From an uncultured Actinomycetota bacterium (lineage in GTDB: Bacteria > Actinomycetota > Actinomycetes > Actinomycetales > CAVURS01), in contig CAWIBR010000011.1 in NCBI GenBank assembly GCA_963834425.1, positions 3,308-67,307 on the forward strand: a stretch of DNA of 64,000 bases, given 5' to 3'. The notes under the pieces are model-generated. The model worked only from the letters and a program-made list of their open reading frames with translations, searched no databases and was not told the origin of the DNA. Made by a program: the position numbers and the translations under genes. This document shows positions 1 to 64,000 of this stretch, in pieces (position 1 is the first letter of the stretch; every line of letters starts with the position of its first letter).

Positions 1-955
1 CGTAGTCGTCGTGCTCGAACGAGAACGGCAGGGCGAAGGCGACCTCGTCGACCTCGCGGAAGGCGGCGTGGGCATAGAGCTGCTCGGCGATCTGGTCCGA
101 CGAGCCGATCAGGTCGCGGGCGAACATCATCCGCGCCGGGCCTTGCGGCGCAGCGGTTCTCGGGGTCCGCGACTCGACGTACTGCTCGTATCTCGCTCGT
201 TGCTCTGCGGACGCGCTGTCGGTCGGGATGACCACGAGGCCCTGCGAGACGCGGGCGGCCGCGCCGTCTGGATGATGCTCCCGGAAGAGCCGGATGTGCG
301 AGCGCTGGATCTCGGCGAAGTCCTCTGACTGCTCGGCCCGGACCACGCTGCTCGTGAGGAAGTTCAACCGGTGCTCGCCCGCCCACTGCGCCGACCGCAG
401 ACCGGCGCCGCCGTACCAGAGCCGGCCGGCCAGGCCGGGGGAGTGCGGCTCGACCCGGCTGGAGAACTCCTCGATGCCGACCGTGCCCTGGAACGGGCTG
501 ACCGACTCGCCGCGGACCATCCGCAGGAGCCGCTCGACCCGCTCGTAGCTGAAGTCCTCGAGCTCCGCGGTGTCCGGGTAGAGCGCGTCCTTGACGTCGT
601 CCCAACGCATTGGCGGGCCGACGCTGAAGCCGGGGTTGAGCCGGCCGCCGGAGAGCAGGTCGACGGTCGCGAGGTCCTCGGCCAGTCGGAGCGGGTTCTC
701 CCAGCCCAACGGGATCACCGCCGTGCCGAGCTCGATCCGGTGAGTGCGCTGGGAAGCGGCGGCGAGTACGGCGATCGGCGAGGAGATGCCGAACTGCAGA
801 TGGCGATGCCGCACCCAGGCGCTGTCGAAGCCGAGCTGCTCGCCGAGCTGGATCACCTGCAGGGTCGACTCGTGCCCAGGTCCGGGATCGTTGCCGTCGA
901 ACAGGCCGATGGTCAGGAAGCCCAGCTTGCGCAACGGGCGCGAGGGGTCGGGCAC
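1..955 (-). CDS. LLM-class (luciferase-like) flavin-dependent oxidoreductase, runs off the window edge
   Basis: Not in the ORF track. Manual translation from GTG at 955 after GGAGG: VPDPSRPLRKLGFLTIGLFD...GEQLGFDSAWVRHRHLQFGISSPIAVLAAASQRTHRIELGTAVIPLGWENPLRLAEDLATVDLLSGGRL, a typical LLM motif set. Confidence 0.9.
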   Translation of the reverse strand, partial: MPDPSRPLRKLGFLTIGLFDGNDPGPGHESTLQVIQLGEQLGFDSAWVRHRHLQFGISSPIAVLAAASQRTHRIELGTAVIPLGWENPLRLAEDLATVDLLSGGRLNPGFSVGPPMRWDDVKDALYPDTAELEDFSYERVERLLRMVRGESVSPFQGTVGIEEFSSRVEPHSPGLAGRLWYGGAGLRSAQWAGEHRLNFLTSSVVRAEQSEDFAEIQRSHIRLFREHHPDGAAARVSQGLVVIPTDSASAEQRARYEQYVESRTPRTAAPQGPARMMFARDLIGSSDQIAEQLYAHAAFREVDEVAFALPFSFEHDDY

Positions 956-1120
956 GGGTCCTCCGTCTCGTGGCGGCCTGCGGGCGCTTCTGCTGTCGAT
1001 CTCGGCGACGATCCTGTCATCGCCGACGGCGACGGAACGGTGAGACCCCGATGATCGGCCCTCGCGTTGGCCGCGGGATGCGAGAGGCCTAATGTGCGAA
1101 GAGACCGAGGAGGTTTTCGC

Positions 1121-1924
1121 ATGAGCTGGACGACCAAACCCACCGTCATCTTCATCCACGGGCTGTGGCTGCACCCGCTGTCCTGGCAGCCCTGGATCGA
1201 GCTGTTCGACAAGCACGGCTACCCGGCCTCTGCCCCCGGCTGGCCCGGGGTGGCCGACACCGTGGAGGAGACGCGGGCCCATCCGAACGACCTGGCCAAT
1301 CGCGGCATCGAAGAGGTCACCGATCACTACCGCCAGCTGATCTCGGGGATGGATCGGCTGCCGATCCTCGTCGGCCACTCCTTCGGTGGGATGGTCGCCG
1401 AGAAGCTGCTGCGCGAGGAGCAGGCGGTCGCGGCGATCGGCATCGACGCCGCGCAATCCAAAGGCGTGCTGCCCCAACCGCTTTCGACGCTGTACTCACA
1501 GCTGCCGGTCTTCAAGGACCCGGCTGCCCGGCACGCGGCGATCGCCTTGAGCAGCGAACAGTTCCGCTCCGGCTTCGGCACCGCCATCGACGCGCAGGAG
1601 TCCGACGAGCTCTGGGAGCGGTGGGGCATCCCCGCGCCCGGCCGGCCCCTGTTCGAGGCCGCGGCGACCACGGCCTCCGGGGAGTCGCCGGCCGAGCTCG
1701 CAGCCGAGAGCACCACCCGGGAGCCGCTGCTGCTGGTCCTCAGTGGACCGGACGACTCGGTCGCTCACGCGATCGTCAAGGCCGCCGCGAAGCGGTCGAA
1801 GCACTCCCGGGCCGAGACCGACGTGCTGGAGTACGTCGACCGCGGGCACTCACTGACCATCGACCACGGCTGGGAGGACGTGGCGGGCGACTGCCTCACC
1901 TGGCTGGATCAGCAAGGCCGGTGA
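1121..1924 (+). CDS. Alpha/beta hydrolase
   Basis: ATG after GAGGAGG; FIHGLW oxyanion motif, GHSFGG nucleophile elbow, C-terminal RGHSL histidine. Confidence 0.88.
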   Translation: MSWTTKPTVIFIHGLWLHPLSWQPWIELFDKHGYPASAPGWPGVADTVEETRAHPNDLANRGIEEVTDHYRQLISGMDRLPILVGHSFGGMVAEKLLREEQAVAAIGIDAAQSKGVLPQPLSTLYSQLPVFKDPAARHAAIALSSEQFRSGFGTAIDAQESDELWERWGIPAPGRPLFEAAATTASGESPAELAAESTTREPLLLVLSGPDDSVAHAIVKAAAKRSKHSRAETDVLEYVDRGHSLTIDHGWEDVAGDCLTWLDQQGR

Positions 1925-2043
1925 GGCTCTAGGGACGCCGGCCACCACCGGGTGGCGCCTCACCCGCTGGGGATGAGGTGGGCGCTGCGATGCCGCGGGC
2001 ATGCTGGACCCGTCCCACTACTGCGTCCGAGGTGGAGGGTCCC

Positions 2044-2530
2044 ATGCGGACAGGTTCCGGTCACCGAGCGCCCTGGGCTGCGCTCGCTGCCATGGCGCTG
2101 CTGGCGATGCTTGCCGCTGCTCGCGGCTTGCGGTTCGGCCTCGACTCCGAGCGCCAGCCAACCGGCGTCGACGAGCTCGTCGGCCAGCTCGACGGCCACG
2201 CCGGCGGGTTGCGCGGACGTGGCGGCCTTGAAGTCCGCCGTCGACCAGCTCACCCAGGTCAAGCCGTTGCAGGACGGCCTGACCGCGCTGCAGACGGCGA
2301 TCGCCAACGTCAAGACGAGCCTGGACGCGGCGACCGCTTCCGCCTCGGCCGCGTTGCAGCCCGCCGTGGCCCAGGTCAAGACGGCGTTTGACGGGCTGGA
2401 GTCGGCGGCGAGTGGACTGACCAAGGGCAACCTGGTCGCCAAGGCGCCGTCGATCAGCGCGGCCCTGTCCCAGCTCGGCACCGCGGTGAAGGCGCTCGAC
2501 ACCACCCTGACCCAGACCTGCCCGGCGTGA
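2044..2530 (+). CDS. Putative lipoprotein (frameshift near 2110)
   Basis: RBS GGAGGG, then MRTGSGHRAPWAALAAMALLAM continues in another frame as LPLLAAC-GSASTPS (lipobox), followed by a Ser/Thr linker and an Ala-rich helical domain. Confidence 0.65.
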
Positions 2531-3705
2531 TCGCCGTACGACATCGGGGCGGGTGGCCGCTCGGGCCGGCGGTTGTCGTCGGCTCAGTGGTGTCCGTGCT
2601 GATGACCGGGTTGGTGCTGTCCGGCTGCAGCGGCAGCAGCTCGGGCGACAGCGCGACGCGTCTGGCTCAGGCCAAGGTGACGGTCAAACAGCGCGCGCTG
2701 GATGACGCGCAGGCGGCCGCAACGGCGAAGGTGAACGAGTTCTGTACGGCGAGCGCGTCGTACATCACGGCCCTCGACCGCTACGGCGACGTCCTCGACC
2801 AGAGCGCCGTCACCGTCGGGGACGTCACGGAGGCCGGAAAGGACCTCAAGGAACCGGCTTCGGATGCGGCGAGTGCCGGCGAAGCGGCGGCGGCCGCCCG
2901 AGAGGACCTGGCCACGGCCGAGCAGGAGCTCGCGGAGGCGAAGGCAGCGCTCGCAGCGCTCCAGTCATCCGGATCGGCCTCGGGATCGGCCTCCCCGGCC
3001 TCGGCCAGTGCGTCGCCGACCGTCAGCCCGACTCCGGCCGGCCCCAGCGAGACGGTGACGCGGGTCAAGCAGGCCGAGGATGACTTCGCCACCGCGCAGC
3101 GCGGAGTCACCGACTCCACGCCGTTGCGGCAAGCGGCCCAGCAGTTCAACGCCGCCGCGGTCGCAGTCGAGATGGCCTGGTTGCAGCTCTTCGCCGAGAC
3201 CGGTTGCCTCAGCGGCGATCAGGAGGAGAAGGCGCAGGCAGCGGTGCACGACTACACCGCCGCATTGCAGCAGGCGCTGACCGATGCCGGCTACTACAAG
3301 GGCAAGGTCGACGGCGTCTATGGGCCCTCCACCCTGGAGGCGGTGCAGAAGCTGCAGAAGACCCACGGCCTGCCCGTGACCGGCTGGGTGGACAAGGCCA
3401 CCCAGTCGGCGTTGCAGTCCGACCTGGCCGCCAAGGGCGGGGCGGCGGCCCAGGAAGCGGTGGCCTCGACAGCCGCTCTCCAGCAGACGCTCAAGCTGGC
3501 CGGCTTCTGGGACGGACCGGTCGATGGGCAATGGACGCCGGCGCTCACCGAAGCCCTGAAGTCGTTCCAGACCAAGCTCGGCGTGCCGGCCACCGGGGCT
3601 GTGGATGCTGCGACGATCGCCGCGGTCGAGAAGGCCATCTCAGCCGCTCAGTCTCCCTCGCCGCCGAGCCCTTCCGGGTCCGCGAGCTCGTCCACCAGCG
3701 GCTGA
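2527..3705 (+). CDS. Lipoprotein with two peptidoglycan-binding (PG_binding_1-like) domains
   Basis: LSGC lipobox; two repeats LQQALTDAGYYKGKVDGVYGPST...GLPVTG and LQQTLKLAGFWDGPVDGQWTP...GVPATG; GTGA overlap with the upstream gene. Confidence 0.85.
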   Translation: MIAVRHRGGWPLGPAVVVGSVVSVLMTGLVLSGCSGSSSGDSATRLAQAKVTVKQRALDDAQAAATAKVNEFCTASASYITALDRYGDVLDQSAVTVGDVTEAGKDLKEPASDAASAGEAAAAAREDLATAEQELAEAKAALAALQSSGSASGSASPASASASPTVSPTPAGPSETVTRVKQAEDDFATAQRGVTDSTPLRQAAQQFNAAAVAVEMAWLQLFAETGCLSGDQEEKAQAAVHDYTAALQQALTDAGYYKGKVDGVYGPSTLEAVQKLQKTHGLPVTGWVDKATQSALQSDLAAKGGAAAQEAVASTAALQQTLKLAGFWDGPVDGQWTPALTEALKSFQTKLGVPATGAVDAATIAAVEKAISAAQSPSPPSPSGSASSSTSG

Positions 3706-3745
3706 GGAGTCGTCGGACGTCCGCCGGTCTGGGGAGCGAAACCCG

Positions 3746-4462
3746 TTACGTCAGAGCGGTTTCCGGTGTCCCGGCGCGGAACGAGGCGAGCAGGATCTGC
3801 ACGCTGAGCAGGAAGACCCAGGCGGGGAACAGGGCAGCCACCCAGGCTGTCCGGGGCGGTGCCAGCAGCAGCAGCACGGCCACGACGAGGCCGATCGCCT
3901 GGAGCCAGCGGGGGACCACCGCCGTGCGCCGCCCGAGGTTCGTGACGACCAGCGTGAAGACGGCGGCCATCCGGATGCCGAACGTCTCCAACAACACCAG
4001 GCTGGTCGAGCTGAGCAGCCGCACCTCCTCCGGCGGCACCCGGCCGGGGCTGTTGTAGAGCACCAGCAGGGCCCCGAGGCTGGCCGCGGCGGTGAACAAC
4101 ATCGCCACGAACAGCAGGCCGGAGCCCAGGAACACGGTCGCGAAGAACTTGTCCTCGCGGTCGCCGATCCGGGCGCGGATCACCCCGATGAACCACAGGA
4201 AGGCGATGCCGGCGTAAGGCACCAGGGCCAACGCCCATCTCATCTCGTTGCGCCGGCCGGACTCGGTGATCCAGCGACCCTGGTCGCCTTGTTTGGGCAG
4301 GGCTGAGTGGAGCAGCACGACCACGATGGTCAGGATCACCGCGAAGACGATGCCGGCGACGGCGGCCGCCCGAGGCGTGCGCAACTCGGCCGCGAGTCGC
4401 TCCTCTCGTCCGGGGAGTGGCGCGGAGGGGACGGACGAGGGACCTGCCGGGGGCTGGCTCAC
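3746..4462 (-). CDS. Hypothetical integral membrane protein
   Basis: 238 aa with about 6 hydrophobic segments. Confidence 0.75.
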   Translation of the reverse strand: MSQPPAGPSSVPSAPLPGREERLAAELRTPRAAAVAGIVFAVILTIVVVLLHSALPKQGDQGRWITESGRRNEMRWALALVPYAGIAFLWFIGVIRARIGDREDKFFATVFLGSGLLFVAMLFTAAASLGALLVLYNSPGRVPPEEVRLLSSTSLVLLETFGIRMAAVFTLVVTNLGRRTAVVPRWLQAIGLVVAVLLLLAPPRTAWVAALFPAWVFLLSVQILLASFRAGTPETALT

Positions 4463-4670
4463 CCGCCAGTTCTAGCGCGTTCTCCGGCGCAACGGAATGC
4501 GGTTGCTCCCTTCCTCGCGCGGTGCTCCCGCTCCGACGGTGATCCGGGCCATCGAGAGGCCGGATCACCGTCGTTCGGGGAGCACGGGTTGGCCATCGAC
4601 GCGTGAGAGGCTCGGCCCATGTGGACCTGGGCCCGGCTCTCGACGTGAGCCGGCCCTGGCCCATCACCCG

Positions 4671-5345
4671 ATGAGCCCGCCGTACTGGATCGCCGTGGCG
4701 ATCCTCGCCGCGCTGGGCGGCGGCCTCACGGTCGCGGCTCGGCTGCACCCCGGAGCCTGGACCTTCACCGCGGCGCGCATCCTCGGCGCCGTCCTCGCGG
4801 TGGACTGGGTGACCTCGATCGTCCGGCCGATCGCCGAGGGCACGTTCACCGTGAAGGCCTCCCTGCCGTTGTCGTTGTGCGACGTGGCCCTGGTCATCGC
4901 GGCGTTCGCCTGCTGGCTGCCTTCGCGCGCTCTGCTGGTCGAGCTGACCTACTTCTGGGGCTTGGCCGGCAGCTTGCAAGGCGTCCTCACGCCGGACCTG
5001 ACCCAGCGCTTCCCCGAGCTGCAGTTCTTCGTCTACGTCGTCGGCCATGTCGGGATCGTCACCGCCGCCATCTACCTGGTCGTCGGGTTGCGCTGCCGGC
5101 CTCGACCGGGCGCGGTCTGGCGGATCTGGTTCCTGACCCTCGGGTACGCCGCGGTCGTGGGCGCCGTCGACTGGGCGACCGGCGCCGACTACATGTTCCT
5201 GCGGGCCAAGCCGTCGACGGCGTCGCTGCTCTCCGTCCTCGGGCCGTGGCCCTGGTACATCGCGGGTGCCGCGGTCCTGGCGCTCCTCGTGGTGACCGCC
5301 CTCGATGCGCCCTTCTGGCGGGGTCGGCGGGTCCGGACCAACTAG
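4671..5345 (+). CDS. YwaF/TMEM164-like integral membrane protein
   Basis: LPLSLCD, YFWGLAG..QGVLTPD, GH, DYMFL..KP and LGPWPWYI motifs. Confidence 0.82.
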   Translation: MSPPYWIAVAILAALGGGLTVAARLHPGAWTFTAARILGAVLAVDWVTSIVRPIAEGTFTVKASLPLSLCDVALVIAAFACWLPSRALLVELTYFWGLAGSLQGVLTPDLTQRFPELQFFVYVVGHVGIVTAAIYLVVGLRCRPRPGAVWRIWFLTLGYAAVVGAVDWATGADYMFLRAKPSTASLLSVLGPWPWYIAGAAVLALLVVTALDAPFWRGRRVRTN

Positions 5346-5912
5346 TACCCGTACCCGTTGCCGGTTGGAGTCGTGGGGTGCCGCCAGGGATGGCGCCGGG
5401 GTCGGCGCCGCGCCCTCGAGGGGGAGGTCGGGCGTGGCGACGAAGAAGTCCTGCACGCCCTGGCCGGTCACGTGCCCGGGGCTGTCCTGGACGAAGGTGT
5501 AGAGGAAATGGCCGTTGTAGCTCACCTGGCGGCCGTTGCTGGTGCTGACTGACCGCAGCATGCCCGTCGCGCCGGCCGCCGTCGGGCTCGTGGCGACGAG
5601 GGGTGGCCAGAGCGCCGCGAGCTGGCCGCTGACGCGTGAGCTCGTCGGCGTATCCGGTTGATAGGTGTACAGGGGAAGCCCTTTGGCGTCCTCCAGGATG
5701 GCCTCGGGCGTTCCGTGTACGGGGACAGTGGCCAGCTGCACCGTGGCCGCACCCGAGCTGGGTTGTCCTCCGATCGAGGGTGAGCCCGACTCGGTGGCTG
5801 CGGCCGGATAGCGCGGCGACGATGGGCCGGCCGCAGCCGCGATCGTGACGCCGCCGACGGCGGCAGCGACCGCGACGGTGACGGCTGCAGCGGTGATGCG
5901 TGGGTGTCGCAT
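5342..5912 (-). CDS. Secreted COG4315/Lipoprotein_15-repeat protein (probable frameshift near the C-terminus)
   Basis: Signal peptide MRHPRITAAAVTVAVAAA; repeats GLPLYTYQPD...LWPP and RQVSYNGHFLYTFVQD.PG.VTGQG; an alternative frame ends TTPTGNGYGY* at 5342. Confidence 0.78.
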
Positions 5913-5960
5913 GGTTCCTCTTTCGATGGGTACGTAGGGGAGTTCACGGTTGTGTCGAGA

Positions 5961-5979
5961 GATACGCACCCGGGTTACG
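5961..5979 (-). promoter_or_regulatory. Putative regulatory motif CGTAACC-N6-CGTATC upstream of the COG4315 gene
   Basis: 15/19 identity with the site at 9381-9399 upstream of the nearby ECF sigma gene. Confidence 0.45.
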
Positions 5980-6067
5980 GCGGCGGGTTCCGTTGTGCCG
6001 CGGCGTATCCCGCTCCGTATGGCTCGAGGAACACCTCATCGGAGACAGTCACTGAAGGAGAAGGACG

Positions 6068-6637
6068 ATGACGACGCAGACATCCTCGATTGACCCGGGA
6101 AGCCGCGCAGGTTCGCCGGTCCCGGTCGGCAGCTGGCGAGTCGACCCGGCCCGGTCGAGCGCCGCGTTCCGGACCGGACTCGCCGGCCGCAGGGTCGAAG
6201 GTCGTCTGCCGCTGATCGGCGGTGCGGTCGTCACCCCGTCCCTCGAGGACTCGACGGCCGAGCTCGTCGCGATGACCGAGGGAGTCCGGACGGGCCATGG
6301 CCTGATCGACGGCCTGCTCGCGAGTCCGAACTTCCTTGACGCTGAGGCGTTTCCGGCAATCGTCTTCCGGTCCGACCTGCTGGTCCGGGTGCCCACTGGT
6401 TGGCGGGCGGTCGGGCTGCTCCGCGTCAAGGGCACCGACCATCCCCTCGCCTGCGAGCTCGACGTCGCGCCGAGTCGACTCGGGGCCCGAGCTGCCCGGG
6501 TCAGGCTCACCACGCGGTGGGTGATCGACTCGAGCTGGATCACGACTCAGCGGATCCCGGGCCTGAGCCGACGAATCGCCATGACCTGCGCCGTTGAGCT
6601 GGATCGGGTGGGTCCCGTCACTGGGGTAGCCGCCTGA
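6068..6637 (+). CDS. YceI family protein
   Basis: Strong RBS AAGGAG; GSWRVDPARSSAAF, NFLDAEAFPAIVFRS and GLLRVKGT motifs. Confidence 0.82.
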   Translation: MTTQTSSIDPGSRAGSPVPVGSWRVDPARSSAAFRTGLAGRRVEGRLPLIGGAVVTPSLEDSTAELVAMTEGVRTGHGLIDGLLASPNFLDAEAFPAIVFRSDLLVRVPTGWRAVGLLRVKGTDHPLACELDVAPSRLGARAARVRLTTRWVIDSSWITTQRIPGLSRRIAMTCAVELDRVGPVTGVAA

Positions 6638-6744
6638 AACCGTTGGGGCGTATGGGGTTTCGCGGTCGTGAAAGTTCACCGGATGATCACATCCGGGCCC
6701 TGATCCGGGCCTGGACTGTCGGTGGCTGCGTCTAGGTTCGGGAC

Positions 6745-8033
6745 ATGTCCAGCAGGGGACGGCCAGAAGCAACGGCTCGGCCGAGTCGAACGCCTCGAAC
6801 GTTGACGAGGCGTTCGAGCTGATCGAGCGCGGCCTGGACCTCCTCACCGCCGGCCTCCGACCGGCCCCTGGTGGCAGCTCAGCGGCGAGCGACCAGTTCG
6901 CCGCGGGCGCGATCAGCGCCGCCCACGCCGGGGTCGTGGTCCGCACCATCGACGCCCTGGAACACCAGCCCGAACCCGTCGACCCGACCACCCGCAGCGA
7001 AGTTCAGGAGTTGCTGCTGGCCACCGCGCACGAGGTGGACCCAGCCCAGCTCGGCCGCGCCGGGCAGCGCGCCCGGCACCGCCTGGACCCGCACGCCGCC
7101 GAACGCCTGGCCAAGGACGAGGACGCCCAAGCGGACGCGCGGACCGCCTACCTCGTTGAAGAACGCTCCGGCATGGTCCTGCTCCACGCTCTGCTCCCAC
7201 CGGTGCAGGGCGCCCTGCTCCGAGCCGCCATCGACCCCCTGGCCGCGCCCCACCCTGCAGCCGACGGCACTCCCGACGGCCGCACCTCCGGCAAACGCAC
7301 CGCCGACGTCCTCGTCGCGCTGGCCGAACTCGCCCTCGCCGCCCGGATCGGCACTCGCGGCGCACTACCCTCGCGGGCCGGCTCACCCATCCGCTGTCAT
7401 CTGACCGCCGACCTGAGCACGATGCTCGCCGACCTGGCCCGACGCGGCGGCCAAGCCGGTGCCCCACTCGCCCGGATCGACAATGGCGACCCGGGCGGCG
7501 TTGACGTCTCCCCACTCACGGCGCAGACCCTGGCCTGCGATGCCGAAACCATCCCGATCCTGCTGGACGACGATGGGCGGGTCCTCGATGTCGGCACCAC
7601 GATCTACCCCTTCCCGCCCCGGATCCGAAGAGCCATCGAGCACCGGGACCGGCACTGCACCTTCCCGTCCTGCTCGGCCCTGCCTTCCTGGTGCCACGCG
7701 CATCACCTGATCCGATTTCCGGACGGGCCGACGTCCGAAGCCAACGGCACGCTCCTGTGCGGCCGGCACCATCGATTCGTGCATGCCCACGGCTGGGTCG
7801 GCCGGCTCGAGGACGGCCACGTCGTCTGGCGGGCCCGCGGACCGGACGACCCCGACCGGGCAACCAACGCGCACCTCGAGGTGTACGAGCGCGAACTCCG
7901 TCGGCTCACCCAGCGTTGGCTTCGGCGACGTGAGGCCTCGATGACACCGGATAGCAGACGGACAGGACACCGATTAGCAGGCGGACAGGACACCGGATCG
8001 CAGGCGACGAGGAGAAGCAGCCGCGTCAGCTGA
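6745..8033 (+). CDS. DUF222 + HNH endonuclease (13E12-repeat-like), probably degenerate
   Basis: LACDA, RRAIEHRDRHCTFPSC...CHAHH...GPT...NGTLLCGRHHRFVH; the frame is open upstream of 6936, but the ATG at 6745 is one base out of frame. Confidence 0.8.
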
Positions 8034-8745
8034 ATGTGGCTGCGGCGACCGAGGATCCGGAGGTGTCGACGAGCCGCGCCCCGCGCAGGTCGCCGACATT
8101 GACGCCGCCGATCTGCTTCGAGAACGTCCCGACGCCGTCCCTTACGTCGAAGGTCCCGAAGGCCACCGTCGTGCCGTCGGCCACCTGCAAGGTGCACTCG
8201 ATCCGCCCTTGGTAGCCGGGGACGTCGACGTTCATGGACACCCACGACGGATGCCCGCGATAGGCGACGATCTGGCCCAGGACCCGACCGTCCGTCGTCT
8301 GGAAGGTCGCCGTCCGCAGCTCGGTGCCGTGCGGGACGCGAGCCGATGCCGCCGGCGCGGCTGCCACTCCTTGGAGACTCTCGGTGGCGACCGCGGTCCC
8401 GGTGACGAGCACCCCGGCCGCCGCAGCCGCGACCAGGGCGATCCGGGCCCGATGCGTCCGGCCGAGGCGGCTCCCCGGGCGACTCGCCGGGCGGTTCTCG
8501 GTGCGGGCCGCCGGGTGGACGGCCGGGGTGGTCACGGTCGGCCGCTCGGCCGCGGCCTCCGCGCTCAGCCGCTGGAACAGACCCTCCACGAACGCCTCGT
8601 CGGGAGCGGCCTCCCCGGGGCGGGCGGCCCGCAGCGCAAGGGCGACGCGCACCACCTCCACATCGTCGGCCTCCGCGGCGTACGCCGAAGGACGACGGCC
8701 GGCGGCGATCGCGTCCAGGTGGGTGGACAGGCGGCGGCTGGTCAT
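8026..8745 (-). CDS. Single-TM putative anti-sigma/ECF-associated protein
   Basis: ATGA overlap with the sigma gene; N-terminal cytoplasmic part, TM segment (IALVAAAAAGVLVTG), extracellular beta domain. Confidence 0.65.
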   Translation of the reverse strand: MTSRRLSTHLDAIAAGRRPSAYAAEADDVEVVRVALALRAARPGEAAPDEAFVEGLFQRLSAEAAAERPTVTTPAVHPAARTENRPASRPGSRLGRTHRARIALVAAAAAGVLVTGTAVATESLQGVAAAPAASARVPHGTELRTATFQTTDGRVLGQIVAYRGHPSWVSMNVDVPGYQGRIECTLQVADGTTVAFGTFDVRDGVGTFSKQIGGVNVGDLRGARLVDTSGSSVAAATFS

Positions 8746-9308
8746 TGGCCCAGCTCCGCCGCGACCTTCGCGGCCATCCGCAAAGCTCGATGCTGCAAAA
8801 CCTTCGCGTTGCCGACGCTGATCTGCATCGCCTGCGCCGCCTCCTTGATCGAACATGCCTCCAGGAAGCGCAGCTCCAGGATCCGCCGGTAGCGGTCGGG
8901 GAGCGCGCCCAGGATCCGCGCGGCTCGTGCCGGCGCATCGCTGACCGGCTCCGTTCCGACCGGTCCAGCCGGCGCGGCCAGGTAGGCCAGGTCGGTCTCC
9001 GGGTCGATCAGCGTGACCGGTCGGCCCAAGCGGCGTCGCCAGTACGACGCGAGCACCGTCCGGGCCGTGGCCAGCAGGTACGACCGCACCTCGCCCTTCG
9101 ATGCGGTGAGCCGCAAGGGGCGGAGCGCGGTGGTGAAGACCTCAGCGGTGAGGTCCTCGGCGTCGGCGCGGTTGCCGACCCGTGCGTACATCAGCCGGTA
9201 GAGCCGGTCGACGTTGTCCCGGTACGCCGACTCCCAGTCGCCGTACGCGTCGTCGTCGACCAGGCGCAGGAACGGGACGTCCCTGCTGCTCCGCGCCGCC
9301 TGTGTCAT
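8742..9308 (-). CDS. ECF RNA polymerase sigma factor
   Basis: Region 2 DAEDLTAEVF; region 4 LPDRYRRILELRFLEACSIKEAA...VGNAKVLQHRAL. Confidence 0.9.
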   Translation of the reverse strand: MTQAARSSRDVPFLRLVDDDAYGDWESAYRDNVDRLYRLMYARVGNRADAEDLTAEVFTTALRPLRLTASKGEVRSYLLATARTVLASYWRRRLGRPVTLIDPETDLAYLAAPAGPVGTEPVSDAPARAARILGALPDRYRRILELRFLEACSIKEAAQAMQISVGNAKVLQHRALRMAAKVAAELGQ

Positions 9309-9380
9309 GTCCGCTCTCGAGGTCGAGGCGTCCGCCGGGCACTGCGGTGCCCGACGGACGCTGTGGTTGCGTCATGGATA

Positions 9381-9399
9381 GGTACGCGACCTGGTTACG
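9381..9399 (-). promoter_or_regulatory. Putative regulatory motif CGTAACC-N6-CGTACC upstream of the ECF sigma gene
   Basis: Near copy of the site at 5961-5979. Confidence 0.45.
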
Positions 9400-9401
9400 C
9401 A

Positions 9402-10335
9402 CTAGCTGGCTCCAGCGTTCGCGAGGGCCTCATCCGGGTAGGCGACGAAGGCGAAGCGCGTGCTGTCGGGTGACCAGCTGTTGACGTTGATCGTGCCTTG
9501 GCCGCCGAAGAGCGGGTAGCGCTGCACGGGCACCGACCAGTCGGACGTCGCGACCACCCGCACCTCCACGTCGAGGTCGGCCGGATGACCCTGCGTGCCG
9601 GCCGGGAAGGCGATGTAGCTCGCCCACTGCCCGTCGGGAGAGAGGTGCGGGAACCAGTCGACCGTGTCGCTGGCGACCAGCCGCTCGACGGGCCCGAATC
9701 CTCGGTCGCCGCCATCCGGGATGCGCGCCAGCTGGGCGTGGCCGGGGGCCTGCGTGAAACGTCTCGGTGTTGAGGTAGATCCAGCGGCCGTCCGGGGACC
9801 ATTCCGGCCCGTCCAGATGGCCCCGGCCGACCTCGACGACGGTCGTTGGGCCGCCCAGGGCGAGGATCGCGAGCCGGCCGGGCTCGGCGAAGTCGCCGAT
9901 CCGGACGTAGGCCAGCCGCTGCCCGTCCGGCGCGACGCCGTGCAGGAAGTGCCAGACGCCTTCATCGGTCGTGACCCGCTGCACCGGGCCGCCGGTGAGG
10001 GCGCCGCGATAGATGTGGCCGTCCATCGCCGAGGCGTAGATGTGCTCGCCGTCGGGGTCGAGCACGTGGTCGTTGTTGAGCTCGGGCAGCCCGTCGAAGT
10101 CGATCCGCACGAGCTCGCTGTGCGATTTTCCCGGGAGCTCGCGGCTCGGCGTACCGAGGTCGAGTCGCCACAGCTGCCCGTGTCCGTTGAGGTAAAGGGC
10201 TCGCCCGTCCAGCGACCAGTTCGGCGCCTCGATCAGCATCTCGCCGGTCTCGAAGACCAGCTCGGGGTCCGAAATCCCTGGCCCACCAAGGAAAACCTGG
10301 GCGCGCTGCCCGTCAGCGAGCGTCCGGTAGGTCAT
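9402..10335 (-). CDS. TolB-like PD40 beta-propeller protein (frameshift near 9760)
   Basis: Repeats EAPNWSLDG, DGPEWSPDGRWIY, WFPHLSPDG and NVNSWSPDS across two frames. Confidence 0.82.
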
Positions 10336-10456
10336 GGCCACAGCGGCAACTCCTCGTCACGACGGCGCTCACCACCGTAGGGCACGACCCGGCAGTGTGA
10401 TCTCGCTGTAACACGACGGCCTCTAGCCTCGGCCTAGCCAGTCGCGGAGGTGTGCC

Positions 10457-12253
10457 ATCGAGGACGACGACCTGACGGGGCACATCATCGTGTGCGGCCT
10501 CGAGGGCATCGGGGTCACCATCGTCGAGCAGCTCGACCGCTGCGGCCAACGGGTCGTGGTGGTCGGCCGGTTCGCCACGTCAGCGCAGATCGCCCTGGTC
10601 GCGCCGTGGACCCACCGCGTGGTCGAGTCTCAGGGCGGTCTCGAAGACACCCTGCGGGCGGCGGGCGTGACGCGCGCGAGCGCGATCGTTTGCGTGGTCT
10701 CGCAGGACCTCGCGAACGTCCAGATCGCTTTGCTGGCAAGGCATCTGAGCGCCGAGATCCGAGTCGTCTCCCAGCTCGGCAATCACGCTGTACGCCGCGC
10801 CATGACCGCCGACAACGGGCCGGGCGCCGTGATCGACGGCGCATCGCTGGCGGCCCCGGCCATCGTCGAGGCCTGCCTCGAGCGGCGCCTGCACGACATC
10901 GTGATCGGGGACACGACGTTCGTCGCGGCGACGACGGCTGTGCCGGGCGGCACGCTGCGGTCCGCGTTCGGCGACCTGGCGCCGGTGGCCGTCACCCGTC
11001 CGGGCGCCGACCCCGCTCGACCCGAAGTGTTCGCGTGCCCGGGGCGCGACTTCGTGACCCAGCCGGGGGATCAGGCCACGATGCTCGGCACCCCCGAGGA
11101 GCTGGCGATGCGCGGGATCCGCGCAGTCGCAGCCGACCGCGGCGGCGCCGCTGAGCGCCCCGTGGCCGCCCGGGCGTCGGCGAGCGGCCGGCTGTCGCAG
11201 CTCGTCAGCGCCGTGCGGCACACCCTGGGCGAGTTCGACCGCGGGCTCTACCGGGCCCTCGGCGTCCTGGTCGCGCTGGTGACCGTCTCGACCGTGCTGT
11301 TGTGGTGGGACTACAACAAGCCGGGAATGAGTGCGCTGGACGCGCTCTACTTCTCGGTCGAGACGGTTGCGACCGTGGGCTATGGCGACTTCAACTTCGT
11401 CGACCAGGACTGGTGGCTGCGACTCTGGGCGATCTTCCTGATGCTCGCCGGCATCACCACGACGGCCGTCCTGATGGCCTACCTGGCCGAGTTCCTGATC
11501 AGCCGCCGCCTCAACGGTTCGATCGGCCGGCGGCGCGCCCGCACCATGTCGGAGCATGTCGTCGTGGTCGGGCTCGGTGCCTTCGGGCTGGAGGTCGCCT
11601 CCCGGCTGATCGCCGCCGGCAAGCAGGTCGTGGTCGTCGAGCGTGACGAGCGCAACCGCTTCCTGGCCGAGGCCGCGGCGCTCGACCTGCCGGTGATCTT
11701 CGGCGATGCGACGTCGGTGGCGACCCTGGAGGCGGCCCGCCTGCGGGGCGCGGCGGCGATCGCGATCCTGACCAGCGATGACATGGTCAACATCGAGACC
11801 GGCATCGCTGTCCGCGACATGCTCGACGACCGCTGGGTCGAAGGCGCGCTCCCCGTGGTCATGCGGGTCTTCGACCGGTCGCTGTCCCGAACCATCGCCT
11901 CGCGGTTCGGCTTCGAGAACATCCAGTCCACCGAGGAGATCACGGCTCCCTGGTTCGTCGCAGCGGCCCTGGGACTCGAGGTGCTCGCGGCCTTCTCGGT
12001 CGGCGGTCAGCCGTTCACGGTCGGGCGGTTGGCGGTAGCGTCGGGAAGTGCGCTGGCCGGCGTAGCGATGCAAGGCCTGTCGGTCAACACTCGGGTGATC
12101 GCCCTGCAGCGGCAGTCGACCGGGCGGCTGGAACATCCGCCGCGGCGGGGAACGCAGTTCGAGGCGGGCGACCTGGCCTACATCGTCGGCCCCAACGACG
12201 AGCTGATCGGGGTCCTGCGTCGGGCGACCGAGGCTTCTAGAGTTGGCGGGTGA
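10457..12253 (+). CDS. Potassium channel family protein (RCK-N, pore, RCK-N, RCK-C)
   Basis: TVATVGYGD selectivity filter; two Rossmann motifs (HIIVCGLEGIG, HVVVVGLGAFG); start uncertain (in-frame ATC after GGAGG). Confidence 0.88.
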   Translation: MEDDDLTGHIIVCGLEGIGVTIVEQLDRCGQRVVVVGRFATSAQIALVAPWTHRVVESQGGLEDTLRAAGVTRASAIVCVVSQDLANVQIALLARHLSAEIRVVSQLGNHAVRRAMTADNGPGAVIDGASLAAPAIVEACLERRLHDIVIGDTTFVAATTAVPGGTLRSAFGDLAPVAVTRPGADPARPEVFACPGRDFVTQPGDQATMLGTPEELAMRGIRAVAADRGGAAERPVAARASASGRLSQLVSAVRHTLGEFDRGLYRALGVLVALVTVSTVLLWWDYNKPGMSALDALYFSVETVATVGYGDFNFVDQDWWLRLWAIFLMLAGITTTAVLMAYLAEFLISRRLNGSIGRRRARTMSEHVVVVGLGAFGLEVASRLIAAGKQVVVVERDERNRFLAEAAALDLPVIFGDATSVATLEAARLRGAAAIAILTSDDMVNIETGIAVRDMLDDRWVEGALPVVMRVFDRSLSRTIASRFGFENIQSTEEITAPWFVAAALGLEVLAAFSVGGQPFTVGRLAVASGSALAGVAMQGLSVNTRVIALQRQSTGRLEHPPRRGTQFEAGDLAYIVGPNDELIGVLRRATEASRVGG

Positions 12254-12642
12254 CTCCGGGCAAGCAGCAGCGGACGCGGGGGGCCGCGACGACGGCGGAT
12301 GCCGACGACGTACGACGACTGGCTCGCGCGTTGCCGGACGTCGTCGAGGTCGCGAGCGAGGGCTTCGACTTCCGCGTCTCGGGCAAGGGCTTCGTCTGGT
12401 CCTACCCGGAGCGCGTGCCGGGCAAGAAGCGGGTGATCCGCACCGACATCGCGGTCCTCTATGTCGGCGACGAGGGCGAGAAACAGGCCTTGCTGCTCGG
12501 TGAGCCGCAGCTGTTCTTCACGACCCCGGCGTACGACGGGTGGCCGCTGGTCATGCTCCGGCTGGACCAGGTCGACGTCGACCGGCTCGAGGAGCTCGTT
12601 AGCGACGCGTGGGAGATGCGCCGGTCCGGCACCGCTGGCTAG
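12250..12642 (+). CDS. MmcQ/YjbR family protein
   Basis: DVRRLARALP, FRVSGKGF, FFTTPAYDGWPLVMLRL and ELVSDAW motifs. Confidence 0.82.
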   Translation: MTPGKQQRTRGAATTADADDVRRLARALPDVVEVASEGFDFRVSGKGFVWSYPERVPGKKRVIRTDIAVLYVGDEGEKQALLLGEPQLFFTTPAYDGWPLVMLRLDQVDVDRLEELVSDAWEMRRSGTAG

Positions 12643-13262
12643 GGCTGCGCGGTGAGGCCTTCGGCCTCGGCGACCGAGGGCACGGTGTCGGCGCCGAAGA
12701 CCTCCAGCCGGAAGTCCCGCTCTTCGTGCAGCACCAGGCGACTCAGGCCGGATCCCTCGGCGACCAGCCGCTGGGCGACGTCACCCGAGAGCGGGTAGTC
12801 GGCGACGGGATGCAGCCAGTGGCAGAGCAGGAGGACCCCGTCGTCGGTCAGTGAGGCAGCTGCCTTCCGGCCCAGCTCGCGCGCGCCGGATTCATCGCAG
12901 TAGTAGGCGATCTCGGACACGACGATCAGGTCGAAGCGACCGTCCGGCCAGTCCTGCGGGATCTGGAGCTGCCGGATGGTCACGCCGTCCCGGCCGGCCA
13001 GCCGGGCCCGCGCCGACTGCAGCGCGGTCGCGCTGACGTCCGCGCTGAGCAGCTCGTCGCATCGGTCCGCGAGCTGCTCGCTCAGCAGACCGATCGAGCA
13101 GCCAGGTTCGAACGCCCGCCGGAACCGCCGTCGGGGGAGGCTGGCCATGGTCACGGCTCGCTTGCGCGTCTCGTACCAGCGACCGGTGAAATCCCACGGG
13201 TCTGGGCTCGCGGCGTACAGCTGGTCGAAGTACGCCGCGGGGAGCGCGCCGTCGGTCACCAC
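12639..13262 (-). CDS. NodS-like SAM-dependent methyltransferase
   Basis: YFDQLY...DPW...WYETRKR, EPGCSIG and FDLIVVSEIAYY motifs. Confidence 0.85.
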   Translation of the reverse strand: MVTDGALPAAYFDQLYAASPDPWDFTGRWYETRKRAVTMASLPRRRFRRAFEPGCSIGLLSEQLADRCDELLSADVSATALQSARARLAGRDGVTIRQLQIPQDWPDGRFDLIVVSEIAYYCDESGARELGRKAAASLTDDGVLLLCHWLHPVADYPLSGDVAQRLVAEGSGLSRLVLHEERDFRLEVFGADTVPSVAEAEGLTAQP

Positions 13263-14302
13263 GGTGCCCTGTCGGCCGCCAGGAGCAGCTGGCCTAGCCG
13301 CGCCGAGTCGCGTTCGGCGTGGTGCTGGCGGACGTAGAGCTGCAGGTCCGCGATCCGGCGGGTGTGCTCCTCCTCGACTGCCAGGGGCCCGGGACCGAGC
13401 GTGTGTCCCGCGGCCTCGATGACGGATTCGACTGCAGCAGCGACGATCCCGCGCACCCGCTCGGCCAACACGACACCCGCCGGGCCGTCAGCGTGGCCGC
13501 GGTCGATCCGGTCGGCGGTGTCGGCGAGAGCCAGGCGACAGGCCGTGACGTGCAGGTCGATCCGGCCCAGGTGCATCGTCGCGATCTGGTCGGGTTCGCG
13601 GGACGAGGCGGCGGCCCAGACCCGCCGGGCCACGCCGATCAGGCCGCCGTACCAGCAGGCGGCGACGCCCAGGCCGCCCCACGCGAAGCCGGGACGCGTG
13701 AGGTACCAACCGGTTTCGCCGACCGGGGTGGCTGGCGTGTGGTCCAAGGCGATCGAGGTGCTCCGCACGTCGGCCAGGCCGCGAGCGACCCACCGATCGT
13801 CGCCGGCACCCACCGTCGGTGACGTCAGGTCGATGGCGAAGAGCCGGCGTCCGTCGCCGACGTGGGCCGTGATCAGCGCCCGGTCGTTGAGGTCGGCGGC
13901 CGAGCACCACGGTTTGGTGCCGCTGAGCCGCCACCCGTCAGAGGTCTCCGTCGCGTCGATCCGCAGGCCCGGACCCTCGGCGGCATAGACGCCCCACACG
14001 GCCCGGTCCTCGACGTGCTCGGCTCCGCTCTCGGCCAGGATGGCCAGGGCGTCGAGGTGTGCCTCGGCGATCCGGGCGACCGAGAGGTCACCGGCGGCCA
14101 GGCTGGCCAACAGCTCCCAGCGCTCGAGGGTCCGCCCGCCCGCCGGCGCGGCGACACCGGCGCTCAGCCCGCGGGCCAACTCGACCGCCGCGGCCGCGCG
14201 CCCGCCCGTGCCCTGGGCCGCCGCCGCGAGATCGTCCAACCGAGTGGGCCCGCCGCCATGGGGTCCGTCGACGGGCCGCAGGTGAACGGCGGTCGCCTTC
14301 AT
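13256..14302 (-). CDS. Acyl-CoA dehydrogenase-like flavoprotein
   Basis: ARIAEAHLDA, WRLSGTKPWCS and DLQLYVRQHH motifs. Confidence 0.8.
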   Translation of the reverse strand: MKATAVHLRPVDGPHGGGPTRLDDLAAAAQGTGGRAAAAVELARGLSAGVAAPAGGRTLERWELLASLAAGDLSVARIAEAHLDALAILAESGAEHVEDRAVWGVYAAEGPGLRIDATETSDGWRLSGTKPWCSAADLNDRALITAHVGDGRRLFAIDLTSPTVGAGDDRWVARGLADVRSTSIALDHTPATPVGETGWYLTRPGFAWGGLGVAACWYGGLIGVARRVWAAASSREPDQIATMHLGRIDLHVTACRLALADTADRIDRGHADGPAGVVLAERVRGIVAAAVESVIEAAGHTLGPGPLAVEEEHTRRIADLQLYVRQHHAERDSARLGQLLLAADRAPW

Positions 14303-15150
14303 GCGGATGCCTCGGTGAGGGCCGGCAGAGCCGGCGGCATCAGCCGACTGGGCAGGGCGTGCGGCATCGAGGCGCTGTGGGCGTCGTTCGGCAGCAAGCA
14401 GGCGCGCAGGTAGCCGGCGAAGCCGCCCGCCTCGACTCGCCCCTCGGGACGCCCACTCGTGCGGACGGTCGCCCCGCGTGAGGCGACGACGTGCCAGCCG
14501 CGCGTCTCGGCGGCCCGGACGAGGCTGACGTCCTCGTGGGCCGCGCGGCCGGCAAACCCGCCACAGTCGAGATAGCAGTCAGCCCGGATCCCCAGGTTGG
14601 CGCCGTGCACGTGCGGGTGCCCGTCAACGCGGAGATAGGCGGCCCGCCACGCGGCGTACCGGGTCGGTCCGCACTCGATCTGGTCAGGGTCGACCAGGCC
14701 GCACACCAGGTCGGCTCCGGCGTCGGCCTGGCCCACCTGATGGATCAGCCAGTCCCGCGGGACGCGAGAGTCCGCGTCCGTATTGAGGATCCACGTCTGG
14801 GCGGCCGCTGCCGCCGCCGTGAGCTCCAGGCCGTGGGCGACGGCGACCGACCGCGCAGCGCCGACTCGGCCCACCGCGGCGTGGAGGGTCCGAACCCACG
14901 GAAAGCGGGCGACGACCTCGGCCGTCCGGTCGGTGCAGCAGTCGAGGGCGGCGACCGTGATGACCCGGGGGACCGGCCGCCGCTCGAGTTGGGCCTCGCG
15001 CTGGAGCGCATCGACAGCCAGCCCGATCGAAGCTAGGCAGCCGCCGACGCGCGCAGCCTCGTTGCGCACGGGGACGGCGATCAGGATGTCGGCGATGTCC
15101 GACCGACCGCTCTGGCCGGTCGCTCGACCTCGGGCCGGCAGACGCGACAT
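14299..15150 (-). CDS. GT2 family glycosyltransferase
   Basis: VPVRNE, NTDADS (DxD), HVHGANLG and GGF...HED motifs. Confidence 0.85.
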   Translation of the reverse strand: MSRLPARGRATGQSGRSDIADILIAVPVRNEAARVGGCLASIGLAVDALQREAQLERRPVPRVITVAALDCCTDRTAEVVARFPWVRTLHAAVGRVGAARSVAVAHGLELTAAAAAAQTWILNTDADSRVPRDWLIHQVGQADAGADLVCGLVDPDQIECGPTRYAAWRAAYLRVDGHPHVHGANLGIRADCYLDCGGFAGRAAHEDVSLVRAAETRGWHVVASRGATVRTSGRPEGRVEAGGFAGYLRACLLPNDAHSASMPHALPSRLMPPALPALTEASA

Positions 15151-15342
15151 GACAGGGAGCTCCGCCCGGCGAAATCTGAAGGCGACTGCATCACCTAGCC
15201 CTCACGGTAGGTCCTACCAGCGGGCACGCAACCCGAGACATCAGGGGGCTACGCGAGGCCGACGATCTGGCGCAGCGGGAACTGTTCGGTATCTCGACCG
15301 GCCGTGCCGCATCGTCGACCGGGCTGGCTAACTGCCGGCGCC

Positions 15343-16080
15343 TCAGAGCACAAGGCGGACGGCGTGCAGGCGCTCGTAGTCCGGCCGGCTGCGCTCGGCG
15401 GCCTCGCGGGCGACGCCGTCCAGCGTGATGTCGCGCGGGCGGTAGGGCTCGAAGCCCGTGGACGCGCGGACCGCGGCGTACCAGTGGGGCGCCCACACGC
15501 CGTCGGATACTCGTGCTCCCGGCGGCCAGTGCAGCATCGCCGGTGTGAAGTCGATGCCGACGAAGGCACACAGCCAGCGTAGGTAGCCCTCGGGGTCGCG
15601 CAGGAAGTCGGCTGCGTCAATCACCGGAGTCGCGTCGCCGAGCTGGTCGTAGAGCTCGCCCTGCTGCACCAACCCGATGTCCTCGGCGACGACGTTGGCC
15701 CTCGACCGGACGTACGACGCCACGACCTCGACCGGGTCGCGGATCAGCAAAACGTTGGTGAGCAAGGGAATCCAGTCTCGTGGGAGCTGCGGGACCAGAT
15801 GGTGGGTCATGTGTTTTTGGTAGTAGACGCCATCGACCGGCGCCGTCAGCTCCGCGACCACCGTGCGCCAGGACGTCGACCCGGCCGCGATCACCTCATC
15901 CCGGACGGGATGGTCCAGCCCGGTCTCGGCCAGGTAGTAGGCGTAGAGCGGCTCGTCGACGACGCGGCAGTCCGGCCGGTTCTCCCACGACCGCATCAGC
16001 GCGGTCGAGATGTTGCGCGGCCCGGACCAGACGGCCAGCCGGACGCCGGCGCTTGGGCTCGCGATCCGGCTGGGGCTCAT
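15343..16080 (-). CDS. Sulfotransferase-fold P-loop protein (aminotransferase-IV associated)
   Basis: WSGPRNISTALMRSW, VVDEPLYAYYL, YQKHMTHH, LIRDP and DGVWAPHWY motifs. Confidence 0.82.
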   Translation of the reverse strand: MSPSRIASPSAGVRLAVWSGPRNISTALMRSWENRPDCRVVDEPLYAYYLAETGLDHPVRDEVIAAGSTSWRTVVAELTAPVDGVYYQKHMTHHLVPQLPRDWIPLLTNVLLIRDPVEVVASYVRSRANVVAEDIGLVQQGELYDQLGDATPVIDAADFLRDPEGYLRWLCAFVGIDFTPAMLHWPPGARVSDGVWAPHWYAAVRASTGFEPYRPRDITLDGVAREAAERSRPDYERLHAVRLVL

Positions 16081-17012
16081 GGCGACTGGCGTCCAGCGAC
16101 GTCCCCGCGGACCAGCTCGGCGTAAAGCTGCTGCAGCCGGCCGACGACGGGGCCGCGCTGGCCAGTGCCGATCGTCCGCCCGTCGACGGTGTGCACCGGC
16201 ACCACGCCGGCGAAGGTCCCGGTGACGAACGCCTCGTCGGCGCTGTAGACCTGGGTCAGGCTGAAGTTCTTCTCCCGCGCCGTGATCCCTTGTCGCGCAC
16301 AGATCTCCAGGACATTGGACCGGGTGATCCCCCCGAGGCAGTAGTCGCCGGTCGACGTCCACACCTCACCCCTGCGGGCGATGAAGAAGTGGGTTGAGTT
16401 GCACGTGGCGACGAAGCCATGCGGGTCCAGCATCAACGCCTCGTCCGCCCCGGCCGTGTAGGCCTGGATGCACGCTGTGATGTCGCCCAGCTTGCTATGC
16501 GCGTTGAGCTTCGGGTCGAGGGTGTCCGGCGCCGCACGCCGCACATGCACAGTGAAGAGCGAGAGCCCCTGCTCGACCGTCGCCGGCAGCGGATCCTTGT
16601 GCTCGGCGATGATCACGACCGTGGCCGGCCCGGCTGACAGCCGCGGATCTTGGTACGGCGTGGATTTTGGCCCACGCGTGACCATGAGCCGGATGTGCAC
16701 CCCGTCGCCGGTCATCTCGTTGGCGGCCAGGGTCCGATAGATCCGCTCGGTCAGCTCCTCGCGGGTCAGCCCGATGTCCAGCGCGATCGCGGCGGCGCCC
16801 TCCCAGAGCCGGTCGAGGTGCTGCTCCAGGAAGGCCGGGTGCCCGTCGGCGACCCGCAGCCCCTCCCAGACCCCGTCGCCGAGGACGAAGCCCGCGTCGA
16901 AGACGCTGACGACCGCCTCGCGCCGGGGGACCAGCTCGCCGTTGACGCTGATCTGGATCGTCTCGTTGCGGGGATCCTCGACGTGGTCGTGCGTCCCGTG
17001 GGCCGGGCTCAT
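16077..17012 (-). CDS. Class IV PLP aminotransferase (BCAT/D-AAT-like)
   Basis: VSVFDAGFVLGDGVWEGLR, HLDRL, LGGITR and ADEAFVTGTFAG motifs. Confidence 0.9.
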   Translation of the reverse strand: MSPAHGTHDHVEDPRNETIQISVNGELVPRREAVVSVFDAGFVLGDGVWEGLRVADGHPAFLEQHLDRLWEGAAAIALDIGLTREELTERIYRTLAANEMTGDGVHIRLMVTRGPKSTPYQDPRLSAGPATVVIIAEHKDPLPATVEQGLSLFTVHVRRAAPDTLDPKLNAHSKLGDITACIQAYTAGADEALMLDPHGFVATCNSTHFFIARRGEVWTSTGDYCLGGITRSNVLEICARQGITAREKNFSLTQVYSADEAFVTGTFAGVVPVHTVDGRTIGTGQRGPVVGRLQQLYAELVRGDVAGRQSP

Positions 17013-17428
17013 GTCCAGGCCAGCCGCAGTTCGAGCAGCTCCGCGAGCGGTGCCGACTCGCCGTCGCGGGCACCGACTCCGGAGATCAGCGGCGGCGGGG
17101 ACGGCTCGATGGAGACCGTCCGCCAGCGGCCAAACGCTTGCGGCGCAACGGAAAGCACGTAGTAGTGACCTTCGGCGTCGACGCCGATTGAGTGATCGCG
17201 GCGGAGGTACCAGCCGACGATGCCGGTCCGATAGCGACCGCCGCCGGACCATGGGCGAGCGGTCAGCTCCTCGGTCGCCAAACCGGCGGCGGTGGCCCGC
17301 CGTACGAAGTCGTCGACCAGCAGCTGGGCCTGTGCCGACTCCTGCTCCCGACGTCGCTCCAGCGCGCGGGCGTGGTAGTCCGCCTGCTCGGCGAGCTGCT
17401 CCCGCCGCTCGATCGCGTCGTCGGCCAC
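17009..17428 (-). CDS. Hypothetical protein
   Basis: 139 aa ORF with ATGA coupling to the aminotransferase gene; GWYLRRDHSIGVD segment. Confidence 0.65.
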   Translation of the reverse strand: MADDAIERREQLAEQADYHARALERRREQESAQAQLLVDDFVRRATAAGLATEELTARPWSGGGRYRTGIVGWYLRRDHSIGVDAEGHYYVLSVAPQAFGRWRTVSIEPSPPPLISGVGARDGESAPLAELLELRLAWT

Positions 17429-17444
17429 CGGCCCACCCTAGGAC

Positions 17445-18425
17445 GTGGCCCGACGTGAACAGTGGGCGCTGGGGCTGTTCCTCGCCGTCGTCGGCTCCGT
17501 AGGCTGCCACGGTGCCCAGTCATCATCGCACGACCATCAGCACGGCCATCCCCTGAGACTGGACGGGCTCGACCTCGCCGGCCACCGGATCGGCGAGGAC
17601 CACGACGACGACCCGATCCTGCTCGCCCCCGACGGCCGACCGGTCGACACCTGGCGGGAGAACTACCCCTACGAGGAGCGGATCGACCGCCGGGACTACG
17701 ACGAGCAGAAGTACCTGCTCCAGGTCGAGCTGCTCAAGCTGCAGAACTGGGCGGTGGAGACCGGCAGCAAGCACGTCATCGTCTTCGAGGGTCGTGACGC
17801 TGCGGGCAAGGGCGGCACCATCAAGCGGTTCATGGAGCACCTCAACCCGCGCACCGCCCGGGTCGTCGCGCTGGCCAAGCCGACCGAGCGCGAGCGCGGC
17901 CAGTGGTACTTCCAGCGCTACGTGCACCACCTGCCCACCGAGGGCGAGATCGTGCTCTTCGACCGCAGCTGGTACAACCGCGCCGGCGTCGAGCGAGTCA
18001 TGGGTTTCGCCAGCCAACAGGAGTACGACGAGTTCATGCGCCAGGCCCCGCTCTTCGAGCACATGCTGAGTGAGAGCGGCGTCCACGTCACCAAGTTCTG
18101 GTTCTCGGTGACCCGGTCCGAGCAGCGCACCCGCTTCATCATCCGGCAGGTCGACCCGGTCCGGCAGTGGAAGCTGTCGCCGATCGACCTGGAGTCGCTC
18201 GGCAAGTGGGACGACTACACCGAGGCCAAGGAACAGATGTTCCGGCTCACCGACACCGACGAGGCGCCCTGGACGACGATCAAGTCCAACGACAAGAAGC
18301 GCGCGCGCCTGAACGCCATGCGCTCCTTCCTGGTCCAGTTCGACTACGCGAACAAGAACGACCTGGTCGTCGGCACGCCCGACCCCCTGCTGGTGGCCCG
18401 CGGGATCGACGCCGTCGGCGACTGA
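17445..18425 (+). CDS. ppk2: Polyphosphate kinase 2
   Basis: FEGRDAAGKGG Walker A, WYFQRY, FDRSWYNRAGVERVMGF, WKLSP.D and SNDKKRAR; true start uncertain. Confidence 0.93.
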   Translation: MARREQWALGLFLAVVGSVGCHGAQSSSHDHQHGHPLRLDGLDLAGHRIGEDHDDDPILLAPDGRPVDTWRENYPYEERIDRRDYDEQKYLLQVELLKLQNWAVETGSKHVIVFEGRDAAGKGGTIKRFMEHLNPRTARVVALAKPTERERGQWYFQRYVHHLPTEGEIVLFDRSWYNRAGVERVMGFASQQEYDEFMRQAPLFEHMLSESGVHVTKFWFSVTRSEQRTRFIIRQVDPVRQWKLSPIDLESLGKWDDYTEAKEQMFRLTDTDEAPWTTIKSNDKKRARLNAMRSFLVQFDYANKNDLVVGTPDPLLVARGIDAVGD

Positions 18426-18427
18426 CC

Positions 18428-18510
18428 TTTGGCCGTCGAAACCGGGTTCGTCGGCGGACATATCGGGCGCCCAACCCGGTTTCGACGGCCAAACCCGGTT
18501 TCGACGGCCA
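18428..18510. repeat. Inverted repeat with a tandemly duplicated right arm (terminator/REP-like)
   Basis: TTTGGCCGTCGAAACCGGGTT (18428-48) pairs with AACCCGGTTTCGACGGCCAAA (18473-93); a second arm copy lies at 18492-18510; located between convergent genes. Confidence 0.8.
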
Positions 18511-18518
18511 GGACAGTC

Positions 18519-19100
18519 CTAGCCCGGAGCCTGCTGCGGAGACTGGGCCTGCGCTTGCAGGATGTCGAGCAGCGCGGCCGCGATGTCCTTGGGCGGCGAC
18601 TCGGCCACGGACAGCGCTGTGTCGGTGCGCAGGATGCCCTCGACGTCCCAGATGGCGTTCTGCAGGAAGGTCCGCAGGTGGGCGTGGTCGCGGACCCGGG
18701 CTCGCACGACCATGTCGATGTTGCCGGTGACGATCAGCACGTCCTCGACCTCGGGGATGGTCATCAGCTGGTTCATCACCTCGCCCATCTCATAGCCCAG
18801 GTCGATGGTGACGTTGATGTAGACCACGGTCGTGAAACCCAAGGCCTGCCAGTCGATCCGGGTCGTGTAACCGGTGATGACACCGAGCCGTTCGAGCCGG
18901 GCGATCCGCGCAGCGAGCGCGGGCGCCGACATGCCGAGCTCACGACCGAGGGCGCGCTGGGACTTGCGGGCGTCGTCGCTCAGCTCGCGCAACAGCCGCA
19001 GGTCGACGTCGTCCAGCTGCACCGGCGGCCGCAGGGCCGGCGCCACCGAGGCGACCGACGCCATCGAGGTGGCCTTCACATGCCGTTTGGGGCGCGCCAT
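18519..19100 (-). CDS. Lrp/AsnC family transcriptional regulator
   Basis: LDDVDLRLLRELSDDAR...LGMS...RIARLERLGVITGY; C-terminal RAM-domain motif VTGNID. Confidence 0.92.
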   Translation of the reverse strand: MARPKRHVKATSMASVASVAPALRPPVQLDDVDLRLLRELSDDARKSQRALGRELGMSAPALAARIARLERLGVITGYTTRIDWQALGFTTVVYINVTIDLGYEMGEVMNQLMTIPEVEDVLIVTGNIDMVVRARVRDHAHLRTFLQNAIWDVEGILRTDTALSVAESPPKDIAAALLDILQAQAQSPQQAPG

Positions 19101-19143
19101 CGTCGGTCTCCCTGCTCCTCGCGATCCGGCCACACCAGCAAAC

Positions 19144-19920
19144 TCAGGCGTACGACGCTGTCGGCGCCCACCGCAACGTTGCGGCCTGCTCGGCGTCGTG
19201 CCCGTAGAGCATCATCGCGCTCCGCTCCTGGGCCAGGTCGCGCAGCCGGTGGGCGCTCTCCCGCGCCGTCACCGGGTCGGACTGGCTGTCCCACGAGTCG
19301 CGGTCGAAGTTGCCCTGGCTGTAGACCGCGTCGCCGCACAGGATGACCGAGCCGGTCTCCGGCAGGTCCAGGACGACGGACTGGTGGCCCGGCACATGCC
19401 CGGGAGTCGGCAGCACCCGCAGGCCGTCGAACAGCTCGCGCTCGCCGTCGACCAGCTCGTAGCTCAGGGCGGGCAGCCGCCAGTACTGGTTGGGGAAGCT
19501 GGGGTGGTCGATAGCGAAGTCGTACTGCTCGCGTTGCACGAAGAAGGTCGCCCGGCCGAGCAGGTCGTTGTTGCCCGCGTGGTCGAAGTGCAGGTGCGTG
19601 TTGATGACGATGTCGACGTCCTGCGGAGCCAGCCCGAGCTGGTCGAGCCGCACGAGCAGGCTGTCCTCGGGGGTCATGATCGCCCGGAGCGCGGCGTTCG
19701 GCGTGCCCCGCCAGGTCAGGTCCGGATCGTCGATGTGCAGCCGGCTCATGCCGGTGTCGACGAGCACCAACCGCTCGTCGGCCAGCCGGATCAGGTAGCC
19801 GGCCACCGGCACCTGCACCACGTCGCCGTCGTGCAGGCCGGGCACGATCTCCTCGGCCGGCAGCGCGCAGTGCCCGAGCGGCAGGACATGGAGCTCGACG
19901 GGCGACATGGCGCCGCTCAC
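19144..19920 (-). CDS. Metallo-beta-lactamase-fold lactonase (AiiA/AHL-lactonase-like family)
   Basis: LVDTG, THLHFDHAG, TPGHVPGHQS, GDA and YGHD motifs; GTGA overlap with the upstream gene (alternative ATG at 19908). Confidence 0.88.
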   Translation of the reverse strand: MSGAMSPVELHVLPLGHCALPAEEIVPGLHDGDVVQVPVAGYLIRLADERLVLVDTGMSRLHIDDPDLTWRGTPNAALRAIMTPEDSLLVRLDQLGLAPQDVDIVINTHLHFDHAGNNDLLGRATFFVQREQYDFAIDHPSFPNQYWRLPALSYELVDGERELFDGLRVLPTPGHVPGHQSVVLDLPETGSVILCGDAVYSQGNFDRDSWDSQSDPVTARESAHRLRDLAQERSAMMLYGHDAEQAATLRWAPTASYA

Positions 19921-20729
19921 TCTCCGGCCATCGACGAGACCCCGATGGCGGTGAGCCGCTCCTCGCGGGTGTCGAGGTCGACGGTCAGGACCTGGTGGTT
20001 GGCCAGCGGTCGCCAGTCGGGGCTGTCGCTGACGATGCCCGAGGAGACGACCGCGACCTGGTCCGGCCGGGTCCGGTAGGCGAGCGGCAGGTACTTCGGC
20101 AGGACCACGCCCGAGGCCAGGTCGTCGGCCGGCCAGACCGGGATGGTGCTGGGCTCCCATTTCCCGTCGTGCTCCGCGATCACCTGCAAGGTCTCCGGGC
20201 CGAGCATCATCGCGTTGAGGCTGTTGCCGACCAGCCCGTGCTCGGCCATCCGGTCCAGCACGCGGCGTACGGCGTCGGCCAGGTCCGCGCCGTCGGCCAG
20301 CTCGTCGCGCAGCGCGAGGAAGTAGCGCTCGCTGTCGGTGCGGCCGCTGACTCGGCCCAGGTCGCCGCGGACCAAGAGGTCGATCTTGGCCCGCGGGCCG
20401 ATCGCTCCGTTGTGGGCGAAGGCCTGCGCCCCGGCGACGAACGGGTGGGTGTTGTCCGGCCCCTCGCCGTAGCCGGGCGTCCCCAACCGCAGGTGCACGA
20501 TGGCCGACCGGGCCGTGCGCCCCTCGGCGAACTCGCGAAAAGCGTTGTCCTGATGGGCAGGCAGCAACGAACGCTGGGTCTGCAGCGCGCCCTGCTCGTC
20601 GTGCCACGCGGCGCCCCAGCCGTCGCAGTGCACGGTCGAGAGATGGGTCAATCGGTCGAGGGCAGCCGGGCCGAGCACGGCCGCGAGTGACGTCGGCTCG
20701 GCGCTCACCCAGCCGACCAGCCGGCACAT
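19917..20729 (-). CDS. Class II (Ntn) glutamine amidotransferase-like hydrolase (EgtC/YafJ-like)
   Basis: N-terminal MCRL (Cys nucleophile), DGWG, HLR, NTHPF, FAHNG and TDSE motifs. Confidence 0.9.
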   Translation of the reverse strand: MCRLVGWVSAEPTSLAAVLGPAALDRLTHLSTVHCDGWGAAWHDEQGALQTQRSLLPAHQDNAFREFAEGRTARSAIVHLRLGTPGYGEGPDNTHPFVAGAQAFAHNGAIGPRAKIDLLVRGDLGRVSGRTDSERYFLALRDELADGADLADAVRRVLDRMAEHGLVGNSLNAMMLGPETLQVIAEHDGKWEPSTIPVWPADDLASGVVLPKYLPLAYRTRPDQVAVVSSGIVSDSPDWRPLANHQVLTVDLDTREERLTAIGVSSMAGE

Positions 20730-21964
20730 CAGGCGCCGCCCGATGTGCGGTCCCAGGCCTGCCGGACCAGACGGCCGAGGATCTCGACGCCGGACCCGAT
20801 GTCGGGCACGGTGGCCCGGCTGTAGGACAGACGGAGGTACTCGTGGTGGTCCTGCCGGCTGAAGAACGCGACGCCGGGCACGAAGGCGACCCCGGCCTCG
20901 CGAGCCTGCGCCGCGAGCTCGACCGTGTCGACGCCGGGCACCTCGAGCCAGCAGAAGAAGCCGCCCTGCGGCTGGGTCCAGGTGACCGACGCGGGCATGT
21001 GGTCGGTCAGGGCCTGGTGCATGGCCGCGCCGCGCTGGGCGTAGAAGTCACGTTCGATCTTGACCTGCGGGCCGAAGTAGCCGCGCCGCAGGTACTCCTC
21101 GACCATCCGCTGCCCGAACGCCCCCGCGCACTGGTCGGAGTTCTGCTTGGCGACGGCGAGCTGCTCGATGATCTCGGCCGGGCCGGCGGCCCACCCCAGC
21201 CGTACGCCGGGGAAGAAGGTCTTGGAGAAGGTGCCCAGCTGCACGACCAGGTCCGGCGCGAGCGAGTGCAGGCTGGGCAGGCGCTCGTCGCTGAAGCCGA
21301 GCTCGCGGTAGGCCACGTCCTCGGCGATCAGGATCTGGTGCGCGCGACACAGCTCCACCAGTGCGTGCCGGCGCTCGAGCGACATGGTGCGCCCGGTCGG
21401 GTTCTGGTACTCCGGGATCGTGTAGACCACCTTGGGCACCTGGCCCCGCTCGACCAGCGCGGCCAGACCGTCGACCACCAGCCCGTGCTCGTCGATCGGC
21501 ACGCCCTGCACGACCGCGTCCTGGCCGGTGAAGCCGGTGACGGCTCCGACGTAGCTCGGCTCCTCGACGACCACGACGTCGCCGGGGTCGAGCATGCTCC
21601 GGGCGATCAGGGTCACCCCGTCGATGCCGCCGCTGGTCACCATCAGCTCGCCCGGCCCGGGTCGCTGACCGTCGATCTCGAACAGGTGGTCGGCGATGGC
21701 CTCGCGGGTGGTGGCGATGCCCTCGCTCGCGGCGTACTGGAGCGCGACTGCCGGGTCGTCGCGGATCAGGTCGGCCGCGATGCTGGCCAGCGCATCGGAG
21801 GGGAAGACCTCGGGCGCGGGGAAGCCGCCCGAGAAGTTGATCAGGCCCTGGGCGTTGGCCAGCGCCAGGATCGCGGTGATCGAGCCGTCCTTGCCGACCG
21901 TGCGCTGCGCCAGCCGAGACGTCCAGGTCATGGTCATGCTCGCCGCCTCCTCCTCAGACCCCAC
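20729..21964 (-). CDS. Class I/II PLP aminotransferase (LysN/2-aminoadipate-type)
   Basis: INFSGGFP, VVEEPSY, YQNPTG, EDVAY and GTFSKTFFPGVRLGW motifs. Confidence 0.9.
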   Translation of the reverse strand: MGSEEEAASMTMTWTSRLAQRTVGKDGSITAILALANAQGLINFSGGFPAPEVFPSDALASIAADLIRDDPAVALQYAASEGIATTREAIADHLFEIDGQRPGPGELMVTSGGIDGVTLIARSMLDPGDVVVVEEPSYVGAVTGFTGQDAVVQGVPIDEHGLVVDGLAALVERGQVPKVVYTIPEYQNPTGRTMSLERRHALVELCRAHQILIAEDVAYRELGFSDERLPSLHSLAPDLVVQLGTFSKTFFPGVRLGWAAGPAEIIEQLAVAKQNSDQCAGAFGQRMVEEYLRRGYFGPQVKIERDFYAQRGAAMHQALTDHMPASVTWTQPQGGFFCWLEVPGVDTVELAAQAREAGVAFVPGVAFFSRQDHHEYLRLSYSRATVPDIGSGVEILGRLVRQAWDRTSGGA

Positions 21965-22002
21965 TCAGACCTCACTCACCTCTCAGATCTGCTCAGATCT
22001 AC

Positions 22003-22797
22003 TCAGACGTACTTGCCCATGCCGCCGGCCACGTCGATGACCGCGCCGGTGATGTAGCTCGCCCGGTCGCTGGCCAGGAAGGTCACCAGTCCCGAGACCT
22101 CCTCCACCGTCCCGAACCGGCCCAGCGGCACCTCGGTCTTGGCCAGGCCGTCCAGGAACGCATCCAGGGACAGGTCCGGCGCCCGGCGGGAGCGGATGTT
22201 CTCCCACTGCGGCGTGACGACGAAGCCGATGTTGACCGAGTTGACCAGGATCGCCTCGGCGCCGAACTCCGTGGCCAGCGCCTTGTTGAGGTTGAGGCAC
22301 GCGGCCCGGTTGACCGTGGTGGCGAAGAACGCCGGGTCGGGGTACTTCGCATAGACCGCGTTGATGTTGATCACCCGAGCGGCCGGGCTGCGACGCAGAT
22401 GCGGCAAAGCCGCTCGGACACAACGGATCTGGGAGAACAGCTTGACGTCGAGGTCGGCGTGCCAGTCCTCGTCGGTCAGGCTCTCGAAGTTGCCGGGGTG
22501 GGCTCCGCCGGCGTTGTTGACCAGGATGTCGATGCCGCCCATGGCCGCGGCCATCGCGTCGACGAACGCCGTGACCTGCGCGGGGTCGGCCACGTCAGCG
22601 ACCGCATGATGTACGCCGCGTGCGCCCTGCGCGGAGACGGCAGCGATGTCGTCGGCCGCAGCCTCGAGCTCGGTGCCATTGCGGGAGCAGATCGCGACGG
22701 CCGCGCCCTCGGCCGCCAGCTCGCGCGCGATGGCCAGCCCGATCCCCTTGGAGCCGCCGGTCACGACCGCGCGGCGCCCGGAGAGCCCTAGCTCCAT
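22003..22797 (-). CDS. Short-chain dehydrogenase/reductase
   Basis: TGGSKGIG and DILVNNAG; atypical active site (no YxxxK; TVNRAA instead). Confidence 0.9.
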   Translation of the reverse strand: MELGLSGRRAVVTGGSKGIGLAIARELAAEGAAVAICSRNGTELEAAADDIAAVSAQGARGVHHAVADVADPAQVTAFVDAMAAAMGGIDILVNNAGGAHPGNFESLTDEDWHADLDVKLFSQIRCVRAALPHLRRSPAARVININAVYAKYPDPAFFATTVNRAACLNLNKALATEFGAEAILVNSVNIGFVVTPQWENIRSRRAPDLSLDAFLDGLAKTEVPLGRFGTVEEVSGLVTFLASDRASYITGAVIDVAGGMGKYV

Positions 22798-23264
22798 CAG
22801 CTCGTCCCGGCGCCTGCGCCCGCCGAGTCGGCCGAGGCCGCCGAGTCGCCGGACTCCGTCGGGAGCGCGGCGCGCGCCGCGTCGAGCAACGTTGCGCGCG
22901 GCGGGTTGAAGACGTCGATCTCGCGACAGCCACCCTCGCGGGCGATGGCACCGTGCGGCACCCACGGCGGGATGACGGCCAGGTCGCCGGGTCGCAGCGT
23001 CCGCTGCTCGCCGTCGATGGTGAAGTCGAGCTCCCCCTCGATCATCAGCACGATCTGCTCCTCGACGTGCACGTGCATCGGCGCCTCGGCGTGCGGGGCG
23101 AAGGTGACGAAGTTGGCCAGCATCTGCTCGCCCAGCACCGGCTGGAAGTTCACACCGGGCGCGAACTCGACGCCGGCCACGTCCTCGACGTGGACGAACC
23201 GGCCCGGCGCCGTCGGCGTACCCCCGGCCTCCAGGCTGAAGTGGGTCTGGTCGCTGGCAGACAT
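22797..23264 (-). CDS. Cupin domain protein
   Basis: PMHVHVEEQ...EGEL and LRPGD...IPPWVPHG motifs. Confidence 0.88.
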   Translation of the reverse strand: MSASDQTHFSLEAGGTPTAPGRFVHVEDVAGVEFAPGVNFQPVLGEQMLANFVTFAPHAEAPMHVHVEEQIVLMIEGELDFTIDGEQRTLRPGDLAVIPPWVPHGAIAREGGCREIDVFNPPRATLLDAARAALPTESGDSAASADSAGAGAGTS

Positions 23265-23329
23265 CTGAGCCTCCGAGGGCGGGGTTCGAAGTGGGCCGGT
23301 GGATCTTGACAGGACTTTACACATGCCAC

Positions 23330-23344
23330 TTGACTACCGGTCAA
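23330..23344. promoter_or_regulatory. Possible operator palindrome in the divergent promoter region
   Basis: TTGAC-taccg-GTCAA flanked by the direct repeat CACATGCCA, in a lower-GC intergenic region. Confidence 0.4.
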
Positions 23345-23425
23345 CGCCTTACGTTTCACATGCCAGTCCCGAAAAGGGCTGGCGCATGCGTCGAGCCCTG
23401 CGGGGCGGATCGGGAGGCCAGCGCG

Positions 23426-24943
23426 ATGGGCGGTCACACCAGCGACATCTCCACCACGGCCGGGATCGGCCGCAGTGGGTTCGTCGCCGAGCACGGGCTG
23501 CACACCCCGGCCCAGCTCGCGGCGGTCGAGGAGGTGCTGGCCCGGATCGACGAGCTCGGCCTGCGCACCATCCGGGTGATCGTCGTCGACCAGCACGGCC
23601 AGCCTCGCGCCAAGTTCTTGTCGCCGCGCGCTGCCTCGGCTGCCTTCACCAACGGCGTCGACTTCTCCGGCGCGATCTACAGCCTGGACACCGGCAACCA
23701 CGTCTTCCCGCCGGCGTTCGCCGATGGCGGCGGCATCGGGATCGAGGAGCTCACCGGCTTCCCCGACGTGGTGATCGTGCCGGACCCGTTCACCTTCCAG
23801 GTCCTGCCCTGGGCACCGGACACCGGCTGGGTCATCTGCGACGCCTACTTCTCCTCCGGCCGGCCGATGCCGCTGGACGGCCGGCGGCTGCTACGCCAAC
23901 AGCTCGACCGGCTGGGCGACCGCGGCCTGCGCTACCTGTCCGGGCTCGAGGTCGAGTTCAACATCTTCCGGCGCTCGTCACCGTTGATCGGGCTGGATCA
24001 GACCGGTCAGCCCGGGCCGCCGCCCGAGGTCGACGTCTTCCAGCTCGGGTACCAGTACCTCTCCGAGGTCCGGATGGACTCGGTCAACGAGACCCTGACC
24101 GCCCTGCGCGACGGGCTCTCGGCCATCGGCCTGCTGCCGCGGTCGATGGAGGACGAGTGGGGCCCGGGCCAGATGGAGTTCAGCTTCAGCCCGATGGAGG
24201 GCCTCGGCTCGGCCGATGCGATGGTGCTCTTCCGCAGCGCCGTGAAGCAGATCTGCCAGCGGCGCGGGTTGCTGGCGTCGTTCATGTGCTGGCCGCACCT
24301 GCCGAACTTCTTCCCTTCGGGCTGGCACCTGCACGGGTCGCTGCTGGATGCCAGCGGGGCCAACGTCTTTGCCTCTGCGGATCAGGTGCTCTCGCCGACG
24401 GCCCAGTCCTACCTGGCCGGCGTGCTCGACCACGCGCAGGCGATGACGCCGTTCGCGACGCCGACCATCAACGGGATCCGGCGGTTCCGGCCCTACTCCT
24501 TCGCGCCCGACCGGGTCGCCTGGGCAGTCGAGAACCGCGGCGCTCTGGTGCGCGTTCAGGGTGGTCCGGGTGACAGCGGCACCCACCTGGAGAACCGGCT
24601 GGGGGAGCCGGCGGCCAACCCCTACCTCTACCTCGCGGCCGACATCGCGGCCGGCCTGGACGGGATCGAGCGCGACCTCACTCCGCCCGAGCCGATCCGT
24701 GGAAACCCTTACGAGAGCGACGCGCCCAGCCTGCCGACGACATTGGGCGAGGCCCTGGATGCACTGGACGCCGACGCGATGTACCGCAAGCAGTTCGGCG
24801 ACGGCTTCGTCGACTACCTGCTGATGATGAAGCGCGAGGAGCTCACCCGGGCTCAGGACGAGACCGCGGGCGAGCTGGTGACCGACGACCCGGATGCGGC
24901 CGCCCGTGACTGGGAGATGAAGGAGTACTTCGAGTTCTACTGA
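23426..24943 (+). CDS. Glutamine synthetase family gamma-glutamyl ligase (TdnQ/AtdA1-like)
   Basis: GLEVEF, EDEWGPGQME, SGWHLH, ENRGALVRV and LENRLGEPAANPYL; N-terminus FVAEHGL...FADGGGIGIEELTG.PD...VPDP.TF.VLPWA..TGW resembles my recollection of TdnQ. Confidence 0.88.
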   Translation: MGGHTSDISTTAGIGRSGFVAEHGLHTPAQLAAVEEVLARIDELGLRTIRVIVVDQHGQPRAKFLSPRAASAAFTNGVDFSGAIYSLDTGNHVFPPAFADGGGIGIEELTGFPDVVIVPDPFTFQVLPWAPDTGWVICDAYFSSGRPMPLDGRRLLRQQLDRLGDRGLRYLSGLEVEFNIFRRSSPLIGLDQTGQPGPPPEVDVFQLGYQYLSEVRMDSVNETLTALRDGLSAIGLLPRSMEDEWGPGQMEFSFSPMEGLGSADAMVLFRSAVKQICQRRGLLASFMCWPHLPNFFPSGWHLHGSLLDASGANVFASADQVLSPTAQSYLAGVLDHAQAMTPFATPTINGIRRFRPYSFAPDRVAWAVENRGALVRVQGGPGDSGTHLENRLGEPAANPYLYLAADIAAGLDGIERDLTPPEPIRGNPYESDAPSLPTTLGEALDALDADAMYRKQFGDGFVDYLLMMKREELTRAQDETAGELVTDDPDAAARDWEMKEYFEFY

Positions 24944-24989
24944 CGTACGCCGAGGCAACGACCCCTGAACCATTGCCTGGAGACAATTG

Positions 24990-25340
24990 ATGACCGTTCA
25001 GCACGTCGTGTTGTTCGCGTTCGCGGAGGAGCTGTCGGCCGCGGACGACTACGAGATGCGGGCCCAGGTCGAGAGCTGGCCGGAGGAGATCGGCCAGATC
25101 AACGTGATCCGGCTCGGCCGCGACATCACCGGTGCGCGCACTCGGGGGCACCAGTACCTGCTCTACACGGAGTTCGACTCCGAGGATCTCCTGCACCGCT
25201 ACCAGCAGCACCCCGTGCACCAAAAGTTCCTGGCCTGGGTCCTCGACCATGACTGCACACCGCTGGCGTTCGACTACGAGCTGACGAAAGACACCGTCAT
25301 CTGGCCGCTGAGCGCGCCGGATTCCCCTGAGGAGCAATGA
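24990..25340 (+). CDS. Dabb (stress-responsive A/B barrel) protein
   Basis: HVVLF, YQQHPVHQ and AFDYE motifs. Confidence 0.82.
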   Translation: MTVQHVVLFAFAEELSAADDYEMRAQVESWPEEIGQINVIRLGRDITGARTRGHQYLLYTEFDSEDLLHRYQQHPVHQKFLAWVLDHDCTPLAFDYELTKDTVIWPLSAPDSPEEQ

Positions 25341-25341
25341 G

Positions 25342-26820
25342 ATGAGCACGACCTCCCAACCGGGCTCCGCACAGCCGGAGCAGCATCTGGCCAAAGGGAC
25401 GCTCTCGACCCTGGACGCCATCGTCATCTCGGTGTCCGTCCTGGCACCCGGCATGGCGATGTTCCTCAACGTCCCCGGCGTCGCCGCCGTAGCCGGAGGC
25501 TCCACGCCGTTGGCCTTCCTGCTCGGCGGGATCGCGTGTCTGGCGCTGGCCTTCGTCGTCATCGGCTTCACCCGGCGGATGGCCGCGGCGGGTTACGCCT
25601 ACACCTACGCCAGCCGGAGCCTGGGCAAATCCGCGGGCTTCATGGCCGGCTGGCTCTATGCCTTCGGGCTGATCTGCTTCGTGCCCATGACGATGGCCGG
25701 GGTGGCCTACCTGACCGTCGACCTGCTGAAGCTGGACTCCGGCTGGTGGTTCCCGATCTTCCTGGTCGGGATGGCCCTCCTGGTGGTGCTGTCGATCATC
25801 CGGATCAAGGTGACGACCAAGTTCCAGCTCATCGTCGGGATCATCTCGGTGGCGCTGATCGTGATCGTCGACCTGGTCGTGACGGCCAAGGGCGGCGCCC
25901 ACGGCAACTCGCTCCAGCCGTTCACCTTCGCGCACACCAACAAGGGCGGCTTCAACGGAGTCTTCTACGGGATCATCCTCGGCATCACGTCGTACATCGG
26001 CTTCGAGACCGCGGCCGACTTCGGCGAGGAGACGGCCAACCCCCGCAAGGCCATCCCGATCGCCGTGCTGGCCTCGGTCGGTTTCGCGATCGTGTTCTAC
26101 CTGTGGACCACCTACAGCCTGACCATCGGTTTCGGCGACGGTGCGAAGTTCGGCTCCGACCCCTCGGCGCTGAAGACGATCGCGGAGGAGTTCGTCGGCG
26201 GACCATTGCCACAGCTGCTCGAGATCGGCGCGCTGCTCTCGGCGTTCGTCGTCTGCGTCGGCTGCGCGACGGCCGGGACCCGCACGCTCTTCGCCATGGG
26301 CCGCGAGGGCGTGCTGCCGGGCTGGCTGGCCAAGACCCACCCCAGGTTCCAGACACCGGCCAATGCCACCTTGGCCGTCGCCGCCGTGAGCACGGTGCTC
26401 GCGGCATTCGTCGGCTTCGTCATGGGGCAGGACGCGCTGGGCGGGGACGCGATCACCGTCTACTACTTCTTCGCCACCCTCGGCACGCTGCCGGTCATCG
26501 TGGTCTACATCGGGCTCTGCCTGGGTGGAGCGGTCTTCTTCAAGCGGACCCAAAAGTCCTACAACCCGCTGATCCACCTCGTGGTGCCGATCATCGGTGC
26601 CCTGCTGTTCGCCGCCGCGCTCTACGGCTCGATCTACCCGACTCCGCCGCACCCGCTGAACTACACGCCGTACATCACGCTCATCTGGATCATCATCGGC
26701 GTGATCGTGGTGTCGATGCTGCGCTCGCGACGGCCCGAGGCCGTCCAGCGGATCGGCTCGATCCTCGGCGAAGAGGGCGGCGGGGAAGAGGACCTCGAGC
26801 ACGTGGTCGCCAAGATCTGA
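25342..26820 (+). CDS. APC family amino acid/amine permease
   Basis: About 12 TM segments; GYAYTY, GFETAADFGEETANP and RTLFAMGREGVLP..L.KTHP.FQTP motifs. Confidence 0.92.
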   Translation: MSTTSQPGSAQPEQHLAKGTLSTLDAIVISVSVLAPGMAMFLNVPGVAAVAGGSTPLAFLLGGIACLALAFVVIGFTRRMAAAGYAYTYASRSLGKSAGFMAGWLYAFGLICFVPMTMAGVAYLTVDLLKLDSGWWFPIFLVGMALLVVLSIIRIKVTTKFQLIVGIISVALIVIVDLVVTAKGGAHGNSLQPFTFAHTNKGGFNGVFYGIILGITSYIGFETAADFGEETANPRKAIPIAVLASVGFAIVFYLWTTYSLTIGFGDGAKFGSDPSALKTIAEEFVGGPLPQLLEIGALLSAFVVCVGCATAGTRTLFAMGREGVLPGWLAKTHPRFQTPANATLAVAAVSTVLAAFVGFVMGQDALGGDAITVYYFFATLGTLPVIVVYIGLCLGGAVFFKRTQKSYNPLIHLVVPIIGALLFAAALYGSIYPTPPHPLNYTPYITLIWIIIGVIVVSMLRSRRPEAVQRIGSILGEEGGGEEDLEHVVAKI

Positions 26821-26826
26821 CCCGTC

Positions 26827-26911
26827 CGTGCTCGCCGGATGCCGATTTCCCGGTCCGATTCGGGCCTAGAAATCGGCGTTCGGCGAGCAAAGCAGCCGTC
26901 GGCGAGCACGA
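26827..26911. repeat. Long imperfect palindrome (terminator/REP-like)
   Basis: TGCTCGCCGGATGCCGATTTC...GAAATCGGCGTTCGGCGAGCA plus an extra CGGCGAGCACG arm; between convergent genes. Confidence 0.65.
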
Positions 26912-26922
26912 GCGGGGTCAGC

Positions 26923-27573
26923 TCAGGCCGGGGCGGGCAGGAGGCTGGTGGTGAGGGTGTCGGCCAGCCATCGCTCGTAGCGCTTGGCCGACCAGCCGTT
27001 GACGTCGCGCAGCATCCGGTGCACCTCGGGGGAGGTCAGCGCCCAGATCGTCGCCCCGGCATCGGCCCGGGTCAGGCCCTCCCGCAGCGGTCCGCGGGCC
27101 GCGATCCAGCCGGCCACCGTGCGCATTGCCTCGCGCCGCTCGTCGTTCTGGATGTGCTGGCGCAGCTGGGCGGCCGCGGGGTCGACCGCCGCCGCGCCGG
27201 CCAGGATGTCGTCGATCGGGCGCAGGCGCTCGAGCTGCCCGGTCATGCCGGCCGCGAACATCGCGATCTGCCGCCGCTGGTCCGGCTCGGCGCGCATGGC
27301 TTGGGGCTGCTCGCGATCGAGCATCGGCACGTCCTGGTCGTCACCGCCGACCGCCTGCTGCATCAGCGCGCGCAGGAGCCCGAGCTTGGTCCCGAACACC
27401 TTGTAGATCGTGTCGGGGGAGACCGATGCCTGCTGGGCGACGGCAGCGAGCGACGTCGCCGGATAGCCCTGCGCGGCAAAGAGATCGCGCGCGCTCGCCA
27501 ACACTCGACGACGGGTCTGGTCGGCCTGCGCTGCCCGCAGGGGTGAGCGATAGCTCCGTTGTTGGTTGACGAC
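26923..27573 (-). CDS. TetR family regulator
   Basis: RSYRSPLRAAQADQTRRRVLASARDLF..QGY.ATSL..VA..ASVS.DTIY..FGTK; AAGGAGG precedes in-frame GTC codons. Confidence 0.9.
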   Translation of the reverse strand, partial: VVNQQRSYRSPLRAAQADQTRRRVLASARDLFAAQGYPATSLAAVAQQASVSPDTIYKVFGTKLGLLRALMQQAVGGDDQDVPMLDREQPQAMRAEPDQRRQIAMFAAGMTGQLERLRPIDDILAGAAAVDPAAAQLRQHIQNDERREAMRTVAGWIAARGPLREGLTRADAGATIWALTSPEVHRMLRDVNGWSAKRYERWLADTLTTSLLPAPA

Positions 27574-27586
27574 CGTCCTCCTTTAG

Positions 27587-27632
27587 TTCTAGTCTCACTA
27601 GATCCAATCTAGTGTCACTCGAATCAATCTAG
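27587..27632. promoter_or_regulatory. Putative TetR operator array
   Basis: Palindrome CACTAGAT-cca-ATCTAGTG (27596-27614); TCTAG recurs three times at 20-bp spacing. Confidence 0.7.
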
Positions 27633-27677
27633 CTGGCCTGGGGTGTGACAGCACCGCCCGGCCGTACGGAGGATGGT

Positions 27678-28145
27678 ATGACCTCGCTCACCACCGCACC
27701 GAACACCTCGGAGCCCACGCGCTCCGCGGCGTACGACGTGTTGCACCGCATGTTCACCGAAGGCTTCGCCACGGGCGACGACAGCATCGTCGACGAGCTC
27801 TGCAGCCCGGACCTGGTCGAGCACCAGTTCGGGCTGGCCGGCTCGGGCGCCGACGCGGTCGCCGGCGTCAAGGCCGCCATCCGGGACGTCCACGGGAGCT
27901 TCCCCGATCTCGTCTTCACCATCGAGGACTCGGTCGAGTCCGGCGACCGGATCTGGGTCCGCGTGCGCGGCCGCGGCACCGCGAGCGGTCCGTTCTTCGG
28001 TCCGCCGAGCGGGCGGCCGCTGGACTTCCTGGTCTTCGACCAGGCCCGGGTCGTCGACGGCCGGATCGTCGAGCACTGGGGCGTGCCCGACCGGTTCGCC
28101 GTCCTGGCCCAGAGCGGCCTGCTCGAGCGCCTCGCCCCGCGCTGA
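27678..28145 (+). CDS. SnoaL-like ester cyclase
   Basis: SFPDLVFTIED...GDRIWVR, PPSGR and DGRIVEHWGVPD motifs. Confidence 0.85.
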   Translation: MTSLTTAPNTSEPTRSAAYDVLHRMFTEGFATGDDSIVDELCSPDLVEHQFGLAGSGADAVAGVKAAIRDVHGSFPDLVFTIEDSVESGDRIWVRVRGRGTASGPFFGPPSGRPLDFLVFDQARVVDGRIVEHWGVPDRFAVLAQSGLLERLAPR

Positions 28146-28203
28146 CACCCCCTCGCGCACCTCCATTCGCAGCCCGACCCGACAGAAAGCAGGACTCAGC
28201 ACC

Positions 28204-29529
28204 ATGGCTCGCATCCTGGTGGCCACCACCCCCGTGCCCGGGCACGTCAACCCGGTCGCCACGTTGACCCGACGACTCGTCGAGCGCGGCAACGAGGTCG
28301 TCTGGTACACCGGCGCCGGATTCGCCGCTGCCGTCGAGGCAACCGGCGCGCGGCACGCGCCCATCACCCACCGCGCCGACTGGAGCCTGGTCAACCCGCA
28401 CGATCAGGTCCCGCAGCTGCGCGACCTGACCGGGCTCGATCAGGTCCGCACGGCGTTCCGGCACCTCTTCATCGACGCTGCGCCCGACACCCTGGCCGAT
28501 CTGGAGACCATCCTGGAGACCTTCGACGCCGACGTCGTCGTCGCCAACGGGCTGGTGATCGCCGACCGCTGGCTGGCCGAGCGCGGCGGCCCGCCGAGCG
28601 CCAACATCGCCACGACGATGTACGGCCTCTACAGCAAGGACACCGCGCCGTTCGGGCCCGCGCTGATGCCGAAGGGCGGCCCGGTTGGGCGGCTGCGCAA
28701 CACGGCGATGAACACCGTGCACCGCAAGGTGCTCTTCCGCTCGGTCAACCGGCACCTCGACGACGCCCGCGAGCAGGTCGGCCTGCCGCGACGCGGCCAG
28801 GCCGTGCTCGACTCGTTCCTCTCGCCGTACCTCTATCTGCAGGACTGCACGCCCTCGTTCGAGTACCCACGCTCGGACATCCCGCCGCAGCTGCACTTCA
28901 TCGGCCCGCTGCTGCCGTCGGCGCCGACCGACTTCGAGCCGCCCGCGTGGTGGCCCGAGCTCGAGTCCGGCCGGCCGGTGGTGCTCGTGACCCAGGGCAC
29001 GGTGCGCAACGAGGACGACCTCCTCTTCGCGCCGGCCTTCGAGGCGCTCGCCGGCGAGGACGTTCTGGTGATCGCCACGACCGGTGGGGGCTCGCCGCGG
29101 CTCGGCCCGCTGCCGGCCAACGTCCGCCTCGAGTCCTACGTCCCCTTCGCATCGCTGATGCCGCACGTCTCGGCCTACGTCACCAACGGCGGGTACGGCG
29201 GGGTGCAGCTCGCCCTGGCCAACGGCGTGCCGATCGTCGTGTCCGGTGCCACCGAGGACAAGCCCGAGGTCGCAGCCCGGGTGGCCTGGTCGGGCGCCGG
29301 TGTGCGGATCCGGGAGCCGAGGCCTCAGGCGGCCGCGATCCGGGCGGCCGTGCGGACCGTGCTGGACGACCCGTCGTACCGGCTGGCCGCCGGCCGGATT
29401 GCGACCGACATCGCGGCGAGCGACGCCCCGGAGACCGGCGCTCGACTGGTCGAGCGGTTGGCCGCCACGGGCCAGCCGGTGCTGCGCTCCGATCTGTCGG
29501 CGGAGCCGGTGCTGGACCGGGCGATGTGA
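28204..29529 (+). CDS. GT1 (UDPGT/MGT-like) glycosyltransferase
   Basis: GHVNP, VLVTQGT and YVTNGGYGGVQLALANGVPIV...EDKPE.AARV.W.GAG motifs. Confidence 0.9.
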   Translation: MARILVATTPVPGHVNPVATLTRRLVERGNEVVWYTGAGFAAAVEATGARHAPITHRADWSLVNPHDQVPQLRDLTGLDQVRTAFRHLFIDAAPDTLADLETILETFDADVVVANGLVIADRWLAERGGPPSANIATTMYGLYSKDTAPFGPALMPKGGPVGRLRNTAMNTVHRKVLFRSVNRHLDDAREQVGLPRRGQAVLDSFLSPYLYLQDCTPSFEYPRSDIPPQLHFIGPLLPSAPTDFEPPAWWPELESGRPVVLVTQGTVRNEDDLLFAPAFEALAGEDVLVIATTGGGSPRLGPLPANVRLESYVPFASLMPHVSAYVTNGGYGGVQLALANGVPIVVSGATEDKPEVAARVAWSGAGVRIREPRPQAAAIRAAVRTVLDDPSYRLAAGRIATDIAASDAPETGARLVERLAATGQPVLRSDLSAEPVLDRAM

Positions 29530-29563
29530 GCGACGGTCCAGAGCGATCGGCGGGGTTGCGGGT

Positions 29564-30134
29564 CTAGGCGGCGGTCTCGACCCTGAAGGCGTGGACCGTG
29601 TCGTCCAGGCGCACGGTCACGAACGCGGTCTGCGGCACCACGTCCGGAAGGCCGATCGCGAGCTCGCCGTCGATGCGTTGGCCATCGATCAGGACCAGCG
29701 AGTCGCTCTTGGGGTCCGGCGGCACGACCAGCGCCGGCCACCAAGCGGTCACGGTCACCGTGCGAGACCGGTTCAGGGACAGGGTGATCCGTCGGCCCAC
29801 CGGGTCGAAGCCGGGTGCGGCGTCGGACTCGGCCGGCTGTCCCGCGGCTGCTCCTTCGACCTGGGCGGCGATCAGGCCGGCGATCCCGGACAGGCCGTTG
29901 ACCAGCGCCGCGCTTCGGGTTGAGCTGACGGATCTCGGCCGACAGCCGTTCGCGGGTCGCCGGCGGCACCTGGCCGCCGAAGACGACCACGTCGTAGCGG
30001 CCGAGGTCGAAGTAGGTCGCGGCATCGTCGAACAGGTTGGTCGCCTGCGCGGCGTACCCCTTGGTCTGCAGGATGGCGACCGTGTCAGCGAGGACGGCCT
30101 CGCTCTTGCCGAGGATCAGGGCGGACGGGCTCAT
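29564..30134 (-). CDS. Hypothetical protein (frameshift near 29915)
   Basis: AAGGAG RBS; MSPSALILGKS...YDVVVFGGQVP continues in the 29564 frame (GLSGIAGLIAAQV). Confidence 0.6.
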
Positions 30135-30158
30135 GGCGATTCTCCTTCGATCACAGAT

Positions 30159-30213
30159 CGTTGGTCAGGCCAACGTTGGTGTGACCACCATACAGAACGT
30201 TGGCCCGGCCAAC
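30159..30213. promoter_or_regulatory. Two palindromic putative MarR operators
   Basis: CGTTGG-tcagg-CCAACG (30159-75) and GTTGGCC-c-GGCCAAC (30199-213) between divergent genes. Confidence 0.72.
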
Positions 30214-30244
30214 AACTGCTAGCCTGCCGACCGTGGACGAACCC

Positions 30245-30682
30245 ATGCACCCACCCGCCCTCACACCGGCCCGGGTCCGGGATCGGCCGACCTGGCTGAT
30301 CAGCCGCGCCTACGCCCGCTCGAGCGGGCTGTTGAACGACGGCTTCGAGGCGGGGGCGTCCGGACTGCGCAGCTACCACTACCGGCTGCTGGCCGCGTTG
30401 GAGGAGCAGGGCGCCGCCAGCCAGGCCGCCCTCGGCCGGAGCACCGGCATCGACCGGAGCGATGTCACCGCGGCGGTCAACGAGCTCGAAAGCCGCCATC
30501 TGGTACGCCGATCGGTCGATCCGGACGACCGGCGACGGAACATCGTGGCGATCACCCCGGCTGGCAAGAAGCAGCTCGGCGTCCTCGACCGGCTGATCGC
30601 CGAGGTCCAGGAGCAGGTGCTGGAGCCGCTGTCGGCCACCGAGCGCCGCCAGTTCGTCAAGCTGATCCGCCGGCTGGGCTAA
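30245..30682 (+). CDS. MarR family regulator
   Basis: SQAALGR.TGIDRS.V...VNELE...V.R..DPDDRRR.IV.IT.AG. Confidence 0.92.
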   Translation: MHPPALTPARVRDRPTWLISRAYARSSGLLNDGFEAGASGLRSYHYRLLAALEEQGAASQAALGRSTGIDRSDVTAAVNELESRHLVRRSVDPDDRRRNIVAITPAGKKQLGVLDRLIAEVQEQVLEPLSATERRQFVKLIRRLG

Positions 30683-30712
30683 CCCGGCCTGCGGACCGAT
30701 GTCAACGCACGG

Positions 30713-31745
30713 TCAGCCGGCCTGCTCCAGGTAGCCGTCGATCTCGCTGAGGATCGCCCGCTTGCGCTCGTCGTCGGCGAACGACTGCCGGACCGATGAC
30801 CGGGCGAGCTCGGCCACGCCGGCCCGGTCCAGGCCGAGCAGCTCCGCGGCCACGGCGTACTCGGTGGTGAGGGTGGTGGAGAACATCGGTGGGTCGTCGG
30901 AGCCGATCGAGAACGGGACTCCGGCCGCCGCGAGGGCGGGCAGCGGATGAGCGGCCAGCGAGGGCACGGACCGGGTGCGGACGTTCGAGGTCGGGCAGAT
31001 CTCGAGCGGGATCTGCTTCTCGGCGAGGTATCGGACCAGCTCGGGGTCGTGGATCGCGTTGATGCCGTGGCCGATTCGCTCGGCGCCCAGGAGTCGGACG
31101 GCGTCCCACACCGTCTCCGGGCCGGTCGACTCCCCGGCGTGGGGCACGCTGTGCAGGCCGGCTGCGCGCGCCTGGGCGAAGTGTGGCTCGAACCAGGCCC
31201 GCGGTACGCCGACCTCCGGGCCGCCGAGGCCGAAGCTGACCAGGCCAGTCGGGGCGTTGCCGCAGGGCCAGGTCCAGCGTCAGGTCGGCCGCGGGGACGC
31301 CGGACTCGCCCGGGATGTCGAAGCACCAGCGCAGGGTCAGGTCGCGCTCGGCCTCGATGGCCCGTCGCGCGTCCTCGACCGCCTCGCAGAACGCCTCGGC
31401 CGCGATCCCCCGCGTCACCGACGAGTACGGCGTCAGGGTCAGCTCGGCGTACCGGACGTTCTGGTCAGCCAGGCCGACGCCGATGTCGTGGGTGAGCGTC
31501 CAGACATCCTCGGGCGTGCGGATCAGGTCGACCACCGAGAGGTAGACGGTGATGAAGTGCGCGAAGTCGGTGAACCGGAAGTAGTCCGCGAGCAGAGCCG
31601 GGTCGGCCGGGACGTCGGTGCTGCCTTCGTGGCGAGCGGCGAGGGATGCGACCGTCTCCGGGGTCGCGGAGCCGACGTGGTGCACGTGCAACTCGGCCTT
31701 GGGCAGGCCCTCGATGAAGTCGATCAGGTCGGGGGAGGTGGCCAC
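30713..31745 (-). CDS. Adenosine deaminase family (frameshift near 31250)
   Basis: LPKAELHVHHVGS, NVRYAE, PHAGE, ERIGHG, EICPTSN and SDDPPMF motifs. Confidence 0.9.
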
Positions 31746-31812
31746 GACCGAACAGTCTGCCGCCAGCCCAGTCGTCAGCCCAGTCGTTAATGAGGGCCGT
31801 CAGCGAAGGCCG

Positions 31813-32424
31813 TCAGTGAAGGCCGGCCAGTCGACGGGCCAGGCTCTCGGTGAGCGCCACGCGGTCGAGCGGGCCGAGTCGGCGCAGATCGGCCCGACGC
31901 GGCTTCTCCAGCGTGGCCATCCCGTGCATGCCCACCCAGACCAGGAAGGCGTCGGCGTGGGGGTCCGCGCTCGCCGAGGCGCCGCTGTCGACGCAAGCCT
32001 GCAAGGCGGTCCGGATCCGGTCGAAGGTGCGGATCGCGTCGGGTGCGAAGCCGCCGCCCGCCACCATGAACCGGTAGCGCGCCCGGTGCTGCCAGGCGAA
32101 CTCGACGTAGGCCCGGCAGCCGGCGACCAACGCCTCGGCCGGCGCGGCTGCGGCCTCCATCGCGGACGCAACGGCGGCATCCAGCTCGGCGAAGCCCGTC
32201 TCCAGGACGGCGTCCGCGACGGCCTGGACATCGGCGAAGTGAGCGTAGATCGACGGCGCGCTGATGCCGGCCTGGCGAGCCACCCCACGCAGGGTCAGGG
32301 CCGACGGCTCGGGCGACTCATCGACGATGGCCGTCGCGGCCGTGACGATCTCCTCGCGCAGCCGGGGGCCCTGACCGCGAGTGTTCCGCGGGCGGGCGGT
32401 GACCGCGGGGACGGGCTTGGGCAT
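31813..32424 (-). CDS. TetR family regulator (WHG-type C-terminus)
   Basis: LTLRGVARQAGISAPSIYAHF HTH; WVGMHG motif. Confidence 0.9.
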   Translation of the reverse strand: MPKPVPAVTARPRNTRGQGPRLREEIVTAATAIVDESPEPSALTLRGVARQAGISAPSIYAHFADVQAVADAVLETGFAELDAAVASAMEAAAAPAEALVAGCRAYVEFAWQHRARYRFMVAGGGFAPDAIRTFDRIRTALQACVDSGASASADPHADAFLVWVGMHGMATLEKPRRADLRRLGPLDRVALTESLARRLAGLH

Positions 32425-32463
32425 CTCGAGACCTCCAGAAACAGCGGGGCTTGCCAAATTGAA

Positions 32464-32491
32464 CTTACGGTCGTTAATTTACGACCGTAAG
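32464..32491. promoter_or_regulatory. Putative TetR operator
   Basis: Perfect 11-bp inverted repeat CTTACGGTCGT-taattt-ACGACCGTAAG between divergent genes. Confidence 0.8.
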
Positions 32492-32528
32492 CCTATCGTA
32501 GATCACCCACTCCCGAAAGGGCACTCCG

Positions 32529-32987
32529 ATGTACATCGTGCTGGTTCTGGCTCAGACCCTCGTCCTGCCACTGATCTCCGGATCGATCGACCTGGCCGTC
32601 GGTGGCGGGCATCCGCTCGTGGTCTACGGGATGTGGTGGGCGTTCTGGGGCGTCGGCACCCGCCTGACCGTCGCGGGGATCAGCCAGCTGGTGAACCCGG
32701 GCCGCACGGCGCAGGGCATCCTCGGCCTGGACGACCCGGGCGCCGAGCAGGTCGTGCACGAGCTGGGCTACGGAAACCTCTCCATGGGCCTGGTCGCCCT
32801 GGTCGCGCCGTTCGTCGATCACTGGGGCATCCTGGGCGCCGCCCCGGGCGCGATCTCGCTGGGCCTGGCCGGACTCCGGCACGTCACCAAGTCCGGCAAG
32901 AACCGCGACGAGAACGTCGCGACGTGGACCGACCTGCTCGTCTTCGTGGTGGTCGCGCTCGGCCTGCTGGGGACGGCGCTCGCCTAG
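32529..32987 (+). CDS. Small membrane protein (DUF6790-like)
   Basis: 4-5 TM segments; WWAFWGVG.RL..AG..Q and ELGYGNL motifs. Confidence 0.7.
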   Translation: MYIVLVLAQTLVLPLISGSIDLAVGGGHPLVVYGMWWAFWGVGTRLTVAGISQLVNPGRTAQGILGLDDPGAEQVVHELGYGNLSMGLVALVAPFVDHWGILGAAPGAISLGLAGLRHVTKSGKNRDENVATWTDLLVFVVVALGLLGTALA

Positions 32988-33069
32988 GAGTGGTTGACGT
33001 GGATCACTTGTCCTATGTCAACAGTCGACCCGAATGACGTCAGCGCTGCGTTCTGAGGATGATGGGCGG

Positions 33070-33447
33070 ATGACGAATCGCCTGGTCGGGGTCACCATCG
33101 ACTGCGCTGACCCGGCGCGCCTCGCAGCCTTCTGGAGCGCGCTGCTGGATCGGCCGCTGTCGCAGGAACACGACGAGCCGGGCTGGGCCACCGTGGGGTC
33201 TCGCCTCGACGACTGGCCGCGGCTCACCTTCCAGGCCGTGCCAGAGCCCAAGGTGGCGAAGGTGCGGCTGCATCTCGACGTACAGGTCGCGGCGATCGAC
33301 GCGGGTGTGGCCGAGGTCGAAGCGCTCGGTGGGCGCTGGACCGGCGAACGCCACGACTACGACGAGGGCGTCGTCCTGGTCATGGCCGACCCCGAGGACC
33401 ACGAGTTCTGCCTGGTCGAGTACTACGACACCCACATCCCCGCCTGA
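33070..33447 (+). CDS. VOC/glyoxalase-like protein
   Basis: VTIDCADPARLAAFW, K.RLHLD and MADPEDHEFC motifs. Confidence 0.88.
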   Translation: MTNRLVGVTIDCADPARLAAFWSALLDRPLSQEHDEPGWATVGSRLDDWPRLTFQAVPEPKVAKVRLHLDVQVAAIDAGVAEVEALGGRWTGERHDYDEGVVLVMADPEDHEFCLVEYYDTHIPA

Positions 33448-33498
33448 CCCGCCCCGGCCTCCGCCGCGCCCCCGGTGTGCCCAGTCGCACCAACCTCT

Positions 33499-33530
33499 TA
33501 TTGGCACGGGGACGCACTGTGCCAATAGGT
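33499..33530. repeat. Inverted repeat between convergent genes
   Basis: TATTGGCAC...GTGCCAATA, followed by TGGCACGG...CCGTGCCA. Confidence 0.55.
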
Positions 33531-33568
33531 CTGGCACGGAGCCGCACCGTGCCAGTGAAATGCGGGGG

Positions 33569-34285
33569 TCAGATGTCGAGGAGCTGCTCGTAGAAGCCGC
33601 CGAAGCCGCGCTCGTGGTCGGTCAGGTGGACCTCGAGGATCCAGTGGCAGGGCTTGCCGGTGGCGTCGGGGCGGCGCATCGGCTGGTCGTTGCCCTCGGT
33701 GATGTAGCAGTCGATGTCGTCGCCGTTGATCTTCTCGTGCGGGAACTCGCCGACCAGGTGCCCGGCGTGCGTCGTGCCGTGCCCCCAGCCGGCCTCCGCG
33801 ATCAGGGCGAGCACCTCGTCGTACAGCTCGGCGCCGGTGATGTCGGGCCGGCTCTCGAAGGTGCGCTGTGCGGTCGACCAGATCCGCGGGAGGTCGGCCG
33901 CGAGCCGGTGTTTGACGGGGTCGTCACCCAGGACGTACGTGCGACCGAAGTCGGCCTCCCACTCCTCCAGGAGAGGCCCGAAGTCGAAGAACGCGATGTC
34001 GTCGGCCTCCAGCCGGCGGTCGGGCGGGTTGGCTTCGTAGGGCTCCAGGGTGTTGCGGCCGGCGCGCACGATCCGCTTGTGCCAGAACCGCCGGATGCCG
34101 AACAGCTCGCCGGCCAGGTCGCGCACCGCGTCACTGAGCTCGCGCTCGCCGCGCCCCGGCGCCACCAGGCCGCGGTGGATCGCCTCGTCGAACAGCGCTT
34201 GGGCCTTGGCCTCCGCGCCGCGCAGGGCAGCGATGCGCTCGGCCTCGTCGGCAGCCGGCCAGTGCGACTCGGTGGGAGCGGTCAT
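33569..34285 (-). CDS. M24 family metallopeptidase
   Basis: FDFGP...EADFGRTY, GHLVGEFPHE and WILEVH...GGFYE motifs. Confidence 0.85.
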   Translation of the reverse strand: MTAPTESHWPAADEAERIAALRGAEAKAQALFDEAIHRGLVAPGRGERELSDAVRDLAGELFGIRRFWHKRIVRAGRNTLEPYEANPPDRRLEADDIAFFDFGPLLEEWEADFGRTYVLGDDPVKHRLAADLPRIWSTAQRTFESRPDITGAELYDEVLALIAEAGWGHGTTHAGHLVGEFPHEKINGDDIDCYITEGNDQPMRRPDATGKPCHWILEVHLTDHERGFGGFYEQLLDI

Positions 34286-35070
34286 CGCGGGTCTCCTCCT
34301 GAGACGGGTCCTGAGACGACGAGTACGAGCGATCCTTCGAAGGCGTCCTGCGTGCGCAGGTGCCCCCACCGACGATCCCACGCGCCGCTGTCCAGGTCAG
34401 CCCGGAGTTCCCGCTCAAACCGGTCGTGGACCGCCGGCTCGACGAAGCTCCAGGCCGAGTTGGCCCGCCGCGCACCGGGATCCAGCAGCGCCTCCGGCCG
34501 GCCGAAGTAGGCCTCGCCGAAGCCGTCGATACATCCCTGCGGGATGGCGATCGGCCTGACCGAGCCACCGCCCAAGCCGTCCAGGAGGGTCTCGATCGGC
34601 GGGTAACGCCGGGCCTCGACGTCGATGACCTCCGGAGCGTACGCCGCGAGCCAGAACCGTTGCAGGAGAGTCGGATCGCAGGTCAAGACGACGGCAGGTC
34701 CGCGGGTGACGCGCCGCATCTCGGCCAAACCGCGGGCCAGGTCCGGCCACTGGTGCACGGTGAAGGTCGCCATCGCTGCGCCGAAGGTGTCGTCGTCGAA
34801 CGGCAGCGCCTCCGCGATCGCCTCCACGGCCGGGCCGAGACCGGCCGGTCGCTGCGCGCGCATCGCGGCCGACGGCTCGACAGCGACCACGGCTCGGTCG
34901 GCGGGCTCGTACGACCCTGCGCCAGCACCGACGTTCAGCACCAAGGGCGCCGGGCCGAGGGCCGCGTGCAGCTGAGCCGCGACGTGTGGATCCGGGCGCC
35001 GGTAGCGGGTGTAGTCGACGCCGATCTCGCCGTAGTCCGCATCGCCCGCCGAACCGTCTGCCCTCCGCAT
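34282..35070 (-). CDS. Class I SAM-dependent methyltransferase
   Basis: VLNVGAGAGSYE, VEPS and AEALPF.D motifs. Confidence 0.87.
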   Translation of the reverse strand: MRRADGSAGDADYGEIGVDYTRYRRPDPHVAAQLHAALGPAPLVLNVGAGAGSYEPADRAVVAVEPSAAMRAQRPAGLGPAVEAIAEALPFDDDTFGAAMATFTVHQWPDLARGLAEMRRVTRGPAVVLTCDPTLLQRFWLAAYAPEVIDVEARRYPPIETLLDGLGGGSVRPIAIPQGCIDGFGEAYFGRPEALLDPGARRANSAWSFVEPAVHDRFERELRADLDSGAWDRRWGHLRTQDAFEGSLVLVVSGPVSGGDPR

Positions 35071-35195
35071 GCCGCCAGTCTCTCAGGCTCCGAGTGCTAT
35101 GAGCGCTTAGCCGCCGACGATGAGATCTGGTGGACGTCCGGCCGCTCGCACTTGCGGAATGCTCTTGTTGTTGCCCCGGCCGGTCCGTGCCGGTG

Positions 35196-35890
35196 TCAGT
35201 CGCCATCATCGGGCCGGACCAGGCCGCTCTCGTAGGCGAGGACGACGGCCTGGACGCGGTCGCGCAGGCCGAGCTTGGTGAGGATGCGCGCCGACGTGGC
35301 TCTTGACCGTGCTCTCCTCGATCACCAGGCTCGGCGGCGATCTCGGAGTTCGACCGGCCACGAGCGATCAGCCGGAGCACCTCGAGCTCGCGGGCGGTCA
35401 GGACGCTCAGGCGGGCCGGGCGTGCTCTCCTGCGGGCGCAGCGAACGGGTGAAGCGGGTGATCAGCCGGCGGGTCACGCTGGGGTCGATAGCGCATCGCC
35501 CTCGGCGGCGCAGCGGATCGCGGCCAGCAGCTGGTCGGCCGGCGCGTCCTTGAGGATGAAGCCACTGACCCCGGCGCGCAGCGCCTCGTAGACGTACTCG
35601 TCGGAGTCGAACGTCGTGAGAATGACTACGCGGCAGTCGGATTCGGCCAGGATGCGTCGGGTTGCCTGCAGGCCGTCCAGATGTGGCATCCGGATGTCCA
35701 TCAGCACGACGTCGGGCTCGGCCTCCCGGACGAGCTGGATCGCCTCGACGCCGTCAGCGGCCTCGCCGACGACGTCGATGTCCGGCTCGCTGGCCAGGAT
35801 GACCCGGAAGCCGGTCCGCACCAGCCGTTGATCGTCCACGACGAGCACCGCGATCCGCGACCGGCTGGTCGAGGAGCTTTGCGACGGCAC
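35196..35890 (-). CDS. NarL/LuxR family response regulator (several frameshifts)
   Basis: VVDDQ, PDVVLMDIRMP and GFILKD; HTH fragments LTARELEVLRLIARGRSNSEIA and KLGLRDRVQAVVLAYESG in shifted frames. Confidence 0.88.
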
Positions 35891-36066
35891 CGGGGTCTCC
35901 GATCGGTCTGCGATCTGGCGATGCTGCCGAGCCTATCGAGCAGGGGATCTCCGACCTGGGACGGACGTCACCTCCAGGGTTCCGCCCACGGGGGGATGTG
36001 GCGCCTCCTCGGCGCGACGCAGCCTGATCAGGTCCCACCAGTCCGTCTAAACCAAGGAGTCAGATC

Positions 36067-36582
36067 ATGAGCCCCATCATCGGATTGTTCGTCGCCATCC
36101 TGGCCGGCTGGCTTGCGCCGCATCCTCGCGCCGCCGCGATCGCGGTCGTGCCACCCATGCTGGGCGCGACGGCCGCGCAGTCGTGGTACCTCGGCACCGG
36201 CCGTGGCCACAACGGGCCGAGTACGACGACCGCTTCGGTCGGGTACTGGATCGTGCAGGCGCTGATCATCGTCGCCATCGGCGGGGTCGCGGCGGCCATC
36301 TGCTGGGTGCGCTCGCGCCGCTCGACGACCACCCGTGCGGTCCCGTCGGGGCGGCAGCTCACGGTGCTGCTGACCGTGGCGACACTGGCCGCGTTCGCCG
36401 CGACCCTGGGCGCCATGTTCGTGACCGATCGCCCGGCTCACCCCGGCACCGGCAGCGGCAACCCTCCGCTCGCGGGCGTGATCGCGATCTTCGTCGGCCT
36501 GGCCGTGCTCGTCGCCCTCGCGGTCGGCTGGGCCCGTCGCAGCATCCAGGCCCGCCGCGCGCCGCACGAGCTTGCCCACTGA
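36067..36582 (+). CDS. Membrane protein
   Basis: AAGGAG RBS; about 5 hydrophobic segments. Confidence 0.7.
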   Translation: MSPIIGLFVAILAGWLAPHPRAAAIAVVPPMLGATAAQSWYLGTGRGHNGPSTTTASVGYWIVQALIIVAIGGVAAAICWVRSRRSTTTRAVPSGRQLTVLLTVATLAAFAATLGAMFVTDRPAHPGTGSGNPPLAGVIAIFVGLAVLVALAVGWARRSIQARRAPHELAH

Positions 36583-36599
36583 TTCCGGCCGGGCAGACA

Positions 36600-37751
36600 A
36601 TGCGACGTGTCCCGCCACGCATCGGGCCGGCCGTGACCGCCCAGGTCGCGGCACCACACACCGCTCGTCCGCCGACGGTGCGCGGCCGGGGGACGGCGGT
36701 CGTCGGTTACGTCCTGGCCGCGGTGCTCACGGCGTACGTGCTCTGGCTGGTCATCGTCCACGACAACGCCTCCGTCGCCGCGGGTATCGCGGCCGTGACG
36801 ATGACCCTGCCGATCGCCTTCGCGACGACTGCTCCGACGGTGGTCGGCTGCACGCTCGCCGCTGCCGCAGCGGTGAACGGCCTGTTCTTCGGGCACCTCG
36901 CCCGCTGCGGGGCGACGCTGCCGGCGGTCTTCTTCGCGGCCTTCGTGTGCGGTCGAATGCTCGGTCGGCGGGGGTGGCCCGGCTTCGCCGGAACCCTTGC
37001 CGCAGTGGCCATCCAGTGCGTCGTCGACCCGCGGCTCGGCTATGGGGCGATCGTCCTGATGGTGCCGGTGGACGCCGCCTTCTTCGCCGCTGGCCGCTAC
37101 GTGCGTCGTCGGGCCGAGATGGTCGCGTCCCTGCGCGAGTACGCCGCTCAGCTGCACGAGCAGCGTGAGGAGACCGCCCGGTTGGCCGTGGCGGCCGATC
37201 GTGAGGAGCTCACGGACCGCCTGAATCACACTCTGCGGCAACGGATCGACGCGATCGCCGAGGCCGTCGATGCTCCAGGGTCCAGCCACGAGCGCTTCGC
37301 CACGATCGAGTTGCTCGGCCGGGAGACCCTCGACGGCATGCGCGAGCTGGTGGGTGCGCTGCGGGAGTCGCCCACCGAGCCCGAGCCGGGACTAGCCAAT
37401 CTGGCCGAGCTCTGCGCCCGCTCGACGACGGCCGATGTCCGGCTGACCGTGGACGGCCAGGTGCGGTTGCTGCCGGCCAGCATCGAGCTGTCGGCCTGCC
37501 GGATCGTCGAGCAGCTGCTGCGGGTGCTGCCCGATCAGCCCGGGGCGAGGGTCAGGCTCGAGCTGGACTTCGCCACGGCCGGCTTGGACATCGCGGTCTC
37601 GGGTGCGTCGATCAGCCGGGTCGACGTGGACCAGGTGCAGGCGCTCGCAGGAGCTCGGGCCGCCCTGCACGGCGGCAGCGTCGACATCACCGATGGCTCG
37701 GGCCAGCGGCGGGCCCGGGTCCACCTGCCGCTGGTGAGCAGCCATGGCTGA
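36600..37751 (+). CDS. Degenerate sensor histidine kinase-like protein
   Basis: TM region, coiled coil and HisKA_3/HATPase-like layout, but the H-box reads EELTDRLNHTL and N/G boxes are absent. Confidence 0.7.
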   Translation: MRRVPPRIGPAVTAQVAAPHTARPPTVRGRGTAVVGYVLAAVLTAYVLWLVIVHDNASVAAGIAAVTMTLPIAFATTAPTVVGCTLAAAAAVNGLFFGHLARCGATLPAVFFAAFVCGRMLGRRGWPGFAGTLAAVAIQCVVDPRLGYGAIVLMVPVDAAFFAAGRYVRRRAEMVASLREYAAQLHEQREETARLAVAADREELTDRLNHTLRQRIDAIAEAVDAPGSSHERFATIELLGRETLDGMRELVGALRESPTEPEPGLANLAELCARSTTADVRLTVDGQVRLLPASIELSACRIVEQLLRVLPDQPGARVRLELDFATAGLDIAVSGASISRVDVDQVQALAGARAALHGGSVDITDGSGQRRARVHLPLVSSHG

Positions 37752-38721
37752 ACCGCGCTGGCCGCTGATCGCCGCACTCGCCGGCAGTGCGGCGTACGTC
37801 GTGGTCGTCGTGACCGGTGTGGCCGATCCGGCCGGCGAGACCGTCCCCGATGCGGTGCTGTTCCTCGTGGGTTTCATCGGGGCCGCCGTGCTCAGCCTTG
37901 CGCTCGGGCTGCTGTCGCGCCGGGTGGACTCGGTGATCGGTCTGCTCGCCCTCACCGTGGCCGCCGAGTGGGGCGCAATCAACCCGTTCCCGGTCGTCGT
38001 GACGGTCGGCTGCTGGCTGGTGGGCGCCGCCATCCGGTCGCACCGGGGACTGGACCGGGCGCTGCGGGCGCGAGCCTACGAAATGGCAGTCACCCGTGAG
38101 CTTTTCGTCGCCGAGTCACTGCGATACGAGCGCACGCGGATGGCCCGAGAGCTGCACGACGTCATCGCTCACAGCCTCAGCGTCATCGTCATCCAGGCCA
38201 GCGCCGGCCAACGATTGCCCGATGGTGATCCGCAGAGCCACGAGCTGCTCGACACCATCCGGGAGCTGACCGGCCAGGCCCGCGATGACCTGACCAGCCT
38301 GGCCGACCTGCTGGACCGGGCCGCCAGCCAGGCGCCGGCGCTGACCCGGCAGTCGCTCGACGAGCTGCTGGCGCGGACGGCCGCGACCGGTTCGCCCTTG
38401 GCCTGCACGGCTCCGGGCGAGCTCGACGCGATTCCCGGCGGCATCGCGGTCGTCGTCTACCGAGTGCTTCAGGAGAGCCTGACCAACGCCATCAAGCATG
38501 CGCCGGGCGCCCCGATCGACGTCTCCATCGCGGCGGCTCCGTCGGTCGAGGTCGCGATCGTCAACCAGGCGAGTCGCAGTGGTTCGGGGATCCACCCGGT
38601 GCCGGGGGCGGGGCGGGGGATCGCCGGCTTGACCGAACGGGTCGCCGCCGTGGGCGGGACCTTGGCCAGTGGGCCGACCAGCCAGGGCGGCTGGCAGGTC
38701 CGCGCCCACCTCCCGCTCTGA
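37744..38721 (+). CDS. Sensor histidine kinase (HisKA_3)
   Basis: ERTRMARELHDVIAHSLS, YRVLQESLTNAIKHA and GRGIAGLTERV..VGG motifs. Confidence 0.9.
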   Translation: MAEPRWPLIAALAGSAAYVVVVVTGVADPAGETVPDAVLFLVGFIGAAVLSLALGLLSRRVDSVIGLLALTVAAEWGAINPFPVVVTVGCWLVGAAIRSHRGLDRALRARAYEMAVTRELFVAESLRYERTRMARELHDVIAHSLSVIVIQASAGQRLPDGDPQSHELLDTIRELTGQARDDLTSLADLLDRAASQAPALTRQSLDELLARTAATGSPLACTAPGELDAIPGGIAVVVYRVLQESLTNAIKHAPGAPIDVSIAAAPSVEVAIVNQASRSGSGIHPVPGAGRGIAGLTERVAAVGGTLASGPTSQGGWQVRAHLPL

Positions 38722-38740
38722 CCGGGCTGCGGCTGCGTGA

Positions 38741-39385
38741 CTAGCCGATCCGATGCAGGGCCTGCGACAGCCACTCGTTGTGCTGTTCCGGGTGACTGAG
38801 CAGGTCCGCCGAGACCAGCGCGTGCAGGGATCGACGCTCGCGGTCTTGGCTAAGCACCCAGTGGCGCGTGCCCCGGACGGGCAGGGTGTCCAGCTGCACG
38901 GTGACGTCGGCGATCGGCTCGCCCTTGACCTGCTCGACGCGGGCAACGAGGTCGGCCGGCCAGTTGCTCGACCAGGTGTCGCGTTCGGGCTGCCTGGCCA
39001 ACCACGTGGTGATCGCGGGCCAGGTGCTGACGAAGATCTGCTTGAGCTCGGGAGCAGACGCCAGGGACCCGAACTTGGGTGGATCCGGGGTCCAGAACGT
39101 CGGGAGCCCGTACAGCGGAGGAGCGGCCTCGACGCCTGCTTCACGGGCGCGGGCGGTGTGGCCCGCCAGGGCGATACGCCAGAGCGCGCCCCAGGGTTCG
39201 GCGGCTGCCTTGCGCACGTGCTGTCCGGTGAACAGTCGTTCGATCGTCGGGGTCGGTTCCAGCGGCTCAGGAATCGACGCGTCGTAGAACGGAAGGTCAG
39301 CCAGCTCGCGCACAGCGAGCAGCACAGCCAGGTTGTCGGCGCGACCGATGCTGACCGACCACGAGCTGGCGCCGGCGAGATGCAT
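38741..39385 (-). CDS. Hypothetical protein
   Basis: About 214 aa globular-looking ORF filling the gap; no motif recognised. Confidence 0.55.
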   Translation of the reverse strand: MHLAGASSWSVSIGRADNLAVLLAVRELADLPFYDASIPEPLEPTPTIERLFTGQHVRKAAAEPWGALWRIALAGHTARAREAGVEAAPPLYGLPTFWTPDPPKFGSLASAPELKQIFVSTWPAITTWLARQPERDTWSSNWPADLVARVEQVKGEPIADVTVQLDTLPVRGTRHWVLSQDRERRSLHALVSADLLSHPEQHNEWLSQALHRIG

Positions 39386-39471
39386 CGAAGGATCGTCCCA
39401 TCGATCCTGGTCGACGGAGAATCCGGATTGCTGCGGTTGCGAGCTCCGCGCCCACCTGACCGTGGGTCGCC

Positions 39472-40209
39472 TCAGGAGGGCCGCACCTCCGCCCAAAGTT
39501 CCTCGTAGCACTGGTCGCCCGGTTGGTCGGGGCGAAGGCGGGAACCGGTGCCCGGCGCTCGGCCATCTGCTCGATGATCGAGAGCGCCGGGATCACGGTT
39601 TCGGCGACGCGAGTGCGGTCGCGGGGGATCGCCGCGATCACGTCGCGGTGCAGGCGCTTGCGCCGGTCGGCCATCGAGAAGAACGCGACGACCTCGGGTC
39701 GCGGCTTGCGCCGAGTCGGCCACGAAGCGGGTCAGCTGGTCGAACGTTCGCAGCGAAAGCGTCGCCGGGATCAGCGGCACGAGCAGGGTGTCAGCGGCGT
39801 GCAGGACGTTCTCGGACACCAAGGAGATGCTGGGTGGACAGTCGAGGAAGACGACGTCGTACTCGTCGGCGACGGTGTGCAGCAGCTGGCCGAGCCGCCG
39901 GGTCCGCTTCTTGGTGTCGTCGAGATCGAGGTCCATGTTGCGGTAGCTGAAGTCGGCGGGCAGCAGGTCGAGGTTGTCGAAGTCGGTTGCCTTCAAGGCC
40001 GCCTCGAGCGGACGCTTGCGGGTCACCAGGGCATGACCGCCGCCCTTGACCCGCGGTCGCACCCGGAACATGAACGTCGCAGCGGCCTGTGGGTCGAGGT
40101 CCCACAGCAAGGTCCGGCTGCCCTCGCGGGCGGAGAGGTAGGCAAGGTTGACGGCCGTGGACGTCTTCCCGACACCGCCCTTGATGTTGTACGTCGCAAA
40201 GACCTTCAT
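39472..40209 (-). CDS. ParA/Soj family ATPase (frameshifts near the 3' end)
   Basis: YNIKGGVGKTS deviant Walker A, WDLDPQ and FLDCPPS motifs. Confidence 0.88.
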   Translation of the reverse strand: MKVFATYNIKGGVGKTSTAVNLAYLSAREGSRTLLWDLDPQAAATFMFRVRPRVKGGGHALVTRKRPLEAALKATDFDNLDLLPADFSYRNMDLDLDDTKKRTRRLGQLLHTVADEYDVVFLDCPPSISLVSENVLHAADTLLVPLIPATLSLRTFDQLTRFVADSAQAATRGRRVLLDGRPAQAPAPRRDRGDPPRPHSRRRNRDPGALDHRADGRAPGTGSRLRPDQPGDQCYEELWAEVRPS

Positions 40210-41730
40210 CGTCCGCCACCGATCCGCTGCATCAACCGCTGAGTCGATGGATGCGCGAAGCGGGCGAACGCGCCGTCGAACTCCCGCCGGGCGCGATCCT
40301 GGTCGGCGTCGAGGTGACCGATCAGCTCGCCCATGGCCAGCAGGGCCGCCGCGGGAGCTCCCTCGGCCATCATCTCCCCGGCGAACCCGCGCAGGGCCTG
40401 ACGGTGCACCTCGGCGTCCTGGAATCGGCCGAGCACGTCTTGCAGGCCCTTGAGGTGAGCGACTGCATGCTTGCGCGGACCCTTCGCGACGACGGGAGCG
40501 AACACCTCGAGGGCGTAGCGCAGCTCCTTGCATCGCTTGCGCAGCCGGTGCAGGTCCTCGGCAGGCGAGGCGTCCGTGATGGCGCCGCCGCCACGCATCA
40601 CTCGCCGGTACGCCGAGGACAGGCTGCGGTCGGCCAACCGACCTGCGGACAGGTGCTTCCTGTCGACTCCCTCAGCGCGGCTCCGCCAGACGGCTCAGCT
40701 GCTCGTCCCACTCCTTGTCCAGCCGCGCGGAACCTGGCGGATCGCAGCTCCGCGACCAGGGCGCGGCGCTCGGACCGTCCGCCGGCGCCGCAGAAACATC
40801 GAGAAGGGCTCCAGGTCGGCCGGGTCCGCCGCCGTCAGCCAGCCCCCCATCGTGGGCAGGTCCAGCTCGTAGACGTCAAGGTCGCGGACCGGACGTCGTG
40901 AGGTCGCCGAGCCACTTGAAGTCCGCCTCCCAACGGCTTCGCATCACCTCCGGCAGGGCGGGCCGTCCCAGCTTGAGCGTCGATCGGGTCTGTCGCACCG
41001 CCACCCGGAAGTCGTGCAGAAACTCGGTGTCGACATCGTCGAGCAGACCAGGCAGGTTCGACCCGCATCGTCTCGGGGAACCCTCTCAGCGCCGTTGTCA
41101 GGAGCACCGATCGCGGGCACTGCACGGCTCGCCTTGCGCCGTCGACGGTCGGCGATCTGCTCCGGTCCTCAGCCGGGATCCACCGCCCGGAGGCCCAGAC
41201 CGGTCAGAGATCGCGCGGCCCGGCGGCCGTCGTCGTCATAGCCGCGGAGGGTGAGCACCGTGAGCGCGGCCGGGCCGGCCACCGAGGCGGCCGGCTCGTC
41301 CAGGTCGACCCGGGCCACGGTCTTCGCGTCGCTGTTGCGCAGGTCCAGCCGGACCATGCGCCGCTTCTCGTCCGAGACGACCATCAAGGCACGGATGCCG
41401 GCCACCGGAGCGACCGCGTCCGCGAACCGGACCGACGGCAGGACGTCCGGCGTGCGCCGGCCAGCGGAGGCCCTTCACGGGTGCCGCCGACGAGCGAAAC
41501 CGCGTCCGACCGGCCCAGGACAACTCGCTCACCCGAGGCCATGCGACTGATGCTCCAGGGTGAGACCGGCCGCTCGCAGCCGCCGGTCGAACGTGTCGAG
41601 GTGCACGCGACGGACGAGCTGTTCGAAGCAGTCGCGACGACGTAGTCGGGCGGAGAGAGCGGAGATGATCGTCGCGATGCTCTATCCGACCCTCGTCGCC
41701 AGCCCGCAGGGCCCGGATCGGGATGGTCAT
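40206..41730 (-). CDS. CHAD domain protein (heavily frameshifted)
   Basis: LDTFDRRL, EFLHDFRVA, LHRLRKRCKELRYALE and LKGLQDVLGRFQD fragments in several frames. Confidence 0.78.
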
Positions 41731-41768
41731 CGTGGCCGAACTATAAACCTGCGGGCGCGAGTAGCGGG

Positions 41769-42141
41769 TTAGGCGCGTGGCTCATAACGCATCGCGACCG
41801 CCCCGGACCCGAACTCCAGACGGCTCACGAGCTGCAGGTCGATCCGCTCGGACAGGCCGGCGAACAACGTCGGTCCTCAGGTCCCGCGGAGGAGCTCGGC
41901 GTTCCAGTCCGAATCGATCGTCCGGGCAAACGGTTCCATCCAGTCCAGGCCGGCTCCCGGACGCCGCCGATGGTCGCCACGCGGCCTCCATCATTTCGTA
42001 GGTCACCCGGCCGAAGAGGAGGGCGTCGGCCCGCTCGAGGTTCTCGACCGCATGACGATGCATGTCCTCGTCGGCGGCCATCGCCCGATCGTCGCAACAC
42101 CCGTCCAAGGTGACGTTGATGGAGTACCGAAGGGGACGCAT
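41769..42141 (-). pseudogene. Dihydrofolate reductase/RibD-C family pseudogene with internal deletions
   Basis: N-terminus (YSINVTLDG, LLFGRVTYEMM) and C-terminus (GPTLFAGL..RIDL.LVSR.EFGSG.VAMRY) are present; the central KYVVS and GLIDEY segments are missing. Confidence 0.72.
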
Positions 42142-42168
42142 AACCCGACCATACCCAGGTGGTCGGCG

Positions 42169-43962
42169 TCAGAGGTCGAGGACGATGTCGCTGTCGGGGC
42201 GACTGCAACAGACCAGGATGTCCTGCGCCGCAGGCATTTCCAACGGCTGCACGTCGTACTCGATCTGGCCCGACAACAACGGCGTGACGCAGGTGTGGCA
42301 GACGCCCGGTCCGGCAGGACCATCGGGTGGGGACGTCGCACGCCTCGGCCAGCTCGAGGATCGATCGGTACCGGTCCGACCACGGCACGGTCAGGTCGCT
42401 GCGCACGAACGAGATGCTCGGCCCGGTGCCCACGCTCGCCGGCGGGTGCGTGCGGCGGCGGATGCTCGGCGCCGACGATGCCCGGGGTTGATGGCTGACA
42501 ACGGCGCCGAAGACCTCGGTGTGCACGTGGTCGGCGGCCAGGCCGAGCTGCTGGCAGAGTGTCTTGCAGTCTGCTGCATGAACGCCGATCGGCCCGCAGA
42601 TGTACGCGGCGGCGTCGACCGGGAATCCGAGCGCGCGCAAGCGCATCGAGGGTCGGCCGACCCCGGCTGACGATCGGCGCTCGTCGGACGGCGGTGCGTC
42701 CGGCTGCGGTGTAAAAGATGTGCTCCTGGGCGTTCGGCAGCGACTGCGAGCAGTCGTGGGTCTCCTGGGCGAAGGGGTGCTCGGCTCGCGGTCGCGAGCG
42801 ACGTGGACCCACCAGACACCTCGCTGCGCTGCTCGGTCGGCGGCGAGCTCCTGAAGCATGGCCAGCACGGGCGTGACGCCGACGCCCGCCGAGATCAGGA
42901 GCACCGGGTCGCTCGCCGTCGGCGAGCACGAACTCCCCGCGCGGCGCTGCGGCTTCGAGGACGGCGCCCGGCTTCAGCTCGTGCCTGCAGATAGCGGCTG
43001 GCGACGCCCTGCGCCTCGGGCTTGACGCTGATCCGATAGCTGTCGGCGCCCGGGCGCGACGACAGCGAGTAGCTGCGCACCGGAGGCGGCTCGCCGGCCC
43101 CGGCCACCCGCAGCGTGAGGTACTGCCCGGCTCGGGCCGCCGGCAGCGGCGTGCCGTCCTCGGAGGCCAGGTAGATCGAGGTCACCGTCGAGGCTCTCGG
43201 CGCACGACGTCCGACGACCCGCAGCGGGCGGAACCCGGGCCAGGCCGGCTCGCACGCCGCGACCGGCCGGCCCCGCGGCGCCGCGGCCGGCGGCGCCGTC
43301 GAGCAGCTCGTGGAACGACTGCTGCCAGCCCGGGCTCAGCGCCGGGATGTCCACCGCGCGCCCGCAGCCGGCTCGATGTCGCGGTCCGGCAGGTAGAGCA
43401 GGGCGTCGATCTCGGCGACGCTGATGCGCGTGCCGGCCGATGCGGGTCCGCACGATCTCGTCACCGGCCTGCACGTGCCCCTCGCTGATCACCCGCAGGT
43501 AGAAGCCCGGGCCGGTGATGGGCGACGAGCAGGGCCGGCAGCTCGGGCACCCCGAGCCGCAGGCCGACCCGGAAGCAGGTCACGCGCGGCTGGGTGACCT
43601 CGAACTCGGCCTCGCCGATCCGGTAGCGGTCGCCGATGCAGACCTCGTCGTCGGGGAGTCCGTCGACGGTGAAGTTCTCCCCGAACTGCCGAACTCGAGA
43701 TCGTCGCGGCCGAGCTGCTGCTGCCAGTGCGCGTACGAGTCGATCTGGTAGACGGGACGGCCCGCTGCTCCCCGCCGTGGCCGGCCAGGTCGCCCTGGCC
43801 GTCGCCGTCGATGTTGAGCCGCCGCACCAGTCGTGGGCCGTCGACCGGGCGCTTCCAGATCCCGGTGTGCACTGTCCGCCCCTGCCAGGCCACATCCTTC
43901 GGCAGACCGACATTGACCGACAGCAGCCTGGCGGTCGTCGCGCTGGTCGCCGTGGCGGTCAG
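42169..43962 (-). CDS. MOSC + FAD/NAD-binding + 2Fe-2S oxidoreductase (many frameshifts)
   Basis: [53 protein letters not shown] and C-terminal IVLDL*. Confidence 0.85.
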
Positions 43963-45557
43963 CCGAAGTCCATCCCGTCGAGCGATGACTTGGGCTTCTG
44001 GTCCGGCAGGCGCAGCATCCGGAAGGAGTTGCCGAGTCCGATCAGGCCGGCCAGCAGGGGGATCACGAGGGCGACCTGCAGGGAGATGTTCCGGGCGTCG
44101 TTGTTGATCGACAAGACGGCGGCCTCCACCTCCGGAGGCTGGCCCTTGATCTGTTCCGCCAGCTGGGTGTTGCTCATGATCTCGGCGTCATGCTCGAGAT
44201 AGGCAGCGATCTGTTGTTGCTGGGCGGCCGGGATGGCGTCGCTGTTCTCGGTCTTGTGGGTGAAGCTGAACGACAGGGTCGCGAGCATGATGCCGCCCGC
44301 CACCGCGAGCCCGAACGACAGCCCGAACGAGCCGGCGGCCGAGTTGACGCCGGCGGCCTCGCTGACCCGCTCCTCCTCGACCGGCGCGAGCGTGTAGTTG
44401 TTGAGCTGCGACACCAGCAGACCGAGGCCGCAGCCCGTGATGGCGAGCGGGATCACGAGATACCAACCGCTGTCCACCCTCGGCACCAACGGGATGATGA
44501 TCGCGATGCCGAGGCTGGCCAGGGCGAAGCCGGCGCGGATGAGCGCGGCCGGACGGCGGTTGCCAGCCACCCGGCCGACCACCAACGCCGTCGCGAACAT
44601 GGTCAGCGACAGCGGGGCCAGGGACAGGCCGGCTTCCAGCGCGTTGTACTCGAGGGTCATCTGCAGGAAGAGCGGAAGCGCGATCATCGCCCCGCCGAGG
44701 GTGATCTGTTGCAGCAGCTGGCCCGAGACGCCCGCGGTGAAGTTCGGGTGCCGGAAGAGATCCGGGTCGAGCAGCGTCACCCGCCCCAGGCGCTTCTGCC
44801 GGACCAGCCAGCGGGCCAGCCCCACCAGGCCCACGACCCCGATGATGATGAGCAACGCGACGTACTCGCCGCCCTCCTGCCAGACCAGGACGCCGAGCAC
44901 CACCCCGCCCATCCCGAGCACCGAGAGGACGGCGCCGACCACGTCGACCTGGCGCGAGCCGGTGTAGGGGACGTCGCGCACCAGCCGGATCTGGCTCAGG
45001 ACGATGCCGATGATGACGACCTCGAGCCCGAAACCGACCCGCCAGGACAGGTACGTCGTGACGAATCCGCCGAGGAGCGGACCGACCGCGGCGGCAATGG
45101 CGGCTGCGGCCCCGACCAGGGCGTAGGCCTGCGCTTGGGCCTTGCCGGTGAAGTTGCCGTGGATCAGCGACTGCATGGCCGGCAGCAGGAGCGAGGCGCC
45201 CAGCCCGCCGATGATCGCCCAGAAGATGATGATCGCGGTCAGGCTCTGGGCCAAGGTCATCGCCAGCGCCCCGATGGCGTAGGCCAGCAAGCCCAGGACG
45301 TAGGCGAGCTTGCGCCCGATCAGGTCGCCGACCTTGCTGTTGATCAGGATGAACGCCGCGGAGACCAGGGCCTCCAAGGCGATCGCCGACTGCACGCCGC
45401 TGGCCGTCGTATCGAGGTCCTTGACGACCGCAGAGATCGACACGTTCATCAACGACGTGTCGACGACCAGGACGAACATGGCCATCGCCAGCAGCAGCAT
45501 CAGCCGGCGGCTCCCCGAGGCCTGGGGTTCGCCGTTCTCGTCCGAACTGGTACTCAT
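43959..45557 (-). CDS. MFS transporter (14-TM, DHA2-like)
   Basis: DTSLMNVS and GDLIGRK motif A; GPLLGG...LSWR; about 14 TM segments. Confidence 0.9.
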   Translation of the reverse strand: MSTSSDENGEPQASGSRRLMLLLAMAMFVLVVDTSLMNVSISAVVKDLDTTASGVQSAIALEALVSAAFILINSKVGDLIGRKLAYVLGLLAYAIGALAMTLAQSLTAIIIFWAIIGGLGASLLLPAMQSLIHGNFTGKAQAQAYALVGAAAAIAAAVGPLLGGFVTTYLSWRVGFGLEVVIIGIVLSQIRLVRDVPYTGSRQVDVVGAVLSVLGMGGVVLGVLVWQEGGEYVALLIIIGVVGLVGLARWLVRQKRLGRVTLLDPDLFRHPNFTAGVSGQLLQQITLGGAMIALPLFLQMTLEYNALEAGLSLAPLSLTMFATALVVGRVAGNRRPAALIRAGFALASLGIAIIIPLVPRVDSGWYLVIPLAITGCGLGLLVSQLNNYTLAPVEEERVSEAAGVNSAAGSFGLSFGLAVAGGIMLATLSFSFTHKTENSDAIPAAQQQQIAAYLEHDAEIMSNTQLAEQIKGQPPEVEAAVLSINNDARNISLQVALVIPLLAGLIGLGNSFRMLRLPDQKPKSSLDGMDFG

Positions 45558-46888
45558 TGCGTTGACCCTTCCACAAAGGATGCCCCCGTGGTCACACGGC
45601 GTCCCGCGCAAAGGGCAACGGCTTCGTCGAGCGTGGGGACCTCGGCCGGCGCGGCGCTGAGTAGTTTGCGCCCGGCTCGGTCGACGACCACGACGGGCAT
45701 CCGCTCGGCAATCTCCTGGACGACGGCATCGAGGAGCGCGAGCGCCGCCGGGTGGCACAGGTTCACTCGGTCGAGGTCGATCACGACGCCGCCCGGATCT
45801 GGGGTGCCGGGTTGGCGCAGGCGCACAGCGAGGAGAGCCTGCTCGACGGCCGCGAACTCGACATCGCCGGTCAGGGCAACGACCGCGATGTCGGCGTCGT
45901 CCTGGGTCTCGCTCGGCACGGAGCGGCGCTCGAGCGACGGGGCGCTGGGTCGGATCTCGTGCATCAGGTGCAGCGAAAACCGTTGGGAGATGGCGGCGCT
46001 CGCCGCGACCGCGCGCACGCTGTTGCCGCGGGCGTCGAGCCGCGGGCTGTGCAGGCCGATGCCGAACTGCGACGGGCTGACCGCGATCAGGCCGCCGGAG
46101 ACGCCGGACTTGGCGGGCAGGCCGACCCGGAGCAGCCATTCGCCGGAGAAGTCGTACATCCCGCACGTGGCCATCACGGTCAGCACCTGCTCGGTGACCG
46201 ACTCGCTCATCACCCGCTCACCGGTCCGGGGCTGGACCCCGCCGTGGGCCAGGGTCGCGCCCATGAGGGCCAGGTCCTCGGTGGTCACGAGCACCGAGCA
46301 CTGCCGGAAGTAGACGTCCACCGCCTCGTCGACGTCGATGGTGAGCGAGCCCGCGGAGCGCATCAGGTAGGCGAGTGCCCGGTTGCGGTCGCCGGTGTCG
46401 CGCTCGGACTCGTAAACCGACTGGTCGAGCTCGAGCTCCCGGCCGGCGCAGCGCGAGAGCAGGTCGCGGATGCGCTCGAAGCGCTCGCGGGCGTCGGCGC
46501 CGCCGACCAGCGAGGTGGTCACGATCGCGCCCGCATTGACCAGCGGGTTGTCCGGCCGCCCGGATCCGGGCTCGAGGCTGATCGCGTTGAACGCCTCACC
46601 GCTGGGCTCGACCCCGACCCGGGCCAGCACGCCCGCGGCCCCGACGTCGGCCAGGGCGAGCGCGAAGACGAACGGTTTGGAGACCGACTGGATGGTGAAC
46701 GGCGCGGTGGCCTCGCCGGCCTGGTAGACCGCTCCGCTCATGCCGGCCAGGGCCAGGCCGAAGGTGCTGGGGTCCGCGCGCGCGAGCTCCGGGATGTAGT
46801 CGGCGACCTGGCCCCCGTCATCGTCGATGAACTCGGCCCGGATCCGGTCGAGCATGACCCCGATCGGGTCGAACGGGCCTCTGGTCAT
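45554..46888 (-). CDS. glsA: Glutaminase A with C-terminal STAS-like domain
   Basis: VADYIPELA, FTIQSVSKPF (SxxK), VGVEPSG..FN, NP.VNAGAI, CGMYDFSG and PAKSGVSGG; C-terminal LTGDVEF...VVIDLDRV. Confidence 0.93.
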   Translation of the reverse strand: MTRGPFDPIGVMLDRIRAEFIDDDGGQVADYIPELARADPSTFGLALAGMSGAVYQAGEATAPFTIQSVSKPFVFALALADVGAAGVLARVGVEPSGEAFNAISLEPGSGRPDNPLVNAGAIVTTSLVGGADARERFERIRDLLSRCAGRELELDQSVYESERDTGDRNRALAYLMRSAGSLTIDVDEAVDVYFRQCSVLVTTEDLALMGATLAHGGVQPRTGERVMSESVTEQVLTVMATCGMYDFSGEWLLRVGLPAKSGVSGGLIAVSPSQFGIGLHSPRLDARGNSVRAVAASAAISQRFSLHLMHEIRPSAPSLERRSVPSETQDDADIAVVALTGDVEFAAVEQALLAVRLRQPGTPDPGGVVIDLDRVNLCHPAALALLDAVVQEIAERMPVVVVDRAGRKLLSAAPAEVPTLDEAVALCAGRRVTTGASFVEGSTQ

Positions 46889-46901
46889 GAGTCGCACCTG
46901 G

Positions 46902-47642
46902 TCATGAGTCGAGGTCGCCCGGTTTGAGGGCCGGCAGCTCGTCGATCGCCGCCAGCAGATGGCGCTCCCAGACGGCGTGCAGCCGGTCCAGGTACGGCGA
47001 GTCGGCGTTGATCCGCACCTCGATCGGCTGGAACGAGCCGTTGCGATAGATCAACGCGTCGTACGGCGGTCCGACCGAGACGTTGGCCGCAGCCGTGCTC
47101 ATCATCGAGGTCAAGGCGATCTTGGTCGCGGTCTCCAGGCTGACCCCGCTGGTCACCGCCAGCTCGAGGGTGAACTTGCCGTACTTGCTCTCGCCGATCT
47201 GCAGGAACGGCCGCTCGTCCGACGCCCGGATGTAGTTGCCCTCCGGGTAGACCAGCAAGATGTCCGGCTCGTCGCCGCGGATCTCACCGCCGAGCAGGAA
47301 GGTCGCCGTCCCGTCGGCGCCCACTGCGCCCAGCGCCTGGCGATGGTTGGCAGCCACCTGCTGGCTCAGCCGCCCGACGTAGAGCGCGGCCTCGAACAGG
47401 TGCTGGACGGTGGCCAGGCTTTCGGTGGCCCCCGGGTCGCCGAGGTCGTGGTTGATCCGGTCCAGCACCTCCTGGGTCGTGGCCAGGTTGCCGGCCGACT
47501 GCAGCACGAAGAGGCGATCCGGCGCCGGCTGGAAGAGGTGCAGCTTGCGATAGGTGCTGACGTTGTCGACGCCGGCGTTGGTCCGGGTGTCGGCGAGGAA
47601 GACCAGCCCGTCTTCGAGCCGCAGCGAGAGGCAGTAAGTCAC
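46902..47642 (-). CDS. Anbu proteasome-type (Ntn) protease
   Basis: (M)TYC N-terminal Thr, DTRTNAGVD, SAGNLATTQ, VYPEGN, QIGESKYGK and NVSVGPP.D motifs. Confidence 0.9.
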   Translation of the reverse strand: MTYCLSLRLEDGLVFLADTRTNAGVDNVSTYRKLHLFQPAPDRLFVLQSAGNLATTQEVLDRINHDLGDPGATESLATVQHLFEAALYVGRLSQQVAANHRQALGAVGADGTATFLLGGEIRGDEPDILLVYPEGNYIRASDERPFLQIGESKYGKFTLELAVTSGVSLETATKIALTSMMSTAAANVSVGPPYDALIYRNGSFQPIEVRINADSPYLDRLHAVWERHLLAAIDELPALKPGDLDS

Positions 47643-47769
47643 GCCGCAGTGTGGCAGCCGCCCCGGCCGGGGCGACAGAGGGGCATTGCGCGATCCGGGC
47701 ATTCGGGCATCTACTTCGGGCTGGTCGCCAACGGGCGACTGACCGCCCGCCCGAAACCCGGAGGCACTC

Positions 47770-48282
47770 ATGCGCAAGGCAGCCATCATCGGCACCGCAG
47801 CACTGGTCACGGTCGTCGTCAGCGGCGTCGCCGTGCAGCAAGCTCAGGCCAGCTCGGCCGGCTCCAAGCCCGCGGCGCAGCACCACTCCAGCTCAGGCCA
47901 GCAGCACGGTACGACGACCTTCACCGTGGTCGAGCACGCCGTCACCGACACGGTGGCCGACACCGGCCCGACCGGCGACAGCCTCGGCGACGTGCTGGCC
48001 TTCGGCAACCCGATCTTCACGGCCAACAACAAGACCCACATCGGCAGCGACAACGGATCGTGCATCCGCACGACGGTCGGCAAGGCCTGGGAGTGCTCCT
48101 GGACGCTGACCCTGGGCAAGAGCTCGCTCGTGGTCGAAGGCCCGTTCTACGACACCGCTGACTCGGACCTGGCGATCATCGGCGGCACCGGCGTCTGGGC
48201 CACCGCTCGCGGTCAGATGCACCTGCACGCGCGCAACGCTGCGGGCACGGCGTACGACTTCGTCTACCACGTGACCCGCTAG
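47770..48282 (+). CDS. Secreted allene-oxide-cyclase/dirigent-like barrel protein
   Basis: Signal peptide; GDSLGD.LAF.NP, G.DNGSC.R, EC.WT and LAIIGGTG.W..ARG motifs. Confidence 0.78.
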   Translation: MRKAAIIGTAALVTVVVSGVAVQQAQASSAGSKPAAQHHSSSGQQHGTTTFTVVEHAVTDTVADTGPTGDSLGDVLAFGNPIFTANNKTHIGSDNGSCIRTTVGKAWECSWTLTLGKSSLVVEGPFYDTADSDLAIIGGTGVWATARGQMHLHARNAAGTAYDFVYHVTR

Positions 48283-48465
48283 CTGTAGCCGGGCCCCCGA
48301 TAGGTCCGTCGGGCTCGGGGCGACACGTTCGGCTGAAGTTCGCTGAGATTACCGAACGCTGACGCCCCGGCCCGATCGCCCGAAACGGCGTAACCAACGA
48401 CGGCTCTCCGGCACTGAGCGGGTGTCGACCGGCTCCGGTCGACCACCGATGCAGAGGAGAGCACG

Positions 48466-49617
48466 ATGCGCAGTCCCATGCGGCTAGCGGCCGCTGGCAC
48501 GTTTCTCATCGCGGGAGCGAGCCTGTTCACTGCGGCCATCCCGGCCAGCGCTACGACCGGGTCCCGGGTCGTCGGCCACGACTACGTCAACGGCAACACG
48601 GCCGGTGTCAACACGATCGCGGCCTTCGACCGCCACGCCGACGGGTCTCTGACGCCCGTCCCCGGATCGCCGTTCGCCATCGGCGGGGCCGGCCTGGGTG
48701 CCGGTCTGGGTTCGCAAGGCTCGATCCAGGCCAGCCCCGACCACCGCTTCCTGCTCGCCGTCGATGCCGGAAGCAACCAGATCTCGGTCCTGCGGACGAC
48801 CGCCAGTGGGGTGCCGAAGCCGGTCGGTCGCCCGGTGTGGTCCGGTGGCGTCGAGCCCGTCAGCATCACCATCAACGGACACGGCCTGGTCTACGTCGCC
48901 AACGTCGGAGCCGGGGGCAGCAACTACGCGGGCTTCTACCTCACCGCGCAGGGCCGGCTGCTGCGGCTCCCGCATCACACGGTCGCCGTGCCCGAGGGTT
49001 CCGCGGTGGGTGACGTCTTCTTCAACTCCACCGGCGACCGTCTGGTCGGCACCCGGGACGCCACCTCGCTGATCGACAGCTTCACCGTCGGTTACGACGG
49101 GCGCCTCACGGCCGCACCGGGATCGCCGTACGCCGCGCAGAGCCTGGGGCCGATCGGCTCGCAGTTCCGGCCGACCAACCCCTCGCAGCTCTACATCTCC
49201 AACGCCCACGCGGGCGCGGGCCTGGGCACGGTCTCGGCCTTCCGGGTCAGCCATCGGGGCGTCCTGACCTCGATCGGCGCCTCGCCGGTCGCGGACGGTC
49301 AGACCGCGCCGTGCTGGGTCGAGATCAGCCATGACGGCAAGTGGCTCTTCGCCGTCAACACCGGCTCGGGCACCATCTCGACCTACGGCATCCGCGCCGG
49401 CGGGTCGCTGGTCCTGCACGGCACGACGACGTTCGTCAACGGCGCGGGTGCCGTCGACGCTCGCCTGTCGCCCGACGGCCGCACCCTGTCGGTCACCGGC
49501 AGCAGTGGGCACGTCGTCAGCACCTTCGCCGTCCGCGGTGGAGACCTGACCGAGCTGGCCAGCTCGCCGACCGCGTTGCCGGCCGGTGGCGCGCCGATGG
49601 GCCTGGTCGTCCTCTGA
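48466..49617 (+). CDS. Secreted lactonase-family 7-bladed beta-propeller
   Basis: Signal peptide; repeated PGSPF/Y, NQIS, APCW..IS.DGK and SPDGR blades. Confidence 0.8.
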   Translation: MRSPMRLAAAGTFLIAGASLFTAAIPASATTGSRVVGHDYVNGNTAGVNTIAAFDRHADGSLTPVPGSPFAIGGAGLGAGLGSQGSIQASPDHRFLLAVDAGSNQISVLRTTASGVPKPVGRPVWSGGVEPVSITINGHGLVYVANVGAGGSNYAGFYLTAQGRLLRLPHHTVAVPEGSAVGDVFFNSTGDRLVGTRDATSLIDSFTVGYDGRLTAAPGSPYAAQSLGPIGSQFRPTNPSQLYISNAHAGAGLGTVSAFRVSHRGVLTSIGASPVADGQTAPCWVEISHDGKWLFAVNTGSGTISTYGIRAGGSLVLHGTTTFVNGAGAVDARLSPDGRTLSVTGSSGHVVSTFAVRGGDLTELASSPTALPAGGAPMGLVVL

Positions 49618-49751
49618 CCGCGCCTGTCCGGCGTGTACGTCGCACTCCAGGCCGTCCCGCAGGGGCGGCCTGGAGGCGCGGCCGGGAGAGGTTCGCGTTC
49701 CGTAATGCTCGGACCGCTGGCCACCGACGAGGCGCTGGGTACGTTGCAGGA

Positions 49752-50369
49752 GTGGACATCAGCGCAACCGCCCGGACCGACGCCGGCCCCGATGTCCCGG
49801 CCCTCCGGCAGTGGCCGGATGCGGTCCTGGTCGCTCGGCTACGAGCTCGCGACGAGGCCACGTTTCGAGCGCTGGTCCAGGCGTGGTCGCCGATCATGCT
49901 GCGCCTGGCCGGGACTCACGTCGGCTCCACGGCGACGGCCGAGGAGGTAGTGCAGGAGACCTGGCTCGCGGTCATCCGTGGCCTGGACTCCTTCGAGGGC
50001 CGCTCCGCTCTGCGCACCTGGGTGCTGCGGATCTGCGTCAACCTGGCCAAGCGCACCGGCAGCCGGGAGAGTCGAGTTCGGCCATCGGGGCTGCCGAGCC
50101 CCGAGACCGACGCCACGCTGGACCCCGACCGTGGACCCGAGGCGCTGCTGCTGACCGCTGAGGTGCGCGACGTGCTCGTCGAGGCGGTGCGCGCCCTGCC
50201 CGAGCGGCAGGCGCAGGTCGTGGCGCTCCGCGACGTCCACGGCCTGGACAGCGCTGAGGTCGCCCAGCTGATCGGTGCCACCGAGGGCAACGTGCGGGTC
50301 CTGCTCCACCGTGGACGAGCGACCCTCCGGCAACACCTCGAGCTCTCGCAGTTCCGCCCGACTGGCTGA
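49752..50369 (+). CDS. ECF RNA polymerase sigma factor
   Basis: AEEVVQETWLAVIRGLDSFEGRSALRTW; LPERQ..VV.LRDV.G....EVA......GNVRVLLHRGR. Confidence 0.9.
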   Translation: MDISATARTDAGPDVPALRQWPDAVLVARLRARDEATFRALVQAWSPIMLRLAGTHVGSTATAEEVVQETWLAVIRGLDSFEGRSALRTWVLRICVNLAKRTGSRESRVRPSGLPSPETDATLDPDRGPEALLLTAEVRDVLVEAVRALPERQAQVVALRDVHGLDSAEVAQLIGATEGNVRVLLHRGRATLRQHLELSQFRPTG

Positions 50370-50391
50370 GTTCTGTTGCCGTCCAACCGGT

Positions 50392-52771
50392 TCAGTGCCG
50401 CCCGCCCGCGACCAGGGTCGTCGTCGGGGTGCTGAAGGCGGTGAGGAAGCGGTTGCGGAACGCGTCCATCGGCCAGACCGGAGCGTCAGCGGCCGGCCGC
50501 AGTCCCGGCTGCCAGCCCCAGGACGCGATCTGGTCGAAGACGGCCGGGTCACGGGCGACGATCGAGATGGGCACGTCGTGGGTCGCGCCGGGTCCACTCA
50601 CCTTCGGCGCCGGCTGGTGGTCGCCGAGCAGCACCAGCACCAGGTTGGGGTCGTCGGCGTTCTGCACGAACGAGATCAGCGACTGGATCGAGTACTGGAT
50701 CGACTCGCCGTACGACGCCCGCACGTTGTCGTAGTTCTGGTAGAGCTCGCCCACGGTCGGGCCCTGCGCGGGCATGGGGTCGAAGATCGACCCGTCGCCC
50801 AGTGCGTCCCAGGGGACGAGGTGCGGCAGCGGGGTCCACGGGTAGTGCGACGACACCAGGTCGATCTCGGCCATCACCGGTGCGTGCCCGGGTCCGAGCT
50901 CACGCTGCTGAAAAGCCTTGAGGGTGAACTGATCCGGCACTTTCGCATAGGAGAAGACCGGCCCGTGATAGCCGGTGTTCAGCCCGTTGTAGACCTGGGC
51001 GTAGTGATAGAACGACGTGCCCTCCGGCCAGGGACCCAGGTCGGACGGGTCATCGGCGACCGTGCGCCAGCCGGCCTGCTTGAAGGCATCGCTCAGGGTG
51101 TAGCGGCTGCTCTTGACCAACTGGTTGTAGCGCTGCTGGTTGTCGATCCACAGCCCGGACTGCAGCGTCGAGTGCGCCAGCCAGCTCAGGCCACCGAACG
51201 TGGGCGAGGTCAGGAACGCGCTCCGCGAGGTGTAGCCGGCGGCGGTCAGGGCCTTCGTGCCGCTGGCCAGGACCGAGTCGATGCCCGGGGCGAAGGTCGA
51301 GCCCTGCACGGCCGTCTGGCCGTAGCTCTCGACGAAGGCGACGATCACATCCTTGCCGCGCAGCCCGGTGAGCAGGCTGGCCGTCGGCGTCTGGCGCTGG
51401 GCGTCGGCGCCGACGAGCTGCTCGGGGAAGAGCTGCCGATCTCGCGCTGCCGCAGCGATATTGCGGACTTCGGTGGCGGCGAAGCCGGACGTGGATCCGG
51501 AGGCGACCGGCGTGCGCGGCTCGACGTCGATGCCGACCGTCGCACTGCCGACCCAGATCAGCGCCAGCGCGCCGACGACCCAGGCCGAGCCGCGCCGGTG
51601 GGTGGCGCTCAGCCGGGCCACCCTGCAGGGTGGCCCAGGCGAGCAAGGCCATGACGGCCACGGCCAACAGACCGGCGGCGCCGACCTCGGCGTACGCCCT
51701 CGTCGGCCCCACCGAATCGCGCAGAACCCCGATGGCCGGACCGAGGCTGCTCCACTCGACCACCGGGTTGAAGGCCCGGTCGAGCTCGGCGTAGTAGCCC
51801 ATGTCGAGGACCTTGAGCAGCACCAGGAGGCCGAGGACGGCACCGGCGGTGGCGGCCAGGATCTGCCGGGCCCGGCCGGGCAGCACCAGCGCGGCCGCGG
51901 CCAGGACGAGCCCCTCGACGGGGATCTGCACGAAGGTGCGCGCGGAGAGCCGGCCGAGCTGGTCCGGCCAGGCCAGCGCCGTCCAGACCATCGCGATCGC
52001 CACGACCGTCAGCGCCCGGCCGGCCCAGAGCCGCGCCTGCACCTGTCCGGCCGACGGTGTGACCTCGCGCGCGCGGCTCCGGTGGCGCGCCAGCCACGCG
52101 ATCTGGCGGCCGAACGACTCGGCGAGCAGGGCCAGCGCCGCGAGGGCCAGCGCCGTCGCGGCCGCCTGCGGCAGCCAGCCGGTGGCGATCACGATGAGGA
52201 CCACGCCCTGGGTCGCGGCGACCACCTTGGCCCAGTAGCGCGGCGGGGTCGACGCGCCCAGCCAGGGCCAGACCAGCGTGGCCGCCAGCAACAGGTAGCG
52301 GGCCAGTCCGATCACCAGCACCCAGGCCCCGACGGCCGGGGCGACGGCAATGCTGAGCACCAGGATCAGCAGCGCATCGACCTCCATGTCGAAGCGCGCG
52401 CCTACGTCCGATGCCGTGCCGGTACGCCGGGCCAGCCAGCCATCGACGCCATCCAGGGCGAGCGCCACCGTCGCCAGGCCGACGAGGGCAACGAGCCGTG
52501 AGCCGCTCAACGACCGGCCGAGCGAGTCGGCGACCAACGCGGCGACGCCGCCGATGAGGGCGCCGCGCGCGAGCGTGACCTGGTCGGCCGGGCGCCGCCG
52601 GCTCAGGTCCGACCGGGCCAGCGCCCGGCCCAGCAGGACCAGGATCGCCGCGTCGCAGGCAGTTCCGACCAGCCAGCCCCGAGCGCCCAGCCCGACGGTG
52701 ACCGCGAGCCCGACCAGCACGATCAGCGCCAGCCCGAGGCCGGGGAGCAAACGCGCTCGAACGGACAGCAC
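50392..52771 (-). CDS. CDP-alcohol phosphatidyltransferase fused to a membrane-anchored sulfatase/alkaline-phosphatase-fold domain (frameshift near 51625)
   Basis: [10 protein letters not shown]...G.RFDMEVD motif, in-frame TM region, then [24 protein letters not shown] and GDHQP. Confidence 0.82.
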
Positions 52772-52874
52772 TTCGTCTCCGTATCTGGGGGGTATACATC
52801 GTCCTACGGCGGATCTGAGTCGGGCGTTCACTGGCCGCACCACGCGACCACTGGCAGAGGAGGTCGTTGGCGCG

Positions 52875-53850
52875 ATGGCTGTCTCCGCACGCGCCTTCTG
52901 GCTCCGAGCGCCGGGCGAGGGGGAGATTCGCCCGGTCGATCTGGCTGAGCCGGGGCCGGGAGAGGTCCTCGTGCGCACGTTGTTCTCCGGCATCAGCCGC
53001 GGGACCGAGGCGCTGGTCTTCCGCGGTGGCGTGCCTGCGGCCCAGCGGGAGACCATGCGCGCGCCGTACCAGGAGGGTGAGTTCCCGGGCCCGGTGAAAT
53101 ACGGCTACCTCAATGTCGGCCTGGTCGAGTCCGGACCGTCGGAGCTGCTCGGCCGCACCGTGTTCTGCCTCTATCCCCACCAGACCCGTTACGTCGTGCC
53201 CGCCTTCGCGGTCACCGTGGTTCCGGATGGTGTGCCACCCCGTCGGGCCGTCCTCGCGGGCACGGTCGAGACGGCGGTCAACGCGTTGTGGGACGGCCCA
53301 CCGCTGATCGGCGACCGGGTCGCGGTCGTGGGCGGCGGCATGGTGGGCGCCTGCGTGACTCGGCTGCTGGCGGGCTTCCCGGGGGTCGGCGTGACGCTGG
53401 TCGACCCGAACCCGACGCGGGCTGCGCTGGCCGAGACGTTGGGCGCGGCGTACGCCTCGCCCGAGCAGGCGCCGCGAGAGCTCGACCTGGTCTTCCACGC
53501 CAGCGCGACGGCGGCCGGCCTGCAGCTCTCGCTCGACCTGCTGAGGCGGGACGCCACCGTGGTCGACCTCAGCTGGTACGGCGATCGCCCGGTCAGCGCT
53601 CGACCTGGGCGCGGCGTTCCACGAGCGGCGGCTCACGGTGCGGGGCAGCCAGGTCGGGACGATCGGCGCGGCGCGGCGATCCAGCCGCACCACCGAGGAC
53701 CGGTTGAGGTTGGCCTTGGATCTGTTGCGGGACAACGCCTTCGACGCGTTGCTGACCGGGTCGTCCCGGTTCGAAGATCTTCCGGCGACGATGGCCGGCA
53801 TCGAGACGATGGACGGCTTGTGTCACACGATCGACTACGAGGGGGAGTGA
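52875..53850 (+). CDS. Zinc-binding alcohol dehydrogenase (MDR) family (frameshift near 53600)
   Basis: [26 protein letters not shown] and VVGGGMVG motifs. Confidence 0.85.
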
Positions 53851-53855
53851 GCGCG

Positions 53856-54254
53856 ATGTACAGCGTGACGGTGCGCGACTCGGTGATGATCGCCCACAGC
53901 CTGGACGGCGAGATCTTCGGTCCGGCCCAACGGATGCACGGCGCAACCTACGTCGTCGACGCGACCTTTCGCGGACCGGAGCTGGACCCGAACGGCATCG
54001 TCGTCGACATCGGCCGGGCCGGCGAGCAGCTGCACGCGGTCCTGGCCGACCTCAACTACCGCAACCTCGACGACGAGCCGGCGTTCGCCGGGGTCAACAC
54101 GACCACCGAGATGCTCGCTCGCACCATCGCCGACCGGCTGGCCGAGCGGGTGCACGCGGGCGACCTCGGGGCCGCGGCCGGCCGGCTGACCGGGATTGTC
54201 GTGACCCTGCGCGAGACGCACGTGGCGTGGGCGTCCTACGAGCGAGCCCTGTGA
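53856..54254 (+). CDS. 6-pyruvoyl-tetrahydropterin synthase/QueD family, PTPS-IV-type
   Basis: MIAHSL....[23 protein letters not shown] and LRET motifs; lacks the QueD CxxxHGH. Confidence 0.85.
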
Positions 54255-55334
54255 CCGACGCTGCCGTGGGCGCTGTGACTGGTGCTGCCGTGGCGCACCT
54301 GGTCGTGCCGGCCGGCTACGACGATCCGCAGCGAGCCAGTGGTGGCAACGCCTACGACCGCGAGGTCCACACGGGGCTCGTCAGGCGCGGCTGGTCGGTC
54401 GCGGTCCACCCGATTTCGGACGCCTGGCCGTTGCCGCACAACGGAATCGGGACTGCGATCGACAGCGAGCTCGCCAGCATCCCGGCCGGCGGGGTCGTCG
54501 TCGTGGACGGGCTGTTGGGCGGGGTGGCCGCCACCGAGCTGGTCCGGCACGCCGCCCGGCTGCGGCTGGTGGTGATGGTGCACATGCCGGAGCCGCCGGG
54601 CGCACCGCCCGGCCCAGTGCTGCGGGCTGCGCGACTAGTGATCGCCACCAGCCAGGCGACCGGCCGGGCCTTGACTACCGAGCATGACCTGGCCCCCGCG
54701 GGACTGCTCGTCGCACCTCCGGGTGTGACGTCGGCCGAGGCGGCGGTCGGCACACCGACTGGAGGTGCGCTGCTCTGTGTCGCGGCGGTCAGCGCGGCCA
54801 AGGGGCACGACGTGCTCTTTGCGGCGCTCGCCGAGCTGACCCGGCGTACGCCTCGGGCGTGGTCCTGCGTCTGCGCAGGCGACCTGGACCGGGACCCGGA
54901 TTTCGTGGACCGACAGCGGCGGGAGCTGGCCGAGCGCGGGTTGTCGGAGCGGGTGCACCTGGCCGGGACCCTGGCCGGGGCGCAGCTCGACCGGGCCTAC
55001 GCTGCGGCCGACCTGCTGGTCCTGGCGTCGCGGCATGAGGGCTACGGGATGGTCGTCACTGAGGCGTTGGCGCGTGGGCTGCCGGTGATCGCCACCGCAG
55101 TCGGCGGCGTGCCCGAGGCACTCGGCCACGCGGCGCGGTGGGCGACGGCCAGGGATCCTGGTGCCGCCCGGCGATGCCGATGCGTTGGCCGCCGCGGTCT
55201 CCGGCTGGCTGGACGACGCCGAGCTGCGTGAGGAGCTGCGGGCCGTGGCCCTGGACCGGCGGGCGGGACTGGCCGGCTGGCCGGCGACCGTCACGGCGAT
55301 CTCCGCAGCGCTGAGCGGCCTGGCGGTCGCGTGA
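54251..55334 (+). CDS. GT4 family glycosyltransferase (frameshift near 55140)
   Basis: SGGNAYD, KGHDVL and [20 protein letters not shown] motifs. Confidence 0.87.
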
Positions 55335-55396
55335 TGCTCACCGGTGAACTGCAGCGCCGCGCCCCGCGTAAGCATCACGTGACCGGGCCGGCAGGG

Positions 55397-56467
55397 GTGA
55401 GCGCAGCGATGACGGCCGGGGCGACCGCCCGGGCCGGTCGAGGCCTGAGCAGCGAGGTGCGTGCGCGCATCTGGCGGTGGGCGCGGCTGGCCGGAGGTCT
55501 CGCCATCCTGGCCCTGCTCGTCGTCCGCCTGGGCGCCACGCCGTTCGTCGACGGGCTGCGCGAGGTAGATGCCCGATCGTTGCTCGCGGCCCTGGCCATC
55601 ACGGCGGTGACCACGGTCGTCTCGGCCTGGCGCTGGCGGCTGATCGCCCGGGGCCTCGGCCTGCCGATCCCGCTGGGCCGCGCCGTCGCGGCGTACTACC
55701 GCTCGCAGTTCCTCAACAGCGTGCTGCCCGGCGGTGTCCTGGGTGACGTGCATCGCGGCGTCCGGCAGGGCGAGGAGGGTCACGACGTCTCGGCCGGGCT
55801 GCGCAGCGTGGCCTGGGATCGGGCGGCCGGCCAGGTGGTGCAGGTCGCGCTGGCGGTCGTGGTGTTGCTCGTGTTTCCCTCGCCGGTGCGGACGGCCCTG
55901 GCCGTGACCGCGGGCGCCATCACCGCGGTGCTGTTGGTGTTTGCGGTGGTGGTCCTGCTGATGCCGTCTCGTGGCCGCTCGTGGCCGGTCCGGTTCGCCC
56001 GGACCGCGCGCGCCGACGTCCGGGCCAGCCTGCCGACCCGGCGGGTGGGGGTGGCTGTCTTCGCAGCGTCGTCGGTCGTCGTGGCCGGGCACGCCGCGGT
56101 CTTCCTGGTCGCGGCCCGGACCGAGGGCACCACAGCGTCGTTGAGCACCATGGTGCCGATCGCGATGCTGGTGCTGCTGGCCATGACGGTGCCGACGAGC
56201 GTTGGTGGTTGGGGGCCGCGTGAAGGCGTTGCGGCGTGGGCCTTTTCGATGGCCGGGTTAGGAGCGGCCCAGGGCGTCGCGACGGCCACCGTCTATGGCG
56301 TCCTGAGCCTGGTGGCCACCCTGCCGGGGGCCGCCGTGCTGGTCCGGAGGTGGTGGCTGCGCCGCGCCGCCCGGGCCGCGGCGACCATCGACCGCCCCGA
56401 GCCGGCGCGCACCCTGGTGGTCATCGGGAGGTCCGGCGCATGGCTGACCGGCCCTACACCCTGGTGA
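55397..56467 (+). CDS. Lysylphosphatidylglycerol synthase TM (UPF0104, flippase-like) protein
   Basis: AWRW, FLNSVLPGGVLGDVHR and P.SVGGWGPREG motifs. Confidence 0.85.
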   Translation: MSAAMTAGATARAGRGLSSEVRARIWRWARLAGGLAILALLVVRLGATPFVDGLREVDARSLLAALAITAVTTVVSAWRWRLIARGLGLPIPLGRAVAAYYRSQFLNSVLPGGVLGDVHRGVRQGEEGHDVSAGLRSVAWDRAAGQVVQVALAVVVLLVFPSPVRTALAVTAGAITAVLLVFAVVVLLMPSRGRSWPVRFARTARADVRASLPTRRVGVAVFAASSVVVAGHAAVFLVAARTEGTTASLSTMVPIAMLVLLAMTVPTSVGGWGPREGVAAWAFSMAGLGAAQGVATATVYGVLSLVATLPGAAVLVRRWWLRRAARAAATIDRPEPARTLVVIGRSGAWLTGPTPW

Positions 56468-57133
56468 GCTGCTGCATGTCGCTCGACGGGTACCTCGGCA
56501 GCAGCACCGAGCCGCGGCTGCAGTTGTCCAACGACGAGGACTTCGACCGGGTCGACGAGGTGCGGGCCGGCTGCGACGCGATCCTGGTCGGCGCTGGCAC
56601 GGTCCGCGCCGACGACCCCCGGCTCACGGTCAAGTCGGCCGCACGGCGCGAGGAGCGGTTGGCGGGCGGGCGCACCGGCTCGCCGACCAAGGTCACGCTC
56701 ACCCGCTCCGGGCGCGTGGACGCACGCGGCGCGTTCTTCCACGCGGGTGACGGTGAGCGGCTGGTCTACTGCGCCAGCCCGGCCGCGGCCGAGCTGGCCG
56801 GACGACTGGGCTCGCTGGGCACGGTCGTCGATGCCGGGCCGGACGTCGATCTCGGTTTCGTCGTTCGGGACCTCTCGGCGCGGGGGGTCGGGCGGTTGAT
56901 GGTCGAGGGCGGTGGCACCGTCATCACCGCCTTCCTGATGGCCGAGCTGGCCGACGAGCTGCAGCTGGCCGTCGCTCCGCTGTTCGTCGGCGACCCGCTC
57001 GCCCGGCGGTTCGTCGACGACGGCCCGTTCCCGTGGACGGCTCGCGAGCCGCGCCCGGCTGGCGGAGGTCCGGTCGATCGGCGATGTTGTCCTGATGCGC
57101 TATGCCCTCTCGCCCCGGTTCGGGTCCGCATGA
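56440..57133 (+). CDS. RibD C-terminal-type pyrimidine reductase (frameshift near 57050)
   Basis: SLDGY, DAILVGAGTVRADDP.L and LMVEGGG; natural end GDVVLMRY...* in a shifted frame overlaps the next ATG. Confidence 0.85.
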
Positions 57134-57765
57134 GCGGGCGGCCGCCGGAGGCGACGGTGCGCCGAGCCGTCGTCGTACCGTTGCGGTTCGGCGACTTCGT
57201 CACGCCGGGCCGGCTGGTCACGTTCGACGGGCTGGTCGACGGGCGCGAGCACCTGGCCATCGGGCTCGGAGAGCCGGGCTCCGTGCCGCTGGTCCGCCCG
57301 CACAGCGAGTGCCTGTCGGGCGACGTCTTCGGCAGCGAGCGCTGCGACTGTGGGCCACAGCTGCGCGAGGCGGTCGAGCGGATCGCGGAGGTTGGGGGCT
57401 ACCTGCTCTATCTGCGCCAGGAGGGTCGCGGGATCGGGCTCTACGACAAGCTCGACGCCTACGCCCTGCAGGACCAGGGCCTGGACACCTACGACGCCAA
57501 CCTGGCGCTCGGGCACGACTGCGACGAGCGCGACTACACCGCGGCCGCGCAGATGCTGGTGGCCCTCGGTGCCCGGCGGATCGCGTTGCTGAGCAACAAC
57601 CCGGACAAGCGGCAGCAGCTGCAGAGCAACGGGATCGAGATCGTCGAGGAAGTCCCGACCGACCTGCACCTGTCGGCGGACAACGCGCGCTACCTCGCGA
57701 CCAAGCGTGAGCGTGGCGGCCACACCCTGCGCGACGTCGTTCACGCCTTCGACCCGGACGCCTAG
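57130..57765 (+). CDS. ribA: GTP cyclohydrolase II family
   Basis: RPHSECLSGDVFGSERCDCGPQL, YLRQEGRGIGL..K, LLSNNPDK and YL.TK....GH motifs. Confidence 0.92.
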   Translation: MSGRPPEATVRRAVVVPLRFGDFVTPGRLVTFDGLVDGREHLAIGLGEPGSVPLVRPHSECLSGDVFGSERCDCGPQLREAVERIAEVGGYLLYLRQEGRGIGLYDKLDAYALQDQGLDTYDANLALGHDCDERDYTAAAQMLVALGARRIALLSNNPDKRQQLQSNGIEIVEEVPTDLHLSADNARYLATKRERGGHTLRDVVHAFDPDA

Positions 57766-57871
57766 CCCGCAGCCGCCGGATCTGCGCACGAGCGACAACG
57801 AAGCAACCGCGCGTCAGAGCTGACGCGCCGCTGCATCGATGGCGACCGAACGCGCCGGGTAGGTTCGACGG

Positions 57872-59170
57872 ATGGCGGGAGAGCGGGGCGGCGGCGGACC
57901 GGTCAGCAACGCGGTGTTTGCGGGCGGATTGGGGGCCCTCGCCGGTCTGGCGCTCAGCGGCGGACGCGGTCGGCGAGGGGCCATCGAGGGCGCCATCGGC
58001 GGCGCGGCGGCGCTGGCGGCGATCGACGCGTGGAGCCGGGCTCGGTTGGGGCCCAACGAGATTCCGCGCCTGCCGGGCCGGATCGCCGCGAGCGCAGCCA
58101 TCGCCGCTCCGCTGGGCTGGGTCGCCGGTCGGTTCAGCGGTCAGGGGCCGCGAGTGATCGGTACGGCGGCGGGCGCGGCCGCGGGCCTGCTCGGGCTGCG
58201 TCCGCAGAAGGTCGCGCTCGGCCCAGCCGTCGGCCTCGCGGTCGGCGTCGCCCTGGAGCGTCGCCGCGCGCCGGCCGCCGTGGTCGCAGCGGCGAGCGTG
58301 GCGTCGTACCGCGTGGTGTCGGCGTTGCTGTTCCGCGACGCCCAGGTGAGCCTGCTTGCGGAGCGGGCCCGCGCGGAGGATCTGCCGTTCGTCGTGCCGC
58401 TGGAGTCGCGCACCCGCTACGTCGGCACGAGCTACGTCCGAGAGCTGGCCGGAGTCCTGGGTGGGGACTACCAGGCGGCGGCGCCCGACGTCGGGATCGT
58501 GGCCTCCATCGACGAGCTAGCCGGCCCGGATTTCGAGCCCGCCCAGGTGGATCCGCTCGTTCGCGAGTTCTACGAGCACACCACCCGGTTCCGCCTGGAC
58601 ATCGTCCCCGAGTGGCGCCTGTGGGTGCGCCCGGGCTACCTGCTCTATCGCGCCTTCGTGGCCCGACCGCTCGGGCAGGCCAGCGTGCCGATGAACCAGC
58701 GGGAGGCCCAGCGCGGCGTGCGCAGCCGGATCGACACCATCACCTCGGCGGCGAGCGAGGAGGGTCCGGCGCTCGACATCCGCGGGTGGATCCGGTCCTA
58801 CGCCGACACCGACGAGCCGATCTACGTCGGCATCTACACGACCTATCGCAGCGAGGGTCGCGGCTACGTCAGCGTGGGCTTTCCGTTGCCCCAGGCCAGC
58901 TTCACGGCGACCCTGACCCCCCGCGCCCGGCCCGATGGCGGCCTGGTGCTGACGAGTCGCAGCGACCTAGGCCAGCCTGGGCACTACCTCTCCTACATCG
59001 ACGCCGAGACGCGCGAGCTGACCACGCTGGCCGTGCCTGGTTTCAGCGAGGAGCTGGATGTCTACGCCGACGGTGATGGGTTGCGCGCCGAGCATGCGTT
59101 CTGGGTCTTCGGTTTTCCGTTCCTCGTGCTGCACTACGACATCCGCCGCAAGCCGCTCAGCGCGGACTGA
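57872..59170 (+). CDS. Hypothetical protein (Gly/Ala-rich membrane N-terminus, YndJ-like C-terminal domain)
   Basis: [17 protein letters not shown] and YVG.Y...GY.SV.FPLP motifs. Confidence 0.65.
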
Positions 59171-59327
59171 CCAGGAGGGTGAACCGTCGCCGATTGAGGT
59201 AAAGCGCTTCCAACGGCGAGGTAAGGCCTCCTCGTCGACCGCCTTCCAGCGCGGCTCAACATTGACGTCGGGCCTGATCGAGAGCAACGTCGGCAGCGGC
59301 GTGAGTCCCGATCAGTGGAGGTGTCTG

Positions 59328-59777
59328 GTGCCTGATTCCACACCGCAGGCGGAGCGAATGGTCTTGGCGCACTTCATCGTCTCCAACGACGTCGAGCGCT
59401 CCCGGCGCTTCTACACCGAGGTGCTCGGCGGCAGCGTGGTCTTCACCCACGAGGAACTGACCTACGTCGCACTGGCCAACACCTTCATCATCATCAACGT
59501 CGGCGGAGGCCCAACCGATGACAAGCCGACGGTCACGCTGGAGGCTCCGCGGGACCCTGACCATGTCAGCAGCTTCCTGAACATCCGGGTCGAGGACATC
59601 CAGGCCGTCTACGCCGAATGGAGCGCTCGGGGGGCCCGGTTTCTGACTCCGCCGAAACAGCACCAGTACGAGATTCGTTGCTACATCAGCGATCCCGACG
59701 GTCACCTGATCGAGGTGGGCCAAACGACCGACCCGTCCGGTGACTGGTCGAGGTGGCTCCCAGCTGTCTCCACCTGA
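59328..59777 (+). CDS. VOC/glyoxalase family protein
   Basis: DVERSRRFY.EVLG, LNIRVEDI and Y.SDPDGHLIEV motifs. Confidence 0.87.
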   Translation: MPDSTPQAERMVLAHFIVSNDVERSRRFYTEVLGGSVVFTHEELTYVALANTFIIINVGGGPTDDKPTVTLEAPRDPDHVSSFLNIRVEDIQAVYAEWSARGARFLTPPKQHQYEIRCYISDPDGHLIEVGQTTDPSGDWSRWLPAVST

Positions 59778-59837
59778 TCAGATGGGCCAGGCCGTCGACG
59801 CGATGGTCGACACCGGGACGCAGTGGAAGCCTCGCTC

Positions 59838-59972
59838 ATGACGACGGCGATCATCGGCACGGGTGGGATCGGATCGATCATCGCCCGCAGGCTCGCCTCG
59901 GGAAGCGAGCTCCTGCGGCTCGCCAGCGCAGACCATCACCGGAGCCGGCCGTCCTCTTGGATCCTGAGTTGA
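59838..59972 (+). pseudogene. 5' remnant of an NAD(P)-binding (F420-oxidoreductase-like) gene
   Basis: MTTAIIGTGGIGSIIARRLASG Rossmann start; stops after 44 aa with no continuation visible. Confidence 0.6.
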
Positions 59973-60027
59973 AGGGAATCCAGCACTCAGGATGGCGGTT
60001 CTAGCTGGCTTCCATCCGCCCGCTGCG

Positions 60028-60771
60028 TCAGGCTGCGGTGCGGCCGGCGTCGGCGGCGATCGTTGATCCGGTGAGATAGCTCGACGCGTCCGAAGCCAGG
60101 AAGCCGATGACCTCGGCGATCTCTTCGGGCGACGCGAGCCGGCCGAGGATCGTCGTACCGGCCACTTGGGCCGCCCCCTGTTCGCCCATCGCGGCCATCA
60201 CCATGTCGGTGCGGGTCGGTCCGGGGGCGACGGTGTTGACCCGGATCCCCGCGGAGCCGAGCTCGACGGCCCAGGTGCGGGTCAGCGACTCGATGGCCGC
60301 CTTGGTCGCGCCGTACGTCGAGAGGCCGGCCATGCCGACACTGGCGGCCATGGTGCTGATGTTGATGATGCTTCCGCCGCCACGCGAGATCATGCCGGGC
60401 ACGATCGCGGCGGTCAGGAAGTACGGCGCGCGGACGTTGAGGTCGAAGGCAGCTTCGAAGCCGTCGACGTCCTGGTCGACGAGGGCGCCGCCGGGGAAGA
60501 TCGCCGCGTTGTTGACCAGGACATCCACCGGGCCAACGGCTTCGGCCAGCGCCCTGATGGACGACAGGTCTCCGAGGTCGGCGGCCACGAACCGGGCCTG
60601 GCCACCCTCCGCCGCGATGGTCTCGACGACGGCTGCACCGCGGACGGCGTCGCGACCCGTGACGATGACGGCGGCGTCGCGACGGGCCAGCAGGGCCGCG
60701 GTCGCGGCGCCGATGCCGGCGGTGGAGCCGGTGATCAGGGCCGTCTTGCCGGTGAGATCGGTGGCGTTCAT
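60028..60771 (-). CDS. Short-chain dehydrogenase/reductase
   Basis: TGSTAGIG, LVNNA, YGATK and RVNTVAPG motifs. Confidence 0.93.
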   Translation of the reverse strand: MNATDLTGKTALITGSTAGIGAATAALLARRDAAVIVTGRDAVRGAAVVETIAAEGGQARFVAADLGDLSSIRALAEAVGPVDVLVNNAAIFPGGALVDQDVDGFEAAFDLNVRAPYFLTAAIVPGMISRGGGSIINISTMAASVGMAGLSTYGATKAAIESLTRTWAVELGSAGIRVNTVAPGPTRTDMVMAAMGEQGAAQVAGTTILGRLASPEEIAEVIGFLASDASSYLTGSTIAADAGRTAA

Positions 60772-60858
60772 GGCGGGTCTCCTCTGGGGTGTTCTGGCTT
60801 GTGCGATCCAGAGTGCCGAGGTAAAAATGGATCAGCAACTCCAGAAATGAGGATCGAG

Positions 60859-61482
60859 ATGCCCGCTGTGCAGAACCGGTTGACCCCCAAGGGGCTCGCG
60901 ACCCGACGGCGCATCGTCGAGGCGGCCGCGGACCTGATGTTCGTCAAGGGGGTGGCCGGCACGACCCTGGATGACGTCCGCGATTCCGCCGGAGTGAGCA
61001 GCGGGCAGATCTACCACTACTTCGCTGACAAGGACGAGCTGGTGTTGGCCGTCATCGACTTCCAGAACGATGCCGTCGTCTCCGAACAGGAGAACGCGTT
61101 CGCTCGCTTGGACAGCGTGGCCGCTCTGCGCGCGTGGCGAGACCAGGTGGTCGCGCACCAGACCCGAATCGCCTGCCAGGGCGGCTGTCCCATCGGCGCG
61201 CTGGGCAGCCAGCTCGGCGAGCTTGACCACGACGCGCGTGACGGCGTCGCCGCCGGCTTCCACCGTTGGCAGGCCGCGATCCGCCACGGCTTCTCCGCCA
61301 TGCTGGACAACGGGACCCTGCCGCCCGGCACGGACGTCGAGACCCTGGCGACGGCGATGTTGGCGTCACTCCAGGGCGGCCTCCTGCTCGGCCAAATGCA
61401 CCGCAGCACAACGCCGTTGGCCGCCGCCATGGACACGATGATCGACCACGTCGCAACCTTGGCCGAGGGGTCGACTGCCTGA
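60859..61482 (+). CDS. TetR family regulator (NemR-like)
   Basis: GVAGTTLDDV...GVSSGQIYHYF.DKDEL HTH; GGCPIG motif. Confidence 0.92.
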   Translation: MPAVQNRLTPKGLATRRRIVEAAADLMFVKGVAGTTLDDVRDSAGVSSGQIYHYFADKDELVLAVIDFQNDAVVSEQENAFARLDSVAALRAWRDQVVAHQTRIACQGGCPIGALGSQLGELDHDARDGVAAGFHRWQAAIRHGFSAMLDNGTLPPGTDVETLATAMLASLQGGLLLGQMHRSTTPLAAAMDTMIDHVATLAEGSTA

Positions 61483-61509
61483 TCCTGGGCAGTTCTACGG
61501 GGGAGGCTG

Positions 61510-62391
61510 CTAGCGACTGATGGTTGCCTCGGTGTCGATGCGGCCGAGCTTCGCGGGGTTGCGGACGGCGTAGATGCGACTGATCCGGCCCTCGTCGATC
61601 ACGAAGCTGATCGCCGTGTCGAACCCGTCGTCGGTGCCCACGATCCGGGCTCCGGCCGCGCCGTTCAGCAGCATGGGCAGGATCTGCGCGCCCGGCGCGA
61701 GCTGGGTGAACGGTCGCAGCAGGTTGGCGACCTTCTTGGCGCCCAGGACGGGGTTGATGACGGCCTGCGCGACACCGCCCCCGTCGGCGATGAGGACGAC
61801 GTCGGGCGCGAGGACGTCGAGCAGTCCCTGCAGGTCGCCCTGGGTCACGGCGGCCAAGAACTGCTCGACAACCTCCTGCTGCTCGGTGCGGCTGACGTCC
61901 ATCCGAGGCCGGCGCGCCGCGACGTGATCCCGCGCTCGATGTCCAATCTGCCGCGTCGCGCTGGCGGACTTTCCGATCACCTCGGCGATCTCGCCGTACG
62001 GCGTCTCGAACACCTCGCGGAGCACGAAGACCGCTCGCTCGATGGGGGTGAGCGTCTCCAGGACAGTGAGCATGGCGATCGAAACGCTCTCGGCGAGCTC
62101 GACATCGTCGGCCACGTCCGGTGTGGTCAGCAGCGGCTCCGGCAACCACTCACCGACGTACTCCTCACGACGGCGGGCGTTCGAGCGCAACCGGTCCAGC
62201 GCCTTGCGGGTCACCATCCGCACCACGTACGCCCGCGGGTCGCGAACCTCGGCGCGCGCGGCCGGCCCGATCGCGTCCCACCGCAGCCAGGTGTCTTGCA
62301 CGACATCCTCGGCGTCGGTGGCCGAGCCGAGCATCTCGTAGGCCACGGTGAACAGAAGTCCGCGGTGAGCGACGAACGGGTCCTGCGTCAC
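61510..62391 (-). CDS. ECF41/SigJ-type sigma factor with SnoaL-like C-terminal extension
   Basis: VAYEMLGS..DAED, YVGEWLPEP, DGGG and RNPAKL motifs. Confidence 0.92.
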   Translation of the reverse strand: MTQDPFVAHRGLLFTVAYEMLGSATDAEDVVQDTWLRWDAIGPAARAEVRDPRAYVVRMVTRKALDRLRSNARRREEYVGEWLPEPLLTTPDVADDVELAESVSIAMLTVLETLTPIERAVFVLREVFETPYGEIAEVIGKSASATRQIGHRARDHVAARRPRMDVSRTEQQEVVEQFLAAVTQGDLQGLLDVLAPDVVLIADGGGVAQAVINPVLGAKKVANLLRPFTQLAPGAQILPMLLNGAAGARIVGTDDGFDTAISFVIDEGRISRIYAVRNPAKLGRIDTEATISR

Positions 62392-62978
62392 GTCGACGAC
62401 GATACGGCGGCGGGCCGGGCCAGCGGCTTGAGTCCGCAGGCAGCCGCGAAACCGTCCGACTCGATGCCGAGCGCGACGTTGGGACGCGTTGTGAAGTTCG
62501 CAAACGCGATGATCGCCGTCAGCTCGACCAGTGCGGCGTCACCGAGCTGGGCGCGCAGCGAGGCCACCATCTCGTCGGTCACGGTCGGCTCGGTCACGGT
62601 CATCGCCTCGGCATAGGCCAATACCTCGAGCTCGAGCGGCGAGAACACGTCGGACTCACGCCATCGCGGGATCTCACGAGCCTTCGCCAGGTCGAGCTTC
62701 TTGTTGTGGGCTTCGAAGTAGTTGAAGTCCAGGCACCAACTGCAGCCGACCTGAGCGGCGACTGCCATGTGCGCGAACGACTTCAGCTGCTCGTCGCAGG
62801 CATTCCACTTCTGAACCTTGCCGCCGGCCCCAGCCATGCTCATGAGCACCTTCTGGTTGTGCCAGTAGACGCCGAGCGATGTCGGGACCTGGCCGAGGCT
62901 CTTCTTCGCGAACCGTTTGATCAGCATGCCCTTGAAGCCGGTGATTTCAGCGGCCGGGATGCGCGTCGCGCCGGTCAT
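62388..62978 (-). CDS. Carboxymuconolactone decarboxylase/AhpD family protein
   Basis: GCSWCLD (CxxC), WRES..F and LVELT..IA..N motifs; a typical ECF41 neighbour. Confidence 0.87.
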   Translation of the reverse strand: MTGATRIPAAEITGFKGMLIKRFAKKSLGQVPTSLGVYWHNQKVLMSMAGAGGKVQKWNACDEQLKSFAHMAVAAQVGCSWCLDFNYFEAHNKKLDLAKAREIPRWRESDVFSPLELEVLAYAEAMTVTEPTVTDEMVASLRAQLGDAALVELTAIIAFANFTTRPNVALGIESDGFAAACGLKPLARPAAVSSST

Positions 62979-63009
62979 GTCGTCCTCCTCTGTGAGTGAT
63001 CGACATCCA

Positions 63010-63036
63010 GACGCCGGCCGGCCCCGGGATGTGACA
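63010..63036 (-). promoter_or_regulatory. ECF41-type promoter
   Basis: The minus strand reads TGTCACA-N16-CGTC, matching the ECF41 consensus, upstream of the CMD-ECF41 pair. Confidence 0.85.
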
Positions 63037-63104
63037 CTCACCGGCCGACCGATCCGGCCGACACGCAGGGGTACGACGTGAACCGGCCGACACGTCTGGG
63101 CTGT

Positions 63105-63653
63105 TTAGAACACGTAGGGGACGAGCATCTTGCTGGAGCGCTTGTACGCCGGGTAGGTGTCGGGGAAGTGCTCGGCCAGGTAGTGCTCCTCGACGGTCGC
63201 GCTGTAGATGAAATAGATCGCGGCCAGGACGACGACGAGCAGCCAGGTCCAGTCGAGTGCGATGGCGGTGCCGACGGTGGCGAGCAGGATGCCGGAGTAG
63301 ATCGGGTGGCGCACGAGGCGATAGGGGCCGCTCGTCACCAGGTCGGGAGTGTCTCGTTCGGTCATCGGCATGCCCCAGTTGCGGCCGAGGACTCGCCTGG
63401 CCCAGACCGCGAACCCCAAGCCCACGGCCAGCAGGACGAGGCCGATCGCGGCTCGCCACGGGGCCGTGGTGAGACCGCTGTCCCGAAAGGCGCCCAGGCG
63501 AATGAGCAGGACCACGATGGCGGCGATCACCACCCTGATGCCCACCTCGCGAGACCAGGCGACCCGACCTCGCTTCATCGAGAACGCGGCCACGATCCAG
63601 TACGCCCAGAAGGCGGCCCAGACGACCGCGAAGACGAGTTCGACAACCCGCAT
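63105..63653 (-). CDS. Isoprenylcysteine carboxyl methyltransferase family membrane protein
   Basis: LG.NW, LVTSGPY.LVRHPIYSG and EE.YL...F...Y..YK motifs. Confidence 0.88.
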   Translation of the reverse strand: MRVVELVFAVVWAAFWAYWIVAAFSMKRGRVAWSREVGIRVVIAAIVVLLIRLGAFRDSGLTTAPWRAAIGLVLLAVGLGFAVWARRVLGRNWGMPMTERDTPDLVTSGPYRLVRHPIYSGILLATVGTAIALDWTWLLVVVLAAIYFIYSATVEEHYLAEHFPDTYPAYKRSSKMLVPYVF

Positions 63654-63726
63654 GACCGCAGCGTGGCACAGCCGCCGCGATAGACAGCGCAAGGCTGAAC
63701 GTCGCGGGCCCCGGTCTCCTGTGGCG

Positions 63727-64000
63727 TCAGCGGCAGGCGTGTCCCGAGCTGCAGCGATGGACCACCTGGAAGGTCCTGGTGACCGTGCGCCCGGCGAACT
63801 GCCCGGTGGCCTTGACGGTCCTGGGGCCCCACGAGCTGTGCACGTTGAAGGTCACCGTGTAGACGCCGTGGCTGTTCGCATGGGCGCCGGTCCGGGAGAT
63901 CCGCCGGCCTTGGTAGGTGACCGTGACCCGCTCCCCGGCCACGAGGCCGCGGACGGTGACCTTCTGGCTGTCGGACGCACGAACCGCCGCGTGGGCCAGG
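63727..64000 (-). CDS. C-terminal part of a probable secreted protein (partial)
   Basis: Frame open to the window edge; beta-rich segment VTVRGLVAGERVTVTY...GVYTVTF.V. Confidence 0.5.
   Translation of the reverse strand, partial: LAHAAVRASDSQKVTVRGLVAGERVTVTYQGRRISRTGAHANSHGVYTVTFNVHSSWGPRTVKATGQFAGRTVTRTFQVVHRCSSGHACR

Follow-up and report, generated by a model that had tools for sequence, protein, structure and literature searches.

Nine genes occupy positions 18519-26820 of the window, the stretch of 64,000 nucleotides from an uncultured Actinomycetota genome that was analyzed here, and annotation with Pfam and NCBIfam resolved them into two divergent operons. In order of transcription, the minus-strand operon runs from a cupin through a short-chain dehydrogenase/reductase (SDR), an aminotransferase, an Ntn amidohydrolase and an MBL lactonase to an Lrp regulator, and the plus-strand operon encodes a glutamine synthetase (GS)-like ligase, a Dabb protein and an APC permease. 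The gene content originally predicted for both arms was recovered in full:

18519..19133, minus strand: Lrp/AsnC-family transcriptional regulator (Pfam HTH_24, HTH_AsnC-type, AsnC_trans_reg)
19144..19920, minus strand: MBL-fold lactonase-like hydrolase, accessory gene (Lactamase_B, E 3e-24)
19917..20729, minus strand: class II GATase-fold Ntn amidohydrolase, predicted gamma-glutamyl amide hydrolase (GATase_4, E 1.4e-11)
20729..21964, minus strand: PLP class I/II aminotransferase (Aminotran_1_2, E 1.8e-34)
22003..22797, minus strand: SDR with atypical centre (adh_short_C2, E 5.9e-49)
22797..23264, minus strand: single-domain metal cupin (Cupin_2, E 2.6e-16)
23265..23425, no strand: divergent intergenic region, presumed promoter/operator (sequence reading)
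23426..24943, plus strand: GS-like gamma-glutamyl organic-amine ligase of the TdnQ/AtdA1/NpaA1 branch (Gln-synt_C, E 3.4e-75)
24990..25340, plus strand: Dabb (dimeric alpha+beta barrel) protein, possibly catalytic (Dabb, E 8.2e-16)
25342..26820, plus strand: APC-superfamily amino acid/amine permease (AA_permease_2, E 7.2e-39)

The genes are tightly packed. Several overlapping stop and start codons had been proposed, and three can be read in the sequence: the cupin/SDR and aminotransferase/Ntn junctions both read TGATG, with an overlap of 1 nt, and the Ntn/MBL junction reads GTGA, an overlap of 4 nt given a GTG start. The Dabb and APC genes lie 1 nt apart, and the start of the Lrp gene is ambiguous between GTG at 19133 and an ATG further in. 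The intergenic region holds a 15-nt direct repeat (23314-23328 and 23351-23365), and a promoter scan of 23265..23425 found no sigma-70 consensus. The flanking genes, a PPK2 (17445-18425) and a glycosyltransferase (28204-29529), are unrelated to the cluster. The Lrp-MBL, MBL-Ntn and cupin/ligase junctions are spanned by short contigs from DNA runs on soil and peat in several studies, so the gene order is not an assembly artefact, even if the source sample itself may be among these runs. Since the cluster proteins missed every NCBIfam equivalog model, none of the ligase's partners can be named with confidence.

The best PDB match of the ligase is the 1-naphthylamine glutamylase NpaA1 (8wwu; 419 bits, E 2e-124, full length), followed at 162 bits by the next-best structure. 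It scores under the cut-off of every NCBIfam GS model, reaching 203 bits against 429 for GlnA and 222.7 against 650 for PuuA. In a tree of 44 rows it falls within a clade of 39 (SH-aLRT 99) together with TdnQ/DcaQ, AdoQ, two further ligases linked to Rieske genes, and one that resembles FzmN. Outside this clade are E. coli GlnA and the genome's own GlnA1-like paralogue, which group together, as well as PuuA and the genome's PuuA-like paralogue. All metal, ATP and glutamate residues are retained (E129, E131, E212, E220, H269, R321, R339, R344, E357 and R359), and both ammonium-site positions are exchanged, D50 for Ser and E327 of the flap for Phe, in 79/79 clade rows. By tree, structural match and residues, the ligase is therefore not a glutamine synthetase and is assigned to the TdnQ/AtdA1/NpaA1 branch, in line with the TdnQ-like identity originally proposed.

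This is the same branch, and the same clade of 39 rows, as the ligases of the aniline, chloroaniline and 1-naphthylamine systems (TdnQ, DcaQ, AtdA1 and NpaA1). Plasmid relatives share about 45-49% identity with the window ligase, and NpaA1 has in common with it an extra N-terminal loop (the '15th motif'), Trp235 (MEDEW) and the lost ammonium site. On the other hand, three NpaA1 tunnel residues differ when mapped from the alignment (F75 to Leu, M81 to Val and V201 to Tyr). Within the clade, the N-terminal tunnel loop, NGxDFSGAIYSLDtgNxVFxPAF, shows at least 90% conservation; its sequence is unlike the TdnQ loop, and this pattern argues for one fixed substrate. An aromatic or heterocyclic amine had been suggested as that substrate; family membership speaks for it, yet the loop lining the amine tunnel differs from that of TdnQ and is more polar.

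We found 311 relatives among 185,579 species genomes and kept 80 loci. A single order recurred in 44/80 loci: Ntn, SDR, cupin and aminotransferase on the minus strand, then Lrp, ligase, Dabb and APC on the plus strand. The window represents a rearranged minority form. Of the 60 loci whose flanks were long enough, 43 held all seven partners, and at least one was missing in the other 17 under strict criteria, a partner being called present only if one HSP covered at least 60% of it, so that frameshifted genes count as missing. No more than 5 kb from the ligase, 71 of the 80 loci had an Lrp homologue, 72 a Dabb homologue and 70 an APC permease homologue. The two arms, whose separation in other genomes would have spoken against a joint function, hence travel together, and judging from these neighborhoods the conserved module comprises eight of the nine genes, with the MBL lactonase outside it. 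Carriers are uncultured soil Actinomycetota and Dormibacterota, in which the genes are chromosomal; the aniline-type genes, in contrast, reside on catabolic plasmids.

The aniline-type systems resemble the cluster in pairing ATP-dependent N-glutamylation with a hydrolase, but they possess a Rieske dioxygenase and a class I GAT-like protein and the window cluster has neither, its partners being instead the aminotransferase, cupin, SDR, class II Ntn protein, Dabb protein and APC permease. Consistent with the original prediction, three queries (E <= 1e-5) matched no Rieske alpha subunit in the 64-kb window, and none was found within about 10 kb in the window or any of the 80 loci (81 sequences in all). 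Rieske domains were matched nine times in the genome, always on other contigs. The genome also encodes three ring-hydroxylating oxygenase alpha subunits, on contigs C7, C10 and C13, from where a Rieske partner could still act in trans. Similarly, neither the window nor the 80 related loci contained a class I GAT partner, save one locus (L059). A link to kynurenine gained no support; the genome's tryptophan dioxygenase and kynureninase-like gene are located elsewhere.

The catalytic residues of the partner enzymes are largely intact. The Ntn protein begins with Met-Cys, and Cys2 is retained in 61/62 homologues; its PDB matches are 3mdn and EgtC (4zfj). It shares with EgtC of ergothioneine synthesis the class II GATase/Ntn fold, the N-terminal Cys nucleophile and the predicted removal of a gamma-glutamyl group, but it reaches only 65 bits in the EgtC model (cut-off 218.65), and other ergothioneine genes are absent nearby. 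The deglutamylase candidate is thus a class II protein, as anticipated. IpuF of the isopropylamine pathway may also be a class II hydrolase, which would provide a precedent for such an enzyme beside a GS-like ligase. The aminotransferase best matches the multiple-substrate aminotransferase 1wst (E 8e-75), then PH0207, LysN and human KAT II, with a further match to the 'glutamine aminotransferase' 1v2d (E 1e-26), and keeps its PLP lysine (SK motif) in 66/67 homologues. It is nearest to the LysN / KAT II / MocR-AAT-domain group, which acts on alpha-amino acids and 2-oxo acids. The SDR scores 242 bits in the PRK07062 model (cut-off 266), and alignment with Q9HYA2 (3lf1, E 7e-49) places Ala, Thr and Arg at the catalytic Ser, Tyr and Lys positions; its homologues carry Arg in 61/62 and Ser/Thr in 61/62. 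Because the canonical Ser-Tyr-Lys is absent, its chemistry is uncertain.

The cupin site (H64, H66, E68, E69, Q70 and H104) is invariant in 66/66 homologues. An AlphaFold2 model (mean pLDDT 86) gave 4e2g, 2pfw, KdgF, BacB and RemF as best Foldseek matches, KdgF and BacB being the nearest solved relatives with known function. The cupin thus looks more like a KdgF/BacB-type isomerase or ring-opening cupin than a dioxygenase, which does not favor the cupin oxygenase once considered for this locus. The KdgF/KduI plus KduD and BacB plus BacG/BacF systems likewise pair a cupin isomerase with an SDR and an aminotransferase that act on 2-oxo acids, and BacB, like the cupin described here, sits between an aminotransferase and an SDR gene, in its case for bacilysin synthesis. 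Identity is 23-30%, however, the window cluster lacks uronate and prephenate genes, and its SDR centre is non-canonical. For the Dabb family profile the best PDB match was olivetolic acid cyclase (E 3e-12), with H5 and Y-x2-H-P-x-H aligned, and the protein is possibly catalytic. The APC permease scored far under the cut-offs of all NCBIfam transporter models. An Lrp regulator together with an APC permease usually marks genes for the uptake and catabolism of amino acids.

From this gene content we consider it somewhat better than even (probability roughly 0.55) that the cluster, under the control of Lrp, serves the catabolism or scavenging of one conserved natural amine or amino acid by a route that is bracketed by glutamylation and operates free of any oxygenase. 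The permease would import one particular natural amino-group compound, and the ligase would join its amino group to the gamma-carboxyl of glutamate at the expense of ATP. On the glutamylated intermediate, the aminotransferase would make or use a 2-oxo acid, the cupin would act in KdgF/BacB fashion (isomerisation, tautomerisation or opening of a ring) and the atypical SDR would carry out a carbonyl/alcohol step, with the Dabb protein possibly assisting at an enolisable carbonyl; the Cys2 Ntn amidohydrolase would take the glutamate off at the end. We infer this order of steps, and suppose that transamination takes place on the alpha-amino acid part of the substrate itself while glutamylation keeps a second amino group from cyclising onto the 2-oxo group so formed. 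Passages in PMC11335346 describe the logic of glutamylating, transforming and deglutamylating for aniline and 1-naphthylamine, and parts of PMC6776027 do so for isopropylamine. The pathways for putrescine (Puu), isopropylamine (Ipu) and, in Streptomyces, polyamines and ethanolamine (GlnA2/3/4), as outlined in portions of PMC6776027, PMC6529630 and PMC5403932, similarly proceed by amine uptake, glutamylation, oxidation or other alteration while protected and glutamate removal. They differ in that the window ligase is on another branch, with PuuA outside its clade, and in that the window cluster has no amine oxidase, aldehyde dehydrogenase or P450. Literature searches gave no description of the cluster, in line with the original proposal of an undescribed pathway; it is probably a variant of a known amine-breakdown strategy with an enzyme set not previously described.

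Other readings of the same genes deserve weighing. The ligase and the Ntn protein might, like AtdA1 and AtdA2, be only a pair for arylamine buffering or detoxification, with conversion by a Rieske dioxygenase elsewhere and the aminotransferase, cupin and SDR serving an unrelated amino-acid pathway. Membership of the TdnQ/NpaA1 branch and the three alpha subunits on other contigs fit this idea, as does the aniline system, where according to sections of PMC11335346 the GAT-like protein simply reverses glutamylation. We nevertheless judge it unlikely, given that no alpha subunit lies within about 10 kb in any of the 81 sequences, that the supposedly unrelated genes form one operon with the Ntn gene through overlapping codons and keep their order beside the ligase in 44/80 loci, and that all of the clade has one fixed tunnel loop, whereas loops in xenobiotic ligases vary. 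Improbable too is transamination of the glutamyl alpha-amino group itself, followed by lactam closure of the resulting N-substituted 2-oxoglutaramate, with the cupin opening the ring and the SDR reducing the 2-oxo group, so that N-substituted 2-oxo- or 2-hydroxyglutaramates are made or disposed of. Relatives of the aminotransferase include glutamine/kynurenine transaminases (1v2d among them) and LysN, which accept glutamate-like and bulky side chains, and the cupin structurally matches KdgF, a type of cupin that opens keto acids in their ring forms. Such a route would, however, be circular for the amine unless its product were the goal; by analogy with EgtC, the Ntn protein is expected to require the free alpha-amino acid end of glutamate, and the locus bears no other biosynthetic sign.

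A biosynthetic role, in which a gamma-glutamylated small molecule is made or glutamate acts as a carrier (as with FzmN/KinL-type ligases and hydrazine units) and the permease exports, strikes us as very unlikely. In its favor, a 41%-identical relative within the same clade of 39 rows, on a Streptomyces coelicoflavus plasmid, adjoins an amidase, an adenylosuccinate lyase, a GNAT, an FAD monooxygenase and a methyltransferase, a layout that presumably resembles fosfazinomycin and kinamycin hydrazine synthesis. But N-hydroxylase, NRPS, PKS and tailoring genes are absent from the window and the conserved loci, the regulator and permease are those typical of amino-acid uptake and catabolism, and the ligase is paired with a hydrolase undoing its bond. 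Scarcely credible is an ordinary or spare glutamine synthetase in a coincidental neighborhood, although public sources label relatives 'glutamine synthetase' and the GlnA model does match: that score is far under the cut-off, a separate GlnA1-like gene groups with E. coli GlnA, and the tree, the ammonium-site residues and the conserved neighborhood refute it as far as sequence analysis goes.

Within the preferred glutamylation-bracketed module, the hydrolases at the periphery vary. The MBL lactonase carries an HLHFDH metal motif and scores 186.7 bits in the AiiA model (cut-off 375) and 111.9 bits in the 4-pyridoxolactonase model. Adjacency is confined to the window and its nearest relative (L002); in 4 more of the 80 loci the gene lies elsewhere within the locus, so the lactone opening once proposed as a pathway step is at most a lineage-specific extra. 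Instead of it, the ligase operon of 26/80 loci includes an Amidohydro_2 gene, whose product has 2QPX as sole PDB match (E 4e-28); the gene is absent from the window and from its genome, which is 83% complete. This arrangement recalls Aspergillus FluG and plant NodGS, in which an amidohydrolase is fused to a GS-like gamma-glutamyl ligase, but a search for the fused form found none. Excerpts of PMC6478659 give 2QPX, the same template, as the closest homologue of the FluG N-terminal region. The lactonase of the window genome and the 2QPX-like amidohydrolase of the 26 relatives may be interchangeable add-ons.

Finally, in a Streptomyces variant (L018) a bona fide 4-hydroxy-2-oxo-acid aldolase, along with an acylating aldehyde dehydrogenase, takes the place of the cupin and SDR. 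In view of this variant, and since gamma-hydroxy acids form lactones, we tentatively picture the substrate as an amino acid that has an oxygen function at C4 and bears a second amino group, aryl or of low pKa, a guess that may well prove wrong. The two replacement enzymes pass the cut-offs of their equivalog models, DmpG (505 bits) and DmpF (458 bits), and are encoded between the permease and the aminotransferase/Ntn genes.

The original prediction placed nine genes at 18519-26820, and this layout was borne out by Pfam and NCBIfam scans, which picked out all nine, and by the gene junctions as read from the DNA. Mechanical ORF lists were crowded because the G+C content of the window is about 70%. 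The features are as follows.

Genes and spacer of the locus, the minus-strand genes in order of transcription
22797-23264, minus strand, cupin, first gene transcribed on this strand
22003-22797, minus strand, SDR, second
20729-21964, minus strand, class I/II (PLP) aminotransferase, third
19917-20729, minus strand, class II GATase-fold protein with Met-Cys start (Ntn hydrolase), fourth
19144-19920, minus strand, MBL-fold hydrolase, fifth
18519-19133, minus strand, Lrp/AsnC regulator, last
23265-23425, divergent spacer of 161 nt between the cupin and ligase genes
23426-24943, plus strand, GS-family protein (the ligase), ATG with GGGAGG upstream
24990-25340, plus strand, Dabb protein
25342-26820, plus strand, APC permease

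The cupin/SDR and aminotransferase/Ntn junctions are TGATG overlaps, the Ntn/MBL junction is a GTGA overlap and a gap of 1 nt leads from Dabb to APC. Unrelated genes, PPK2 and a glycosyltransferase, flank the locus. Short contigs in soil and peat DNA runs from several studies span junctions particular to the gene order of the window, and one of these runs may be the source sample itself; no RNA run carrying the stretch was among the runs listed.

None of the curated GS models in NCBIfam had its cut-off reached by the ligase, which scored 222.8 bits with the type III GS/GmaS-like model (cut-off 469.6), 222.7 bits with PuuA (NF045547, cut-off 650) and 203.4 bits with GlnA (TIGR00653, cut-off 429.15). 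Its best solved-structure match was 8wwu (E 2e-124, 419 bits, residues 17-503 on 20-508), the second-best reaching 162 bits. 8wwu is NpaA1, which gamma-glutamylates 1-naphthylamine in Pseudomonas sp. JS3066 and is 90% identical to AtdA1 (PMC11335346). Plasmid-borne relatives of the ligase, at 45-49% identity, adjoin Rieske oxygenases, and Delftia pLME1 and Sphingobium YBL2 carry the classical cluster of ligase, class I GAT, alpha, beta, reductase and LysR genes; further plasmid relatives adjoin amidases or class I GATs. A 41%-identical ligase on a Streptomyces coelicoflavus plasmid (L095, NZ_CP107979.1 88164-103642) lies beside an amidase, adenylosuccinate lyase, GNAT, FAD monooxygenase and methyltransferase, a gene set of the kind seen in hydrazine-forming biosynthesis of the fosfazinomycin/kinamycin type.

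The ligase tree was built from 44 rows (every third clade row plus eleven chosen ones, with a truncated paralogue from the source genome left out) by a quick IQ-TREE search with SH-aLRT support only and no bootstrap. The window ligase, 31 relatives and all seven plasmid references, DcaQ/TdnQ of pLME1 and AdoQ included, formed a 39-row clade with an SH-aLRT value of 99. Outside it were three groups: E. coli GlnA with a GlnA1-like paralogue from the source genome, a second such paralogue, and PuuA with a third, although long branches make the exact places of PuuA and two of the paralogues unsure.

Residues were checked on a 91-row alignment in E. coli GlnA numbering, in which Asp50' belongs to the ammonium site and Glu327 to the flap. 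The metal, ATP and glutamate residues are intact, with E129, E131, E212, E220, H269, R321, R339, R344, E357 and R359 all kept. Asp50 has given way to Ser and Glu327 to Phe in all 79 clade rows; in the TdnQ-type references the two positions hold Thr and Leu. The equivalent residues of B. subtilis GS are tabulated in PMC6478659. Grouping with ammonia-using GlnA1 had been named as one outcome that would refute the original prediction; since the ligase is set apart from E. coli GlnA and the GlnA1-like paralogue in the tree and its ammonium-site residues are replaced, this objection fails. Score, ammonium site and tree all speak against membership of type I glutamine synthetase (GlnA), and a score far below cut-off and the position of PuuA outside the clade speak against PuuA. 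By its sequence, the ligase is assigned to the TdnQ/AtdA1/NpaA1 branch.

The ligase also has an extra N-terminal loop (the '15th motif'), missing from E. coli GlnA, which aligned to NpaA1 V68-M81; PMC11335346 describes the extra N-terminal loop of NpaA1 as lining the amine tunnel. By our own mapping, in which the PDB chain of NpaA1 is offset by 15, the ligase has Leu, Val, Phe, Tyr and Trp at the positions of NpaA1 F75, M81, F86, V201 and W235. The tunnel loop (NGxDFSGAIYSLDtgNxVFxPAF) shows conservation of 90% or more throughout the clade and is more polar than, and distinct from, TdnQ-type loops. Because the tunnel is fixed across phyla, it argues for clade ligases that serve one natural substrate and not a range of xenobiotics. 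One 641-residue relative (P0099, 67% identity) combines a GS catalytic domain with an AsnC/Lrp ligand-binding domain; regulator and ligase may be genuinely fused in it, or else the gene call ran through the adjacent Lrp gene.

Among 185,579 species genomes scanned, 311 stretches encode a relative of the ligase, and we kept the best 80 (62-89% identity), nearly all of them from uncultured soil Actinomycetota and Dormibacterota. Cultured carriers of an orthologue include the Streptomyces of locus L018 and Pseudonocardia xinjiangensis (P0102). Four loci (L014, L020, L024 and L038) belong to bins with the labels Melainabacteria, Gemmatimonadales, Acidiferrales and Saccharimonadales; the module is the same in them, and their ligases branch from within the actinobacterial and Dormibacterota sequences, which suggests gene transfer or mis-binning. 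Partners were sought by tblastn with the window proteins, a match being accepted if a single HSP spanned 60% or more of the query at E <= 1e-10. The Dabb gene was found within 5 kb of the ligase in 72 of the 80 loci, Lrp in 71, the APC permease in 70, the aminotransferase and the cupin in 65 each, the SDR in 61 and the Ntn hydrolase in 60. The two arms of the locus, whose failure to occur together had been named as the other outcome that would refute the original prediction, do co-occur: the exact order Ntn, SDR, cupin and aminotransferase (minus strand) followed by Lrp, ligase, Dabb and APC (plus strand) is common to 44 of the 80 loci, and all seven partners are present in 43 of the 60 with enough flanking DNA. 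The window itself has a rearranged order that, among the 80, is common only to its nearest relative, L002. The MBL gene adjoins in these two alone and lies elsewhere in the locus in four more. With the source genome excluded, 3 of 400 sampled Actinomycetota genomes gave a match at E <= 1e-150 (50-59% identity), and the module is rare among sampled species.

In the aniline-dioxygenase type of system, ligase, class I GAT and Rieske dioxygenase work together. Its Rieske and class I GAT partners are missing beside the window ligase. Of the 81 sequences (the 80 loci and the window), none gave a Rieske alpha subunit and one, L059, gave a class I GAT, which this locus combines with the ligase, an Ntn hydrolase and a canonical SDR. 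Elsewhere in the source genome, and in every case on contigs other than that of the window, there are nine Rieske-domain matches and three ring-hydroxylating alpha subunits. Since the defining partners are absent, the module is not an aniline-dioxygenase system. Among plasmid records, the class II hydrolase had two matches only, neither adjoining a GS-like gene.

The Ntn protein begins MCRLVGW, and Cys2 is present in 61 of 62 homologues, the remaining one lying outside alignment coverage. Its nearest solved relatives are 3mdn and EgtC, and it falls short of the EgtC equivalog cut-off (TIGR03442, 65.1 bits against 218.65). IpuF is probably likewise a class II hydrolase. The PLP lysine of the aminotransferase is kept in 66 of 67 homologues; the best PDB matches were the Thermococcus multiple-substrate aminotransferase, PH0207, LysN and human KAT II, and the best NCBIfam matches, all below cut-offs, were the aminotransferase-like domains of MocR regulators, MppQ and GntC. 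The protein is predicted to be an alpha-amino-acid/2-oxo-acid enzyme and not an omega-transaminase.

The cupin is a single barrel with a His-His-(Glu/Gln)-His metal site, and H64, H66, E68, E69, Q70 and H104 do not vary among the 66 homologues. Its AlphaFold2 model (mean pLDDT 86) found 4e2g as best Foldseek match (38% identity), then 2pfw and KdgF proteins, with target-normalised TM-scores of 0.86-0.94 that indicate membership of a fold group, not of a functional family. Further matches included a cellulose oxidative enzyme, phosphomannose isomerases, TM1459, BacB and RemF. Oxygenation by the cupin had been raised as a possibility, and gentisate and quercetin dioxygenases did match weakly (E ~1e-7) over part of the protein. 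A dioxygenase was judged less likely, these matches being partial and dioxygenases not being among the best Foldseek matches; going by the model, the cupin more likely acts as an isomerase or tautomerase or in ring opening.

In the SDR, Ala, Thr and Arg stand in place of the canonical Ser, Tyr and Lys, and the Arg recurs in 61 of 62 homologues, the exception being the unrelated canonical SDR of L059. The protein scores just under the cut-off of the PRK07062 model (242.4 bits against 266) and aligns with Q9HYA2 (3lf1) of Pseudomonas aeruginosa, with ATTVNR against ATSAAR. Huether et al. reportedly described the atypical Thr/Arg centre (tetrad) of Q9HYA2 in 2010. A Dabb profile of 26 sequences had olivetolic acid cyclase (OAC) as its best match (E 3e-12), with His5 and Y-x2-H-P-x-H aligned, a motif that may be Dabb-wide; the acid-base pair of OAC is Tyr72 and His78.

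In terms of sequence, the module is a conserved, co-oriented set with no oxygenase. It is made up of an importer, a GS-like ligase that belongs to the arylamine branch and is predicted to be active but not on ammonium, three modifying enzymes and a gamma-glutamyl-type Ntn hydrolase, with an Lrp regulator over them. We propose that a compound would be imported and then N-glutamylated, that the glutamylated compound would be transaminated at an alpha-amino acid centre, that the cupin would isomerise or ring-open and the SDR reduce or oxidise the intermediate, and that deglutamylation would come last. A chemical purpose of the tag would be to prevent ring closure between a second amino group and the newly formed 2-oxo group. 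We put the general scheme of glutamylation, modification and deglutamylation at a probability of roughly 55%.

As to the substrate, a variant locus offers some guidance. In Streptomyces sp. (L018, 8757-20630), the ligase, permease, aminotransferase and Ntn hydrolase are accompanied by an acetylating aldehyde dehydrogenase (458 bits, cut-off 282), a 4-hydroxy-2-oxovalerate aldolase (505 bits, cut-off 286) and an E1/transketolase-like protein, whose genes stand in for those of the cupin, SDR and Dabb protein; the operon runs ligase, permease, dehydrogenase, aldolase, E1/transketolase-like protein, aminotransferase, Ntn hydrolase. This aldolase variant, together with the lactonase-type accessories, suggests that the substrate carries an oxygen function at C4. 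A substrate class having both a second amino group and a C4 oxygen function is a tentative proposal that we would not bet on at even odds, and single candidates (kynurenine-like compounds, hydroxylated diamino acids, homoserine-lactone-like amines) are each considerably less probable still. Kynurenine came into consideration because the module joins an arylamine-type ligase to an aminotransferase of the KAT II type and to an Lrp regulator; KynR is a regulator of the Lrp type. It may be the substrate and was kept as one candidate, genome evidence being neutral either way; a tryptophan 2,3-dioxygenase is present. On another contig of the source genome (C13, 1073583-1074741), the match to the kynureninase model is divided between two neighbouring segments (179 and 67 bits) that lie in different open frames and may represent a frameshifted or split gene. 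Degradation of vitamin B6 would give the SDR the part of pyridoxal dehydrogenase and the MBL protein that of pyridoxolactonase, alongside the aminotransferase. We rejected this reading because the MBL protein scores higher with AiiA (186.7 bits) than with 4-pyridoxolactonase (111.9 bits) and is not conserved in the module. The protein has an HxHxDH zinc motif (HLHFDH) and, its score being below the AiiA cut-off of 375, is no AiiA equivalog.

An Amidohydro_2 gene is found in 26 of the 80 loci, 3' of the permease or, in L018, 5' of the ligase, and 23 of the 26 have at least 44% identity to the query from L018 or from another such locus, L051. The sole PDB match of the protein is 2QPX. No such gene was found in the locus, the 64-kb window or the source genome (83% complete). 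In its stead the window and L002 carry the MBL hydrolase, and the next relative, L001, keeps the amidohydrolase at its contig end, so that one metal hydrolase looks to have been displaced by the other. The clade might further represent a second, oxygenase-free use of arylamine-type glutamylation, with glutamate as a temporary protecting group letting an amino acid that has a second amino group be transaminated without cyclising, and with the 2QPX-like amidohydrolase and ligase as a free-standing counterpart of fungal FluG and plant NodGS. We consider this combination quite unlikely. Its substrate may be kynurenine-like, a C4-oxygenated diamino acid or an amine freed by the 2QPX-like hydrolase and, if the combination were true, the bacterial substrate would point to the long-sought substrate class of FluG. 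Searches for 'longer' homologues with the ligase and with the amidohydrolase gave one unrelated fusion each, the best 150 of 1529 representative-search matches were all of ~180-420 residues, and the protein atlas gave GS-family clusters only. As no FluG-like fusion was recovered, the link to FluG is a lead resting on the shared 2QPX template.

Gamma-glutamylation is a means, met again and again in bacteria, of coping with reactive amines, and the route proposed here follows the same strategy as the Puu, Ipu, GlnA4 and aniline pathways. To our knowledge, few such routes have been worked out (putrescine, isopropylamine, ethanolamine and polyamines, aniline and naphthylamine), and we know of ligases of the arylamine branch hitherto solely as the enzymes that act ahead of Rieske dioxygenases encoded on plasmids for pollutant degradation. 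Here, a ligase of this branch has a fixed, chromosomal, oxygenase-free setting in uncultured Actinomycetota and Dormibacterota of soil and peat, and this setting, with the 311 relatives among the genomes scanned, points to a natural substrate and to chemistry new to the literature. No account of this gene set was found in the literature searched, most subscription journals lying outside it, where an account is possible. We therefore rate the strategy as already known and the oxygenase-free gene set around an arylamine-branch ligase as new as far as the searched literature shows. Since the module unites an SDR with a Thr/Arg centre, an OAC-like bacterial Dabb protein and an amidohydrolase resembling 2QPX and the N-terminal part of FluG, a single substrate screen could assign all their functions.

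Several repeats were seen in the DNA of the locus. The divergent spacer, which is richer in A+T and gave no sigma-70 consensus in a promoter scan, contains a 15-nt direct repeat at 23314-23328 and 23351-23365 (ACTTTACACATGCCA / ACGTTTCACATGCCA), 37 nt apart, a candidate Lrp operator or promoter element. The 38-nt spacer between the SDR and aminotransferase genes (21965-22002, minus strand) holds the hexamer TCTGAG four times (GATCTGAG twice); such repeats, unusual for a spacer within an operon, could be a regulatory or translational signal. The DNA that separates the Lrp gene from the end of the PPK2 gene holds, directly past the Lrp stop codon, a tandem pair of an 18-nt unit (GGCCGTCGAAACCGGGTT) whose two copies are spaced by 1 nt (18473-18509, minus strand). 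Upstream of PPK2, at 13256-17510, are genes for a class IV (branched-chain/D-amino-acid type) aminotransferase, a sulfotransferase-domain protein and a family 2 glycosyltransferase, all unrelated to the module.

Follow-up and report, generated by a model that had tools for sequence, protein, structure and literature searches.

The gene run at positions 50392 to 57765 of the window (the whole 64,000-nucleotide stretch of DNA that was analysed) is a genuine copy of a widespread actinobacterial cluster organized around PTPS-IV of the Streptomyces SCO6650 type. With moderate confidence, we propose that this cluster encodes a self-contained pathway in which a GTP-derived pyrimidine intermediate would become the head group of an exported membrane lipid, and that it does not make riboflavin. 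The run was confirmed as real: all of the genes that the earlier note had listed were found (MDR dehydrogenase, PTPS-IV, GT4, UPF0104 flippase-like protein, RibD-type reductase and GTP cyclohydrolase II, GCHII, divergent from a CDP-alcohol transferase/sulfatase-fold gene), and the coordinates coincide exactly with gene ends (Table 1).

Table 1. Features of the PTPS-IV cluster, in positions of the window.
Feature	Positions	Strand	Basis
CDP-alcohol phosphatidyltransferase + LtaS-like fusion	50392..52771	-	CDP-OH_P_transf from 52771; sulfatase-fold domain to 50392
Divergent intergenic region between the two operons, ~95 nt	52772..52865	.	gene starts
MDR-superfamily NAD(P)-binding dehydrogenase-like protein	about 52866..53850	+	two frames joined at 53595
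PTPS-IV, SCO6650 orthologue (Streptomyces coelicolor)	53856..54254	+	Pfam PTPS 83.6 bits
GT4-family glycosyltransferase	54227..55334	+	Pfam Glycos_transf_1 84.6 bits
Flippase-like membrane protein	55331..56467	+	Pfam LPG_synthase_TM 123.7 bits
RibD_C-only pyrimidine reductase	56440..57133	+	Pfam RibD_C 131.7 bits
GTP cyclohydrolase II (GTP_cyclohydro2), 211 aa	57130..57765	+	Pfam 185.5 bits

Gene order and conservation of the cluster

The plus-strand genes abut or overlap one another: the PTPS-IV and GT4 genes share 28 nt, as do the flippase-like and RibD_C genes, the GT4 stop codon (55332-55334) overlaps the start of the flippase-like gene, and RibD_C and GCHII share an ATGA at 57130-57133 that contains the true RibD_C stop. 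In the divergent intergenic region, an Rfam search of 52600-53000 returned nothing at E<=1, and no sigma-70-like site was found. When 80 PTPS-IV loci from other genomes were compared, the gene order was conserved, and since this order recurs in 80 loci the arrangement is far beyond chance. The neighbour counts, which include truncated loci, identified MDR (80/80, directly upstream of PTPS-IV), PTPS-IV itself (80) and GT4 (79/80) as the most constant trio, followed by the flippase-like gene (75/80), RibD_C of either type (72/80), the CDP-alcohol transferase (64/80), GCHII (60/80) and the LtaS-like part (42/80). The synteny analysis called for in the earlier note places the lipid enzymes among the conserved core members.

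The window PTPS-IV is orthologous over its full length to SCO6650 (2.1e-55 against PDB 3D7J), from the SCO6650-SCO6655 neighbourhood of Streptomyces coelicolor, and its translation contains FGPAQ, which the accessible part of one paper names as the PTPS-IV signature and which, together with the 3D7J match, bears out the assignment to this subfamily of COG0720; the same text links PTPS-IV to PF00925 and PF01872 (PMC5445326). Relative to mammalian PTPS, the protein keeps the TTE motif but has other residues in place of the catalytic Cys and the final His of HGH; it is a T-fold protein lacking the metal and Cys machinery of PTPS. The MDR-like protein is without the usual catalytic zinc ligands, and its intact orthologue in genome G003 gave ADH_zinc_N and BchC matches that were both sub-threshold. 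In the work of Spoonamore and Bandarian, SCO6650 is said to be without zinc, and SCO6655 reportedly forms a formylated product. In three Streptomyces loci (L059, L077 and L102), we found every core gene of the window: MDR, PTPS-IV, GT4, the flippase-like protein, the CDP-alcohol transferase, RibD_C and GCHII. However, clusters of the Streptomyces type have two further genes, one creatininase-like and one for a methyltransferase, neither of which is in the window copy, as the earlier note had stated; their GCHII has Met or Leu at the Tyr105 equivalent, where the window GCHII has Tyr, and their CDP-alcohol transferase is without the LtaS-like part that is fused to it in the window's type.

The probable GTP-derived intermediate and the missing riboflavin pathway

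When aligned to E. coli RibA (2bz0), the window GCHII, the sole GCHII in the assembly, retains the Cys triad region as well as Tyr105 (in AYALQD) and Arg128 (in DERD), which makes it a Tyr-retaining enzyme. The Tyr105 equivalent is kept in 46 of the 60 cluster GCHIIs, none of which has a creatininase-like neighbour (0/46), whereas all 13 loci with Met, His or Leu at this position carry one (13/13); a single further locus has Ser there and no creatininase-like gene. In a quick GCHII tree, the non-Tyr group required one change (support 77), with two changes overall, so this association could stem from one evolutionary event and does not amount to many independent tests. The pattern points to a deformylated diaminopyrimidine as the likely committed intermediate. 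The RibD_C protein is without a deaminase domain, and scans of cluster genes from the window and the annotated loci detected none either. Among NCBIfam models, RibD_C fits that of the archaeal diaminopyrimidine reductase best (TIGR01508, 125.5 bits, below the cut-off of 186), and in the PDB it comes closest to 5xv5 and 6p8c. It also matches 4xrb (Rv2671), and since RibD_C proteins can act like dihydrofolate reductase, a pterin route is possible as well.

These features resemble the way in which archaea and fungi begin riboflavin synthesis, where GTP cyclohydrolase III is followed by the ArfB formamidase and the diaminopyrimidine reductase acts before deamination. The window reductase is most like enzymes of that route (TIGR01508, 6p8c and 2azn), and in the sister clusters the non-Tyr GCHII is accompanied by a creatininase-family gene with a weak match to ArfB (2e-9). 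A creatininase-family formamidase has been reported in bacterial riboflavin synthesis, according to the accessible portion of PMC9478397. Unlike the archaeal and fungal route, the cluster lacks genes for deaminase, lumazine synthase and riboflavin synthase and continues instead to glycosyl- and lipid-transfer enzymes.

As the earlier note had stated for the window, riboflavin synthase and lumazine synthase are missing, and this holds for the whole 4.11 Mb assembly, where DHBP synthase was not found either. Neither DMRL synthase nor DHBP synthase was detected in any of the five genomes of the genus (the window's assembly and four others, one of them 100% complete), and Lum_binding was not found in the window's assembly. 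A single FMN riboswitch is present in each of the five genomes. That of the window's assembly precedes an NMN_transporter/PnuC-family gene and sits, with no contig break, between rpe and hisE/hisG; the usual rib locus holds only the riboswitch and a PnuC-type transporter. In genome G012, the cluster coexists with a canonical ribBA-ribH operon, and in G033 the cluster is without GCHII and a canonical GCHII copy lies elsewhere in the genome. The earlier note had counted it against its own proposal if these were the only riboflavin genes of the genome. They are indeed its sole ribA- and ribD-like genes, but the reason is that the genus lacks the entire riboflavin pathway and has a riboswitch-controlled transporter in its place, and their sole status argues for a non-riboflavin role rather than against it.

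Membrane enzymes and the proposed pathway

The CDP-alcohol transferase matches Pfam CDP-OH_P_transf (48 bits, cut-off 22), and its translation carries the D(x)2DG(x)2AR(x)8G(x)3D(x)3D motif. Matches of its profile to solved structures are confined to this signature, the best being choline/ethanolamine phosphotransferases (6e-5), so they define neither donor nor acceptor. This part, with about 6 membrane segments, is followed by an LtaS-like module of 5 membrane segments and an alkaline-phosphatase-superfamily domain, for a total of ~11 hydrophobic segments ahead of the sulfatase-fold domain by a crude hydropathy count, on which the topology is based. The fusion protein matched Pfam Sulfatase at 24 bits, with the window score 0.4 bit below the Pfam cut-off, and 27/39 LtaS-like domain sequences matched this model. 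The only PDB match of a profile of the C-terminal domain was the lipoteichoic acid (LTA) primase LtaP (4UOP, E 2.2e-6); a search with a single sequence gave no match. Within the domain, E99, S147, H151, H260 and D335 are invariant, and a Thr aligned to the nucleophile region of LtaP is present in only 33/39 sequences. In Micromonospora the module is encoded by its own gene next to that of the CDP-alcohol transferase, whereas the window's genus and G012 have the two fused; stand-alone proteins have five hydrophobic segments before the domain. We take the sulfatase-fold part as an LtaS-like module, and the hydrophobic segments preceding it fit a transfer step outside the cell.

In lipoteichoic acid synthesis, a PgsA-type CDP-alcohol phosphatidyltransferase makes the phospholipid inside the cell, and LtaS or LtaP uses its head group outside. 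The window fusion resembles this pair in joining a phosphatidyltransferase to a 5-segment protein with an alkaline-phosphatase-fold domain, which faces outward in the LTA system. The likeness is remote, and in the window the two activities lie in one protein; moreover, the LTA head group is glycerol phosphate, whereas that of the window would be derived from GTP, and no polymer is known for it. The flippase-like protein shares the LPG_synthase_TM domain with MprF, the lysyl-phosphatidylglycerol synthase/flippase, but is without its aminoacyl-tRNA-dependent synthase domain; it scored just below the cut-off with NCBIfam TIGR00374, a flippase-like domain (41.3 bits).

On this basis, GCHII, from its family and conserved catalytic residues, would convert GTP to 2,5-diamino-6-ribosylamino-4(3H)-pyrimidinone 5'-phosphate, and the deaminase-less RibD_C, given its similarity to archaeal and fungal diaminopyrimidine reductases, would reduce the ribosyl to a ribityl group with the 2-amino group kept. 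PTPS-IV and the MDR protein are candidates for tailoring, e.g. side-chain redox or pteridine ring closure, after which the GT4 enzyme may add a sugar. The CDP-alcohol phosphatidyltransferase could then couple the alcohol to a phosphatidyl group at the inner membrane face, the flippase-like protein, by analogy with MprF, could move the lipid outward, and the fused LtaS-like domain, by analogy with LTA synthase and primase, would transfer or polymerize the phospho-head group onto an extracytoplasmic acceptor with release of diacylglycerol. Of the lipid-linked surface modification from GTP proposed in the earlier note, the conserved lipid enzymes and the LtaS-like module are the part that stands, while the sequence in which the enzymes act and what PTPS-IV and MDR contribute are inferred. 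Our literature search found no publication identifying the product of the cluster, and no observation of a product, lipid or acceptor.

Frame breaks and alternative readings

Four single-base insertions, which the earlier note had missed, break frames in the assembled copy, at ~51624 (CDP-alcohol transferase/LtaS-like), 53595 (MDR), 55135 (GT4, whose last ~60 residues carry on in another frame) and 57045 (RibD_C). The last of these moves the final 27 RibD_C codons into the GCHII frame, giving one 509-aa ORF with table 11, whereas three same-genus genomes encode RibD_C and GCHII separately, the genes overlapping at an ATGA. It is rather unlikely that the insertions are real mutations in a decaying pseudogene set that yields no product. 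They affect 4/7 genes within 7.4 kb, and none lies in a homopolymer run. Related metagenome contigs crossing the four sites are all without the extra base, save for unassigned depth at two sites (it is absent from every crossing contig at ~51624, from the one at ~53595 and from four at ~55135), but these contigs belong to relatives (92-99% alike) that may be other strains, which leaves room for real frameshifts in the window's strain. On the other hand, the frames are intact in G001, G002, G003 and G012, including all same-genus copies, codon-position GC is strongly coding on either side of every break, and neither stop codons nor larger deletions have built up. Furthermore, the excess of frame switches is assembly-wide and not cluster-specific: the window's assembly has 254 unterminated switches (11.0 per 100 kb of called coding sequence) compared to 3 in 44 isolate loci (0.55 per 100 kb), and because they are ~20x commoner genome-wide, the four insertions are most likely assembly errors and the organism itself probably carries an intact cluster.

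The product of the cluster might instead be a soluble glycosylated pterin or pyrimidine (a cofactor, a pigment or a compatible-solute-like phosphodiester), with the membrane enzymes otherwise used or a CDP-activated alcohol joined to a soluble acceptor. A parallel exists in cyanobacteria, where PTPS, a reductase and a glycosyltransferase make pterin glycosides. The constancy of the MDR/PTPS-IV/GT4 trio speaks for this reading; the nearest solved relatives of GT4 include MshA and BshA, both of which glycosylate small molecules, and the best solved matches of the CDP-transferase profile use CDP-alcohol donors. We regard a soluble product as unlikely, however, given that the flippase-like and CDP-alcohol transferase genes are nearly as constant as the trio, no cytidylyltransferase was seen among the annotated loci, and the transferase is fused or adjacent to a module whose known relatives use lipid donors. 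A role of GCHII and RibD_C in riboflavin or deazaflavin (F420) biosynthesis, with unrelated neighbours, is very improbable and already contradicted. Their status as sole ribA- and ribD-like genes would agree with it, and the accessible part of a review places PTPS-IV in F420 synthesis from unpublished work (PMC5041015), but the riboflavin enzymes are missing as described, CofH was found in 0/5 genomes searched (G000, the window's assembly, to G003, and G012), and the cluster has no deaminase for making a uracil-type precursor.

Overall, as judged from its gene content, the host bacterium cannot make riboflavin, and the lipid-linked pathway from GTP remains our preferred reading of its cluster. 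Since only 42/80 loci have the LtaS-like part, the surface transfer may be lineage-specific.

Gene layout and single-base insertions of the cluster

Because long ORFs occur in all frames of the window (70-75% G+C), gene models were set by codon-position G+C together with Pfam matches. The six plus-strand genes extend from about 52866 to 57765, several with overlapping ends, which agrees with the closely coupled run described in the earlier note, and the limits that it had set for the cluster proved to be the two outer stop codons. The GTP_cyclohydro2 and RibD_C domains lie 2.2-3.5 kb downstream of PTPS-IV in one operon (Pfam). The divergent intergenic region contained no Rfam match and no promoter-like or meaningful terminator-like site. 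The 432-aa ORF directly downstream of the GTP cyclohydrolase II (GCHII) gene had no Pfam or NCBIfam match, and neither the fetched loci of G001 and G002 (same genus) and of G012 (another family of the same order) nor the 80 PTPS-IV loci compared contained it. Across these 80 loci, the sigma factor, lactonase, glyoxalase and SDR neighbours were not conserved with the cluster. A further 170-aa protein, adjoining a lactonase-like beta-propeller protein, gave weak matches to plant-type allene oxide cyclase and dirigent families (34.8 and 33.4 bits, barely above cut-off).

Features of the cluster and its surroundings (window coordinates)
Feature	Position	Strand	Frame change	Remark
170-aa protein	47770-48282	+		
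CDP-alcohol phosphatidyltransferase + membrane segments + sulfatase-fold domain	52771 (start) to 50392 (end)	-	~51624	PF01066 (transferase part), 48 bits, cut-off 22
Intergenic DNA before plus-strand genes				~95 nt, divergent
MDR-like dehydrogenase	~52866-53850	+	~53595	
PTPS	53856-54254	+		
GT4 glycosyltransferase	54227-55334	+	~55135	
LPG_synthase_TM (flippase-like) protein	55331-56467	+		
RibD_C reductase	56440-57133	+	~57045	
GTP cyclohydrolase II	57130-57765	+		
432-aa ORF	57872-59170	+		77% identity, same position in G003 (same genus)

Four of the cluster genes switch frame without a stop codon, at single-base insertions. The insertion near 57045 carries the last 27 RibD_C codons into the GCHII frame, giving an apparent single ORF of 509 aa; RibD_C and GCHII are separate genes with an ATGA overlap in G001, G002 and G003, and the window keeps that overlap. 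Taken at face value, the insertions would be real in this strain and the cluster would consist of true pseudogenes, a reading that we consider quite unlikely. All four genes are unbroken in the same-genus genomes, and three of the four also in G012. Contigs from short-read metagenomes, belonging to close relatives (92-99% alike), were placed on the region, with uncovered stretches not counted as evidence and runs with small shares (X3-X20) not taken as evidence of habitat; at each of the four sites, the crossing contigs listed lack one base.

Metagenome contigs of relatives crossing the four insertion sites
Site	Run	Contigs without the base	Depth without base / total
51624/5	X1	2	13.7 / 13.7
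51624/5	X2	3	8.1 / 8.1
51624/5	X3	1	6.15 / 6.15
53595	X3 (X1, X2 without depth here)	1	4.7 / 4.7
55134-6	X1	2	11.9 / 11.9
55134-6	X2	2	7.07 / 16
57045/6	X1	1	4.8 / 4.8
57045/6	X3	2	4.78 / 9.85

A crude screen for same-strand stop-free frame switches gave 254 in the assembly of the window's genome (G000), a rate of 11.0 per 100 kb of called coding sequence. In 44 isolate-genome loci the rate was about 20 times lower (3 switches, 0.55 per 100 kb), and 33 MAG loci had 9 switches (3.3 per 100 kb). The screen is insensitive, flagging one of the four cluster sites, so that it undercounts and its rates are relative. Since the excess of frame switches is genome-wide, assembly indels are the likeliest cause of the four cluster insertions. 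Gene calls in G000 will often be split or falsely fused. Two more candidates lie in the window outside the cluster, at 9683-9833 and 31193-31343. None of the four insertion sites has a homopolymer run; two are centred on perfect palindromes (16 nt around 51624, within 51612-51636, and 12 nt around 57045, within 57033-57057), and such insertions may come from a systematic base-calling or polishing effect. A base at position 56421, close to the 3' terminus of the flippase-like gene, is missing from one contig of a 92%-alike relative, which may mark a fifth insertion in the window or divergence in the relative.

PTPS-IV, GTP cyclohydrolase II and the riboflavin background

The PTPS of the window carries the FGPAQ signature ([14 protein letters not shown]). 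Aligned with mammalian PTPS, it retains the TTE motif, whose Glu presumably anchors the pterin, and has other residues in place of the catalytic Cys and the final His of HGH. Its orthologue in S. coelicolor is SCO6650 (PDB 3D7J), matched along the full length at 2.1e-55 (residues 1-132). In its passages on this subfamily, PMC5445326 gives FGPAQ as the PTPS-IV signature of COG0720, replacing the Cys-x3-5-HGH motifs of PTPS-I, II and III, and already places PTPS-IV in a neighbourhood with GCHII and RibD_C. Overall, the signature, the SCO6650 orthology and the GTP_cyclohydro2/RibD_C neighbourhood support the call of the earlier note, and the protein is assigned from its sequence to the PTPS-IV subfamily of COG0720.

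The GCHII product was likewise assigned to the GTP cyclohydrolase II (RibA) family by its profile matches (PF00925, 185.5 bits; NF001591, 247.8 bits against a cut-off of 148). Compared with E. coli RibA (2bz0), and with catalytic residues numbered as we assume them to be in that enzyme, the Cys-rich zinc region (Cys triad), Tyr105 and Arg128 are conserved. The RibD_C protein is a candidate 2,5-diamino-6-ribosylamino-4(3H)-pyrimidinone 5'-phosphate reductase of archaeal/fungal type; its best model was the archaeal diaminopyrimidine reductase TIGR01508 (125.5 bits, below the 186.45 cut-off), no deaminase domain was found in its ORF by Pfam, and among PDB matches it is closer to 5xv5, 6p8c and 2azn than to bacterial RibD. 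A literature search on the 'Conserved protein' of 5XUX/5XV5 returned only unrelated papers.

The earlier note had seen no riboflavin or lumazine synthase, and profile searches of G000 likewise found neither: DHBP synthase (PF00926), lumazine synthase (PF00885) and riboflavin synthase (PF00677) were all without a match, and a bacterial riboflavin operon (ribB, ribH and ribE with ribA and ribD) was rejected accordingly. The separate canonical rib operon that the note had proposed to look for was not found in G000, where the window GCHII is the only one in a 4.11 Mb assembly that is 82.9% complete. DHBP synthase was absent from all five genus genomes including G000, and lumazine synthase from the four others, one of them 100% complete; the GCHIIs of these four are all of the cluster type. 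Each of the five genomes has exactly one FMN riboswitch, which in G000 (C13:1321589-1321719, locus L104) lies upstream of an NMN_transporter/PnuC-family gene. This gene is located on an unbroken contig between ribulose-phosphate 3-epimerase and hisE/hisG, the usual site of actinobacterial rib operons, without rib biosynthesis genes. Since the riboswitch and the PnuC-type gene occur without rib genes, the genus looks like a riboflavin importer, and in a riboflavin-auxotrophic host no part in riboflavin synthesis is left for the cluster GCHII and reductase. In G012 the cluster occurs alongside a canonical ribBA-ribH operon, and G033, another genome compared, has a cluster without GCHII and a canonical GCHII elsewhere. 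A link of PTPS-IV to F420 is mentioned as unpublished in a passage of PMC5041015; FbiC/CofH (TIGR03551) was absent from all five genomes searched (G000-G003 and G012), so that the link lacks support in these genomes, and an F420 (Fo) role was rejected. That the cluster supplies riboflavin or F420 is extremely improbable.

Of the loci compared, 60 carry a GCHII; the position of E. coli Tyr105 is occupied by Tyr in 46 of them, none of which has a creatininase-like gene, and by Met (8), His (4) or Leu (1) in 13, all of which have one; a single truncated locus has Ser and no such gene. With S. coelicolor SCO6655, which is without this Tyr, the reaction reportedly ends at the formylated compound. 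A formamidase of the creatininase family is placed in bacterial riboflavin synthesis in the relevant passages of PMC9478397. A non-Tyr GCHII with the formamidase, or a Tyr GCHII alone, would deliver the same deformylated diaminopyrimidine, and the pattern points to this compound as the committed intermediate. In a quick tree, built without three loci whose matches were short or contained stops, the residue pattern takes two changes overall; because the non-Tyr, creatininase-bearing GCHIIs can form one clade (one change, support 77), the pattern stands for one or two events rather than for many independent ones. As the earlier note had stated, the window has neither a creatininase-like nor a methyltransferase gene in this copy; elsewhere in G000 there is only a 29%-identical gene of the creatininase family, and no methyltransferase homologue was found in the whole assembly. 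In another genome (G013), a GCHII 68% identical to that of the window is found outside any PTPS-IV cluster (locus L018 on contig C16, locus positions 6897-14741), the PTPS-IV of G013 being on a different contig. This GCHII shares a single open frame with acyl-CoA-dehydrogenase-like domains; it is flanked by two RibD_C paralogues and adjoins bioA-, bioD- and bioF-like genes.

Conserved neighbours and the putative lipid-carrier modules

A scan of GTDB species genomes with PTPS-IV gave 441 relatives, and 80 loci were kept, including Micromonospora, Streptomyces, Amycolatopsis, Pseudonocardia, Actinomadura, Thermoleophilia and Solirubrobacterales. When 401 genomes spread evenly over the phylum, G000 among them, were searched, 14 genomes and 8 of 249 genera had PTPS-IV (E<=1e-20), an accessory trait. 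The synteny analysis that had been proposed for the cluster revealed shared neighbours: within 10 kb on either side of PTPS-IV, with truncated loci counted as they are, the 80 loci contained MDR (80), GT4 (79), flippase-like (75), RibD_C of either type (72), CDP-alcohol transferase (64), methyltransferase (62), GCHII (60) and LtaS-like (42) genes.

The MDR dehydrogenase named in the earlier note stands as an MDR-like nucleotide-binding protein, with the motif GGGMVG, and not as a zinc-dependent alcohol dehydrogenase. The latter was rejected on domain scores below cut-off in the intact orthologue (ADH_zinc_N, 21.9 against 31.8 bits; BchC, 58.6 against 291 bits); the N-terminal region reads SGISRGTE at what is presumably the position of the usual MDR Cys/His zinc ligands, and the protein is best predicted to be a distant MDR-like one. 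In the flippase-like protein, LPG_synthase_TM was the sole domain found (residues 54-333 of 378). This flippase-type domain is common to MprF, but the C-terminal aminoacyl-phosphatidylglycerol synthase domain of MprF was not found, and an identification as MprF was rejected.

The minus-strand protein holds the complete signature D(x)2DG(x)2AR(x)8G(x)3D(x)3D ([27 protein letters not shown]), the D, G and R positions of which are invariant in 34 transferase sequences, and is predicted to be a CDP-alcohol phosphatidyltransferase; its profile matches solved enzymes at the signature motif only. For the sulfatase-fold part, 39 orthologous domains were aligned, the stop-containing rows L066 and L079 being dropped. 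The profile of this alignment gave a single hit in the PDB, to LtaP of Listeria, a lipoteichoic acid primase (4UOP, 2.2e-6), and a single-sequence PDB search with the intact fusion protein returned nothing significant. Pfam Sulfatase was matched by 27 of the 39 members (window copy, 24.6 bits against a cut-off of 25). Glu99, Ser147, His151, His260 and Asp335 are invariant, H336 is present in 36, and the Thr aligned with the SNT of LtaP in 33. By a hydropathy count, the transferase part has about six segments, and five further ones precede the sulfatase-fold domain. Stand-alone versions at other loci have just five hydrophobic segments before the domain, which is the layout of LtaS, and the sulfatase-fold part is classed on these features as LtaS-like. 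A total of 11 segments, combined with a transferase site in the cytoplasm, would place the domain outside the cell. The module is fused to the transferase in the window's genus, in G012 and in a Thermoleophilia locus, and in Micromonospora it is a separate gene adjoining the transferase; such gene fusions are usually taken as a sign of two activities working together. A Solirubrobacterales locus (L064) has two LtaS-like modules, at 13189-14385 and 17138-18325, one fused to a CDP-alcohol transferase and the other stand-alone, with five hydrophobic segments.

Proposed pathway and its meaning

In the best-supported reading, which we hold with moderate confidence from gene content, conserved residues and co-occurrence, GCHII would convert GTP to a diaminopyrimidine, and RibD_C would reduce its ribosyl group to ribityl, the 2-amino group being kept. 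PTPS-IV and the MDR enzyme would tailor the product, GT4 would glycosylate it, and the CDP-alcohol transferase would couple it to a phosphatidyl group. The flippase-like protein would then translocate the lipid, and the LtaS-like domain would use the head group outside the cell. Alternatively, RibD_C may work in the manner of a dihydrofolate reductase, in a pterin route. The nearest solved relatives of the GT4 protein include MshA and BshA. A soluble glycoside as the end product is unlikely; from the phosphatidyltransferase/LtaS-like fusion, the product is predicted to be the head group of a phospholipid and to serve extracellularly. Within the seven-step pathway, the product class can be named only tentatively, as an envelope molecule of a kind not seen before, a glycosylated phospholipid with a GTP-derived ribityl-diaminopyrimidine (or derived pteridine) head group; in lineages with the LtaS-like domain, transfer or polymerisation at the outer face might give a teichoic-acid-like, nucleobase-derived polyol phosphate.

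Since the S. coelicolor studies of 2006-2012, the PTPS-IV/GCHII neighbourhood has reportedly been recognised as unexplained. The literature search turned up no paper that names the product, supplements excepted, such as Additional file 2 of PMC5445326, whose PTPS neighbourhood networks may bear on how much is already in print. This copy adds to the picture the LtaS-like fusion, the riboflavin-auxotroph background and the Tyr/creatininase pattern, together with the apparent RibD_C-GCHII fusion and three other breaks, which are single-base insertions and probably artefacts. The cluster is found in major antibiotic producers (Streptomyces, Micromonospora and Amycolatopsis) and, if the proposed pathway is true, its product would be a lipid head group of a new kind, and there might be a new surface polymer as well.
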